A stretch of 63,982 nucleotides of DNA, the filler included, from Stramenopiles sp. TOSAG23-2 (taxonomy: Eukaryota): the NCBI GenBank assembly GCA_900128395.1. It is 7 parts of 7 records of this genome, joined end to end, with 100 filler letters (N's around TTAATTAATTAA, not from the genome) between each part and the next. Parts side by side here need not be neighbours in the genome. Positions count along the whole stretch, not along the records: positions 9,398 to 18,693 come from LT650110.1; 6 more parts are not named here. One strand, written 5' to 3'. The translations under genes and the position numbers were made by a program. Of this stretch, positions 1 to 63,982 are shown piece by piece (position 1 is the stretch's first letter; each line of letters opens with the position of its first letter). The notes under the pieces were generated by a model that saw nothing but the letters and a program-made list of their open reading frames with translations, searched no databases and was not told where the DNA came from.

Positions 1-33
1 TTATTTTTATCATCTTGCTTTTCCATCCCCGCA

Positions 34-3000
34 TCATCCTGATCCACCAATGGCAGGGTTTAACATATGCTTCCATAAAAAATTGATATCCCTAAAGCAA
101 TGGAGCTCGCTATAATTTACAAATAATCGACTGTACATTGGGACACTGTCAATCAGAAGATTATATGGCGCGGGATCATTTATGCCAAGTTCACGGCACA
201 CGTTTCGTAAATATTCCATTAAAGGCCGATCAGGAGTCAATTTATAATCTTTTCCCCATGTCATAAATTTAGTTAGCAACCGCTGCGATGGAGATTCGAA
301 ATAGTCTAAAATAGCAGCGCGAGCAAAGTTTAATTCGGGGATATGAATTTCAAGCGTTTCCGATTGCTTTGCAAATGTTTTAATATCTAATCCAAAACCA
401 GAGATGCCCAATTGTCTACCACTTCTAGTTTGACCCATTAAATGTGTGCATACCTCACTTGGGTGATCAAATGCTCTGCGACGCAATATGCTATCTGCTA
501 TAGCAGCAATACAACCTGGAAGAATTATACAAGCTGCATCAAACGGTCTTGATTGACGAATAGACATGCTACTCCAGTAAAAATGCTCCATAATGCGCTT
601 CAATATTTGTAGTAATTCAACTTGCATTGCATGACCAATCGGAGCATCCCATATACAGATTTCGTTGCAAATATCAGCAACAGCTTTTGCCCCTTTTGAT
701 TCAAATTCTGGCTCGGCAATTATTCCAAATCCTGTTGTGTTTAACATACTATCTTCGGAAACTTTAGTATCAAGATCAATTTTTGAAGATGTAATTTCTT
801 TAAATGAATCACGAATGTTACTACTACTACTACTACTAATACAACTAAAAAGGTTTGTGATGGCGTCTTTATCATTAAGTTTCTCAGCAAGGACTATAAA
901 TTTACTACTTGATAAATTGTCTCGTCTCCCTACTTCATCTGTATTGCTGTTATCCTTTGTATTAGTTCCAATAAGATTGGATAAAATAATTTGAAAATCT
1001 TCCATTACCTGATCATCATCCATAAACAACTCATCGACATTTTGAAGAATAAATAAAGAAGTAGAATCAATCTTTAACATGTTAATACCAATTAAACGTG
1101 CTACATCCTCAATTTTGCCAAAGACTATATGATTTCCTCCTCGTAGCTCTTTTCTAGTTTCGTTGTCAGTTACATCCTTACGATCCAATGACAATGCTTT
1201 GCATGTCGACGACAGTTCAGGAAACTTTGACATAATTTTATCAAATTCTTTGCACAGAATTTTTGCACTTTTTTTTGACTTTGTGAGGAAAATTGAAAAC
1301 GTTTCATACTCTTCCAAACTTGCTTTGTTTTTTGTTTTTATAGCATTTCTGATAGTTTCGATACTAAGAATTACACTACATAATGATTTACCACTACCAG
1401 CTGGACTATACAAAATTAAATTATCCGCATTTTCTTCATTAAATCGTAATTTTGAAAATACATTGCATTGTATTGACGTTGGGCGTATATAGCCAGATGA
1501 CTCTATGGCATGGCCCAACACTCCATTTATTCCTGGAATCTCTGAAAATGTACGTGCCATCTTCCCTCCAATGTTCAAAGCTTCTTTCAAATTTTTCTTC
1601 AACAAGATCTTCCTTTCTTCTTTTTCGTTTTGCAACTGTTTTTCTTTCTCCTTTTTTCTCGCCGCCCGTTGAGAAAGCTTAAACTTTTTCGCATCCGTTC
1701 TATCAACATTTCGAGGTTTTGGCACTGGTACCACTCTAGTTAAAGTATGCTGAATGATTGACTGAATTAAAAATTGTCGATTTTTAATGCAATGTTCTTG
1801 ATTATCAAGAAGTTCACATAATCGGTCACAGTAACGAAGTGCACTTATTGCTTGATCCCGTGTTTTGGCAACAACTGGGAGCTGAAGGAAATCTATCGGT
1901 ATATACCTACCTAACGTTTTAGCCTGTCCTGGATCTGGAGTTGCTGGTTCAACACTCCACGCCAATGAGTCATGAAATTGGCCAAAAGGTCTTTTAGGGG
2001 CATTAGCTTTATCCCGCATATCAAGTTTTGGAGGAAGTGTCGATTTGGATCCTTTGCATTCATCCAATATCCTTTTACATGACTGCACTTCTGATAAGAC
2101 ATAATTTAACATAAATTCTGCATCTTCCTCCATCTGAACTATAGCGCTCTTGTCGATTGTTTTTTCTTCTCTTTCTCTAGTTTTACTTTCATTGTCAGTG
2201 ACAAACAGATGCATTTTTGCTTGGTGTTTCTCAATCGAAATTTTGCCAAATTTAACCGCCGCGTAACTAATTTGTTGACATGCAAGCCTAGCAATTCGTT
2301 GTCCATTACTATCAGGATGCATGTAATTTAAATCGTTTTGTAAAAATGTTAAAAATTCAGAGCGCAACGCTAAACTCAAACGTTTACATTGATTTTTAGG
2401 AACCTTCATATCCATTAACATGTATCGAATTGCATGTAAAATAGTCCGTACATATGCAGTTGAGGACCGTTGTGGAGTCCTCCATCCTAAATCTTCATCA
2501 TCATTTTTATCGTTCTCTTCAATTTCAACTAATGAACTTTCAAATGGCTTGCCCGTTAAAAACGGGATTAAAATATCATAAAACTTATCAGTATCGGATT
2601 TATGCTTATGAATTGTCAAATTATATAGACTAGATAAAAACACTTCACACATTGCTTGTTGTTTTGGAATGTCATCAAACACTAAGCACGTTTTATATTT
2701 AATCTTTTTTGTCGATATTGCAGCAGATACTGGATGATAGCCAAGCCCAGCTAATGGATTTGTATTTACTACAACAAATTTGTAACTTTGGGCGGTTTTT
2801 CTATTAACAACAAGTAAAATTTCTTCCCCTTCAACTAGTAATGGCAATAAAATTGTTTCTCCGACTGCTAAATTATCAATCCATCTTTTTACTCGGCGTA
2901 AAAATGTCAATAACTGGGATGAATTAGAAAATTTTATTAAACGTTGCATTTTTTTAAAAATTGCTGCTGAACCTGCAAATATTCTAGCAACATCACTCAT

Positions 3001-4788
3001 TGCATTCCATGTAAAATCAGTAATAGAATTCCCATAAGCATTTTTTTTGGATTGATCTTCGAGCATTCTTTGAATAGAAAAGTTTAAAATTTGAAAAGAC
3101 CATGGTAACAAGCTATTTCCCTCAAGCGTGCTTCCTTCGATAAATGCATCACCAAACAGCGCAACAAAGACTGGTGTACTCCAAATTGGCCGTGGTTTTG
3201 GAAATAAAGCGGACAACGTCAACCCACTCCTTTGTGACTTGATTTTCTCTTGCACCTCTTGATTGAACATAGATAAAATCTTATCCTGAGCTCGCGTTTC
3301 TTTGACATATATATCATTTGAAGCACCCTCTTCAATTTTGACATATCGCAAAGAAATATCACCAGGCATCATCGATCCATCGTTTGATGAAAATAGGTAA
3401 AATGCCAAGGGATCCATAGAAAATCTCCCATCTTTAGATATTTCAGAACTTTCAATCGAAGCGCAAGGGACGGAATCTATCCATGTTTTAATTACCCCCT
3501 TTCTACTTTTTTTTGCCTTTTTTTTTTGTTTTGGCCTTCCCCTAGATCGTCTAGGTTTTGACCTTCCTCTTCCTTTTGGGCCAATAGCATCATCACTTTT
3601 CATTTCAACGCATTTAACAGAGATTACAACACGATGCCATTTCCCAACTTTAATTTTGCTTTTTACTGTGTTACCATACTTTCCTAAAATACCAACACCT
3701 CCATTGTTACCAACATGACATTCGCCATTAGATCGTGATATCAATACATCACCATCTTTGTTTTCGACTGCATGTACCAATGCAGTTTGAAATAGACTAA
3801 ATCCTTCATCCGGTGGGGCATTATTAAATTTTACATCCATTGTAATGGAATATTCGTTGACATTATCAATCATCTTGTTCAACCAATTGCCGCCACCACT
3901 AATGCCCGTGCCTAAAATATCTAGCCGGTCACCTCTTCTCGTTTCATTCATTTTACTTCCAGTACTTTTTCCTTCTTCTTTCTCTAGCGCCCTTCGCCCA
4001 AAGCTATCTAATTTTCTTAAATCCAATTTTAAACGATGGCCTGGCTCAATAATTAACGCCTTTGAACGATCAGATAAGACTTCAAATTTGGCAGTTGGTG
4101 GGGCTGGAATTTTTTCTTTGTTGCTTATGTTCGTAGCTGTACCTTGTTTTGGTGCTGCTATGTCAATGCTTTTTTTCTTTTGATCCCAATCATTTCCAGC
4201 ATTTGTAAGATTACTATTGTTATTATTTGTGTCGCTAATTGTGTTATTATCGTCGTCGTCAAGGTCCCAAGTTGTAAAATCAATGAAACCATCATTATCG
4301 TCACCGCCATCTCCACCGTAATATCCACCACTAATTGATACTACATTCGTACCACTATTCTTCTTTTTTGCTTTGTTTTGTGTTTCAACTGCGTTTTGGC
4401 TTGCATTTTCCATCAATTCTAATCCCTTCTCCGGTTCAATTAAAAAGCAATATTTTGGCCAATCTTCTTTTCCAAACCGAAAGTCAAAAGATATATTCTC
4501 CCTTGTTTTTTCTTCCTCCTTTTCACTTTCCCCGAAAAAATTTCTTCTTCCTTTCTTTCTTGGTTTCTTCTTTTTTTCCCTTTTAAACGTTGTTGTATTC
4601 CTTTCATTATTTTCACTTGTTCCAATCACATCATTTGTAAACGTATCATATTCATGTTCATAATTTAGCAATGTGGTTTCCTCATCATTATTTGTTGGCG
4701 TTTTGCTTGTTTTTGAGGGACCTCTTCCAGAATCATCTTCATGAGATGGATCATAAACAAAACCTTCACTATCAGAGGATGAAGACAT
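34..4788 (-). CDS. Large multidomain protein (1584 aa, probably 3'-incomplete): LamG/concanavalin-like beta region, helical region and a degenerate DEAD-box-like RecA domain
   Basis: Long intronless ORF. YSITMDVK...GKWHRVVISV resembles LamG-type strands. GYIRPTSIQ (Q motif), SPAGSGKS (Walker A) and QNVDEL (degenerate DEAD) mark the helicase-like part. The stop is 33 nt from the window edge and another frame continues. Confidence 0.7.
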   Translation of the reverse strand: MSSSSDSEGFVYDPSHEDDSGRGPSKTSKTPTNNDEETTLLNYEHEYDTFTNDVIGTSENNERNTTTFKREKKKKPRKKGRRNFFGESEKEEEKTRENISFDFRFGKEDWPKYCFLIEPEKGLELMENASQNAVETQNKAKKKNSGTNVVSISGGYYGGDGGDDNDGFIDFTTWDLDDDDNNTISDTNNNNSNLTNAGNDWDQKKKSIDIAAPKQGTATNISNKEKIPAPPTAKFEVLSDRSKALIIEPGHRLKLDLRKLDSFGRRALEKEEGKSTGSKMNETRRGDRLDILGTGISGGGNWLNKMIDNVNEYSITMDVKFNNAPPDEGFSLFQTALVHAVENKDGDVLISRSNGECHVGNNGGVGILGKYGNTVKSKIKVGKWHRVVISVKCVEMKSDDAIGPKGRGRSKPRRSRGRPKQKKKAKKSRKGVIKTWIDSVPCASIESSEISKDGRFSMDPLAFYLFSSNDGSMMPGDISLRYVKIEEGASNDIYVKETRAQDKILSMFNQEVQEKIKSQRSGLTLSALFPKPRPIWSTPVFVALFGDAFIEGSTLEGNSLLPWSFQILNFSIQRMLEDQSKKNAYGNSITDFTWNAMSDVARIFAGSAAIFKKMQRLIKFSNSSQLLTFLRRVKRWIDNLAVGETILLPLLVEGEEILLVVNRKTAQSYKFVVVNTNPLAGLGYHPVSAAISTKKIKYKTCLVFDDIPKQQAMCEVFLSSLYNLTIHKHKSDTDKFYDILIPFLTGKPFESSLVEIEENDKNDDEDLGWRTPQRSSTAYVRTILHAIRYMLMDMKVPKNQCKRLSLALRSEFLTFLQNDLNYMHPDSNGQRIARLACQQISYAAVKFGKISIEKHQAKMHLFVTDNESKTREREEKTIDKSAIVQMEEDAEFMLNYVLSEVQSCKRILDECKGSKSTLPPKLDMRDKANAPKRPFGQFHDSLAWSVEPATPDPGQAKTLGRYIPIDFLQLPVVAKTRDQAISALRYCDRLCELLDNQEHCIKNRQFLIQSIIQHTLTRVVPVPKPRNVDRTDAKKFKLSQRAARKKEKEKQLQNEKEERKILLKKNLKEALNIGGKMARTFSEIPGINGVLGHAIESSGYIRPTSIQCNVFSKLRFNEENADNLILYSPAGSGKSLCSVILSIETIRNAIKTKNKASLEEYETFSIFLTKSKKSAKILCKEFDKIMSKFPELSSTCKALSLDRKDVTDNETRKELRGGNHIVFGKIEDVARLIGINMLKIDSTSLFILQNVDELFMDDDQVMEDFQIILSNLIGTNTKDNSNTDEVGRRDNLSSSKFIVLAEKLNDKDAITNLFSCISSSSSSNIRDSFKEITSSKIDLDTKVSEDSMLNTTGFGIIAEPEFESKGAKAVADICNEICIWDAPIGHAMQVELLQILKRIMEHFYWSSMSIRQSRPFDAACIILPGCIAAIADSILRRRAFDHPSEVCTHLMGQTRSGRQLGISGFGLDIKTFAKQSETLEIHIPELNFARAAILDYFESPSQRLLTKFMTWGKDYKLTPDRPLMEYLRNVCRELGINDPAPYNLLIDSVPMYSRLFVNYSELHCFRDINFLWKHMLNPAIGGSG

Positions 4789-5443
4789 ATTATGACTTCT
4801 TTTATTATCTTGTGTATATTTGTTTTGTTAAATAAAACTATGTATATTTATTGTATATATGGATGTCGAATATAAGCTTATGTATCCAAGCATACTCTTG
4901 AATTTATAATTTATACAATATGTACCTGGTAAAGATTGTGTATGTGTGATGGTGTGCGTATATGTTCCTTGTATATATTAATAATAATAAAAAAGATATT
5001 ATTATATAAAGATACTATGGACTACCACCGGTGGTACCACCTGTGTTCCTTTTTTGGTTATCCTGATGTAGTGGTGTGCCAATGTGCCAGTATATTAGTG
5101 GTGTACACATGTATAATAGTTGTTTTGTTGAGTTTGATGTGGCAAGCGGGCATTGGCATATATTGGCGGCATATATTCTAATAAGTAAGCTCATAGTGCT
5201 ATAGTCTATACAGTATTAATATGTAGTTGCTTTTTTTTTAGACACAGATGCCACACAGATGATTTATTTCAATTATTTTGCTATTTGTTATTATTACAAA
5301 TATATATGTATTATTATTTGCAATAGCAAGAAGTGCAATTTATAATAATTATTCTATAGAATTATACATGTAAAAAGAAACAAATAAAGTAGAAGAAAGA
5401 GGAACAAAGCGACATCGTTTGCAATCATACAATATAGCAAAGA

Positions 5444-5992
5444 ATGAATCTACAAAATAAAGTACCCACATTACAACAATTTTGTTTAGAAATTGTTCGG
5501 AATAATTTACATTGTGTCTCAGGTGTCAAAGGTTTACCATCTATTTTTCAAGAGCAAATTTTAAATATTATCATTTTTGAAATAAAAGCAATAAAAAAAC
5601 GTGAAAAAAAATGGGAATTTTATATTAGTCTTTCACGGAGTGTAAAAAAATTCGTCATTCAGTCTATTCCATGTAAAACATTAGCTACTAAAATATTAAA
5701 CATAAGAACGAAGAAACGAGTATTACGTCTGCTAAGTGGAAGTGCAAATTTTGAAACTGTTGTACGAGAGTGTATTGCTGAGTCATCATCTTCACTTGAA
5801 AATCAAAATAGAAGGAAAAATGCTATCCAAAAAAAGAAAGAAAGGAATGAAAAACAATTCAAAATAAGAAAAAATCGTTATGAAAAAAAACTTATTAGAC
5901 AATTACGGAATAGTAATGGGGGATTAAATAAAAAATATCATAAAGTAAAGATTCACAGTGGTCATCAATGGAAATGTATGATGGAGATGTGA
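5444..5992 (+). CDS. Basic protein with N-terminal BC-box-like motif (Elongin A-like)
   Basis: VPTLQQFCLEIVRNNL fits the (T/S)LxxxCxxxV BC-box pattern; Lys-rich C-terminus. Confidence 0.5.
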   Translation: MNLQNKVPTLQQFCLEIVRNNLHCVSGVKGLPSIFQEQILNIIIFEIKAIKKREKKWEFYISLSRSVKKFVIQSIPCKTLATKILNIRTKKRVLRLLSGSANFETVVRECIAESSSSLENQNRRKNAIQKKKERNEKQFKIRKNRYEKKLIRQLRNSNGGLNKKYHKVKIHSGHQWKCMMEM

Positions 5993-6342
5993 AAAACTTG
6001 TGGATTTATTTTTTAATTTTTTAAAATTTCAATAATATAATGTATTATAAATATGATATAATATATATATATGATATCATATATATACGAGCTCGTACAT
6101 ATTTTATCATATAATAAAATTAATTTTAAACGCTTTAATATTTATTTTTTAATTTACCCAGTGATAATTCCTACCTCTTCAAAAGAATATATATATACAA
6201 TAACACTGAGACAATAATATCTATCTCACTCCAGGGTGTTTTATAAATTTTCTTCGTATCATATACGTACATATTATTCGTAAAAAAATATACGAAGCCG
6301 CATAAAAAAATATTTTACGAGAACTATACGATCCGCTTTGTC

Positions 6343-8957
6343 TCAATATATACTTTTTATCATCATTTCTTGCTTCCTTACCATGTCTAATTTCACAAAC
6401 CAACAAAATGCATTTTTTAATGTATCTAAGGATAATGCTTCATGGCATTTAATATCCCCACTATATAACTTCACTTTTATTGAATCTTGAGCTAATTTAA
6501 TATATGATTTACATATGGAATTTCGATTATTCTTCATTTCTTCATCGCCAGATGATAATAAATCAAATGGTAAGAATGAGATTGTAGCTGCATATGCTTC
6601 TTTATATGGCATGATGAATGATTTCAACAATTCCTTTAAAAATATAGTTTGATCAACATTGATAGATATTTTTTCTTCAACGCCATATTGATATTCATTA
6701 AATATAATTTCACGTTCAATCCCTTCATACATACCAGTAAAAAAATGTATTAATTGATTACGTAAATATGCTAATTTCAAAAATACATGAGGTGAAGAAG
6801 GTAATTCAATGTACTCCCAGGAAGCAGCAGCAATATTTACGTTGCCGTTCATGCCATTGTCATATTTAACACCCCGATATCCTAAATAAGGCAATAGTTT
6901 TTTAATATCAGCTATTGTATCCAACTCATTATCATTTGGTAAATGTGCACCTATTTGTACAAGTATATCTTTTAATATCAATACTTTTTTTAAAATCGTA
7001 GATAAATGAATGCGAATGTTGCTACCAAAACGACGACGAGGATGATGATAATGATGATGGCGAGTATTCCTTCTAGCATTATTTCGTGAACATCGTTCCA
7101 TTAAAATAATCGTTGCAATTAAAGATGTATGTGGTATAATACCATTTAATGCAACTTGACGTTGCAAGAAACATGCGATTTTTTCCACATTACCATCATA
7201 TTTATCAACTAATTTAAACATCGAATATGATGGAGCAAACCGAATGTACGCATTGCCACAATTATATCTGCTACTCTCGATACCAACCATCATCATCTTT
7301 TGTATAAATAACCTATAACCAATATGTAATACTAATGACAATGATTCTGGACTCTTTGGTTTGCCTAATAATTGCTCAACGTAATCATCCATTTCAGGAA
7401 TCATATCATATGTCAAAGCAACAGGCATAAATGCACAATCATGTTTACTATCTACTACCATAGATAGCATACCAAGCCTTGCTTTGATTAATTTACCGGT
7501 TCGGCTTCTACCACCTTCCATGAAAAATTCCAACATTGAATTATTTAGTTTTTTTGTTGTATTTTTTTTATTTCCTTCCATTTTCTCATTTTCATTAATA
7601 TTACTAGTATTAAAATCTTTGCTACTACTGTTATTTTCATCGCTGTTGTTACTTGATAAAGACAATACACCATGTACATATTTTTTACACGCAATTCGAT
7701 ATTTTGCCATGTCTAATGAACGAAATGAACGTTTCATAAAAAAGCAACCAGCATAACGTAACATGACACCAATTCCGAAAATATTTAAATTCTCCCCAGC
7801 ACATATTACTGGCAGAGGAAAATTATATGCAAAACATATATAGCTCATCATTAAATAATCAACATGGCTTTTATGTGATGGTAATAATACGATAGGTTTT
7901 TCCATAGAAATTTCACGCGCTTTTAAAATATTCATTTCGTCTACTTTCACCGTGGAAAACAAACGACGCCAAACTTTACCTAGCATCCATCCCATAGTAC
8001 GAACAACAAACATTGATAATCTTGCACCTTTGCCATGAAATTCAATTACTTCATTTTCCAATTCATGCAATAATTTTGATTTTTCATGATTCATTTCTTC
8101 CTCTAACATATAATTTGATAAATACCCAAATGTAATATCAGCAAAAATTGGATATCCAAGTAAATGTCTTGCAATGGATGATGGTATATTATTGTTCTTT
8201 TTATTAGTATACGCTACTGAAGAAAGTATTGATGATTCATATCTACCCGTACTATGCCCTAAACGCCAAGAAGATGTTAAAATATTGATATTAATATTGT
8301 CGTGATTATTTGCAATAACATTTTACTATGCCCTAAACGCCAAGAAGATGTTAAAATATTGATATTAATATTATTATTATTATTTGCAATAACATTTTTT
8401 ACTTGTTTATGATTCATATGATCTTCTTTACCTAAAATATGGCTTAATATGTTATTTACAAGTGGTGGTTTGTTTTTCTTATTATTATAATTATTATTAT
8501 TCACATTGTTATGACCGTAATTATTAATTGTATTAGTAGTATTGGTATCAGTTGTATAACTTATTTTTTTTTCAAAGTGATGATTATTATTATTATTATT
8601 ATTAAGAATAGTAGGTGATGCAGTGGTTGAAAAACTTGCGGTCGTTGCTGCTGCTGATGTTGTTGTAATTTTTTTTGCTTTACATGATGCACGATCAATA
8701 ATAAATGGTATATTATTATTCTGTAGTTGAAAATCAACCTTAGTCTCTGTTTTCTTTACTATCCTGAGCTTATCATTTCCATTTACTAAATTGTTATTAT
8801 TGTTATTATTACTGCTATTATTTTTCTTTTCACTCTTCTTCTTTTGTTTAATAGTAATTACTTTTTTTTTGTTTTTCTCCGGAGCTTTTTTCTTAGTTGA
8901 TACTGTTGCTAATACCACTGCTGCCGATATGACTTTTTTACCTTTTTCTTTTTTCAT
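6343..8957 (-). CDS. Glycerol-3-phosphate / dihydroxyacetone-phosphate acyltransferase (PlsB/GPAT/GNPAT family); N-terminal part split by a ~74-bp tandem duplication
   Basis: Acyltransferase motifs HKSHVD, GCFFMKR, FMEGGRSRTGK and PVALTYD in ORF 6343-8109. The frame stays open upstream of 8109 into the duplicated segment (~8250-8397) that links it to ORF 8277-8957. Confidence 0.85.
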
Positions 8958-9297
8958 GCTTTGTAAAATATAAATGATATTGTATTTGGAATGTCAAGTT
9001 ACAGGAACAGCTATGACAATCTATCTACGATCTATCTATCTACGATCTATCTACCTATCTATATAGTTTATATGTCACTGATAATGTGATTTTAATTTAG
9101 TCCACCACCACAAAAAAAAAATTGATGTGTATGTATTCATATGATGCGTAAATGATAGACAGATTAATTAAGATAGCCGGGTAATAGCTAGAGATGTTCT
9201 ATATATAGTAGTTAACTGGCTGTAGACTATTAATATTTGCGTCTACTATGGTACTTGTAAATAGCATTATATAGTTGTAACATAATTTATCAACGTT

Positions 9298-9397
9298 NNN
9301 NNNNNNNNNNNNNNNNNNNNNNNNNNNNNNNNNNNNNNNNNTTAATTAATTAANNNNNNNNNNNNNNNNNNNNNNNNNNNNNNNNNNNNNNNNNNNN
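9298..9397. other. Artificial contig linker (N-run + TTAATTAATTAA + N-run); same linker at 18694-18793, 28077-28176, 37451-37550, 46816-46915, 56154-56253
   Basis: Six 100-nt spacers carrying an all-frame stop cassette. The intervening contig lengths fall monotonically (9296, 9283, 9274, 9265, 9238). Confidence 0.98.
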
Positions 9398-10147
9398 ATC
9401 ACAATTAAAAGCTATACAACAATATAAAAGAGATGGATCAAACGGGTATCAACAAGTGGAAGGGATGGTGATACACACAAAATAATTAATATATATATAA
9501 AAAATTCTCTTACTTAAAATTTAATATATATATTTATATACTACCAACTACAATATCCTATACATTAAATAAAATTATTTACCAAAATCTCTCCAGCAAA
9601 CTCAAAAACATACACAAAACAACAAATTGAATGATCAAATACACACACATGTCAATATATACAGCTAGAAGGTGTAAGAGAGGTTTACACGCGCACATAA
9701 TCGTTTACTCGTTTACCACATCAACGCGCATTTATTTCAATTTAGTATTTTAGCTTTTTAGTAGCTGCCGGTATAAAAGTATTAACGCACATTTTAAAGT
9801 CCGGTAAAGTGATATTTGATTATACTTTTTCGTAAAAAATATTTTTTTTTATAATATCACAAATTAAGACATGCTGTATTAAATGAATTTAATACATTTT
9901 GTACGGAAATGCAAAGTATTACTGATAAATATGGCATTGATAGTGGTGATAAAAAGGATTGGGTAAGAAAATATATGCGTATGAGGAAAGATGCAATGGA
10001 ACGCAATGGGTTGGAAAAGCAATTTGTATTGCATTCTGTTTATAGTGTTGGGAAGCATTTGGTATGAATTTTTTGGTGTTTTGCGTGTGTGGTGTGTGGT
10101 GTGTGCCACCAGGTGTGTAAAAATGCGGAGAGAGTTCTTATTATAAT

Positions 10148-10341
10148 ATGTTAAAACTTTCCCAACTAATCCGCGGTCCTTAACCAACCTTCCCAACATA
10201 GAAATAATTAAGGCAACAATTTACCGTTAATCAAAGCATAATCCCATGCTAATTAATTCAAATCTCGGTTACTAATGCTATTATCGTCTAACAATTTCAG
10301 GTTGGTTAAGGACCGCGGATTAGTTGGGAAAGTTTTAACAT
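10148..10341. repeat. Perfect 43-bp inverted repeat with 108-bp spacer
   Basis: ATGTTAAAACTTTCCCAACTAATCCGCGGTCCTTAACCAACCT at 10148-10190 and its exact reverse complement at 10299-10341. Confidence 0.95.
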
Positions 10342-10846
10342 TATCTAAACGTCACAGCACTACACCGATTCAAATTTGATAGTATGACAAAACCGGTTAC
10401 TACACGTATTTATACTTGAGTTAAATCCGCTACTAAGTCGCTGCTATTTGGCGCGGTTCTTTGATAGGAACTATAAATAAGTTAAAATACGTTTTCTATA
10501 CTTATTTATATATCAATGCTGTATCCCTGCTACACCTTCCGCGAGACTTGAAAAAAATCTTTCGCCGAGGATTATTTTCAACGCGTTTCGCACGCTCGCA
10601 ATGCATTTCAGAAAATCGCTGCGAGAGCCCAAAATCGTCTCATTCAAAAAACCGTGAACACGTAAAATTCAAACGGGATTCTTATTTTTTATTGATAAGT
10701 ACTCATCTCACCAAAAATCTCTTTATAAAATCGTGATTAAGAGGTAGCAAAATATTACCTCCATGTGTCATTATTTTCAAATGCCATTTTGATCATTCGC
10801 CATAGTATTGCCATAGTAGGTGATAATTGCCTGCTATTTCTAATCG

Positions 10847-11046
10847 ATAAGTTTGGAGTGTTCACTTTTTCTTTGTACATTAATATTTTTTATTCTATAT
10901 TCAAAATAAAATACATCTATATAAACATTTTCAATTCATATCTTCACATAATAACAAATAACTATCTATATAGATCCATCATTTTATAAGTTTGGAGTGT
11001 TCACTTTTTCTTTGTACATTAATATTTTTTATTCTATATTCAAAAT
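10847..11046 (+). repeat. ~60-bp direct repeat (2 copies) starting with a variant of the cassette 14-mer
   Basis: ATAAGTTTGGAGTGTTCACTTTTTCTTTGTACATTAATATTTTTTATTCTATATTCAAAAT at ~10847 and ~10986. Confidence 0.9.
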
Positions 11047-11092
11047 CAAAACCATCTTTATACATATCAATAACCCGCTGCTCCATGACAAT

Positions 11093-11469
11093 CCTATAGC
11101 ACCCTCATCTTACCCCCCATGGTTACCCTCTTTTTACCCATTAGTTACCGGTTTCGTTACTTTTTAAAATACGCGTTTTATCGTAAAATTACACTAAATA
11201 ATCACGCGTTCTTTACCTAATTTCTCAAATGTGACAAATGTTACCTTTTTTCGCCATATCCCCGCTATATATATATTTTTTTTTATTATTATTATTTTTT
11301 TTATATTATTCTCTCAAACTTAAAAAATAGGTAAAAAAGTAACAATATATATATATTTAGTTATAAAACTATGATAAGGTGGAAGGGTTTTCTGATAAAA
11401 CGAAATTTGAAAAAAGTAAAAATACGGTAAAAACAGGTAACCTCAAGTAACGGTTATAAGGACTATAGG
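11093..11469. other. Strand-symmetric non-coding region with opposed GTTAC/GTAAC motifs around an AT-rich core (origin-like)
   Basis: GTTAC at 11122, 11144, 11156, 11240; GTAAC at 11339, 11437, 11447; bounded by CCTATAG/CTATAGG. The origin function is inference. Confidence 0.45.
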
Positions 11470-11516
11470 GGGTATTTTATGGGGTTATATCTATTTTTCA
11501 TTTTCATACTTAAAGA

Positions 11517-11559
11517 AAGTTTGGAGTGGTCACTTTGGAGTGGTCATTATCGAAAAATA
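11517..11559 (+). repeat. Cassette element, partial copy (14-bp direct-repeat module only, no AAAATTGA)
   Basis: AAGTTTGGAGTGGTCACTTTGGAGTGGTCATTATCGAAAAATA, then unrelated sequence. Confidence 0.95.
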
Positions 11560-11599
11560 TGCGGTCAAAAGATAGTATTTTTGTATATGTCTATTACAT

Positions 11600-12208
11600 A
11601 TGAGAGCAAAAACAAAAAACACTGATGATGAATCTGATTTCTACTCATATAACTTTTGGTTCAATAATCCAGAACACGATAGTTGGGACCAAGGTGGCGA
11701 GAAATATTATGTGAATTCATTTTATAAAAATATTATCATGAAATTGAGAGATATTCCAAAGGAAGGAAAAATATTAGTTTTAGGAACACATAACTGTTAT
11801 TCCTTTGATAAGTTATGTAAACACTTTGGATCTGATAGGTGTATAGGTTATGATTTACATAATCCAAAGAATCATCCAAATGTAGTTATTAAGAATTGTA
11901 TGGAGTTGTCTGAAGATGATAAAATGGATATAGCATTTGTTCATAATGACTTAGGCAACTACGCAACTACTCCAAAATTGAAAGAACATGCTCAAAAATG
12001 GGCAGCTAAAAATATTGTGAAAGGAGGATATATGTTATCAAATAATAATTTTAATAGAGCAAAAGTAAAGAATATTGAAATAATGAAAAAAAACGGATTT
12101 AAAGTTACACAATTGATTGATTTACAAAAGGAATTTGATTTAGAAGAATTAGCCAGAAATGAATTTGAGAGAATAGAAGGGTATATGTTAAGCCAAAAAT
12201 TAGAATAA
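11600..12208 (+). CDS. Putative class I SAM-dependent methyltransferase-like protein
   Basis: ILVLG (motif I-like), CIGYDL (acidic end of strand 2) and IVKGGYML follow the Rossmann methyltransferase order. Confidence 0.5.
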   Translation: MRAKTKNTDDESDFYSYNFWFNNPEHDSWDQGGEKYYVNSFYKNIIMKLRDIPKEGKILVLGTHNCYSFDKLCKHFGSDRCIGYDLHNPKNHPNVVIKNCMELSEDDKMDIAFVHNDLGNYATTPKLKEHAQKWAAKNIVKGGYMLSNNNFNRAKVKNIEIMKKNGFKVTQLIDLQKEFDLEELARNEFERIEGYMLSQKLE

Positions 12209-12227
12209 AAATTAGAATAAACAGAAT

Positions 12228-12315
12228 AAGTTTGGAGTGGTCACTTTGGAGTGGTCACTATCGAAAAATAAAATTGAATTAAAAATTGACATGTCACTCA
12301 TGATAAATTTGAAGA
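12228..12315 (+). promoter_or_regulatory. Cassette element copy (promoter half)
   Basis: TTTGGAGTGGTCAC x2, AAAATTGA at 12270 and 12282, TGACATGTCA at 12287, ends TTTGAAGA-ATG (12316). Confidence 0.9.
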
Positions 12316-12708
12316 ATGAGTACGCAAAAAAACACGCAATCAACACAATCCACTACGGATACAGCATTAAATACCACTGTAGATACAATGTTTAAATTAT
12401 TTAATTTACAGGATTTAGATGATTATGATGTTAAAAAAAAAATAGTAAAAGAAAGAAAAGGATGGATAAAGGAAGCATTACCAATTTTGAAACAAAACAT
12501 TTTGATACTTGATGAAAGTATTAGAGATGAAGTAACTAAAATTTGTTTAAATATACTAAAAGAAGTCCCATATGTAGATATTAGACCATATGCGCATAAT
12601 ATTATTAGAATGCAGTTATTTGGATTAGAGAACCATCTTAAAGATGAAGAATTAAAGAAGATAGTTACTATATTACAATTACCTAAACTTGGGTGGTGTT
12701 GTCCCTAA
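12316..12708 (+). CDS. Cassette ORF, hypothetical 130 aa (leader MSTQKNTQSTQST)
   Basis: ATG abuts the element; the stop is followed 17 nt later by the next element. Confidence 0.8.
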   Translation: MSTQKNTQSTQSTTDTALNTTVDTMFKLFNLQDLDDYDVKKKIVKERKGWIKEALPILKQNILILDESIRDEVTKICLNILKEVPYVDIRPYAHNIIRMQLFGLENHLKDEELKKIVTILQLPKLGWCCP

Positions 12709-12724
12709 ATAAAAATAAAAATAT

Positions 12725-12847
12725 GAAGACCGGAGATAGCTTTTTTTACTATGTATATGAAGTTTGAAGTGGTCACTTTGGAGTGGTCATTATCGAAAAA
12801 TAAAATTGAATTAAAAATTGACATGTCACTCATGATAAATTTGAAGA
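12725..12847 (+). promoter_or_regulatory. Cassette element, full copy (123 bp)
   Basis: GAAGACCGGAGATAGCT7-ACTATGTATATGAAG-(14-mer)x2-TATCGAAAAATAAAATTGAATTAAAAATTGACATGTCACTCATGATAAATTTGAAGA-ATG. Confidence 0.92.
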
Positions 12848-13216
12848 ATGAGTACAACTGTAGTAAACACAAACATGTCAACACAACAAATCCAAGCATT
12901 ACAAGAGAGGATACGCCAGTTAGAGGAGGCAAATAAAGCATTGGAATCTAAAATACCAAAACAAGCAAAGAAAGCTTATCCATTAAATATCAGATATGTT
13001 ATTGAGATACATAAAGATGTAACAGATACCAGCTTAGCCAAAGCAAAATGTCAAATACATCCTGAGATGAGCAAGATGAATAAATCAATACGTAATATTA
13101 TAAAGGAACATGGTTGGGCTATAAGTATAGGTAAAGATAAGACGGGACATAATGTTCCAATATTCAAACCTCTATTATTTAAAAAAAAAACAGAAAAAGC
13201 AAAAATTACAAAATAA
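12848..13216 (+). CDS. Cassette ORF, hypothetical basic 122 aa with N-terminal coiled coil (leader MSTTVVNTNMSTQ)
   Basis: Lies exactly between two elements; QIQALQERIRQLEEANKALE heptads. Confidence 0.8.
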   Translation: MSTTVVNTNMSTQQIQALQERIRQLEEANKALESKIPKQAKKAYPLNIRYVIEIHKDVTDTSLAKAKCQIHPEMSKMNKSIRNIIKEHGWAISIGKDKTGHNVPIFKPLLFKKKTEKAKITK

Positions 13217-13228
13217 ATTATATATAAG

Positions 13229-13352
13229 GAAGACTGGAGAAAGCTTTTTTTTATTACATATAAGAAGTTTGGAGTGGTCACTTTGGAGTGGTCATTATCG
13301 AAAAATAAAATTGAATTAAAAGTTGGCATGTCGCTCATGATAAGTTTGAAGA
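13229..13352 (+). promoter_or_regulatory. Cassette element, full but diverged copy
   Basis: Same layout with substitutions (GAAGACTGGAGAAAGC; second AAAATTGA changed to AAAGTTGG; palindrome degraded). Confidence 0.92.
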
Positions 13353-13901
13353 ATGAGCACAACTGTAGAAAACACAAACATGTCAACACAAGATAATTCT
13401 GGAAATTCACTTTCCCACCAATTATTAAATAAGATAGATGATGTAAAGCCAAAACTAACGGATAACGAGTATAAGGAAATTGTGGAGTTATTACAAAAAA
13501 AATATAAAGCAAGTGATAATCTCTACAATATGACTATAATGATTCCATGTATGAAAAAAGATTCGGAACACAGTGGTGGTGCATGCGAATGTTGTGAGCG
13601 AGGTTGGCCAGATTATTTTAACTTTGAAATAAAAACCATAACATTAGTACAAAAGTTAAAGAATGAAACAGTAACCAAAATAATGGAAGAATTAAACAAT
13701 AATAAAACTTTTATGGTCCCTTTTAGCTTTAGGTCATTTGATTGTTACCATAACAAGGAATTAAAAGCTGCTCTTGAAGCAAACACATTATTGGTTCAAA
13801 TATTAATACAAATAAGAGAGACATATACTTTGTATAATGATAAATTTCGTATATGTTCTCAACCCATCTATATTACAAAATTAGAACAAATGACAAAATA
13901 A
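13353..13901 (+). CDS. Cassette ORF, hypothetical 182 aa (leader MSTTVENTNMSTQ; CECC motif)
   Basis: ATG abuts the element; leader almost identical to that of ORF 12848. Confidence 0.8.
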   Translation: MSTTVENTNMSTQDNSGNSLSHQLLNKIDDVKPKLTDNEYKEIVELLQKKYKASDNLYNMTIMIPCMKKDSEHSGGACECCERGWPDYFNFEIKTITLVQKLKNETVTKIMEELNNNKTFMVPFSFRSFDCYHNKELKAALEANTLLVQILIQIRETYTLYNDKFRICSQPIYITKLEQMTK

Positions 13902-13964
13902 GTAAATATCTCAAAATCATTAAACTTTTTTAAGTAAAAATATACATAAACAATTCTGCTGTTT

Positions 13965-14720
13965 ATGTATATGATCATATTTAATAGCTGGTATGGTAGG
14001 TTAGGGAATAATATAATTCAATTAAAAAATGTAATACAAATAGCTTTTCATTATAAATATAAAATTTGGTTTAGATGCTCACATAAATTTTTTGATCTTA
14101 GAATCATAGAAAAATATTTCGGTAATAATAAAAATAGCAAACCGATAACGGATGAATATAATTTTTTTGATAGAAGCAAAATGAAACATATTCCTCCAGA
14201 AGTATTTCAACATAATAACAAAGAAGCTATTAATCTATTAAGACACGCATTTATCATAAAGGATAAAGATTTTAAGATATTAGATGAAAATGATCTGGTA
14301 GTACACATCAGAAGCGGAGATTTATTCAACAGTAGTCCACATCCGGGATATGTTCCTCCTCCCTTATCATATTACACCAATATCTTAAATAATACAAATT
14401 ATAACAAAATAATTATAGTCTGTGAAGATAAATTGAACCCTGTTGTAGATGAGCTGCTTAAATTATATGTTCATAGCACTCACAATGTAAATTGTTTGGA
14501 AGATGATATAAAAATTATTCTGGGTGCCAAAACTATAATTAGTAGCATTGGTACCTTTATACCCAGTTTGACTATGTTGTCTAATAATATATTGAAAGAA
14601 TACAACACATCATTATATAAAAAAGAATTAGAAAAATATTACATATGTAATAAACCGTGGAAGAATACCAAAATACAGAGAAACAATATTTTGAATTATC
14701 AAATCAACAATAACAACTAA
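13965..14720 (+). CDS. Glycosyltransferase family 11-like (alpha-1,2-fucosyltransferase-like) protein
   Basis: GRLGNNIIQ and VHIRSGD match the GT11 GxLGNQ and HxRxGD motifs. Confidence 0.7.
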   Translation: MYMIIFNSWYGRLGNNIIQLKNVIQIAFHYKYKIWFRCSHKFFDLRIIEKYFGNNKNSKPITDEYNFFDRSKMKHIPPEVFQHNNKEAINLLRHAFIIKDKDFKILDENDLVVHIRSGDLFNSSPHPGYVPPPLSYYTNILNNTNYNKIIIVCEDKLNPVVDELLKLYVHSTHNVNCLEDDIKIILGAKTIISSIGTFIPSLTMLSNNILKEYNTSLYKKELEKYYICNKPWKNTKIQRNNILNYQINNNN

Positions 14721-14808
14721 TTTTTTTAGTCACTGATAACACTGTAATTTCTACTATTGCTTATCGCAGTTTTGTATATGATAATTAATATCTTTGATGA
14801 ATATATAG

Positions 14809-15856
14809 ATGGAGTCAATAGCAAGTAAAGAGACCTTCTTTCTACAATGTAACCGGACCAATTCATTAATAGATAAAGACCTCCCTGAACAAAATTCAAG
14901 TTGGACGACCTCCCTTGGAACTGGTGACTTTAACCTTATGCCTGGAGATGTGGTGTTTGTTGATTCGGTTAGTTTAGATGTTTTAGGAGCGGAAGATTCA
15001 GATTCAACACTTTCCTTTACAGGCACCAACGCAATCCAAAACGGAGTAGAGATGCCGTATTGCGATAATATGGTGTTGTTAGAGGTAGGTTTTGTTTTAA
15101 ACCATAATGCGGGTCCCATAGGGGGGGGGTTACAGCCTCGGTCTCCCGTTAAAACTACCAAGTCAAATACAGGGTATAGGAAACCAAAAAATACAAGTGA
15201 ATCCTGGAAATTGGGATAGTAGTGGTAATCCAACAAAAAAATACGCAACGTTGGGAGCAGGTTTATTCAATACAGACCATAATACTACTACAATATCACC
15301 AGCTCCCATTAACGGCTCCTTGTTGTATGAAGTTACGGAGAAAAGGTGGAGCACGACACCAGCCAACGGTCCCAAGGACTTTAGGTCTATGAACGTAAGG
15401 CAAGGGTGGGACAATCTCCCTTATGTATTATTACGGAATGATTTTCAGGGCACACAAGGTCTTCCATATGATTTAGCTGATGGAATTACACCACCCCTCG
15501 CACCGCAAACCGCATTTATATTGTTAAATGTAGATGATTTAAATACCATCACCAATGTGAATGAATTGAGTGTATTACTAACCAACAAATTGAATAAGGT
15601 CAATACGGTTTATGGTGATTCACCTGAGGTGAGGGAATATTTAACCGATAGAAGTAAGCAAACGCAAAAAGGAGATTTGATTATTCCATATGTATTAGAC
15701 GATGATGATTTAACAACTACAAAGGCGTGGTCTAACATTGCAGCTAAGTTCTCAACTCCAACTATGCGCACCATCCCTGCCAACCTTCAAGTGGGTAAAG
15801 ATTACATTATGTATGTATTTTGCTCTTCAGAAGCGAATATATCTTTTTTTTATTGA
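14809..15856 (+). pseudogene. Single beta-rich, possibly virion structural gene, frameshifted at a G9 run and probably 3'-truncated
   Basis: Removing one G from 15121-15129 fuses ORF 14809 to ORF 15197 through an open frame (GGGYSLGLPLKLPSQIQGIGNQKIQVNPGNW). The structural role is inferred only from composition. Confidence 0.6.
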
Positions 15857-16019
15857 TGGTTTCAACAAACGATAATTCTTTCAAAAAATTATTTTTTGTG
15901 GTGGTATCTACTAATTTTACATTGGTTTCGGTGTTGTTGGTAAAATTAGATTTTTTGTTTTCGCATTGAGTAGGTGCGGTAGAGGAATCTGCTAAAGAAC
16001 TCATATATATTTCATACAT
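15807..16019 (-). pseudogene. Short ORF, probably the N-terminal stub of a longer gene
   Basis: MSSLADSS... start at 16004; overlaps the end of the convergent ORF 15197-15856 by 50 nt. Confidence 0.4.
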
Positions 16020-16084
16020 ATTTTTCTTTTATGTTACTTTTTTAATTAATTAATGTCTATTGTGATGATATATGGTAACAGAAT

Positions 16085-16108
16085 AAAAAAAGCTATCTCC
16101 GGTCTTCC
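16085..16108 (-). terminator. Cassette element, terminator-like half only
   Basis: GGAAGACCGGAGATAGCTTTTTTT 10 nt after the stop of ORF 16119-16382, with no promoter half following. Confidence 0.7.
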
Positions 16109-16118
16109 ATTTATATAT

Positions 16119-16382
16119 TTATTCATTAATTTCATAAAGTTCAACTCCATGTTTAAAATCAGCATCACCTATCAATTCCTCCAAGTCAATTAAATCAAAT
16201 TTGTCTGTTGCGTCTTCTTCATCTTCAGCCTCAATCTCAACCGTTCCTGACCCACAAATATTATAAGACATATAAAATTTTTTTAATTTAGCAGGTTCTT
16301 CTTTTTCTACTTCAATTGTTTTATTTAAGCTTTTAGAGATTTTTGTGTTTGTGTTCATGTTTTTTTGTGTGTTTGAGTTCAT
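16119..16382 (-). CDS. Cassette ORF, small acidic 87 aa protein (leader MNSNTQKNMNTNT)
   Basis: Between two element copies. TVEIEAEDEEDA resembles the VEAxxEEEA motif of small phage DpnD/PcfM-like proteins (weak). Confidence 0.75.
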   Translation of the reverse strand: MNSNTQKNMNTNTKISKSLNKTIEVEKEEPAKLKKFYMSYNICGSGTVEIEAEDEEDATDKFDLIDLEELIGDADFKHGVELYEINE

Positions 16383-16406
16383 GTTTTTTTATGTTTCTGT
16401 ATTTGT

Positions 16407-16524
16407 AATTTATCATGAGTGACATGTCAATTTTTAATTCAATTTTATTTTTTGATAATGACCACTCCAAAGTGACCACTCCAAAGTTCATATACATAGT
16501 AAAAAAAGCTATCTCCGGTCTTCC
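16407..16524 (-). promoter_or_regulatory. Cassette element, full copy with a different 3' end before the ATG
   Basis: The reverse complement matches 12725-12842 almost exactly; TGAAGA is replaced by a 24-nt A-rich stretch. Confidence 0.92.
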
Positions 16525-16537
16525 ATTAGTTTTATGC

Positions 16538-16912
16538 TTATAATTCATTATATTTATATTGAACACTGTTATTATGTAGTTTAAAACTACCAGTAGCAAT
16601 AGTTTCATTACATCCGCAATATTTATACACAATTTTAAATGAATACCATCCACCGTCTTCAAATCCCCAACCATACAACAAGCGTGCTTCATATTCATTT
16701 CTCATGGATGGTTCGCCATTAAATTCATCAAATTCATCATCCATATACATATAAACTTTTTTCCATTTGTGCTCTACTTTAACCATAAGTCTGTATTCTG
16801 GTGGGGCTGGTTTAACTTCTGGAACAATATGAAACAGGTGTGCTATGGTATTTTTTGCATTTTTGTCCATTGTTGATTGCGTGTTTTTTTGTGTGTTTTC
16901 TACTGTACTCAT
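16538..16912 (-). CDS. Cassette ORF, hypothetical 124 aa (leader MSTVENTQKNTQSTM)
   Basis: ATG abuts the element; the stop is 13 nt before the next element. Confidence 0.8.
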   Translation of the reverse strand: MSTVENTQKNTQSTMDKNAKNTIAHLFHIVPEVKPAPPEYRLMVKVEHKWKKVYMYMDDEFDEFNGEPSMRNEYEARLLYGWGFEDGGWYSFKIVYKYCGCNETIATGSFKLHNNSVQYKYNEL

Positions 16913-17030
16913 TCTTCAAATTTATCATGAGTGACATGTCAATTTTTAATTCAATTTTATTTTTCGATAATGACCACTCCAAAGTGACCACTCCAAACTT
17001 CTTATACATAGTAAAAAAAGCTATCTCCGG
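16913..17030 (-). promoter_or_regulatory. Cassette element, near-full copy
   Basis: CCGGAGATAGCT7...TTTGAAGA-ATG on the minus strand. Confidence 0.92.
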
Positions 17031-17101
17031 ATCCAATAATTATAAGAAAAATTATGATAAAATTAGGGAAATCGGCTGTTTTTTGATGAATAAATAGTGA
17101 C

Positions 17102-17335
17102 TGGATAAAGTCTAATTATTATTTTTTAAATAGCAACTGAATTTTGCGTAATTTGCGTATGATTTTTTGGAATACAAACTTTTATAGTATAAAAAAATAT
17201 ATCTATCTATCTTTTTTTTTTATTTTTTATCAAATTATTAAAAATTATTACGCTTTTTACGCAAATACAAAAAAAACGTATTAAAAAACGCTGTTGATAG
17301 GGGGAACATTCATACGCAAATTACGCCTTTATCCA
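17102..17335. repeat. Second strand-symmetric non-coding region (GCGTA/TACGC motifs, nested inverted repeats)
   Basis: GCGTAATTTGCGTATG (17146-17161) vs CATACGCAAATTACGC (17311-17326); TGGATAAAG (17102) vs CTTTATCCA (17327); AT-rich core. Confidence 0.75.
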
Positions 17336-17485
17336 CTACTTCTTTTTTAACCGAATGAATGGCTTTTAACTTATACACAAATACACAAATAATTACAATA
17401 AATACACTTTTATCACTACACATGCGTCACGTAAAAATATTATCACAAAAAGTTATACTATTTAACACGAAAAGTTATATTAAAT

Positions 17486-18463
17486 ATGAGCGATGATGAA
17501 GGAGCCAGGAGTGGTTCAAAAGCACTGAGAGAAGCGAGAAAAAGAAGGAGAAAAAGAAGACGAAAAAAAAAACAAGAACAACACAGTAGTGATGATGAAG
17601 ATGAAAAAGAAACTGCTATAAATGTTGATCGAATAACCCCTTCTGATGGTAGTGATGACGAAGGAAACAACACTCCTGAAGAAGAAGTGAATACAGAAGA
17701 AAGTAGCAGTAATAAAACCACAGTTCATTCACGAAAATATTTAGCCGCCACAGCTTTATACGATACTTATGATTTTATTACAGATATTTTATTTGTTGTT
17801 GATTTGGTTGGGACACCTTATTATAATTGGTCATTATTGTTTCTACTACTATCGTTTGTGCCATACTTTTTTTTCTATTTGTTGTGGTTTTGCAGGAGTT
17901 TTTACAATTTAAAGGAATACCGAGAAATTGTGTTAAAAAAGAAGGAATTTATGTTGCGTATGATTAAGATGCACCAACAACAGGAATTCCCCGACGAAGA
18001 ACAGTTACGTTACTGGGAACAAGAATTAAAAATTTTGGAAACTGGAGGTAAGCGTACGGTTGTGTTCACTCATAATTACACTCGGTTCACTGTTAATTAC
18101 GCGATATTAAAGGCAGATGAGGCTAAACAAAAGAAAACAGTTTTTCTTCAAATTCCAATAATAAATGCCTGGGCGTTATTAAGAGCAAAAGACGAAGACT
18201 TGGAAGAATTTTCTAAAAGGAGTCAAAGAAAACGTTTTATTTATCGCATTATTGAGGACATTCCTCAAACCATTATTGCAGTTCTGGTATTACGAGATGG
18301 AGGAGGAAGTTGGCTCACTTGGCTAAGTGTTGGATCAAGTGCGGTGTATTTAACTGTGTGGGTTTTTTATGAATTGATTTACTTAACATTTTTAACTGGA
18401 AAATGTTGTGTGGATTGTTGTAAAGAAGCAGATAGAAAATTAACTGCGATTATGCAGTCATAA
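17486..18463 (+). CDS. Multi-pass membrane protein, XK-related (XKR scramblase-like)
   Basis: YDFITDILF in the first TM hairpin and IIEDIPQTII later match the DxxTD and ExxPQ signatures of the XK family; charged low-complexity N-terminus. Confidence 0.6.
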   Translation: MSDDEGARSGSKALREARKRRRKRRRKKKQEQHSSDDEDEKETAINVDRITPSDGSDDEGNNTPEEEVNTEESSSNKTTVHSRKYLAATALYDTYDFITDILFVVDLVGTPYYNWSLLFLLLSFVPYFFFYLLWFCRSFYNLKEYREIVLKKKEFMLRMIKMHQQQEFPDEEQLRYWEQELKILETGGKRTVVFTHNYTRFTVNYAILKADEAKQKKTVFLQIPIINAWALLRAKDEDLEEFSKRSQRKRFIYRIIEDIPQTIIAVLVLRDGGGSWLTWLSVGSSAVYLTVWVFYELIYLTFLTGKCCVDCCKEADRKLTAIMQS

Positions 18464-18636
18464 AAAAATTCTACGTCCTCCATTATCCATTCTTTTCTTT
18501 CTTTTACTATTTTTTTTTTAACATCATAATCATCTAAATCCTGTAAATTAAATGATTTAAACATTGTACCTACAGTGGTATTTAATGCTGTCTCCGTAGT
18601 GGATTGAGTTGATTGCGTGTTTTTTTGCGTGCTCAT
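18379..18636 (-). pseudogene. Truncated paralogue of cassette ORF 12316-12708
   Basis: First ~51 aa are nearly identical (MSTQKNTQSTQSTT.TALNTTV.TMFK.FNLQDLDDYDVKKKIVKERK.WI), then the frame runs into the antisense strand of the XK-like gene. Confidence 0.8.
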
Positions 18637-18693
18637 TCTTCAAATTTATCATGAGTGACATGTCAATTTTTAATTCAATTTTATTTTTCGATA
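18637..18693 (-). promoter_or_regulatory. Cassette element copy cut by the contig end
   Basis: TATCGAAAAATAAAATTGAATTAAAAATTGACATGTCACTCATGATAAATTTGAAGA-ATG on the minus strand. Confidence 0.92.
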
Positions 18694-19578
18694 NNNNNNN
18701 NNNNNNNNNNNNNNNNNNNNNNNNNNNNNNNNNNNNNTTAATTAATTAANNNNNNNNNNNNNNNNNNNNNNNNNNNNNNNNNNNNNNNNNNNNAATTTAT
18801 GTAAAAAATGACATTTCCATCTAAAATATGATATTTTGTATAATTTCATATTTGATCGTATTTATATCTAATTTTAAGAAAAGGATGAATTTGTTAAAAA
18901 GACGATGTAATTTTTATATGTATTTTGTGTTTTAAAAAATGGATATTTTTATAATTTAATGATTTCTATGAATTTTATTGTTTATTTTAGTCATTTCGGT
19001 AAATTAATAATTTATTTAAGTACAAATTTCAGTGTAAAAATTTGATGCCAAAAATTCTGCTATCCCTAATTTCTGAAAACGAGAAATGTCAAAATTATTT
19101 TGCCAATTGATAGGAAAAATAGTATACTAGTGGAGCCTAAGTTTAAAAAGGTATTTTCAATGTTTTTCCTTTGTTTTCATGTAATGAAATGAAAAATCCA
19201 TCATCAAAACTATGAAATATAAGAATTTAGGTTGAAAATGTTGAAAACGATGAAATTTGATGAAAAATTTCCCTGTTCATGGCCAAAACAACTATTTACT
19301 ATTGAAAAAACTAAAAAATCACCACGTTGCACATCCCAGATTTGTAGTGATATGCAAAATACAGGCAATAGCATTAAAATGGTGGAAATAGCATATAAAT
19401 AAACAAGCTATTAGCACTACACAGGCCTTAAGTTTAATTTTTAGGAGTTTTGATCGAAATAAACAAAGTTTTGATACCAAATATTACTCTAAGAGTTCTT
19501 TATCATAGGGAAAATCGGATCCTAACATGGAGATACCATTACAACAGGGACACAGCATTATACTATGGACATAGCTAT

Positions 19579-19854
19579 CGTGCCGGCTATTCGTGCCGGC
19601 AAAGGTCATGCCGGCAAATTTCAGGATTTTGCCGGTACCGGCAATGCAGTTTCCAAACATTTACAGGGCACACAGGACTATTATTAATTACCTTAAATGT
19701 TGCCGGCACCGTGCCGGCAACATTTACAAGGCACACACCACTTGTGCCGGCGAGAGGTAAACCGTGCCGTGATGGTCCTACGTTTTATTTTTTAGGCCTA
19801 ACATACCATTAGGAAAACCTAATTTTCGCCGGCACCGTGCCGTGGCCACCCCTG
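19579..19854 (-). mobile_element. Probable end of a hAT-type DNA transposon with subterminal repeats
   Basis: The minus strand begins CAGGGGTGGCCACGGCACGG (hAT-like terminus) and is followed by at least 8 GCCGG-containing motifs in AT-rich DNA. The partner end and transposase were not found. Confidence 0.5.
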
Positions 19855-20126
19855 TCAATCAAATGACACAATCATTTGCACATTTATACTTCTAAGAGTA
19901 ATATCCAATATATAGGAAACAGAAAATACCTTAAATGTTTTTCGCATATTTTAATCTAATATAAATAATAATCTAAATCCATCCAGGAAATGTATAGCTT
20001 AATTTTATTTTACTTTTCTTTACACGACAACATTCCCATATATATATAAAACATGATAAATGAACAATTTCTTCCACGTATTAATTATTTACCACCTCGG
20101 TTTGTACAAATAAATGATACGCCAAG

Positions 20127-23100
20127 ATGCATAAGAATATGGGAAACAAAAGAGAATTACCATTGACATTTTTTTTTCATTCTTTTGCATCATCATCAAT
20201 TATCAATAATATTATGACCAAAATGATAATAATAACAATGACAGCAATTATAATAACGGCTGAGGATGTAAAATATGAAAAAGAAGATGATTGCTATAAA
20301 TATTTAGATTGTTATGAATGTACTGCTAAAAAGTATTGTGGATGGTGTATGATTGATAAAAGTTCAATAACTGGTAGTCCATGTTTTTCCTTGAAAAATC
20401 TTTTATCAGAAAAGTCAGAATGTCCTGCATTAGTTTTTTCACCTTTTTTTAAAGATACAGAAACTAGTTATAATTCTATAGACGGTTCTTCTACTTTTAC
20501 AACGCGTAAACCATTAACATGCGATGAATCAAATGCTTTATTACCAACAACATACGTTGCCCCAGATATACCAAGAGATCGTTATATTGTAGAATTACAT
20601 GGGCCAAAACTTGGACAACCTTAACATGCGATGAATCAAATGCTTTATTACCAACAACATACGTTGCCCCAGATATACCAAGAGATCGTTATATTGTAGA
20701 ATTACATGGGCCAAAACTTGGACAACCTGTGCCGCAGCATGTAGCATTAATCTTTAATATATATACAGGTTCCTTTTTTATTCCTGCAAATGCAAATGTG
20801 AAAGAGATTCAAAATATGCATTTATGTTATAATATTTCTTTGATAAAAAAAAATGAAAATCATTATCATCATCATGGAAATGTTACTACTAGTATTAACA
20901 ACAATGTAAACAAATGTATATTTTTTAAGGAAGTACAAGGTATAAAAACTCATTTAACATCACATCTTGGGCTTTATACAATATGGTATTGGGTCATTGA
21001 TATAGAAAAAAATGGAGAAATAATTCAACCACCAATAATATCTATTTTTACTCGCTGGCCAACACGTTTATTGGAAGCTGGAATATATTTACCTACCAAT
21101 GAATCAAATCGTTTTCCAAATGGTAAGTATTCCCCCTCCCTGATTTTCTTATATATATATATATATCATCAAATTATTTTATATATATACTAACAACACA
21201 CAATACTCTCTTTATATTTTTCGTTGGATATTATTGTCAATATACATCTTCAACAACTCACCAATGAATCAAATCGTTTTCCAAATGGTAAGTATTCCCC
21301 CTCCCTGATTTTCTTATATATATATATATATCATCAAATTATTTTATATATATACTAACAACACACAATACTCTCTTTATATTTTTCGTTGGATATTATT
21401 GTCAATATACATCTTCAACAACTCCAATTCGCTTTGATTGTATTATATATCAGGTACTACTACACAACGTGAATTATTAAAAATCAATAAAGAACAAAAT
21501 TCAATTAATAATTATATTGAAACTTTTATATATCATGAACATAAGATACCATATATTATACATCAAATATGGGCTTTGATTGTATTATATATCAGGTACT
21601 ACTACACAACGTGAATTATTAAAAATCAATAAAGAACAAAATTCAATTAATAATTATATTGAAACTTTTATATATCATGAACATAAGATACCATATATTA
21701 TACATCAAATATGGACAGGTGGTTTGGAAGAATTAATTAAATTTCAAAATGATTTACCATCTACAAATAAACGCCATCATTTTTTAAAATGGTCAAAAAC
21801 ATGGCCTAAATTACATCCAACATGGAAATATTATCTATGGGATCTTCGTTCAATGCGTGAATTTATTGAAATCAATTATATTTTTTTTTTAGATGATTAT
21901 GATGGTTTTGATATGGATATTAAACGTACTGATTTTTTCCGCATTTTAATTTTATTTCATATGGGTGGTATTTATATTGACATTGATTTTGAAGCATTAA
22001 TTTCAATGGAAAATAGTTTAATATCTTCTGATAAATTTGATATTTATTTAGCGGAACATGTTACAAATTATGAAAAAAATGGAATCAAAGGAGAATGGCC
22101 CAATGCATGGATGGCATCTATTAAAAACCATCCATTATGGTGGTTTCTATTAGTAGAATACATACGGCGAAAAAATAAGCAACCACACGGATATGTAACA
22201 GATATTACAGGACCCCACGCATTTACAGAAGTGATTCAATATTATAGGTATCGATATCCAAGTATTTTGCTACATTCGTTTAAACCGATTAAATTTTATC
22301 CAGTTATACCATTAAATAAAACATCGATGAAATTGGATTCAATATGCATTGCATCTGATTCATGCAAGGAAATGTATCCAGAATCAATAGCAACACATCA
22401 TTACGCGGCTACATGGATACCGTTGGTAAATGATAACGTTGCATTTTTGAAAAATTTTCGTATTGCATATGATATTTACGATACGGAAAAAAACAAAACG
22501 ATTGCTAATAGTTCCTATGTCATGGATTACAAATGGATTGTTAAATACATGCGTAATGCATATGAATATTGTACTACTTGTCGTATACCGTATGAGAAAA
22601 ATAGTACAATATCTCAACATTTACATTCAATACTTACTGGGAAAGTTGATCGTAAATATTTGAAAACAATTTTGCTACCAGCAATACTTGCAAAACGGCG
22701 ACATTTTTCATCTATACGGATTTTATCAATTGGTGTTGCCTTATATACAATGCAATATGTCAACATTTACATTCAATACTTACTGGGAAAGTTGATCGTA
22801 AATATTTGAAAACAATTTTGCTACCAGCAATACTTGCAAAACGGCGACATTTTTCATCTATACGGATTTTATCAATTGGTGTTGCCTTATATACAATGCA
22901 ATATGAATATGATATAAAATCCATGTTTACCAATAAAGATGCAGTGGAATATATTACGCTGGAAATAGATCCAAAATTATCTCTATTAGGTAGTACGGAT
23001 AGACATGTTATTGGAGATGCAACAAAATTATCTGAATATTTTAAACCCAATTCTATCGATGTTGTCTTGATAAATGGCGTTCTTGGTTGGGGGAATATAT

Positions 23101-24775
23101 TACGCTGGAAATAGATCCAAAATTATCTCTATTAGGTAGTACGGATAGACATGTTATTGGAGATGCAACAAAATTATCTGAATATTTTAAACCCAATTCT
23201 ATCGATGTTGTCTTGATAAATGGCGTTCTTGGTTGGGGTGGAGATAAAAAATACCAAACAAAAGAGGAAGTGCAGGCAAATGATCTAACCGTGAAAGTGA
23301 TTTTGGAATCGGAAAAAATTTTAAAGGAAAATGGTATTTTATTGTTAGGTAGAAATTCGCGACATTATTTCACTACGTTAAGCAAGATCATACCAATTTT
23401 CCATCCAATTACATTATCAAATAACCAAATTCCATCCAGACGCAGTTTTTACTATAGTGATAACAGTGATCATTTTTACGACGTTTTACAAAAAAATCAG
23501 TTCGCTTCCATGGCAAAAGTTCCTAATGAAATCAGTCTATTTAACAGTTTATATGGAAACGTACATCATGGTGTCCTTATGAACACTATGTGTAGTGTAA
23601 ACCATTTAATTGTAGCCAATCGAGCCGTCGATGTATTGTTATTTGCTGGAAGAACGATGTTGAAAACAAGTGGTTGCTGGGTCATTATTATTTTATCAAA
23701 TGATAGTATAGTCGAATCAACATTGACATTGATGGGTTTGGGTTTAAATACAGGATCGCGTATTATGTTTTTAAATTGGGAACAAGGAAATTATGATGTA
23801 GTCCCATCATGCCATACAACTGATTGCATTCCAGCAATAAAAGATGCAAATAAAATGAAGATTTTGTCGAATATTGTTAAAGATGAACGATGGAATACTA
23901 TACATACACATAATGTGTATGGGGAAAATGGTGATTTGCAAAAAATATGGACTTATCAAACTATATTTAAAATATTAACCAAGGAAAAAAAAGATTTTGT
24001 CGAATATTGTTAAAGATGAACGATGGAATACTATACATACACATAATGTGTATGGGGAAAATGGTGATTTGCAAAAAATATGGACTTATCAAACTATATT
24101 TAAAATATTAACCAAGGAAAAAAAACAAAAAGAAAAATTACATGTATTTGTACATTTTAATAAGGAAAATAACATTGGTAATGATGGTAATACTATAGGA
24201 TACAATAATATAAACAAAGTTAACGATATAAATAGTAGACATATCAATCTACAATATAAGGAAAGATTTTGTCGAATATTGTTAAAGATGAACGATGGAA
24301 TACTATACATACACATAATATGTATGGGGAAAATGGTGATTTGCAAAAAATATGGACTTATCAAACTATATTAAAAATATTAACCAACGAAAAAAAACAA
24401 AAAGAAAAATTACATGTATTTGTACATTTTAATAAGGAAAGCAACCTTGGTAATGATGGTAGTAATATAGGGTACAATAATATAAACAAAGTTAACGATA
24501 TAAATAGTAGACATATCAATCTACAATATAAGGAAATGATTTCTGCATTTACATCTACACCAGATGTCGATTTATTGAAAGAATCATATAATTTAAGTTG
24601 GGATGATATTGATTACAATCAATATCAAACATTGCCATATATAAAATTTTTGTCATATGTTGAAAAGAACAAGGATAATTCAAATGATGTATTATTAACA
24701 AATTGCGTAGATTTAGTCGGAGGTTTATCAAAATTACAAGAATCTACATGTGTAGAAAAAATTGTTAGCCTTTGA
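20127..24775 (+). CDS. Multidomain glycan-modifying protein (PSI-like Cys domain, GT32-type DXD glycosyltransferase, methyltransferase-like, C-terminal deacetylase-like region); fragmented by an intron and tandem duplications
   Basis: CYECTAKKYCGWC; IPYIIHQIW and GGIYIDID; DVVLINGVLGWG; THNVYGENG. GTAAGT donor at 21123 with CAG acceptor at 21453 (duplicated at 21595). The ORF pieces overlap by duplicated peptides. Confidence 0.75.
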
Positions 24776-25802
24776 GTAAAAAATATTTTTAGAGTACTTC
24801 GTATATATTTTCGTAATTTTTTAATACACCTGTACATTTATAAAATTTTACGTATTAACTATTTTTTTTTATCACAAGAACATACCTTTTTCTTAAAACG
24901 AAATATGTGCTCAACACACTAATCTCTCTTCTACAACGCTCCATTTTACATTAAATAAAACACACACCACGTGAAAAATAGAACCGCGCCTATGAGTGAC
25001 TTAAATAAAATACCAAATTTAGTCGGAGGTTTATCAAAATTACAAGAATCTACATGTGTAGAAAAAATTGTTGGCCTTTGAGTAAAAAATATTTTTATTA
25101 GAGAGTATATATTTTCGTAATTTTTTAATACACCCTGTACATTTATAAAATTTTATAACACACACTATTTTTTTTTATCACAAGAACATGTACCTTTTTC
25201 TTAAAACGAAATACGGTATACATCACACTAATCTCTCTTCTACAACGCCCCGTTTTACATGTCTAAATAACAAAATTATACACACCACGTGAAAAATAGA
25301 ACCGCGCCTATGAGTGACTTAAATAAAATACCAAAATATTAAATTAACCAGACAATTTATGACAACACACTTTTATACAATACACCTAGTCATACATTAA
25401 TGATTTTAAACATCATATCATATATCATAAACATTTTTTAATATGGTATATATATATATATCGTTTTAACTTTTTTTTGGATCGAAAAAATAGAACCGCG
25501 CCTATGAGTGACTTAAATAAAATACCAAAATATTAAATTAACCAGACAATTTATGACAACACACTTTTATACAATACACCTAGTCATACATTAATGATTT
25601 TAAACATCATATCATATATCATAAACATTTTTTAATATGGTATATATATATATATCGTTTTAACTTTTTTTTGGATCGACTAATAATAAAGGATCGTTAT
25701 GTTCATATGGTTTAAAATCATAATATAAAACAATTTCTTCTGGTTCATTTAATTCACTTTTTGGTGAACCTTCTACTCCAAGCTCTTCTAAACTTTATCG
25801 TT

Positions 25803-26246
25803 TTAACTTTTTTTTGGATCGACTAATAATAAAGGATCGTTATGTTCATATGGTTTAAAATCATAATATAAAACAATTTCTTCTGGTTCATTTAATTCAC
25901 TTTTTGGTGAACCTTCTACTCCAAGCTCTTCTAAACTTGCCATGTCATTTGTCAATTCAGTTTGCGGAGAAACTGTACCTAAATAAACTTTTAAATTAGT
26001 AACTCTTCCATGCCTTTCTTTAATTTTACGTTTAATTGTAAATAATCGTGTTTTCTCCACATTGCATCCTTTTAATTCAAAATCTAAAAATATCCAATTG
26101 ATTAATTTTAATTGACAATTTACAAAACGATCTACTTTTTCAGCAATTGTTATTTCTATCCCTCCAAGTGAATCACCAATTCCACCGGTGGATACTTTTT
26201 TTTTCTTTTTAACTTTCTTTTTCTTGACACCTTTTTTTTTTGGCAT
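25803..26246 (-). CDS. Small protein with Lys-rich N-terminus and ubiquitin-like fold
   Basis: TIKRKIKERHG...SLEELGV resembles the ubiquitin-like pattern; the 3' end is duplicated at ~25654-25793. Confidence 0.55.
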   Translation of the reverse strand: MPKKKGVKKKKVKKKKKVSTGGIGDSLGGIEITIAEKVDRFVNCQLKLINWIFLDFELKGCNVEKTRLFTIKRKIKERHGRVTNLKVYLGTVSPQTELTNDMASLEELGVEGSPKSELNEPEEIVLYYDFKPYEHNDPLLLVDPKKS

Positions 26247-27167
26247 TGTTTTTTTCTGTTGTTATATGTCGCTAGCCAGTTTCAGTAATTTATGCTTTTG
26301 TTAATCGTATATTGTTAACAAATATTACCTTTTATCAATTGTATATATATTTTATTAATTAACATTAAAATGTGTGTCTTTATTTACATGTTGTTGTCCA
26401 TTTGTGTGTGTTTCAACAGATAATGTTAACAAATATTACCTTTTATCAATTGTATATATATTTTATTAATTAACATTAAAATGTGTGTCTTTATTTACAT
26501 GTTGTTGTCCATTTGTGTGTGTTTCAACAGATAAAATATCATAATTATAATCCAATAAAACGTCTCAGCAGCAGTGAGATTAATATAATTCCCCCTATCA
26601 AATAACAATAAGTTATACTTGAAAGCGAAATTAGAATACTAGAAAGGAGTGCCAGTCGTTTAATATAAAAACAGTGCTATTCAATGCTATTCTAACACAA
26701 TTTTTTTACAATATTTCAAACGACTAAGCAAGTACATTATTTGTTGCAGTGTGCTCCAATTTTGAAATTTATGTGTTATATATATCAGATACAATATCAT
26801 TTTGTATAAAGTTTTGTATATCAGATAAAATATTATTATTATTATTATTTATTATTACAAAAAGTATTAGCCCAAGGATGTAATCTATTATATATATTGT
26901 GTTTGTTAATTTGAAATATACAATCATTTGCATTTAATGTGTTTAGTTTTTCTACAAGATACAAAATAATGGATTGACTGACATTGCTGAAAGCTGCTGC
27001 TGCTGGATAGTTGGTTTTCAATCTTCTGAAATTTATAAAAATTGTATTACCATCAACAATAAAATTACATTTTCGTAATTGGAGAACCCTGCATCCTCTG
27101 TTTATATTATAAGTTACAAATTTTACATCAATGCAATTGTCCCCATTTGCATTGCAAATACATGCCT

Positions 27168-27660
27168 GAGATCACCACTAATACAAATTTAACAAAAATC
27201 ACAACAATATCAATGTTATATAGATAAAGTTGCAACCGAATTATTAACTAATAATTGATACAAAATAAATATAAAAATGGTATTGCACAATATTGATATT
27301 AAATATGTTATAAGAAGAAGAATCTACAAACACGTATTTTGTTGGAGAGGGAGAGGTGAGTCAATATGTGGAAGATCTTGTAAAAGATGTATATATTTCC
27401 GATGTGTACGATTCGATGCAATGGATATTGGCGCTGGTATCGTATCTATGCGTGATGTAGCTTTGAGCAGTGATTACAACGGTATAATACGTGTTTGTAG
27501 ATTCTTCTTCTTATAACATATTTAATATCAATATTGTGCAATACCATTTTTATATTTATTTTGTATCAATTATTAGTTAATAATTCGGTTGCAACTTTAT
27601 CTATATAACATTGATATTGTTGTGATTTTCGTTAAATGTGTATTAAATAGTGGTGATCTC
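27168..27660. repeat. Fold-back element: ~170-bp inverted arms with ~147-bp spacer (MITE-like)
   Basis: 27168-27338 vs 27486-27660; the inner part is identical and the outer ~35 bp has mismatches and a small indel. Confidence 0.85.
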
Positions 27661-28013
27661 CACTTAAAATCAAGTGATAGCTGGATAGCATTACAATGAA
27701 GAACCTTTGGCCATTTTTCATGTTCTAAATAGGGTTGTTACTACCAGACTACAGAGGCTACACAAAAAAGCAAATTAATATATATATTTTCTATCTTTTT
27801 GAATATGAATAATAATAAAATAGATTTATATAGATAGACAGATAGATGTTATACATGTGTTATTATATATACAGATATTCAGTATATGATACAAAAAAAA
27901 GAAGAGAGAACATCAACTTTCATTATCATTTTCATATAATACATATCATATCTATAAATATATCATATACCTATAAACATATATATATATACATATATAA
28001 ATCAATATCCACC

Positions 28014-28076
28014 ATGTTAACTGCAATTGCAAGATCAACTACAAAATTATTACGACGTAGTTATACAAATCAAATG
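28014..28076 (+). CDS. 5' end of a gene with a mitochondrial-type transit peptide, cut by the contig end
   Basis: ACCATG start; MLTAIARSTTKLLRRSYTNQM is rich in R/S/T/L with no acidic residues. Confidence 0.55.
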
Positions 28077-28176
28077 NNNNNNNNNNNNNNNNNNNNNNNN
28101 NNNNNNNNNNNNNNNNNNNNTTAATTAATTAANNNNNNNNNNNNNNNNNNNNNNNNNNNNNNNNNNNNNNNNNNNN

Positions 28177-30266
28177 TTGTTGATTTTGAGGATTTCGAAG
28201 ATGATTGTTTAATTTGCAATTCATGCATATTAATAGTGCGTTGCCTCCTTGCTTCACGTTCATTACGATAATTATTTGCTGCATCACCATTTGATATTGA
28301 TGGTGGTTTTGGTTTTGATGCTTTTTTTTTGATAATTTCATCATTATCATCATGTTGACGGTTCATATTTAATTTCATCATTTCCTTTGTTCTTTTTTCT
28401 ATATTATCATTTATTTTCCTTGCTTTGAAATGTTTTCGTTTTAATTTATGTAATTCAATCGTTGCGTTATTTGGTTTAATCGTTCCCCATAAACAATATT
28501 TTAACATCGTATCACGATAAATATACAATATATATAATGGATGATCTTTATAATCATCCAATGTATTGTTTTCACCCGTTGTTCGTTTTGCTTTTTGTTT
28601 TGCTAATAATAACGGTGGTGAATAATTCAATGTCAAACCATTGCATATAAAATCAATAAATTCATTACGATATAATGTTATATTATCTTCTTTATTATCT
28701 TGCCTTAGGGCTTGCTCTTGCTTATTTTTCTTTTTTTTCATTTCTACAATACAATCTTGAAAAAAATTGATATTTTTATTATCATTTAAAAATATATCTT
28801 TCATGATTTTTGGCATTTTAATATTATTATTATTTTTTTTCACACTATTACTACGACAATTATATAATATGTCTTGATTGATAATATCATATGATTTCAT
28901 AATCATAGTTTTAAAAATGTTTGCATCGATAAAACCATTTTTATTTATATCAAATGCATTCCATATGTAATATAAAGAATGCATAAATGATGAACGTTTA
29001 CGATTGATTTCATTGTATACAATAGATAAAATACCATCATTTATCATAGAGGTAACATTCTTATCATCGGTCGTTCTCTTTGTTGTTTGACTTCTTGATT
29101 GATAATATCATATGATTTCATAATCATAGTTTTAAAAATGTTTGCATCGATAAAACCATTTTTATTTATATCAAATGCATTCCATATGTAATATAAAGAA
29201 TGTATAAATGATGAACGTTTACGATTGATTTCATTGTATACAATAGATAAAATACCATCATTTATCATAGAGGTAACATTCTTATCATCGGTCGTTCTCT
29301 TTGTTGTTTGACTATTCGTAATAGTATTATTACTTTGTTTATATTTAAACATTAAAAAGTATACAATAGATAAAATACCATCATTTATCATAGAGGTAAC
29401 ATTCTTATCATCGGTCGTTCTCTTTGTTGTTTGACTATTCGTAATAGTATTATTACTTTGTTTATATTTAAACATTAAAAATGTATTAATTTGTATTTGA
29501 CGTTTATTAATAATTGTATTTTTACAACCATTTATTAACAATTGCCAGAGTTGTCGAGTATTGATAGTAGGAGGTACTACTATTGTTGTTGTTTTCTTCG
29601 CTTTGTTCTTAATATTATTTCTAGTATTATTATTTTTCCTCATCATTGTCGTTATCGAAAGAAATAATTCTCGTATATCATGTTTTAATACATCTATTGC
29701 ATTATCACCATAAATGCATTTTTTGCATTGTTTTGTTGCTGTTGTTTGATATGTTAATGGTGTATACATGAAATATAATATAATCGATTCAAATGTTTTA
29801 TAATCAACATATGAATAATCAATCAACATGTCATGACCATCTTTTGAATTATTTTTATATATAAAATAATTTATCACATGAAACATTAAATATCCATCTT
29901 TTCCATTCATTTTTATTAATTCAGTTTCAATTAATGTTAAAATATTGTTTACTAGAGTTTGATTTGTAATACTATTATTATTATTATTATTAATATCATT
30001 TCTCTTTGCCGGTGCGCTAGGTGCACTGTATTCGAACAGGTATAATGTTGAAATGTTGCAATGTTGCAATAGTATAATACTAGTAGTACCCATATAAAAT
30101 ATATAAAAATGCAAATCCAATAGCCGCCCATGCGCCCCGGGATAGAACCTAATAGGTAGTAGGTACATAGTATAATACTAGTAGTACCCATATAAAATAT
30201 ATAAAAATGCAAATCCAATAGCCGCCCATGCGCCCCGGGATAGAACCTAATAGGTAGTAGGTACAT
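28177..30266 (-). CDS. Asn/Lys-rich protein with EF-hand-like loop, broken by tandem duplications, 3'-incomplete
   Basis: ORFs 29044-30168 and 28121-29047 share duplicated peptides; FDINKNGFID loop. True start uncertain. Confidence 0.5.
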
Positions 30267-30541
30267 ATGTTATAATGTAAGAGTATATAGGCGGCTAAAT
30301 ATGGAAGGAGTTGTTACAAATGCCACTGCTCCAATGATAATCCCATATTAAAGACAAATACAATGCTATTGCATGCTAAGTCATCGCAAAAATGTTCACT
30401 GCTCCAGTGATAATCCCATATTAAAGACAAATACAATGCTATTACATGCTAAGTCATACCATAAGATTATATACAAAAAATTTTCAAATTTTTCTAATAA
30501 CTTCGAAACCAAAGTTAGGTCATCCTAATTTTCAAGTATTT

Positions 30542-30612
30542 ACGATATTGGTGTAGTGGTAACATTAGCGCTTCCCAAGCGCTAACCGCGGTTTCGATTA
30601 CCGCATATCGTA
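30542..30612 (+). tRNA. trnG-CCC: tRNA-Gly(CCC), 71 nt
   Basis: Cloverleaf: ACGATAT/ATATCGT, GTGT/ACAT, AGCGC-TTCCCAA-GCGCT, GCGGT-TTCGATT-ACCGC; a T-run Pol III terminator follows. Confidence 0.92.
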
Positions 30613-31010
30613 CTCTCTTTTTTGCCTCACCATTCTACTATTGCTGCATTTGTTGGTTGTTGGAATAGCCGGGAAAGGCTAGCTAGCTACTCCTTGAACT
30701 AATGACGAAGTTTGAAAACCACAAAGGAAAGTGATGTGTTGGATTTGTTTTGCTTCTTCAAAAAATTAGATTATTTTTGCCAAAAATTGTCCAACAATTA
30801 GAAAGAATGTTCAAGTAATCATATCTCACATATTTACACAACAGCAATATTTAACAAACATTGAAAAGACATATACAATCCAGACATTGTAAATGTTTAT
30901 TTATAATACAATGAAGTATTGAAAATGTTACATTGTCTCCGAATATCCACAACACAATAATTTGTACTTTATATAGGAAAATTAGAATACCCCGTTATTA
31001 ATATTGCGCA

Positions 31011-31361
31011 ATCAAAAATCAAATGACAATAGCCCTAAGTTGTACTTAAAAGGGAAATTAGAATACTAGCTGCTAAATAAACTCATTTTCATATAGCTTT
31101 TTACAGAGTTTTGGATTTTGGATAGACTTTCAGACTTTCAGACAAAAAATAACACTGATTACAATGGTATTAATAATCCGCCGACGCCGTTGCAGGAAAG
31201 CAGCAAGTAGTAAAGTTGCAACGACACACAACAAAACAACAACAACATAAAAAACAACACGAAAACAACACTACTACTAAAAAAACTAACAACTTAGTCA
31301 TCAAAAAATACGAAAAAAATTCTTTTACAATACTACACACCAATCACTCTACAGGACTCTC
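31011..31361. repeat. 351-bp segment repeated in inverted orientation at 37100-37450 (contig end)
   Basis: ATCAAAAATC...ACAGGACTCTC matches the reverse complement of 37100-37450. Confidence 0.9.
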
Positions 31362-31395
31362 ATTTTACACACCAACAACAAACAAACAAACAAAG

Positions 31396-33078
31396 ATGGC
31401 AACTGTTGCCACACATGATGTAGTAACTTACCTCCAAAAACGTGGTAAAAAAATCATTGCAAATCAACAAATATTAGAACAACAACAACTACGTTATTAC
31501 AGAGAATTATTTAATTATTTAGACTGTGATGGTAGTGGTGAATTGGAAATACCGGAAATAATACATACCTTGAAAGAACTAAACATGAAAGAAGAAGCAA
31601 ATACAATAAAAAAAACATTTAAAATGATGGATGCAGATCGTAGTGGTGCTATATCATTTCATGAATTTTTAACTATTATGACATCTAATGATGTTGAAAA
31701 AATATTTGGACATAAAACAATATCGTAAGTTTTTTTTTGTTTTTTTTTCACACGACATCTATAATATAACATTACGACTTGCCAACCATACACCATATAC
31801 ATATACATTAATAAACTAACAAAACACACACACATTTATAGAGACCAAGAAAAAATTTCAAACGATGATTTAGATGTTGGTAATAAATTAAGCGATGAAA
31901 GTATTGAAAATTTAGCAATGGAAACACACACACATTTATAGAGACCAAGAAAAAATTTCAAACGATGATTTAGATGTTGGTAATAAATTAAGCGATGAAA
32001 GTATTGAAAATTTAGCAATGGAAGATAACAACACAAATAAATCATTATCAATATTAATATTTGCTATATCATATCGACGACAAAATTTACATAAAATTAT
32101 TAACAATAAAAAATTATATGGTATGGATAAATATAAAGCATTTAGTCAATTATTTGATGTACCACCATTGCCACAAAACAAAGCAAATAAAATATTAGAA
32201 CAATTACAAAGAAGGTTTAAGCGTAAACATGAACATTTTAATACATTTCGCGAAATTATTAAAGGCAAACAATTAACTGGGGAAGAATATATTGATTTCA
32301 TAATAAATAAACAACAACATATACATCATAATCATCATCATCGACGTAATTATTTACAACAACAAGAACAATTATATGGTCCATCGTCTGTATATTTAAA
32401 TTCACCAACAACTTCACCAATACATAAATATCATATAAATAAAACAAGTAAATATAAAAACAATGATGTTGTCCATATACATACCAACATGTTATTACCA
32501 CATGATTGTACATTAAAATGTGGTGAAATCATATTACCAGGACGTAATCATAAATGTTTACAAAAACGAAATGTGAAAAAAGAATTAAATTTATTACAAA
32601 AAGCAAAACAAGATGGTTATAATAGTTTACGACAAAATTATTATGCTCAGACTAATAATAATAATAATAATTACACGGAGAGTAAGAATTATCATGATAT
32701 AAAACACGATGTGGTTATAATAGTTTACGACAAAATTATTATGCTCAGACTAATAATAATAATAATAATTACACGGAGAGTAAGAATTATCATGATATAA
32801 AACACGATGTAGAAAAAAGGATGAAGCCACAGCGACCGTCATCATTAGTATCGATGAAACATAAACATATGTATGGTGGTAGAAGAAGAAAAATGAATAA
32901 TCAACATAATAAATTGACAAATAATCGATTGTATCATAGTCGTAATAATACTAGCGCTAGTTGTCAACAAAGAGGTAGACGACGTGTTGTATATAATAAA
33001 AAGCAAGAAAATATGCATAAAATGATACAAAATTTTAGAAATATCCATAGTGTAAAGAAACGGACGGATGGTGTTTGA
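31396..33078 (+). CDS. EF-hand calcium-binding protein with one intron (31725-31841); broken by two tandem duplications
   Basis: DCDGSGELEIPE and DADRSGAISFHE loops; GTAAGT donor, ACTAAC branch site and TAG acceptor. Confidence 0.8.
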
Positions 33079-33506
33079 CGTTTTTGTTGTTGTTTCTTTT
33101 TTGGAGAGGGATAGGGGGGAGGATATTGAAAGTTCATTAGAGAGAGATATTGTGAGAGTGTGCGAAAAGGATTTCGGGAGAATCTCTGAGAAATCTAAAT
33201 TTTGGAACTGTCAAATAAAATTTTATACGACTTCGTACTTTGTAACTCGTGTAGCTAATTGCCATATATTTAATAAATTCTCTAAAAATACACGTGTTGC
33301 GCTTTTCGTAATTTTCGTTTTTTAACTCCCACACAATTTTCAACTCTCTTTCACAACAGATCACACAACCCGCACTCTGTGTAATCATCACACTCATCAT
33401 ACACCACCAAACACTTTCAAAACAGCTTTCTTCAACCTCTTACACTACACATTTCCTCTCATACATTATTTATACTACTTCTTCTGGTTCGAATTATCTT
33501 CACAAA

Positions 33507-35812
33507 TCACTTATGCACTGATTTTATATGCCTTGATAAATTTGCTTTATTGGCATAACCATTTGGATATGCTTTTGGGCAACCAGGTATAGGACATGGG
33601 CATGCTTTTGGATCGCCTTGCACTGATTTTATATGCCTTGATAAATTTGCTTTATTGGCATAACCATTTGGATATGCTTTTGGGCAACCAGGTATAGGAC
33701 ATGGGCATGCTTTTGGATCGCCTTTTTTACGTACATGGACATTTTGGATATGATCTTTTAAATCTTGTTTCCTTGCATAACATTTATAACATTGTGGGCA
33801 CTTATGCCTACGTTCTCTTGGACCAAAACGACATGAATTTTTCTGATGTTTACTTGCATTACTACTATTTTTAAAACGTAATTTACATCCTTTTGAGGCA
33901 TATTTGCATGGATATGGTCGATCCATACCATGTGTAATTGTATGTACTTTTAAATCGTTTTTTTGTTTGAACCATTTACCACATATTTCACAACAAAACG
34001 TTTTATCTACTTTACGTATCGGCATCGTTGTTGGTTTAAAATAATCACATGGTTCATTTGTACCTCTTAATTTATTAGTACAACGTAAAATAGTTGTATC
34101 CCATAAATCAATTTCTTGATTGCAATTAAAATTAGGAGTTTAAAATAATCACATGGTTCATTTGTACCTCTTAATTTATTAGTACAACGTAAAATAGTTG
34201 TATCCCATAAATCAATTTCTTGATTGCAATTAAAATTAGGACAAAACCAACGTCGAGTTGTTTTTTTTCTACCACTTAATGTTTTTTTCGTTGTGGTATG
34301 AAGATTTATGATATCATCTATAGTAATATTTGATGTATTATTATTAGTAGTAGAAGAAGAAGAAGACGATGGGTTTCGATTGTTATTATTCATTGCCATC
34401 GTTGTTGCACTTGTATTATTATTATTATTATTATCTGTAACATGTTGATCATAAGTCATACCAGATGCTATTAATAATGCTTCAAAATTATCAAATCCAC
34501 GTAAATCATCTGAGGTGGGGGTAGTTGTAGTAGTTGCAGTTGTTGTGGTGGTAGTGGTGGTAGTGGTGGCAGTACTAGTACTACTACTACTACTATCATC
34601 GACATTATTGGATTCAACTTTTGTTTCTTCATTGGTAATATCGTCATGACTGATGCTTTGTTGTTGTTGTTGTTGTTGTTGTAGCGATGATAAAACGTTT
34701 GTTGTTGTTCCACTACTACTACTACTACTACTACTATCACAACTACTACTAGCTGTACCACTACTGATGGAATTGCCCGTTTGTGTTACATTAGGTAACG
34801 CTTCTATTAATACTACATCCTTTTCTGTTTCTTGTGTATTTTTATAATTTTTATTTTTTTTTCTACGAATGTTCTTAAAATATGGTTGCAAATGTTTACA
34901 ATATGGACATTGGTAAAAATGTTCTTGATTAATTATATTGATTACTGTTTTGATTTGTTTTTTTGAACATTTACCACAATACCATTGAAAATTTGATAAA
35001 TCACTTGTAATTAAATATTGTTTTGTTGCTGGTTTAAAATTGACTTTTAAATTTCTACTACGTTTATTCATTTGTTGTGTAGTTGTAATATAATCTTTTA
35101 TTATGACTTTATATTTTCTATTCTTTTTCTTATTGGTATTATTATTATTATTACCATTCTTAGTGTTTGGTTTATTTGTTGTTTGTCGTTTTTTCTTCTT
35201 TGTTTTCTTCTTTGTAATAGTCTTCTTCTTTGTATTTTTATTATTATTTTTATTATTATTATTTTTTGTTGTTAGTGACTTATTATATCGTCTTCTTGGT
35301 ATTGTTTGAACTGATTTTTTGATATAAGAACCACCATCCATCATCTTTTTATCATTTGGTGCCATGGTGAATAAATCAATTAAATCCTTTGCAGCTGCTT
35401 CATCGTTGTTATTGATGGATGTTGTTGATGTTGATGGTGGTGATGGTGGTGGTGGTAAATAATTGCTATATTGTAACTTTGTTTTTGGTTTAACTTTTGT
35501 ATTTACAGATATTAACGAGGATCTTATATAAAATGTATCATCGGTTGATATTGTATTATTATTGTTGTTGTTGTTGTTGTTGTTTCTTGTTGTTGTTGTT
35601 GTTGTTGGTACTGTTCGTGGTGTTGAAAACGATGATGAAGATAATAGGTTGGCATTGTTATCATTGCCTAAGATGGTATCGTTGTTGTTGATGTTGCTGC
35701 TGCTACTACTATTATTAATAGATGGATGTATTATTTTTTGTTTAGTCGTTGGTGGATAATTATCTTTCTCATTTTTGATATTCTTGCTTATTTCTGGTGC
35801 TGCACGTTTCAT
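33507..35812 (-). CDS. C2H2 zinc-finger protein with long low-complexity N-terminus (split by a duplication at ~34035-34240)
   Basis: CEICGKWFKQKNDLKVHTITH, CPQCYKCYARKQDLKDHIQNVH and further fingers; poly-N/T/S/Q tracts. Confidence 0.85.
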
Positions 35813-38024
35813 GTTTGATATTATTTTTATTGTAACACACAGTTATGTTAATGTTTAATGAAAAATTATATAGTAGAATACGTTGCAGACTTTTTCTATG
35901 TATGATATTGTTTATATAAATGACAATATATATATATATATATTATTTTTTCGTATATCAAAATGCTATAAATATTAATATAATGTATGATGCTGTGAAA
36001 TTTATATAATAATAATATACTACACAACACAATGCAAAAGAAATATTCAACAAAAGTGAAATACAATTACGATAATATTCGATAATAAATATTGTATCTC
36101 TAATTAAAAGTATTATAAAATGATTCTTGTTATCTCTTTATTTCTATTTTGTATCTTTGGCCCATTATAACTTTCCACACACACACACCTCAGGGCACAT
36201 ATGCATTTTATGGCCCGAAGGATGCTTGTCCGTCCCGTCGATATACGTATATGGCAATATTTTATGTCAATAAATCTATCGTGTTTAATATGTGTTTTAT
36301 ATTGTAAATAATGTTAATACGTAGGAAATAATTTATCAAAAATGCCATATTTGTTTCACCCTAGCTAACTTTATTTTTATAATGCTATTCCTATGTAAGG
36401 GGAACTTTAAACTTATCTTTTTTGACTGATGTGCAAAAATATTTGATATTTTTTGATAATAATATTTGATAAGAGCTATATTCTAATTTTCCTGTTTGAA
36501 GTCACTTGGTAAACGATATCTCTTACATATTATTTTGATGACGATTACTATTACTGTTATTAGACATCATGTTGTGCGTTTTTTTTTTTGTTGTTGTATT
36601 AATGATTGAAATAATGATGTAATAATAGTACTATTATGTATAAAAAATTAGAAAATCTTAATTTTTTACACTCACTTGACTTGCAACAGTTTCCTTTTTT
36701 CAAAGGAAGTCGTTTACACGTGTGCTCACTTTCTACTTAATATATATTTTCAAATATTTATATTTAGAAGTAATTCACTCTTTACTTCTTTAACTCTTTC
36801 TTTAGTTCACTTTACGCTTTATACAAATAATATTTATTCATGTATGTATATATATGTTTATAATCATCATCCCCTCATCTCGTTTCATGACAATGCATAT
36901 ATGTATGTGTTTGCCTGGTATTATTATAGATATGATGTGGGGTAAATTTTCAACCTATACACATTTGATAGGAATTTCACAATTTAACACTACATAATAG
37001 GTACCAACCACTCACGCGCTCACGCGTCGTTGGGGATTGAATAAAAAAGATATTCTTGATCATTATATATACATAGGACTTTATCGATAGCTGAGAATCG
37101 AGAGTCCTGTAGAGTGATTGGTGTGTAGTATTGTAAAAGAATTTTTTTCGTATTTTTTGATGACTAAGTTGTTAGTTTTTTTAGTAGTAGTGTTGTTTTC
37201 GTGTTGTTTTTTATGTTGTTGTTGTTTTGTTGTGTGTCGTTGCAACTTTACTACTTGCTGCTTTCCTGCAACGGCGTCGGCGGATTATTAATACCATTGT
37301 AATCAGTGTTATTTTTTGTCTGAAAGTCTGAAAGTCTATCCAAAATCCAAAACTCTGTAAAAAGCTATATGAAAATGAGTTTATTTAGCAGCTAGTATTC
37401 TAATTTCCCTTTTAAGTACAACTTAGGGCTATTGTCATTTGATTTTTGATNNNNNNNNNNNNNNNNNNNNNNNNNNNNNNNNNNNNNNNNNNNNTTAATT
37501 AATTAANNNNNNNNNNNNNNNNNNNNNNNNNNNNNNNNNNNNNNNNNNNNTTTTCTCCATGTACATTCTCTTTCTATGCAATGTATTTACATCGACGCTC
37601 GTATAAATTTAAATTATTATTGTAGTTTGTTGTTGTTTTGTGGTGGTGATCGGCGGTAGCCAAGGTAGGAAGATCGAGTTTTAGTTTAAGTTAAGGTGTA
37701 ATAATATTGCCTTATATTATACCTTAGCAATATAAATTAAAATAAATAATAATATTACCTGATAATACCATCCATCATCTATATATGTGTGAACATTTTT
37801 CTTTTTTCTGGTCGGTGTATGCTGGTATGGTAATTTTTTTTTATTATTTTTTTTCTCGAAGAAATTATTATTTTTGAATTATGAAATTATAAAATACAGG
37901 ATTGAATGAAAGATATTATATGTATAATATATTGATATTCATATATATATATATATATAAAGAAAAAAGCAGTGACTACATTTCATTTTATTTTGGGCAC
38001 AAATACATTATATAATATTTAAGG

Positions 38025-38939
38025 ATGAAAAAACAAGCTATTTTTCAGAATATTTTTTTAATAATTGCCATGGTAAAGTGTCAACCTTCTTTTAATGCTC
38101 CCAGCGCCAACTGCAGAAGTTATACTTGTAAAGGTGGTAAGAAATATTTAGCTGTGCCAAAAGGTAAAAGTAAATATAAATCTAGTGGTTGCAAGTCAAA
38201 CGGGATAAGCATGTTTGATGTTAATCAAATGGCTGGAAGAAAAGATCCTGTTACTCGGTGTTGTGATTTACGCACAGCATGTTTTTCGATATGTGGTGTG
38301 TCATATAAATATTGTGAAAAGGAGTTCAAGAAATGTTCAGTAACTTTATGCGCTCGCGAACTAGATCCAACCAAAAACGAGGCATGTACACGAAGTGCAA
38401 ATCTTTACGAAATGACTATGAAATTAGGTGGATGTAAAAATTTTGATGATTTACAAGCAGCTAATTGCGATTGTGTTATTGGTGAAAATCGATTGGAGAA
38501 GAAAAGATTGAAGGCATTAGCTACATTTTATAAGAAACATAATAAGAAATTTGCTACGGACGAAGCGAAGTTAAAAAAATTAGTTACAAAACATGGTGTC
38601 ACTAACAATAAATTTGCAAAATTAGTTTTTAAAATGGTAAAGAAATATTATCCAAAATCAATTAATGTAATTGTTGATCCACAACAAAAAATGTACGAAG
38701 AGGTAATAAAACAGCATGAAAGAGATGATGCAAAAGATGAGACTGATACACTTGATGGTTCAAGACCAGCACCATCTACAGATAAGAAAGAGGAAGAAGA
38801 AGATGATGTAGAAAATATTGAAATTGAAGAGGATGGTGCAGCAAATGTTCATGATGAAAAAAAAGAAAATGCAGAGGTAGATGTTGATGTAAACCATGAT
38901 AATGATGATGATCTAGTGATTGATTTAGATGATGAGTAA
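38025..38939 (+). CDS. Secreted group XII phospholipase A2-like protein, catalytic dyad missing; acidic tail
   Basis: Signal peptide; SGC...TRCCDLRTACFSICGVSYKYCEKEFKKC matches the group XII Cys spacing. Confidence 0.65.
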   Translation: MKKQAIFQNIFLIIAMVKCQPSFNAPSANCRSYTCKGGKKYLAVPKGKSKYKSSGCKSNGISMFDVNQMAGRKDPVTRCCDLRTACFSICGVSYKYCEKEFKKCSVTLCARELDPTKNEACTRSANLYEMTMKLGGCKNFDDLQAANCDCVIGENRLEKKRLKALATFYKKHNKKFATDEAKLKKLVTKHGVTNNKFAKLVFKMVKKYYPKSINVIVDPQQKMYEEVIKQHERDDAKDETDTLDGSRPAPSTDKKEEEEDDVENIEIEEDGAANVHDEKKENAEVDVDVNHDNDDDLVIDLDDE

Positions 38940-39160
38940 TCTATTTTTTTCTCTTGTAATTTCATACGAAGGAATTTTAAGAAGTATTTTTTTATAATAT
39001 TTTGTCCATCTTTCAGTTTAGTGAAATAGATATTATTGTCTCAGTTATTGTATTCTTTTTGGAGAGTATCATTCGTAGGAATTATCAAAATGAGTAAATT
39101 AAAAAATAAAGTTAATGCATTTAATTGATGGTTAAAATCTACACGCTTCTCGCATTTAAT

Positions 39161-39210
39161 TACGAGTACGAACTTCGTATATTATACGAAGTTCGTATAC
39201 AATACTCGTA
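39161..39210. repeat. Perfect 15-bp hairpin between convergent genes
   Basis: TACGAACTTCGTATA-T-TATACGAAGTTCGTA (39167-39197), with outer TACGAGTA/TACTCGTA. Confidence 0.85.
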
Positions 39211-39351
39211 CTACGCGTATCTTTTTCGTAAAGGAATTATCATATGAGTAAATTAAAAAAATAAAAAAGTTATGCATTAATTATACTATACGTACGCTTC
39301 GTACGTATTTTAATAAAAAATTACATGATATTTTACGATAATGCAGCAGCC

Positions 39352-41422
39352 TCAATCAATATCTACATCACCAAGTACAATTGGATTTTCTTTCTTTCCC
39401 ATCTTCTTACTTATTGGATTGTTGTTGTTGTTGCTGCTGCTACCACCACTGCTACTACCACCACCAATTTCAATTACAAATTCTTCATCCTCATCTCGAA
39501 CTTTTCGTTTTCTCCCGCTATGATCAGTATCAGTATTACCATCTTTTAACAACAAGGATCCATCGCGCTTTTTTCCTTCAAGCATCAATGTCATCTCCTT
39601 ATTGCCCTTATATCGGGCTTTTTCCAGTTTTGCAATCAGATCCACTTTTCGATCTTTTGCTGGATTAAATTTGATCCCATAACTTGCACAAACGCCCATT
39701 AGCTCCTCAGTTTCCATCATATTTAAATTGGAAGGGAGATCCTCATCATCAACGCGGCCTATGCCACTTGTATCAAATCCTGAATCTTCACCAACTGTAA
39801 CTTCTTGTGCTGTACTATTGGTCAATAACAATGGTTTGCTCGATCTTAAATGCTTTGCTAATTTGGTGATTAAATCATTTTTTGTTCCACCAGTTGGCAA
39901 ATTAAATATCTCGCATTGCGATTTCAATAACCTAACGTTTAACATCCAAAGTTGCCCGACTTGCCTGCCATTGTTTTTCCATGTGTTCAAGATCATAGCA
40001 TCTTCCTGTGCAGTCTCTTTCGACAATTGTTGCTTCTTCATCTCCTCTTGTCGTTTTAACTTCAATTTATATTGCTGCATTTTCTTTTCGTCATTGCATT
40101 TCATTAAATGATATCTCGCTGGACCAATTACATTACCTTTTGAATCTCTTCTGGTAGCATTGTCCATTTCACTTCTATGCATACCACATCTTGGACAGAC
40201 ATCGATTAAACCTTTTACAAATAGTTTTTCTTGTTGTGAATGCCTTTCTTTTTCATCTACTAATGTCGCTGTTGGTTTTCGTTGGTTGAATCGGTTTGCT
40301 CTCCGTAAACGCTGTGCTCTTTTCCTTGCTGCTTGTTCTTGTTGCTGCTTCGCTTCCTTTCGTACTTCCCTCTCACGACGTTCCGAGACATCAAAATAAT
40401 AAAATCCAAATGTACGATTGCAAGTATTATGCCCACATTTTATTTTGCGGTGATAATCACTTGCATCATAATCAAATGGTCGGTTGCAATGTGGGCAATA
40501 ATGTATTGCCGTCATGCAACCAAATAAGCTATGTATAATATGATAATTATAAACGAAAGCATATATATGTATATACATATTAGAAATAACAGTTAGAGAG
40601 CGTATTTCTACTTTAGAATATAGAATTTTTTACTTACCATGCACAACGTCCACAAACATATTGTTTAATCGCTTGCATGAAAAAATTATAGGAACCTTTT
40701 TCAAGACCAAGAAGACTTGTTCCCCATTGGATCTTACACCGAGGACAATGTATTCGTGTCTTGTAACAACCGGCATTGGAACGTTGGACACGCTGAACTT
40801 TACGCCTTTTGCCTCCATTATCATCATCATCATCTTTTGTTGGATTGGAAAGAGTATCAAATGCTATAACTAAACATTGAAATGCTCTTTTTGCTTCAGC
40901 ACTACCACCATGCTTATCAGGATGGATTTTTCTAGATAGCTTTAAATAAGCTTTTCTCATTGTACCAACGCTTGAATTCGAATCAATATGAACGCCAGAT
41001 AGAGATAATAATCCACTATGGTCATCCTGTATTTCTTGTATTGTTTGAATAAGTTGCTGTGCATCATTAGAGCTGCTACTACCTTTACTATTACTAGTAG
41101 TGCTACTACTGCTACTACTACTACCATTATTGTTATTCGTGGAACTTTCTTTTCTTTGTTTCTGCAAATGCTTGCCTAAACGTAATACAATTTCGTCTTT
41201 TGTACCAACCGGTGATAAACCTGCTGCAGCAAGTGCTTTTTTTATTTCGCCATTTGACATTTTAGTTTTCCTTATCATCATTGCCTCTTTGAAATTTAAA
41301 CACCAAGAGGAGTTTCCTTTTGAACAACCACAATCTGCACCACAAGGTATTCCAGCTTTTGCACATGGGCATGATTTACAAAGGCCACCTGATCTACAAC
41401 GGCACTTCGACATAATAATCAA
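39352..41422 (-). CDS. Cys-rich (CXC-like) + SAP + J-domain + zinc-ribbon + SAP protein, one intron (40529-40637)
   Basis: CRCRSGGLCKSCPC; GLSPVGTKDEIVLRL and NLPTGGTKNDLITKL (SAP); AYLKLSRKIHPDK (J-domain HPD). GTAAGT...TAG splicing joins the two ORFs as GRCACLFGC. Confidence 0.8.
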
Positions 41423-41856
41423 TAAATAAATTAATTAGCTATCTGATTCCTCACACACAAATTTTATACATATAAATAAATTAATTAGCAATCTGATTCT
41501 TCACACACAAATTTTATACATATTAGTATGTGTTATGAGTATTCCATCACTCATCATTAATTCATCAGTATTAATGAAATTAATAATAATATAGTTAGTT
41601 GCACAAACCAAACAACAATTCAAAAAAATGGCAGGATATATAAGTACCTAATGGTATACTACCACCAGTGGTACAGGTAGCTAGCCCTGGGCTAGCTTAG
41701 CAGCAGCTAGCCAGGCTAGCGCAGCTAAGCCTAGTAGCCAGGTAGCTCTAATCATGGTGGCAAAAGTAAAAGCCCAAGCCCAAGCCAGGCAAAAGCCAGC
41801 AAACAGAATATAATGTGTGTATGTAAAAAAGAAATATATTAAAAAAAAACATTTTT

Positions 41857-42234
41857 TTAATACTTTTCATACATAAATCGTGGCAACATTGCACGCCCTT
41901 TTATTGTAAAATATGCCTCTGGCATCTTGGAATGCTTTATCTCAATATCATTAAACTTTAAATTTGTACTTGATGGACGTTTATGTTTAGCTAATCCTAT
42001 CTTCGCTACTCTTGGAATAAAATTTTTCTTACGTACTTTTTTTGTTAAATATGATCTTAAATAATTATCCTCGTCATCTCGAGTCCATGATCGTTTCGGC
42101 CTTAAATATGATGTATTTGCATACAATCGATCATGCGGAGATTGACCTGGTGGCGCAGATGCTGGTCTTTTCCCTGAATAAATAGTAGGTTTTGATTTTA
42201 ACCCTTTTGGTTTTCTTCTTCTTAATCGTTCCAA
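41857..42234 (-). CDS. 3' fragment of a basic low-complexity protein
   Basis: No ATG; the frame is open upstream of the TTG; RPASAP motif. Confidence 0.4.
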   Translation of the reverse strand: MERLRRRKPKGLKSKPTIYSGKRPASAPPGQSPHDRLYANTSYLRPKRSWTRDDEDNYLRSYLTKKVRKKNFIPRVAKIGLAKHKRPSSTNLKFNDIEIKHSKMPEAYFTIKGRAMLPRFMYEKY

Positions 42235-42321
42235 TTTTTCTTTGCGAGTAGTAGCATCATAATATAAATCACAGCTACGGCAAAACGAAAATCACCACCA
42301 CGACCAAAAACATTAATCAAT

Positions 42322-42618
42322 TTGACTGTAGTAGAAGGTTCAGTTGGGATATCCCTTGCTAAAATTCCTGAAAGAAAAGTCGGCCTATCTATAAAACGCA
42401 TTGATAAGCATAATTATTATTTGCAAAATTATTTAAAAGGTAAGAAAGAATTAAAATTGGGTCATGTACTATACAGGATAAATGATGAATTAGTCTACAA
42501 TTATCCACCACATGAAGCAATGTCTCTATTGAAAAATTCTGGCCGTCCTATAAAATTAACTTTTTGTATCATGGATGAACTTGATAAAATAATAATCAAA
42601 AATAAGTCTAAAAAGTAA
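42322..42618 (+). CDS. 3' fragment containing a PDZ-like domain
   Basis: GSVGISL...LKLGHVLYRINDELV...AMSLLKNSGRPIKLTF fits the PDZ pattern; no ATG start. Confidence 0.55.
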   Translation: MTVVEGSVGISLAKIPERKVGLSIKRIDKHNYYLQNYLKGKKELKLGHVLYRINDELVYNYPPHEAMSLLKNSGRPIKLTFCIMDELDKIIIKNKSKK

Positions 42619-42967
42619 AAATATCACCGAAGAAGAATGGAGGGAGATAACACACACGTGTGTGGAAGAAAAGTCAGGGAATATATCATACATCATGGAT
42701 AACATAAAATTTAACCACATTTGTCATATACACAATTTAATTGTTGTGAGAAAAAATATTACACGTATATTATTCTAAAACACACAAAGTGAGATGGCGA
42801 TACTCGCAGCCAGGTAAAAGCATTTAATTAGGCCGTACACACAGGCTTATTAAACACAAGGCTTGCGAAAGAAGAGAACACACTCCTATATATATAAAAT
42901 AGTATATACGTACTAATTAATGCAATAAAATTATTTCTAATATTCTCTATCTCTCTCTAATACATAC

Positions 42968-45900
42968 TCATGTCAATCCAAATCCACTATTACTTCGTAT
43001 AGAATATAAGATCTTCTCTTTTAATGTCTTCTTGCTTTTATAATCTGGCAATTTTAAAATATTAAAACAAGTCGATGCGCTAGGTAATTTTTCCCCAGTT
43101 GGATTAGGAACCCATTGTATGGTAAATTTAGGTTCTAATTGTGAAAAGCCTAATGGCGGCGCTCTTTCGCAGCTTGTAACAAAATGTAGAAATTTTTGAC
43201 GATCTTGTTGATTAAACGAACGCAATACATCCCACAAGATTCGAACGGTTGGGCTAAGTGATGAATATCCACCTACATACTTTGTATACTGCTGCAGTTC
43301 ATCAATATTAATGGTTTTATTAATACCAGATATTACAGATTGCAACTCGTTCTCACTAAAAAGGCCGAGCCAAGACACTGGGATAACATCGCGCATACCG
43401 TTTATAAATGCATTGCATTGTGGTCGCAATTTCACATTCAACCGATAATGCGCAACCATGTAAATGTAACGTAACTTGTTCTCATTTGTGACAGGGATGT
43501 TCTCTCCATTCTTTATCAATGGAACCTCTTTGTGTGTTCCAAGCGCTGTATCAATTGCCGTAAATGCAAGTGCAAGGTCATCAACATCACCTTCATAATT
43601 TTTTAAAAACATTAAATTTTTATATAATTCTGGATCAAGGGTTGGAAGATCTGATAGTGTATTTGTTTTTCCAAGCAATTTTCGAAGGAAAAAAAAAGTA
43701 AAATTAGGATTTACAACAATTCCTTCAAACATTGCCTTCCCTAAAACTCGGCCAAGAAATTCATATAATTCCAAGCTATTATTATGCAAAAGAGATGCTG
43801 TTGGAGATGGGTACATCAAATGACCTTCCGTTAATGCCCAAAGGCCGTAATTAATATTAAATGCGATTTTGCTCAAACTTGTCCAAAACTCTTTAAACAA
43901 ACCACCAGCATCAATACCGCTTTCCTCATTCCCATAATTATCAATGAAATTAACATATAGACGTTGCCTTATACGAGGGCCTAAACGATTCAAATGTTTA
44001 AAGCCATCTTCGAACACTTGACTTCGTTTGATTCGGACACGAATAGGCTGTATTGTTTCGCCCTGCATGCTATCTCGAGCCTCTTTAATAATATGATTGA
44101 ATAGTCTTAATCGATCGACAAATGGCACTGTAAAGGGTACTGCTTGTAAAAAGTAGTGCGCTGTCAAGGCTTGCAATCTTTTCGTATGTTCCCACGCAGC
44201 ACCTTTCAATGATGTATTTTTACCGATAGCCTCCAATGCACCGATAGTCAACAAATGGACAAAATGATCTCCTTTACCCATTCGTTTGTTTAAATCTTCA
44301 ATCAACCATGTTTTATTATTGCAAAATGCTTGCCTGGAATTACGATCATATAATGCTTTCATCAATGATGTCAATAGCAGGCGTAAACGTAATGCGTATG
44401 GCACGTAAGACAACAAATGCGACGACGATGACTTCATACTTTTAGGTGAACCTTTTCCACTTTTTAAATTCCATGATTTATAATCTAAAAGAACATCTTC
44501 CGTTTCCCAAAACATCTTGTAAATAATAACTTTTGCACGCAATATATACCTAATTAGAGATGCAATTGGGACCGGTTTTTGTAATGTGTATAAATCATTA
44601 TCATCCAACACTGTAAATATATGATTATAAACACAAGTAAATAAGCCAATCATAGCCAGTACACCGGAGCATTGACACGCATTTGTGCCAAGAATATTTG
44701 TACTGTCATTTTTTGATAATATGTACTTATTGATATCATCAGTTGTTTCTAAATACGCCCATACAACTGGTGCAAATTTAGTCCTATACGCTAACGTATT
44801 CAATAAGTTAAAAGAAACCATTTGCGTCGACATGCCAGGCCACCAGCGCCATAAAATTTTCATATACAGAGAACAAAATGCATCAACATGTTGTGGTTCA
44901 CTATTAATATATATTTTACTGGCATTGGTGTCACCTAATGCTGCTTTGTCATCCTTTTGTATATTTCTTTTGTTTCCTTTTGAATATCTACTTTTTTTCC
45001 TGCCTTTTTGAGATTCCTTTTCATTATAATTATTATTATTATTCACATGGCCTTCATCATCCCATGTATCTAAAGAAACATCTTGCTTTTTACCAACAAA
45101 TACTTTCTTGGCCCATGATGCAGATTTAACAAATCGACCCCAAACACCTTTTCTTGCAGTTTCTTCCTCAGTCGTCAAATCTTTTTCTAATATCGTATAT
45201 TCATATATACGTTTAGTTACAGTAGGATTTGGTTCCCACGTAGTGGGTAATAAATATTTCATTAAAAAATTTACAGTATTTGAAGATATCATAACGTGAA
45301 GTTGCCTTACTACTAACGTCGGCAAACGAAAGCTACTTTGTCTAGAAGTTTTGGAAGAGCTTCTTACCTTTTTAACTATAATGAATTCTGTATCAGCCTC
45401 GTAGGTTGATGTAGGCAAGTAATCCGCCAATGTAAAAATAAATTTGCACATGGATATTAAATCCGTTTGTAGTTTCGAAATTAAAATTTGTCTTGTACTG
45501 GCACAACTTGCGTTATCAATGCCTGTTTCGCAATGTGCTTTATATGCATCAAACAATGCGCATATATTCGATGTTATTGACAAATAAATGTTACAATGTA
45601 ATATTTCTCCCTGATCCATAATATTACGTAAATCTTTACCAGCAAATATTTTACCCCATTTTTCTTTTTGTATCAAATCAGAATATATATTTAAAAAATA
45701 TTCTTTCGTATCTTTCATACATATACAAAATGTAAAAAAATATGGGATGGAGAAGAACATGCCTAATATGACTGAATAAAATTCCATCTTATTTTCAGTA
45801 TTATTTGTGTTTTTTTCATTTCCTGAAGGAATATTCTCAAACAGTTGACCAATTTTGATAACAGGCATTATACTATTAGATAATAGTGTTTTCAAATTAT

Positions 45901-46708
45901 TATTGGATTTGTAATGGTTCTTTCCTATAACTTGTTGCTCCCACATTGGATCTACAATGATCTGTACAATGGACGATCGTATTGCATGAAACATGAACCA
46001 ATTTTTCAATTTATTGGCGTCTTCTTTCACCCAACCATTTTGAAAAACAGTATTCAATATCCAGTTAGAAAAGTATCTTGATTCATTGCTTTTTTTCTCC
46101 AAATTAGATGATAATATATACATAATGAATTGAATACGTGGAGATATTTTACTAGACGTAGCATTGGATTTGGATAATTGAATGGATTCAAAAATATCTT
46201 GACATGTAATTATATTATATAAACATATCTTTACAAATCTTTGAATTGAAAATTTCAAGATTATTACATCAGGTTTTTTTTCACTGTCAAATAAATAAAC
46301 TCCTAAATTATTTGCCTTTAGATTGCACTGCAAACTAGACAACAGAAAAGTGCAAATATTATCAAGCATATTTTGTATTGCTGTGTTGTTGTTATTGTTA
46401 TTATTATTATTTATATTATTGTTGAAAATCTTCAAATAACTGTTATTGCTATTTGTTTCATTTGTTACATCATCATTACTAGATTTTATATTTGATATAT
46501 ATAGAAACTGTTGCATTAATGATATGACAATTCTCGGCGGCACGACAAATGATTTGCCATGTGTTGCTAATGTTGTGCATAACATGTTGAGATCATGAAT
46601 CTTTTTAGATAATGTTTCAACAGTAGTGTTCAATATATTCTTTTTTATTCTACTGCCACGGTAAGTTTTTTGAATTAATAAAGCTGAATTCTGGCGTAAC
46701 CTTTCCAT
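42968..46708 (-). CDS. HECT E3 ubiquitin ligase, UBE3B/UBE3C (UPL6/7)-like
   Basis: IQ motif (IQKTYRG), ESGIDAGGLFKEF, catalytic LPSASTCFNILKLP, terminal SGFGLT. The true start may lie further upstream. Confidence 0.93.
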   Translation of the reverse strand: MERLRQNSALLIQKTYRGSRIKKNILNTTVETLSKKIHDLNMLCTTLATHGKSFVVPPRIVISLMQQFLYISNIKSSNDDVTNETNSNNSYLKIFNNNINNNNNNNNNTAIQNMLDNICTFLLSSLQCNLKANNLGVYLFDSEKKPDVIILKFSIQRFVKICLYNIITCQDIFESIQLSKSNATSSKISPRIQFIMYILSSNLEKKSNESRYFSNWILNTVFQNGWVKEDANKLKNWFMFHAIRSSIVQIIVDPMWEQQVIGKNHYKSNNNLKTLLSNSIMPVIKIGQLFENIPSGNEKNTNNTENKMEFYSVILGMFFSIPYFFTFCICMKDTKEYFLNIYSDLIQKEKWGKIFAGKDLRNIMDQGEILHCNIYLSITSNICALFDAYKAHCETGIDNASCASTRQILISKLQTDLISMCKFIFTLADYLPTSTYEADTEFIIVKKVRSSSKTSRQSSFRLPTLVVRQLHVMISSNTVNFLMKYLLPTTWEPNPTVTKRIYEYTILEKDLTTEEETARKGVWGRFVKSASWAKKVFVGKKQDVSLDTWDDEGHVNNNNNYNEKESQKGRKKSRYSKGNKRNIQKDDKAALGDTNASKIYINSEPQHVDAFCSLYMKILWRWWPGMSTQMVSFNLLNTLAYRTKFAPVVWAYLETTDDINKYILSKNDSTNILGTNACQCSGVLAMIGLFTCVYNHIFTVLDDNDLYTLQKPVPIASLIRYILRAKVIIYKMFWETEDVLLDYKSWNLKSGKGSPKSMKSSSSHLLSYVPYALRLRLLLTSLMKALYDRNSRQAFCNNKTWLIEDLNKRMGKGDHFVHLLTIGALEAIGKNTSLKGAAWEHTKRLQALTAHYFLQAVPFTVPFVDRLRLFNHIIKEARDSMQGETIQPIRVRIKRSQVFEDGFKHLNRLGPRIRQRLYVNFIDNYGNEESGIDAGGLFKEFWTSLSKIAFNINYGLWALTEGHLMYPSPTASLLHNNSLELYEFLGRVLGKAMFEGIVVNPNFTFFFLRKLLGKTNTLSDLPTLDPELYKNLMFLKNYEGDVDDLALAFTAIDTALGTHKEVPLIKNGENIPVTNENKLRYIYMVAHYRLNVKLRPQCNAFINGMRDVIPVSWLGLFSENELQSVISGINKTINIDELQQYTKYVGGYSSLSPTVRILWDVLRSFNQQDRQKFLHFVTSCERAPPLGFSQLEPKFTIQWVPNPTGEKLPSASTCFNILKLPDYKSKKTLKEKILYSIRSNSGFGLT

Positions 46709-46915
46709 TCTTCGTATCTCATGTTTTTCAGCCGCTTCTTCTTTGAGTAAATCTCGTTTACTCCTTGGTTCATTGCTTACCTTCCGATTTATTACAGCAG
46801 TATTTACACTTGTATNNNNNNNNNNNNNNNNNNNNNNNNNNNNNNNNNNNNNNNNNNNNTTAATTAATTAANNNNNNNNNNNNNNNNNNNNNNNNNNNNN
46901 NNNNNNNNNNNNNNN

Positions 46916-47202
46916 CTGTCCTTTGCTCCATAGTAACCACACATTGGTATGAAGCTAGCGACAAGAAAACCTGCCGCAAACACGAAGAAGCTAATTTCTC
47001 CAGTCATCCAATTAATTAGATAATCAATGAAAAACACACACAAAATCGTCGTAGCTATTCTCATGACTTGAATCACAAGCTTCCTCGTTTCAGGGTCTAA
47101 ACCATCCATAGGAATTCCATATACGACAGGTGGTGCTTGATATTGCTGCTGCTGCTGCTGCTGCTGTTGTGATGGTTGGTATTGTCGTTGTTGTTGTTGC
47201 AT
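46916..47202 (-). CDS. 5' part of a membrane protein with poly-Gln N-terminus (mirror copy 55867-56153, + strand)
   Basis: MQQQQ...; two hydrophobic segments ending IPMCGYYGAK; cut by the contig end. Confidence 0.6.
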
Positions 47203-47808
47203 TTTTAAAATATACTTTTTGATACAAATTTCAATCAAATCACGTGTATATATTCTTTGTACTGTATTGAAGTAAAACAAAAGACAATGACAATAAGATA
47301 ATAATTATTATATTTTTAAAAATCAAATTGACGATTACGATATATAAAATATATTTTCTGTTTTTTCTTTCATTCATTCGATATTATTCAGTTCTATGTG
47401 CGTGTTGTGTGTGAAGAAAGAAAAAGAGATGAAATTTGAAATTGAGATGAAGAATTCTAGATGGTTTTATGTTGTACTCCTTAGTATAAGATATATGTGA
47501 CGGGAGCATTAAGATAAGAATACCATTGTGGAAAAGCAAAACTCATCACAAATTATTATACACCAGCACACCAGCATACCAGCCACCTTTATCCTCTCAT
47601 TTTTTAATTTAAATTCCTTAAACCTTTAAACAACTTAAAAATATAAACTCCTACGTCGCGTCGACGAAAAATCCACACAAAAGCACAAGATGATGCAAAA
47701 AAAGATATATATTTCTCCTTGTGTGCTATACATACAGGTATAGAATTCCTGCATGTACAACATAATAAAATATCACCTACATAGAGAAATACATAACTAT
47801 AATAAACC

Positions 47809-49632
47809 ATGGCATTAATAGCTTTTCCCCGCCGTCGTTTGATATTATTATTATTATTATTATTTTCAACAATATTTTCTTCATTATTGTGTCAATCTAC
47901 ATTTGCTAATAAATCACCAAATATATTATTCATTTTATCAGATGATACAGGATGGAATGATGTAGGATTTCATGGATCCAAACAAATACCAACACCAACA
48001 ATGGATCGTTTAGCTCAAAATGGAATCACTTTAAACAATTATTATGTAAATCCAGTTTGTTCACCAACTCGTGCTTCTATTATGTCTGGTAGATCCATGA
48101 TACATCATGGTATTCAAACACCGTTTGATCATGGTAATGATGCATCTGGCTTAAATTTATCATATACTTTATTTCCAGAACAATTAAAAATGCATTATAA
48201 TTACACGACGTATATGATTGGCAAATGGCATTTAGGTATGAAAAATAAAGAATATTTACCTTCATCCCGTGGTTTTGATAAATTTTATGGATTTTACTTA
48301 GGATGCAGTGATTATTGGAAACATTATGGAGATGTTGATGATAATAATGAAGCTGGTGTTGATTTACATAAAGGTGGAATAGGATTAAACATTATGCCAG
48401 GTGAAGATGAAACTGTGTATGAATCAGCATGTGTATATTCTTCCACATTATATGGAGAAAAAGCAAATGAGTGGATTACAGAACATGCTAAAACAATGCC
48501 AAATACACCATGGTATATGTACTTAGCTTTTCAAGGGACTCATTCTGCAAATAATAAATTTGTACAAGCACCGATGGATCGTATAAATGATTTTAATTAT
48601 ATTTCACCAGAAAATGAAACATGTGGCCAATATGATACACCAATAACAACGAAAACGTGTACAAGACGTGCTATGCGAAAAACATGTGCTGCTACATTAG
48701 CTGTTGTAGATGATGCAATAAAAAGTATTGTTGATAATTTAAAAAAAGTCAATATGTATGAAAATACAATTATTGTATATAGTTCAGACAATGGTGGCCC
48801 ACCAAATGGTACTAATAATAATATGATGAATAATTGGCCATTACGAAGTGGAAAAGGAAGTTGCTGGGAAGGTGGAATACGCGCCGCTGGTTTTATTCAT
48901 GCACCATACATTTTAAAACGAACTGGAATTAGTAATGATTTGTTCCATGTTAGTGATTGGTATAAATCCTTATTTCATGCTGCTGCTGGTAATAATGGAG
49001 TTGTTGAAAAAATATCATTGAAACCAAATGAAGTGGAATGGAAAAATGGAGATGGAATCGACAATTGGGCATGTTTGGCATCTTCCAAAGATGATCAAAC
49101 ACCATCTGCACGTAATGAAATTATCATTTCATCACAAGCAAAAGGTTCCATTTTTAATACACATGCAATTCGTGTTGGGGATATGAAATTAGTTTGGTCG
49201 CCAAATTTATTATATACCAATAAACTATGGTATTTCCCACCAGGTTCAAAAGAATATGATTATACCATTAAGTGCGGTAAACCACCAAGTGATATAAGTG
49301 ACAATTTATGTGAAGATGAAAACACACCATGTCTTTATAACATTACCGCTGATCCATGTGAATTTGTAAACCTTGCTACGAAATTACCAAATTATGTTCA
49401 ATCATTAAAAACAAAAATTAATGAATATAAAAAAACAACTGTATTAACATGGAAACAATTCCATAAAACCGATACTCGTGCTTTGCCATCTAACCATGGC
49501 GGTAAAGTACCAATACAACCAAATACAATAAAAGGTGGTGCATCCGAATATAATGGTGTATGGAAACCTTGGCTTACAAAGGAAGAAAGTAAAACATATT
49601 ATCCAGAATTCTATGTAGGGCCAGGATATTGA
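47809..49632 (+). CDS. Secreted arylsulfatase (ARSB/I/J-like, formylglycine-dependent)
   Basis: Signal peptide; PNILFILSDDTG, CSPTRASIMSGR (CxPxR), GKWHLG, SSDNGG. Confidence 0.95.
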   Translation: MALIAFPRRRLILLLLLLFSTIFSSLLCQSTFANKSPNILFILSDDTGWNDVGFHGSKQIPTPTMDRLAQNGITLNNYYVNPVCSPTRASIMSGRSMIHHGIQTPFDHGNDASGLNLSYTLFPEQLKMHYNYTTYMIGKWHLGMKNKEYLPSSRGFDKFYGFYLGCSDYWKHYGDVDDNNEAGVDLHKGGIGLNIMPGEDETVYESACVYSSTLYGEKANEWITEHAKTMPNTPWYMYLAFQGTHSANNKFVQAPMDRINDFNYISPENETCGQYDTPITTKTCTRRAMRKTCAATLAVVDDAIKSIVDNLKKVNMYENTIIVYSSDNGGPPNGTNNNMMNNWPLRSGKGSCWEGGIRAAGFIHAPYILKRTGISNDLFHVSDWYKSLFHAAAGNNGVVEKISLKPNEVEWKNGDGIDNWACLASSKDDQTPSARNEIIISSQAKGSIFNTHAIRVGDMKLVWSPNLLYTNKLWYFPPGSKEYDYTIKCGKPPSDISDNLCEDENTPCLYNITADPCEFVNLATKLPNYVQSLKTKINEYKKTTVLTWKQFHKTDTRALPSNHGGKVPIQPNTIKGGASEYNGVWKPWLTKEESKTYYPEFYVGPGY

Positions 49633-49896
49633 GAGAGAGGACAGATTATATAAAAAAATATATTCAAAAAAATATATTCTATGATAGTACGAAGTAAATA
49701 AAAAAAACATATTTACATCGTATTTTACCACACAGCCTTCGCCTATATCTTTTTACCAGCCCTCTCTATACTTTTAATTAACTATGATTGTAACATTTCA
49801 GTATATATAAAATAATTTTTACGCATAATTTATTTTTAATTTACATTTATACTTGCACATGTTTGATAAACATTTTTATCTTTTTTTTTTAATTTT

Positions 49897-51390
49897 TTAC
49901 AATAATTGAATTTGTTTTTCCTTTAAATGTTTTTGTACTTCACCATCTTCAAATTTTACTTCATAAATAACCATACCATTTTTATTTTTCGATACTTTTG
50001 TAACTTTTCCACCATAAAAACTTTGCCATCCAATTGCTTTTGCTTTGATTTTGTCACCAACTTTATATTTGCTATCAATCTTTTTCTTGGATTTGCTGTT
50101 TATTTCCTCTATATCTTCATCAGTGATCGTTCTCCAGTAAAAATACGTAAGAATTCCAGTCACACTTACAAATTGATATGCTAATCCTGGATAGGATCTA
50201 CCATTGGAAGTTGACCATGCATATATATTTCCCAAAACATATGGCGTAACAACAGCGACAGCAGCTCTTAACTGAGCTAGAGCACCACTATATTCACCCC
50301 TACCCCAACCGGCTTGAATTGCCAATTTAGTTGCAATTGCTCGTGGATAATCACTTGCACCCCAACCAATACTCGATACTGCACATGTAAACATCATTGT
50401 CCATGCTTGTCTAATTACCAATGGCAATGTAGAGTACATCAATAAACCACCAATGTGATTGGCAAAAATAGCCAATGTCGTGTATTTTGGTCCGCCAAAC
50501 CATCGTAGGAAATATTTCTGTGGATTTACAAATAATATAATGCCAATAAATGCTACAAATGTACTTCTTTCGCTTTCATTCATACCAACATCACGTCTTG
50601 AAAAAGATTGATGCACATCAGCTAAATTTTTACCTTCGCATATTTGTTGCAACGCTCCACCAACGATACTTGCAGTGAATAATTTTCGTTCCTCTTTGAA
50701 TATTTTCAAAAATGAAAATGGATTGATATCTGACATTTTAAATGGTTTACGATCTTTCAAACTCAATGTTTCTAGTATTCCAGATGCATTTACCAACTGA
50801 AGTGCAGCAAAAAATGCACTTACTAAAAATGCATATCTTGGATGCCCACCCCATCGTTGTGCTTGTAACCCAAGTATTGGTCCAAATAACAAACCAACGC
50901 CATAATAATTACTCAAACCAGACAATGCTTTTGCAAAATCCATTGGTGTATCTGAAAACAAATCACTCATTGATGCAATTGCTACTGTTGTTCCACTTAT
51001 CGTACTAAAGGAATTGCTAACAATGCGATCCAACGCAACAAAAAAATAAGTTGGATAAAGAAACACTAAAGTTTTTAACACAATGTTTACTGCAGGTCCC
51101 AACATAAGAAATGCTTTTCTTCCAAATTGATCCGATAACTTTGCCAATGGTGAATTTACCATGAATTCAAATATAGCTGAAATCGAAGCCAATTGTGCCA
51201 TTGCAGCACTTACTTGACTAATATCGCCATTATATGCTTTGAATAACATCATTATGTCAGCACGTTGCGTAAAAGGTGCTATTAATGCAGTAGTATTCAG
51301 CGCAATATGGTTGTAAATTTGCTGTAATTTTTTTGCATTTAATTTTTTCTTTTCTGCATCATTTTGTGGTTTGGAATTTATTGATGGCAT
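49897..51390 (-). CDS. MFS transporter (TetA/DHA1-like) with C-terminal Tudor-like domain
   Basis: KLSDQFGRK (MFS motif A), many TM segments, C-terminal YKVGDKIKA...FYGGKV...YEVKFEDGE. Confidence 0.85.
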   Translation of the reverse strand: MPSINSKPQNDAEKKKLNAKKLQQIYNHIALNTTALIAPFTQRADIMMLFKAYNGDISQVSAAMAQLASISAIFEFMVNSPLAKLSDQFGRKAFLMLGPAVNIVLKTLVFLYPTYFFVALDRIVSNSFSTISGTTVAIASMSDLFSDTPMDFAKALSGLSNYYGVGLLFGPILGLQAQRWGGHPRYAFLVSAFFAALQLVNASGILETLSLKDRKPFKMSDINPFSFLKIFKEERKLFTASIVGGALQQICEGKNLADVHQSFSRRDVGMNESERSTFVAFIGIILFVNPQKYFLRWFGGPKYTTLAIFANHIGGLLMYSTLPLVIRQAWTMMFTCAVSSIGWGASDYPRAIATKLAIQAGWGRGEYSGALAQLRAAVAVVTPYVLGNIYAWSTSNGRSYPGLAYQFVSVTGILTYFYWRTITDEDIEEINSKSKKKIDSKYKVGDKIKAKAIGWQSFYGGKVTKVSKNKNGMVIYEVKFEDGEVQKHLKEKQIQLL

Positions 51391-51513
51391 GATGAAATCT
51401 TGTTATATATATTATACAATAATGTAATTACTATTATAATAATATGAATGTCGTTAAAAGGTATGATCTATCTTTTCTATGATATCTATATAATCTATCT
51501 TTTCTATCTATCC

Positions 51514-51555
<42 letters not shown>

Positions 51556-51678
51556 GGATAGATAGAAAAGATAGATTATATAGATATCATAGAAAAGATA
51601 GATCATACCTTTTAACGACATTCATATTATTATAATAGTAATTACATTATTGTATAATATATATAACAAGATTTCATC

Positions 51679-53172
51679 ATGCCATCAATAAATTCCAAAC
51701 CACAAAATGATGCAGAAAAGAAAAAATTAAATGCAAAAAAATTACAGCAAATTTACAACCATATTGCGCTGAATACTACTGCATTAATAGCACCTTTTAC
51801 GCAACGGGCTGACATATTGATGTTATTCAAAGCATATAATGGCGATATTAGTCAAGTAAGTGCTGCAATGGCACAATTGGCTTCGATTTCAGCTATATTT
51901 GAATTCATGGTAAATTCACCATTGGCAAAGTTATCGGATCAATTTGGAAGAAAAGCATTTCTTATGTTGGGACCTGCAGTAAACATTGTGTTAAAAACTT
52001 TAGTGTTTCTTTATCCAACTTATTTTTTTGTTGCGTTGGATCGCATTGTTAGCAATTCCTTTAGTACGATAAGTGGAACAACAGTAGCAATTGCATCAAT
52101 GAGTGATTTGTTTTCAGATACACCAATGGATTTTGCAAAAGCATTGTCTGGTTTGAGTAATTATTATGGCGTTGGTTTGTTATTTGGACCAATACTTGGG
52201 TTACAAGCACAACGATGGGGTGGGCATCCAAGATATGCATTTTTAGTAAGTGCATTTTTTGCTGCACTTCAGTTGGTAAATGCATCTGGAATACTAGAAA
52301 CATTGAGTTTGAAAGATCGTAAACCATTTAAAATGTCAGATATCAACCCATTTTCATTTTTGAAAATATTCAAAGAGGAACGAAAATTATTCACTGCAAG
52401 TATCGTTGGTGGAGCGTTGCAACAAATATGCGAAGGTAAAAATTTAGCTGATGTGCATCAATCTTTTTCAAGACGTGATGTTGGTATGAATGAAAGCGAA
52501 AGAAGTACATTTGTAGCATTTATTGGCATTATATTATTTGTAAATCCACAGAAATATTTCCTACGATGGTTTGGCGGACCAAAATACACGACATTGGCTA
52601 TTTTTGCCAATCACATTGGTGGTTTATTGATGTACTCTACATTGCCATTGGTAATTAGACAAGCATGGACAATGATGTTTACATGTGCAGTATCGAGTAT
52701 TGGTTGGGGTGCAAGTGATTATCCACGAGCAATTGCAACTAAATTGGCAATTCAAGCCGGTTGGGGTAGGGGTGAATATAGTGGTGCTCTAGCTCAGTTA
52801 AGAGCTGCTGTCGCTGTTGTTACGCCATATGTTTTGGGAAATATATATGCATGGTCAACTTCCAATGGTAGATCCTATCCAGGATTAGCATATCAATTTG
52901 TAAGTGTGACTGGAATTCTTACGTATTTTTACTGGAGAACGATCACTGATGAAGATATAGAGGAAATAAACAGCAAATCCAAGAAAAAGATTGATAGCAA
53001 ATATAGAGTTGGTGACAAAATCAAAGCAAAAGCAATTGGATGGCAAAGTTTTTATGGTGGAAAAGTTACAAAAGTATCGAAAAATAAAAATGGTATGGTT
53101 ATTTATGAAGTAAAATTTGAAGATGGTGAAGTACAAAAACATTTAAAGGAAAAACAAATTCAATTATTGTAA
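51679..53172 (+). CDS. MFS transporter with Tudor-like domain (mirror copy, 2 aa differences)
   Basis: ADILML vs ADIMML and KYRVG vs KYKVG relative to 49897-51390. Confidence 0.85.
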   Translation: MPSINSKPQNDAEKKKLNAKKLQQIYNHIALNTTALIAPFTQRADILMLFKAYNGDISQVSAAMAQLASISAIFEFMVNSPLAKLSDQFGRKAFLMLGPAVNIVLKTLVFLYPTYFFVALDRIVSNSFSTISGTTVAIASMSDLFSDTPMDFAKALSGLSNYYGVGLLFGPILGLQAQRWGGHPRYAFLVSAFFAALQLVNASGILETLSLKDRKPFKMSDINPFSFLKIFKEERKLFTASIVGGALQQICEGKNLADVHQSFSRRDVGMNESERSTFVAFIGIILFVNPQKYFLRWFGGPKYTTLAIFANHIGGLLMYSTLPLVIRQAWTMMFTCAVSSIGWGASDYPRAIATKLAIQAGWGRGEYSGALAQLRAAVAVVTPYVLGNIYAWSTSNGRSYPGLAYQFVSVTGILTYFYWRTITDEDIEEINSKSKKKIDSKYRVGDKIKAKAIGWQSFYGGKVTKVSKNKNGMVIYEVKFEDGEVQKHLKEKQIQLL

Positions 53173-53436
53173 AAAATTAAAAAAAAAAGATAAAAATGTT
53201 TATCAAACATGTGCAAGTATAAATGTAAATTAAAAATAAATTATGCGTAAAAATTATTTTATATATACTGAAATGTTACAATCATAGTTAATTAAAAGTA
53301 TAGAGAGGGCTGGTAAAAAGATATAGGCGAAGGCTGTGTGGTAAAATACGATGTAAATATGTTTTTTTTATTTACTTCGTACTATCATAGAATATATTTT
53401 TTTGAATATATTTTTTTATATAATCTGTCCTCTCTC

Positions 53437-55260
53437 TCAATATCCTGGCCCTACATAGAATTCTGGATAATATGTTTTACTTTCTTCCTTTGTAAGCCAA
53501 GGTTTCCATACACCATTATATTCGGATGCACCACCTTTTATTGTATTTGGTTGTATTGGTACTTTACCGCCATGGTTAGATGGCAAAGCACGAGTATCGG
53601 TTTTATGGAATTGTTTCCATGTTAATACAGTTGTTTTTTTATATTCATTAATTTTTGTTTTTAATGATTGAACATAATTTGGTAATTTCGTAGCAAGGTT
53701 TACAAATTCACATGGATCAGCGGTAATGTTATAAAGACATGGTGTGTTTTCATCTTCACATAAATTGTCACTTATATCACTTGGTGGTTTACCGCACTTA
53801 ATGGTATAATCATATTCTTTTGAACCTGGTGGGAAATACCATAGTTTATTGGTATATAATAAATTTGGCGACCAAACTAATTTCATATCCCCAACACGAA
53901 TTGCATGTGTATTAAAAATGGAACCTTTTGCTTGTGATGAAATGATAATTTCATTACGTGCAGATGGTGTTTGATCATCTTTGGAAGATGCCAAACATGC
54001 CCAATTGTCGATTCCATCTCCATTTTTCCATTCCACTTCATTTGGTTTCAATGATATTTTTTCAACAACTCCATTATTACCAGCAGCAGCATGAAATAAG
54101 GATTTATACCAATCACTAACATGGAACAAATCATTACTAATTCCAGTTCGTTTTAAAATGTATGGTGCATGAATAAAACCAGCGGCGCGTATTCCACCTT
54201 CCCAGCAACTTCCTTTTCCACTTCGTAATGGCCAATTATTCATCATATTATTATTAGTACCATTTGGTGGGCCACCATTGTCTGAACTATATACAATAAT
54301 TGTATTTTCATACATATTGACTTTTTTTAAATTATCAACAATACTTTTTATTGCATCATCTACAACAGCTAATGTAGCAGCACATGTTTTTCGCATAGCA
54401 CGTCTTGTACACGTTTTCGTTGTTATTGGTGTATCATATTGGCCACATGTTTCATTTTCTGGTGAAATATAATTAAAATCATTTATACGATCCATCGGTG
54501 CTTGTACAAATTTATTATTTGCAGAATGAGTCCCTTGAAAAGCTAAGTACATATACCATGGTGTATTTGGCATTGTTTTAGCATGTTCTGTAATCCACTC
54601 ATTTGCTTTTTCTCCATATAATGTGGAAGAATATACACATGCTGATTCATACACAGTTTCATCTTCACCTGGCATAATGTTTAATCCTATTCCACCTTTA
54701 TGTAAATCAACACCAGCTTCATTATTATCATCAACATCTCCATAATGTTTCCAATAATCACTGCATCCTAAGTAAAATCCATAAAATTTATCAAAACCAC
54801 GGGATGAAGGTAAATATTCTTTATTTTTCATACCTAAATGCCATTTGCCAATCATATACGTCGTGTAATTATAATGCATTTTTAATTGTTCTGGAAATAA
54901 AGTATATGATAAATTTAAGCCAGATGCATCATTACCATGATCAAACGGTGTTTGAATACCATGATGTATCATGGATCTACCAGACATAATAGAAGCACGA
55001 GTTGGTGAACAAACTGGATTTACATAATAATTGTTTAAAGTGATTCCATTTTGAGCTAAACGATCCATTGTTGGTGTTGGTATTTGTTTGGATCCATGAA
55101 ATCCTACATCATTCCATCCTGTATCATCTGATAAAATGAATAATATATTTGGTGATTTATTAGCAAATGTAGATTGACACAATAATGAAGAAAATATTGT
55201 TGAAAATAATAATAATAATAATAATATCAAACGACGGCGGGGAAAAGCTATTAATGCCAT
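53437..55260 (-). CDS. Arylsulfatase (mirror copy)
   Basis: Same translation as 47809-49632. Confidence 0.9.
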   Translation of the reverse strand: MALIAFPRRRLILLLLLLFSTIFSSLLCQSTFANKSPNILFILSDDTGWNDVGFHGSKQIPTPTMDRLAQNGITLNNYYVNPVCSPTRASIMSGRSMIHHGIQTPFDHGNDASGLNLSYTLFPEQLKMHYNYTTYMIGKWHLGMKNKEYLPSSRGFDKFYGFYLGCSDYWKHYGDVDDNNEAGVDLHKGGIGLNIMPGEDETVYESACVYSSTLYGEKANEWITEHAKTMPNTPWYMYLAFQGTHSANNKFVQAPMDRINDFNYISPENETCGQYDTPITTKTCTRRAMRKTCAATLAVVDDAIKSIVDNLKKVNMYENTIIVYSSDNGGPPNGTNNNMMNNWPLRSGKGSCWEGGIRAAGFIHAPYILKRTGISNDLFHVSDWYKSLFHAAAGNNGVVEKISLKPNEVEWKNGDGIDNWACLASSKDDQTPSARNEIIISSQAKGSIFNTHAIRVGDMKLVWSPNLLYTNKLWYFPPGSKEYDYTIKCGKPPSDISDNLCEDENTPCLYNITADPCEFVNLATKLPNYVQSLKTKINEYKKTTVLTWKQFHKTDTRALPSNHGGKVPIQPNTIKGGASEYNGVWKPWLTKEESKTYYPEFYVGPGY

Positions 55261-56688
55261 GGTTTATTATAGTTATGTATTTCTCTATGTAGGTGATATT
55301 TTATTATGTTGTACATGCAGGAATTCTATACCTGTATGTATAGCACACAAGGAGAAATATATATCTTTTTTTGCATCATCTTGTGCTTTTGTGTGGATTT
55401 TTCGTCGACGCGACGTAGGAGTTTATATTTTTAAGTTGTTTAAAGGTTTAAGGAATTTAAATTAAAAAATGAGAGGATAAAGGTGGCTGGTATGCTGGTG
55501 TGCTGGTGTATAATAATTTGTGATGAGTTTTGCTTTTCCACAATGGTATTCTTATCTTAATGCTCCCGTCACATATATCTTATACTAAGGAGTACAACAT
55601 AAAACCATCTAGAATTCTTCATCTCAATTTCAAATTTCATCTCTTTTTCTTTCTTCACACACAACACGCACATAGAACTGAATAATATCGAATGAATGAA
55701 AGAAAAAACAGAAAATATATTTTATATATCGTAATCGTCAATTTGATTTTTAAAAATATAATAATTATTATCTTATTGTCATTGTCTTTTGTTTTACTTC
55801 AATACAGTACAAAGAATATATACACGTGATTTGATTGAAATTTGTATCAAAAAGTATATTTTAAAAATGCAACAACAACAACGACAATACCAACCATCAC
55901 AACAGCAGCAGCAGCAGCAGCAGCAATATCAAGCACCACCTGTCGTATATGGAATTCCTATGGATGGTTTAGACCCTGAAACGAGGAAGCTTGTGATTCA
56001 AGTCATGAGAATAGCTACGACGATTTTGTGTGTGTTTTTCATTGATTATCTAATTAATTGGATGACTGGAGAAATTAGCTTCTTCGTGTTTGCGGCAGGT
56101 TTTCTTGTCGCTAGCTTCATACCAATGTGTGGTTACTATGGAGCAAAGGACAGNNNNNNNNNNNNNNNNNNNNNNNNNNNNNNNNNNNNNNNNNNNNTTA
56201 ATTAATTAANNNNNNNNNNNNNNNNNNNNNNNNNNNNNNNNNNNNNNNNNNNNTTACCAACAATAAACTAACAGAAATTGATGAATTAAAAGAACAAATT
56301 AAGCAATTGAAAAAAGAGAAAGAGGACATGAGAGTGATTTTATAACGTTTAAGACAAGAAAATTATATAATATATATATACTCGTATATATTATATAATT
56401 ATTATTGTTTGAATATGTCGTCAAGTACATTCTCCAACAATTTATTTTAAACACATGTGTGTGTGATGTCTTTCGCGTATAAATATGTATCGTTTTCACC
56501 TATCAAAATTCACCCCAAGTATACATAAAATGTAATGTACGAATGCACGAAGAAATTGAGATGAAAAAAAAACAATAAAAAATAATAAATTTCAAAATAT
56601 TTTATTAAAAATAAAATAATAAGTTGTATAGATATATAGAAAAATGGTTACTGTACGAATGCGTAGTTCTGGTAGCTACACACTACTC

Positions 56689-59600
56689 TCAACCAGCATC
56701 GTTTAAATTTACTTCATTTTCTACTTCTTCATTGTCTGCATCCTCATCTCCATCCTCATCTCCATCATCTCCTCCATCTGAACTGGAAACTCCTCCGCCC
56801 ATGAACATTGGTAACATCGAATTGATAACTGCGCTAAAGCCACCACCAGATCCGAAACCAGAAATGCCCAGCAAAATGAAAGACAATAGGAATACTAAAA
56901 CCACGCATATGGCAAGAAATTTAGTTGCAAGGGCTGCAATTCCTTTTCCTTTCTTATTAATAATTTCGCTCATCATTTTTGCTTCCCACACTTTAAGTAT
57001 TTTTCGGAAGCCATCAACACTTATTACCCCAGTACAATTTTGATCTTCTATAATAAACAGTTCTAATGCTTTGTGTTCAGTCATTGTAATTTGGTAACTT
57101 TTCATCACTTCGATAAATTCATCTATAGTAATATACCCCGAACTATTTCTATCAAATGTTGAAAACACATAATCAATTTGTTCTTCGCGATTGTAAGCAT
57201 TCTTTTTATTATCACCATCATCACCTTGATCATCATTGTTTTCATGGCTTTGCTGGTTCCCTTTACCATCATCAGTTTCACCCCCGCTTTCTTTTTTACT
57301 AGCAGAGGAAGATTTCTTCTTGTCCTTATGGCCTTCTTGATCCGATTCACCAGTGGAATCTCTCCATATAATTGGTGCTAGTCTCAATGTTAAACTATGC
57401 AAGCATACCATCAGTTTATGATCATATTCTCCAAGTTCTTGGGCTATATGTCTAAAGCCCTTCATTTCAGATTGTGCGAGCATACAAATAGATTCAACTT
57501 CATTGTTATCGACATCCAAAGCTTTGGACAATTCCTCAAACGATTCTTTTCTAGCCTTTTCTTGTCTCTCCTTCGTGTCTAATGGCGCACAAAGACGGAC
57601 TATGCCAGTAATTAATTTATTTATTTTGTCCACATTGTTATCGTCATCACCATCTGAACTCAATAATTTTGACGTGAATACAGGTATTGCCTTTACGATT
57701 TTATCCATAAACGTCGGCGCGTCTACTGAAGCTAAGTATAAGGCATTCAGCATCTCAATATCAGATTGATCTAAACCTAAATCTTTTGCAAGCTTTTCAA
57801 ATTCATGGCTAACAGCACCTTGTCGCTCTCCACCTAAACCACCTCTACCATGAGCTATTACTAAGAGAAGATTTGTCAAAATTTCAATCGCCATAGGCCT
57901 ATCGTTTTCATACTTTTTTAGGATACTATTATCATTGCTATTCAAAAGTTTTTCTGCCATCTTTGACATAAGTTTCCCTTCGTTTTGCTGTTTGCCTTCG
58001 TCTAACATTGAAATATAATTCTTGTATTTTTTTTCACAACTATCAAGTGCCTCATTATCATTACAAGCTAAATATGATAATTCTTCTACCGTGTCTTTTT
58101 CAATGCCTCTGACTTTTTCTACTTTTTCTATAATAGTTTTTAAGTTCGCCACAAGGGATGCATATATAAATTCACCAGTATCTTCATCATCACTTCCAAT
58201 TATTTTTGCAAAAAGTTTGTGATTATCCTTGTCTATTTCAAATTTTCTAGAATGTATTGATCCGAGTAACTCACTTGTATCTTCCTCTGAACCAGCTTCT
58301 GACAATTCCGCAAATTTGGTAACAGAATCCCTTAACAATGCATAAAACAAACACAATAAGTTTTTATTTTTTTTTTTCCCGTTCGATTCATCAATAATTT
58401 TTTCATTCAACATTTCGACTTGCTCATCTGTTGCTGTCCTATTATAAATTTCAATAACATTATCAAGTAATTTTTGATCTTCCTCATTTATATTAAAAGC
58501 TTCACAAATGTATTTTAAACCTTCACTTTTATCATCTTTCGCAATGAAAATTAAAATGCTGCATAGACTAACCTTCTTCCATATACCTTTTTCGAACATC
58601 TTTTCTTTTATGTCTTTAAAACCGAGCAGTTCATCCATTATTCGCCCAGGGTATTTAATAATAGGAGAGTCCTTTTTAGCCTTTTTTTTTTGCATTTCTT
58701 TAAAATCGTCCGGGTCTGCAATTTTTTGTATGTCTCCAGTTATAATTCCTAAAAGTTTCATTCCTTTTTTTCGAATCACCTCATCATTATCGCTATCTGA
58801 CTTTGACTGCAGTGAATCTAAAAGATGTTCAAATGCATCCATGCTAATCCCATGTGCTCCACCTTGTGTTTGTGCAATCATTACAATAGCTGCCGCTAGA
58901 TTCGCGCTCAGCCCTAAATTTTCACACAATGCTGTAAGGCACTCTTCAACAAATTCAAAATTCAACGATGCACCACATACGAAGCCAAGACATAGTTGTG
59001 AGTCACAGCGCAATCTTGTAGCTAAGATATCAATTGCCTTATGCATATATCTTTCATCACCCATCGCAATCGAAATAATTGATGTCATAAGGTCATAATC
59101 AATTGAAAGCTTGTTGCAAAGGTCGATGCACAGGTCATATATGTTTTTTTTGTCATTGCGGCATAAAGCGCCTAGTGTTTTAACAAGCATAGTATCTGGA
59201 TGAATTTTTGAGCTGACTACACCATCGGTACCTTTAATATCCCATCCCTCCTGGTCACCAATACCAAATTTCATAAGAAAGTCTAAACCAAATCGTTCTT
59301 CAATGTTAAACGTCCAGCCTTTATTTAAAGGGCTAAATGCAGTATCTTCCAAAAGTTTTTCTTCATGTGCTTTGTTCGCCTTGTAGTACAATTTATTGAT
59401 GCTACCATAGTCACACGCTGCCATGCAAAGGATCAAGGATGCATTATAAACATTGAATGATATATTTGCTGCCATTTCTTTTTTTTGTTCGTCAAGGTAC
59501 GCATTTATTTTAGCTTGAAAGTGTTTCCCCTTTTTTCTAGTTAATCGAAACTGATGACAATCTTTTTCCAGCTCATCCAAGTAATTCATTTCCTTAAATT

Positions 59601-62600
59601 GTAGGTCTGGAAATTCTTTTTTCAACAATTTATCTGTTGCTAATATCTCTTCCGGTGTTTTCATATTATAAATTCTTTTCATGTTTTCAAATAGAACTTC
59701 ATCACATATCATGTCCATTATTTCAAACTCTCCGTAAGAGAAAGAATGCTTTGGACTGATTACATCAATAAACCATTGCATGAAGCTTTTATCAAATGAA
59801 TAAATACCAGTTTTTTTGCAATAAAAATTTCCCTTATTATCATTTTCAACTTTACCTCCTTCTGCTTCCATCGCCTCTTTTGCCAAGCTATTCATCGATT
59901 CTAATATCATTTTCATAGTGTCGTCATTTTGCTTTTCCTTGTCGTCATCATCTATTCCACTAGCAACTGATTTTGCGTCGCCGTCGTCATCGTCATCATC
60001 TTCTCCAGCAATGTCATAATCTTCTATTTCGCACCCTATCAAATCCTCTAATCGTGTTTTGAATTTAGCGACATTAATTCCTTTCTTGGGATGAATCTTC
60101 TTAATAGTTGTAACTATCTTTTTAATACCAATACCATTGTCACCACCTCTGATTGCAGCTAATAAGTAAAACATACAATTTTCATCTTTATGCAAAATTT
60201 TGGCAATGTTTGCGCATGCAACGGAGCCGTCGCGTTTGTCATCCCAATCATCATGCTCAGCCGGCGACATGTCCAGTTTGTACGGCTGTAGAAGCATCGC
60301 AATTGATGTAATGACATCGGCTTGTTCTATATCCCAGTGAAATAACGCATACAAATAATCTTTAATGACACCAACATCGCCTTGTACTAACCGCACGATA
60401 CTAGCTGCTGTTTTTACCTCTCTTATGCCATATAAAGTTGCTAATGGCTGGATTGTGTTTTCAATTACTTTTCTTTTGGTTAAACGAGTATCTTGATCTT
60501 CGTCGGAATAAACTGCCATGATGCTCCGAAGGTATCTGCCATCAACTTTGATTAAAGTAAGAGCTTCATCTATTTGAAACCCTGCTTTATAATCTTGGTT
60601 TACAAGGGCCAGGATACCACCAACAATTTCTAGAGGCAAACCACAACGGATGCATATTTTGTTAAGCGCGGTGCTACTCATCAATTGTGAAAACGTTACG
60701 TTGATAGTGGCAGATGCGGCGATGAAGCTTAAACCTTCTGCAATATCTGCATCAAATTTGACGGCGCTCGCTATATCTTCAATACTATCTACTTCTCCGC
60801 ACGCCATAGAAATCAATCCACGGCCATAAGCTTCATTAAATGCTCCTAGATAACCTTCACTCAGGAGGAGAGTCAATGCATCTTTTACCTTTGGTTGATT
60901 GTTAAGTGCTGTGTTTGTCATCGCAATAATCAATTGCCTTGGAACTTTCAATTGCCTAGCCAAAATTTCACTTGCATCAAATAAAATATCTACCTTTTCC
61001 TCTTCGGACATGTGAAATTTTATCGATTGTAAACTTCCAAATGCAACTAAGCTACCAGCAACATCTGCTTTGGAAAATTGATAACGTCCTTCAGCCTCCT
61101 TTTTGCTTTTTTTCTTGTCCATAGCAATTACTTTTAATGTCTTTTTCAGTTTTAAAAGCTTTGGTATACGAAGCATACGTAAAACTTTATTTGCTTTAAA
61201 AACATCAGGCAACGATGCTTGAAAAATTATGGTTAACAATGCAAAGGGAAAGCAAGCAATGGCATCAACTGTAAGGTCGGTTTGCCGATAGTTAGCAAGT
61301 ATCTTTCTTCTATCTGTTATCCAATACCCATACTCATCTGTATATGTCGTAGAACATGCGATTCCAATGTCTATAAGAAACAATATGTCTATAATTGCAT
61401 CTATAATCATAAAGGTGTTTGATTCATCAACTGATAGCTGTAATGTTGTAAGGGTAAACAACGGCAGCGTGATTAGCAAATATAGAATCAATATGAATAT
61501 GAAGCCATCCCATACCAGTTTTCCTGGATGAAACGGATTTATAATTAAAAACGGCATTGATTCGACTTCCTTTACTTCAATTTTTTCTTGCTTTGCTCTG
61601 TTTTTCTTCTTCTTTTTGTTTGCTTCGATTCGTTTTTGCCTTTCTTGGTATGTGTCTTTTGAATAGCGTTTTAACTTCGGAGGCTCTTTATCATATTCAA
61701 CATAACTAGTCAACGATTTAACGAAATCCATCGTTGCATAAATTACAGAAGAATTGTCTTCATTTTCTCCAAACATTTCACACCCAAGAGCCATAAAACC
61801 TTTTGTACCCAATTTTTTCTCCATTTCTTCAAATTTAGACGTTTTCCTATTTGCAATGTCGATCAAGAAATCAATTAAAATTTCATTTTTTGTAAAATGT
61901 TGTAATGTCATTCTTGCTAAATTTTCCAATTGCGCAGGGTAATCAGCAATTAACTTTCTATGAACGAAATATTCAATTGCAAATGATGGTATCTTAGATA
62001 CGCCGACTTTTATTTTTTTCTCCGAAACGATCGGTATCAATTTCTGTGAAGCCCTAGGTTCTTTGTCAATTTCTTGTAACTCCTCGCAAACGTTTTTCAA
62101 ATCGCGATTGCCTTCCCAGGGATCTATATCAAGCAATTTGTAAATACCGGCATGTCTTATGATTTCTTTTTTAAATACGTTTTTTTGAATTTCTACTGTT
62201 CGAAAGGACATATCAGAATAAGCTGCAAAGTCAAACAAACCAAAAATGTATTTATCACTAACTTCAAAAATTCTTGCTACGTCTTCACCGAGCCGTTTAA
62301 GATCATTATCTTTCATTTGTTGCGCATATACTAAAGTACAAAAATCTTTTAATACCTCTACATTATCGGTACTCAACCCAAATTTGTTATCTATCACTAA
62401 TTCTTGAAACCATACATTTGGAAATGTGTTTCCCATGCGGCACACGCTTGCGTATATGTTTCTAAATTTTTTATTTTGGTTTTTGCCATCACTTCCTTTC
62501 CCAAAATTACCTTTTGTTTTGATGTTGTCTGCCAACTTATTCATTTTCTTCTCTCGTTCACTCAAAAAGGCGAACCATACATCTTCTTTCGGTAAGTTTG

Positions 62601-63982
62601 TCAGAGCTTCTTTTTGTTGCTGTGAAGCGCAACATATAAAATTTTGATGCGTTAGAAGAACTTCTATTATCATATTTAAGTGGATTAAATGTACTTACTT
62701 CTTTTAAATTTTTGGTTACTATTTTAGCATTTGCGATTTGTGAAATAGTACTCCCTTTAAACGCTTCTGCATTAACACTAGAAGACGTCTTATCATCCGT
62801 CTCCTCTTCTTTTTCCTCTTTAGCTTCGTTCATTGCCTTTTTTTTCAAAGATTCTAACCACTTATCGTTTTTTAAATTCCCAATAATACTTCTTTCAACC
62901 CTTTTCCTTTCTTTTTCCTCTTGTCTTGAATGCGGAGAATATTTTGAATCTAATCCTATTTCAGAAGCTACATTTGAAAATGTTTTAGGACCGTCTGATT
63001 TCTTTGAAACTTGACCAGGTTCCTCCGCGTCTAATTTTAAGTTGAACACCTCACTTGGTGCCTTAAGACCAGCAGAAAGTAGGCAAATCTGAATGATCCC
63101 TTCTCTAATTTTGCACTTTCGTCCAGCATATTCAACAGAATCGTCACAAAAAAAGTCATCAGTGCACGATGTTCCATTGCCATTTTTTTTATTTTTTTCC
63201 TTGCATGATGGGCATGGTCGACTTCTCGAGCAACTTTTGGTTGACGTTAAAAATTGTAGAAAAAAATATATGAAGTCTTCACACGTTTCGGTTAATGCCA
63301 ACCGCATTCCGATTTCATGAATTGCTGCTCTAACATATTGAGGCGTCCAACCACATGAACCTCCACTAATAATTTCAATTAAGCCTAACAGACTTGATGG
63401 ATCTTTTAACCGAAGATTATTTGAAGCAATCGAAAGATGGCTATAATCATCTTCTGCTATCAGCCCAAGCTTTGGTTGCCCCTTTCCGTATTCTTGAGAG
63501 ATTAAATGTGCAATTGTTTTTGTTAACAATGAATCGACTCCATAGCGCTTCGCAACTCTATCCACGTTTATAGTTGCGCCCCAACAACATAAATTCATAA
63601 CTGCTAATAGTTTGCGAGCGCATGTAGGGCACTTACAAGGTGTTCCAAAAAAGGTTGAAACCTCCTTCCCCTCTGCATCTAGTAACATTATTGTATCGCC
63701 GCTGTCATTGAGTACTCCGACATCCCGAACAATTTCACCTACGCGCCACAAGAACACATTTTTATCATTCTCCTCCTTCTCCTTTAATGCCTGGAGTTGC
63801 TCTTTTTGTTGAGCAGCCACTGCACAATAAATTTTTATATTTTGAAACCCATTAATAGTTGCAGTGTCCGGGAATTTAAATTCGTTTGCATCGCCATCTT
63901 CATTCAATTGCGGATTATCTTTAATTTTAAAATTTTTCAAATCACAAGTAGAGGAAAAAGAAGAGGAGACGGATGATAAGAT
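56689..63982 (-). CDS. Giant (>2400 aa, 5'-incomplete) protein: lamin-tail-like domain, CNG/KCNH-type S1-S4 voltage-sensor region, helical repeats, EF-hand, C-terminal TM segments; 79-nt intron 62620-62698
   Basis: A phase-0 GTAAGT...CTAAC...CAG intron joins the two ORFs (LKE|QQKEA). LNDSGDTIMLLDAEG (LTD-like); PFHPGKLVWD...DILFLIDI...DAIACFPF...KVLRMLRIPKLLK; FDRNSSGYITIDE. Confidence 0.8.

Follow-up and report, generated by a model that had tools for sequence, protein, structure and literature searches.

The unit repeated along this giant-virus-like contig is probably a composite cassette of terminator, promoter and leader, whose copies would act as patches of homology that enable cassette exchange without a dedicated recombinase. 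The window, a stretch of 63,982 nt made up of seven contigs joined by N44-TTAATTAATTAA-N44 spacers, carries the unit on one 9.3-kb contig (9398-18693), where eight copies, complete or partial, lie on either side of six small ORFs that form two convergent arrays. This contig stems from a short-read assembly and ends in the repeat, within an element copy; cassette order is given as assembled.

Anatomy of the repeated unit

The intergenic unit consists of four modules in the order T-R-P-L. T comprises a 16-mer of specific sequence followed by a T run (GAAGACYGGAGAWAGC + T7-8), R is a doublet of a 13-14-nt motif (TTTGGAGTGGTCA x2), P contains two AAAATTGA boxes, and L combines a short 5'UTR, the start codon and a conserved, disordered N-terminal leader rich in T, N and Q. 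The AAAATTGA octamer is described as the core of the early promoter in mimivirids, PgV/PgVV and pacmanvirus (PMC11788076; 10.1101/2022.07.28.501842), and 11 of the 12 octamers of the contig lie within units, in line with the mimivirid-type early promoter recognised in the initial annotation. All eight copies listed there were recovered: four full or near-full (12725, 13229 and, on the minus strand, 16407 and 16913), two promoter-side (12228 and, on the minus strand, 18637) and two fragments (11517, R only; 16085, minus strand, T only). Its description of the arrays also held, as six ORFs within the given range of 85-182 aa follow the promoter-bearing copies, and the distance from a stop codon to the next element, put at 10-17 nt, measured 11-16 nt at the four T-bearing junctions.

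On the plus strand, the fragment at 11501..11559 contains the spacer, the R doublet (11517-11547) and TATCGAAAAATA; R is its only module, and the proximal region beyond differs and lacks AAAATTGA. A unit without T (12228..12315; R doublet 12228-12258, P 12259-12315, boxes at 12270 and 12282) is followed by full units at 12725..12847 (T 12725-12747, GAAGACCGGAGATAGC+T7; spacer; R 12760-12790; P 12791-12847) and 13229..13352 (T 13229-13252, GAAGACTGGAGAAAGC+T8; R 13265-13295; P 13296-13352). In the latter, A>G changes spoil the second box and the sole intact AAAATTGA lies at 13307. The minus-strand array ends in a T module alone (16085..16107), 11 nt past the stop of ORF D. It further includes a full unit (16383..16523; T 16501-16523, R 16458-16488, P 16401-16457) whose 5'UTR and 3' portion of P are unlike those of the other copies, a near-full unit (16913..17030; P 16913-16969, R 16970-17000, T 17013-17030) with a T module lacking its first bases (CCGGAGATAGC+T7) and no same-strand gene upstream, and a promoter-side P module cut by the contig end (18637..18693). 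Two tandem 82-nt repeats on the plus strand (10847-10928 and 10986-11067, 93% identical), each of which opens with one R motif in variant form (GTTTGGAGTGTTCAC), are possibly decayed units.

The 88-nt R+P block is 89-99% identical across the five copies with both modules, and the 57-nt P module shows no differences among four copies. Inverted pairs on the contig extend over 127 nt (98% identity), 117 nt (97%) and 230 nt (94%). A 73-nt core pattern matched three times at 0 mismatches versus 0 matches in 100 shuffles, and the units are regularly spaced (532, 505 and 512 nt).

Cargo ORFs and flanking genes

The promoter-bearing copies lead into ORFs A (12316..12708, +, 130 aa), B (12848..13216, +, 122 aa), C (13353..13901, +, 182 aa), D (16119..16382, -, 87 aa), E (16538..16912, -, 124 aa) and F (18379..18636, -, 85 aa). 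The expectation that they are unrelated beyond the leader, apart from one truncated paralogue, was borne out at the protein level: with the first 20 codons removed, 0 of 10 pairs of ORF bodies scored above shuffles (z -1.24 to 1.31), and A/F was the only related pair. At the DNA level the highest z among 10 pairs was 2.49 (A/B). Other blastp matches were confined to the N-terminal leader, including that of C and E (E=1.8e-4 over 77 aa), and the predicted secondary structures of these two differ (C alpha/beta, E mostly beta; low-confidence models, pLDDT 61-66). By these comparisons the cargo bodies appear mutually unrelated.

ORF A had 0 homologues among 35 candidates. C and E are conserved genes whose leaders elsewhere have diverged: C has the homologues P0001-5 (52%) and another at 36% on a PLV/virophage-like contig (L032), and E has P0006 (57%) and P0007 (48%), both with the same leader type. 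The leaders of the C (52%) and E (57%) orthologues are of the window type in diverged form (MSSLTTENT..., MSSTVDNTQ...). Since these orthologues already bear the same leader type, the association of gene and leader is old and not due to a recent capture; the initial 'capture' label is not upheld.

F, a truncated copy of A, is 90.6% identical to it across 53 aa (blastp), and the homology stops near codon 53, no more than about 12 nt from the stop of a convergent 325-aa gene. The two differ by 3 synonymous and 5 non-synonymous changes, which makes F a likely remnant. The A/F pair represents the one dated event in the window. Between the T module that lacks its first bases and the shortened ORF F, the region 17036..18463 (+) comprises the 325-aa ORF (17486-18463), whose middle and C-terminal parts were judged by eye to be hydrophobic and membrane-like, and non-coding DNA in which TACGCAAA motifs occur on both strands; this segment looks like an insertion or replacement.

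The contig is probably of giant-virus origin, because the nearest Atlas clusters of its glycosyltransferase-like ORF (13965..14720, +, 251 aa) are Nucleocytoviricota, partly GT11. A T7 run lies immediately past the stop of this ORF. At 14809..15856 (+), a single gene is interrupted where a G9 run (15123-15131) shifts the reading frame; its 76%-identical relative P0009 remains in frame across this site. A 202-aa ORF (11600..12208, +) is flanked by two R modules; its start (ATGAGAGCAAAAACAAAAAACAC) is leader-like, and it has a weak SAM-methyltransferase match (Methyltransf_17, E=8.3e-5, below the cut-off).

Related loci and the origin of the array

The search for the element elsewhere, suggested at the outset, was successful for T, whose exact 22-mer is also present in nine IMG/VR giant-virus MAG loci, but not for R+P, for which pattern scans of viral, metagenome and genome contigs gave 0 matches. 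The R doublet, unlike T, is specific to its own genome. All 17 T instances (≤2 mismatches + T6) are located 11-62 nt past a stop codon, in each case that of an ORF (87-411 aa) on the same strand. An exact AAAATTGA lies upstream of 11/14 ORFs with T versus 19/91 without (105 ORFs; Fisher p=4e-5), in loci that were picked for carrying T and with 4 of the 11 T+P genes being the window's own repeats. The occurrence of T after stop codons is thus clade-wide and associated with AAAATTGA-promoted genes, and we read T as a putative 3'-end signal of early genes across the clade. The GGAGATAGCTTTT string had no occurrence in the literature searched, and no proteins were found to be shared between the T-bearing viruses and the array contig.

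One of the MAG loci, L034, has a layout like that of the window arrays (168aa-T+P-134aa-T+P-127aa-P-87aa-T), and its two T+P joints match each other exactly across about 50 nt. Comparison of cassette order across related genomes, likewise proposed initially, revealed that gene neighbours switch at T between related MAG loci (L034/L039, L035/L042 and L034/L042). Variable order is therefore seen, but only in other T-bearing viruses, as no flanked relative of the window array was found; since intergenic regions are short, viable breakpoints would fall near T/P anyway.

At the DNA level the window units are 89-100% identical, versus the diverged leaders of the C and E orthologues, so their near-identity points to homogenisation or recent copying, not to ancient conservation. 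Recombination footprints include the inverted partial duplicate A/F, remnants consisting of R only, T only or a truncated T, and array-private variants: C at T position 7 occurs in 3/4 window copies and 0/13 MAG copies, and A at this position is common to three adjacent L034 copies. A further footprint is that four alleles of the C homologue, without a single difference across 164 body columns, differ at 1-6 of 22 leader columns. The A/F event itself was illegitimate and not unit-mediated, because its breakpoint lies inside the ORF and not in a unit. The view that near-identical elements imply a recombination platform stands in part, given these footprints and the neighbour changes at T, while selection on two adjacent, clade-shared transcription signals accounts for part of the similarity.

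In the arrangement we favour, small early genes that are unrelated to one another follow head to tail, separated by composite boundaries, at which T would end the preceding gene and P, with its two AAAATTGA boxes, would act as the early promoter of the next. The near-identity of the copies may be maintained, or have arisen, through homologous recombination, gene conversion or recent copying. Spaced about 500 nt apart in direct and inverted orientation, the units would offer stretches of homology at which single-gene cassettes would readily be duplicated, deleted, inverted or exchanged, in the manner of PeSLs in T4-type phages, and no dedicated recombinase would be needed. We infer that genes are shuffled via the units; bracketing by like stop-and-start signals probably allows recombination to copy, remove and swap small genes.

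An ordinary early-gene array with no role in gene movement, in which the units are alike because they consist of promoter and terminator signals common to the clade and because genes were duplicated locally in tandem before their ORFs diverged, is rather unlikely. It agrees with the clade-wide nature of T and the AAAATTGA boxes, the even unit spacing, the leader already present in the C and E orthologues, and tandem paralogues, which are known behind repeated (AAAATTGAATTA)n promoters in the giant-virus MAG locus L017 and also in pacmanvirus (PMC11788076). However, 10/10 body pairs have no residual similarity, C and E each have separate orthologues, and selection on motifs explains neither the 89-100% identity of non-signal spacer, R and 5'UTR positions nor the array-private variants. 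An assembly artefact, in which dispersed genes sharing a repeat of about 130-190 nt were misjoined or the repeat collapsed, is very unlikely. Although the contig terminates within a unit, a short read may fail to span the near-identical sequence (about 190 nt) that separates unique flanks, and the frameshift in the homopolymer points to possible sequence errors on this contig, the copies are distinguished by private substitutions and module content. The immediate promoter-to-ORF junctions make the pairing of unit and ORF independent of order, and the independently assembled L034 has the same layout.

The integron-like system of the initial annotation, with single-gene cassettes moved at the units by a site-specific recombinase encoded off-site, is not supported and is highly improbable. 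The unit-ORF-unit-ORF layout and the sharp left borders 11-16 nt past stops would suit it; the recombinase could be off-contig because the contig is incomplete, and a tyrosine-recombinase-like ORF end was recognised by eye on L032, the PLV-like contig with the C homologue. Against it, none of the 20 ORFs scanned belongs to a recombinase family, in agreement with the first inspection; the unit neither contains an inverted repeat of attC type nor folds like attC (z=0.61; 141/200 shuffles fold equally well), each cassette comes with a promoter of its own, and the right border is graded and varies by pair. The unit also splits into transcription signals seen at ordinary gene ends of other giant-virus MAGs. 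Equally remote is a transposable 'mobile promoter' or MITE-like element inserted upstream of existing genes: near-identical copies do stand beside unrelated genes on both strands, but the alignment of unit copies displays neither terminal inverted repeats nor target-site duplications, the left part (T) would functionally belong to the upstream gene, and the leader is translated and found in orthologues.

Comparison with known systems

Integron gene cassettes form arrays of single unrelated ORFs with a repeated site between them, and depend on IntI, the attC hairpin and a common promoter. The window arrays share the former trait but lack the latter three, and a promoter and a terminator are predicted for each gene. 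Baculovirus hr regions are palindromic enhancers/origins and not gene-boundary units, and the EhV-86 family A promoter repeat is a 9-mer. These also are dispersed, near-identical non-coding repeats connected with early expression and variable regions, but neither unites terminator, promoter and leader as the window unit does. In poxviruses, early genes end at the termination signal T5NT. In ASFV, 7 or more consecutive T form the terminator (PMC7163114). The window units resemble these signals in having a T run soon past the stop of genes that the viral polymerase transcribes, here linked to early-promoter genes, and differ in the conserved 16-nt sequence preceding the run.

The 2-kb episome and tandem array of pacmanviruses likewise combine small genes, AAAATTGA early promoters and a T-rich 3' motif; copy number is strain-variable, and the episome is apparently excised (PMC11788076). 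The pacmanvirus ORFs, however, are paralogues with 25-42% identity, whereas the window bodies are unrelated; the 3' motif there is WWTTTATTTTTTAWW without the 16-mer, and the available text of that study reports no near-identical long intergenic unit.

Closest are the PeSLs of T4-type phages, small units of terminator and early promoter (Arbiol et al. 2010, PMC2839356; Comeau et al. 2014, PMC4122927), and the likeness noted initially extends to the composite nature of both. Both are compact, bridge the gap between one gene's stop codon and the next gene's start, and occur in many repeats upstream of small ORFans where related genomes differ in gene content; both would rely on general homologous recombination, as we propose here, and not on a dedicated recombinase. 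The present unit belongs to a putative eukaryotic giant virus, with a AAAATTGA promoter instead of sigma-70 and a linear 16-mer plus T run instead of a stem-loop, and is longer (about 120-180 nt), with the R doublet and a leader that is translated. The phage elements are on record for mini-circles and for promoter/terminator activity, and the giant-virus unit is known here from its sequence.

Modular structure of the repeated unit

The seven contigs of the window (~9.3 kb each) are separated by N44-TTAATTAATTAA-N44 spacers. The whole finding lies on the second contig (9398-18693), which has a G+C content of 30.7% and terminates within a copy of the element. Once aligned, the copies prove modular. 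Module T consists of GAAGACYGGAGAWAGC and a run of T7-8, and a spacer of 14 nt lies 3' of it. Module R is formed by two copies of TTTGGAGTGGTCA, and module P by TATCGAAAAAT-AAAATTGA-ATTA-AAAATTGA together with 27 nt of 5' region. Module L begins with ATGAGYAC and continues in AAACAC-rich codons, which yields MST(T)VENT-like leaders. The copy at 11517 is an R module upstream of a 202-aa ORF, the copy at 12228 (R+P+L) leads into the cargo ORF A, and those at 12725 and 13229 (both T+R+P+L) lead into ORFs B and C. On the minus strand, a T module at 16085 lies 3' of ORF D, the copy at 16407 (T+R+P, with a different 5'UTR) leads into D, the one at 16913 (truncated T+R+P+L) into E, and the one at 18637 (P+L, cut by the contig end) into F. 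All copies listed in the initial annotation are present at these positions, and the repeated unit is a real feature that chance does not explain: a 73-nt core gave three matches at 0 mismatches, against none in 100 shuffles. Over the 88 nt of R and P, the five copies holding both modules are 89-99% identical, and four copies agree exactly in P.

The unit before ORF C carries a cluster of transitions within ~60 nt (13296-13358; four A>G and one T>C relative to its sister copies), one of which abolishes its second AAAATTGA box. Module P also contains two ATGs (CATGTCACTCATGATAA; 12820-12850 and sister copies) upstream of the cargo start and out of frame with it. They open a short overlapping frame, whose presence in the mRNA depends on the transcription start site.

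The contig has 12 AAAATTGA octamers, 11 of which are located inside units; in the remaining six contigs, 54.6 kb in all, the octamer occurs 10 times. Every cargo ORF (6/6) is preceded, at 27-39 nt from its start codon, by one or more boxes of its own, a placement consistent with a mimivirid-type early promoter, in which AAAATTGA lies at most ~150 nt upstream of the start codon. The initial annotation had assigned the motif to the early promoters of Mimivirus-like viruses. This agrees with the literature, where, in the parts of the sources consulted, AAAATTGA is the early-promoter core of mimivirids and is reported too for PgV, its polinton-like virophage PgVV and pacmanvirus (PMC11788076; 10.1101/2022.07.28.501842). 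Module P is therefore treated here as a putative early promoter. Its doubled box corresponds to one and a half turns of the 12-nt repeat AAAATTGAATTA. A 20-mer of the doubled box matched 31 IMG/VR loci, many of them in giant-virus metagenome-assembled genomes (MAGs), none of which has more than 23 nt in common with the contig. In one giant-virus MAG locus (L017), the promoter boxes themselves are amplified, with four to five successive copies of AAAATTGAATTA in front of tandem paralogues (1930-2060 and 3735-3815).

The R doublet (24-mer) had no match in viral contigs, the three-part R+P pattern none in metagenome or genome contigs, and among 42 fetched loci the R motif gave only chance-level matches with 2 mismatches. 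The contig had no megablast match among phage records, and pattern and protein searches of viral, metagenome and genome contigs returned no relative of the window's own array.

A candidate early 3'-end signal in a giant-virus clade

Nine IMG/VR giant-virus MAG loci (L034-L042) contain an exact match to the 22-mer GAAGACYGGAGAWAGCTTTTTT. These loci and the window were scanned for instances of T with at most 2 mismatches plus T6. Each of the 17 instances lies behind an ORF of 87-411 aa on the same strand, at a distance of 11-62 nt from its stop codon; this position holds across the clade, and ten are followed by a AAAATTGA-like box within 120 nt. At 3 mismatches, the 16-mer was found 21 times in 433 kb, compared with 0-5 times in five shuffles. 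Among 105 non-overlapping ORFs of L034-L042 and the contig, an exact AAAATTGA precedes 11 of the 14 ORFs with a downstream T, but 19 of the 91 ORFs without one (Fisher p=4e-5; the loci were chosen for holding T, and four of the 11 are the window's own repeats).

On the contig, a solitary T (16085-16107) follows the last gene of the minus-strand array, and no T precedes the first unit of the plus-strand array. The four T modules of the window end in T7-T8, which fits the T-run terminator of NCLDVs (at least seven T shortly after the stop), and T6 or more occurs within 47 nt 3' of 8 of the 11 ORFs on the contig. Given its position after stop codons, its solitary occurrence at an array end, its absence before the first plus-strand unit and its link to AAAATTGA genes, we interpret T as marking the 3' end of the gene before it, as a signal of a type typical of early genes and with putative terminator activity. 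It is analogous to the early terminators of poxviruses; in mimivirus, hairpins serve as transcript 3'-end signals. A further analogue is found in ASFV, where a run of at least seven T ends transcripts according to the consulted part of the source (PMC7163114). The 3'-end signals described in the portions of the literature consulted are hairpins or plain T runs only, to which the 16-mer would add sequence specificity, and a search of one literature library for the string GGAGATAGCTTTT gave no match. The 16-mer and the T run behind early-promoter genes are thus a candidate for a sequence-specific early terminator of this giant-virus clade. In two of the MAG loci (L034, 12860-12930; L042, 805-830) a short perfect hairpin (CTGTGTT...AACACAG) lies between the stop codon and T, and may be another type of 3'-end element that occurs together with T.

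The T-bearing MAG loci have no protein in common with the window contig. The layout of L034 is that of the window's arrays (168aa-T+P-134aa-T+P-127aa-P-87aa-T-381aa). Its small ORFs look unrelated by eye, while ~50 nt, spacer included, are the same in both of its T+P joints. Parts of the MAG loci are 70-92% identical, with homology blocks that end at T. L034 and L039 have the 168-aa gene and T in common and differ in the genes beyond, and an 87-aa gene that immediately precedes the 168-aa homologue in L039 lies three genes downstream of it in L034. In L035 and L042, T, promoter and downstream gene are shared (86%) but the genes before T are not; the one in L042 is a homologue of the 168-aa gene of L034. 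L038 and L040 are syntenic across T (92%). Breakpoints coinciding with the joint, which would be expected of a promoter-early stem-loop (PeSL) cassette, were seen in three comparisons (L034/L039, L035/L042 and L034/L042), although breaks near T are partly expected because the intergenic regions are short.

Cargo genes, leaders and instability of the region

The six cargo ORFs comprise 130, 122, 182, 87, 124 and 85 aa (A to F) and belong to no Pfam family. F is a truncated copy of A (90.6% identity over 53 aa), and all other blastp matches were confined to the N-terminal leader, including that between C and E (E=1.8e-4). With the first 20 codons removed, none of the ten other pairs exceeded shuffles at the protein level, and the top DNA z-score was 2.49. 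The claim that, apart from one truncated paralogue, the ORFs are unrelated beyond their leader is borne out.

ORF C has a cluster of 52%-identical homologues (P0001-5, on contigs of ~1 kb) and a 36%-identical homologue on the locus L032. The latter is part of a 17.8-kb contig that encodes an A32-type ATPase and a D5-type primase-helicase, and is thus polinton-like or virophage-like. For E, homologues were found at 57% and 48% identity; those of C and E are uncharacterised only, and a word-index search returned none for A. Another protein matching E (P0008) was not accepted as a relative: it is a Sushi-repeat protein, and the match falls on a short Cys motif. Protein searches of viral contigs with C alone, the 251-aa ORF, the E alignment and the metagenomic protein P0009 revealed no related locus, nor did the E alignment against genome contigs. 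Fold searches with low-confidence models of C and E yielded nothing beyond weak matches to uncharacterised viral proteins (best TM 0.36 and 0.44).

The leader is translated and predicted to be disordered (pLDDT below 50 at residues 1-19 of C and 1-28 of E). The homologues carry leaders of the same kind in diverged form (MSSLTTENTSEM... for C, MSSTVDNTQTQNT... for E), so the association of gene and leader is older than these lineages. This argues against recent gene capture. A second case of unrelated neighbours with a common promoter and common first codons is found on L032 (9930-10760), where the C homologue and the next gene each follow a AAATTGATTA box at ~50 nt and begin identically with ATAATGAGCTTAAGTAC (MSLST).

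The leaders diverged with their proteins, yet the units of the window are 89-100% identical at the DNA level; judged from this discrepancy, homogenisation or recent copying must lie behind the copies within this genome. Three further observations point the same way. Position 7 of T is C in three of the four window copies but in none of 13 MAG copies, and A in three neighbouring copies of L034. Four alleles of the C homologue are identical over the 164 columns of the body and differ in 1-6 of the 22 leader columns. The homology between unit pairs extends unequally into the ORFs, from ~42 nt (B/C) to ~160 nt (A/F).

A and F form an inverted partial duplication, whose homology stops within ~12 nt of the stop codon of a convergent 325-aa gene. 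This gene and 450 nt of non-coding DNA adjoin, on the other side, a T module without its first bases; segment 17036-18463 thus resembles an insertion in, or a replacement of part of, the minus-strand array. F differs from A by three synonymous and five non-synonymous changes and is probably a remnant. A methyltransferase-like gene (the 202-aa ORF) is located between two R modules, its own proximal region replacing P. None of these rearrangements is a unit-to-unit exchange; they reveal an unstable region, not a mechanism.

A fragment of a giant virus is the best reading of the contig. The neighbouring 251-aa ORF is similar to glycosyltransferases of Nucleocytoviricota, in part GT11 (Atlas score 0.98). 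The gene at 14809-15856 is frameshifted in a G9 run (15123-15131) where its 76%-identical metagenomic relative P0009 is uninterrupted, indicating either a sequencing error or a recent pseudogene. Neither Rfam matches nor tRNAs were detected on the contig, alternative genetic codes uncovered no hidden gene in its non-coding left 2 kb, and PDB sequence and NCBIfam searches, like an Atlas search with the frameshifted gene, yielded nothing informative. Two non-coding stretches with an AT-rich core look like origins or factor-binding sites: 11100-11480, with GGTAAC/GTTACC at 11122, 11144, 11240 and 11436 on both strands, and 17137-17330, with TACGCAAA at 17143 and 17152 (minus) and at 17258 and 17313 (plus). 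A comparable inverted-repeat region of GGTTATTTTGG occurs on L032 (6780-7120).

Neither T nor R was found on the other six contigs. Those at 1-9297 and 37551-46815 encode long ORFs without introns, namely one of 1584 aa with a DEAD helicase domain, one for a GPAT-like acyltransferase and one of 1246 aa for a HECT ligase. The bin may thus mix sources, and these six contigs may belong to something else. At 46916-56153, the mirror-symmetric order of ORFs of 607 aa (+), 497 aa (-), 497 aa (+) and 607 aa (-), the 607-aa ORF being a sulfatase, points to either an extensive inverted duplication or a palindrome created in assembly, with its centre at ~51.5 kb.

Known cassette systems and a possible mechanism

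The integron-like platform proposed in the initial annotation is not upheld. Integrons carry IntI beside the array, whereas no recombinase family was recognised among the 20 ORFs scanned on the contig, as the annotation itself had noted; with a contig of only 9.3 kb, such a gene may lie outside it. Their attC sites are imperfect inverted repeats that fold as hairpins; the window unit folds no better than shuffles (z=0.61) and its internal repeats are direct. Integron cassettes are promoterless and depend on one common promoter, whereas each of the six ORFs here has its own AAAATTGA box or boxes. With these three features lacking, membership was rejected, as was a reading of the unit as a MITE-like transposon. 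The array of pacmanvirus, in the part of the source consulted, is led by AAAATTGA and has a T-rich 3' motif and an apparently excised 2-kb episome (PMC11788076). Its ORFs are paralogues, however, and mutual homology of the kind seen in such tandem arrays (e.g. the pacmanvirus PLE genes) is limited here to A and F.

We propose a mechanism in which early genes lie head to tail, each bracketed by the early promoter and early terminator of the clade. The joints (T, R, P and L) would recombine with one another and thereby stay alike. The direct repeats that they form, at intervals of ~500 nt, and the inverted ones on either side of 13.9-16.1 kb could duplicate, delete, invert or exchange single genes. 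Tentatively, and with the odds rather against it, a giant-virus clade may possess its own PeSL counterpart: portable cassettes of early promoter, small ORF and terminator, whose conserved joints act as recombination sites through which small early genes are duplicated, deleted, inverted and exchanged, be it inside one genome, among co-infecting giant viruses or with their polinton-like or virophage parasites. Circular single-cassette intermediates may exist. The homologue of cargo gene C on the polinton-like or virophage-like L032 touches on exchange with such parasites.

In T4-type phages, PeSL is a composite terminator and early-promoter unit that precedes ORFans, lies at indel borders and forms mini-circles, as described in the consulted parts of the sources (PMC2839356; PMC4122927). 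An early promoter and a terminator appear to be joined in one intergenic unit here too, and this unit likewise precedes small ORFans (85-182 aa, no Pfam family; the homologue searches cover A, C and E). The resemblance seen in the initial annotation thus stands for the composite unit and its placement, but not for the stable stem-loop terminator and the sigma-70 promoter of PeSL, in place of which the window unit has no stable fold (z=0.61) and a AAAATTGA promoter. It differs from PeSL also in adding R and a translated leader. With its AAAATTGA promoter and no stem-loop, the unit is an analogue of PeSL and not a member. A PeSL-like reading is the best current one, and we consider it somewhat favoured. 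A literature search combining 'PeSL' with 'giant virus' returned a jumbo-phage review only, and one for promoter repeats or cassettes in giant viruses, covering mostly titles and the beginnings of abstracts, nothing equivalent. The question bears on the means by which the many small orphan genes of giant viruses are acquired, lost and reshuffled. If the reading is true, a repeated terminator-promoter joint serving also as a patch for recombination would be a simple mechanism for this, in parallel to that of T4-type phages.
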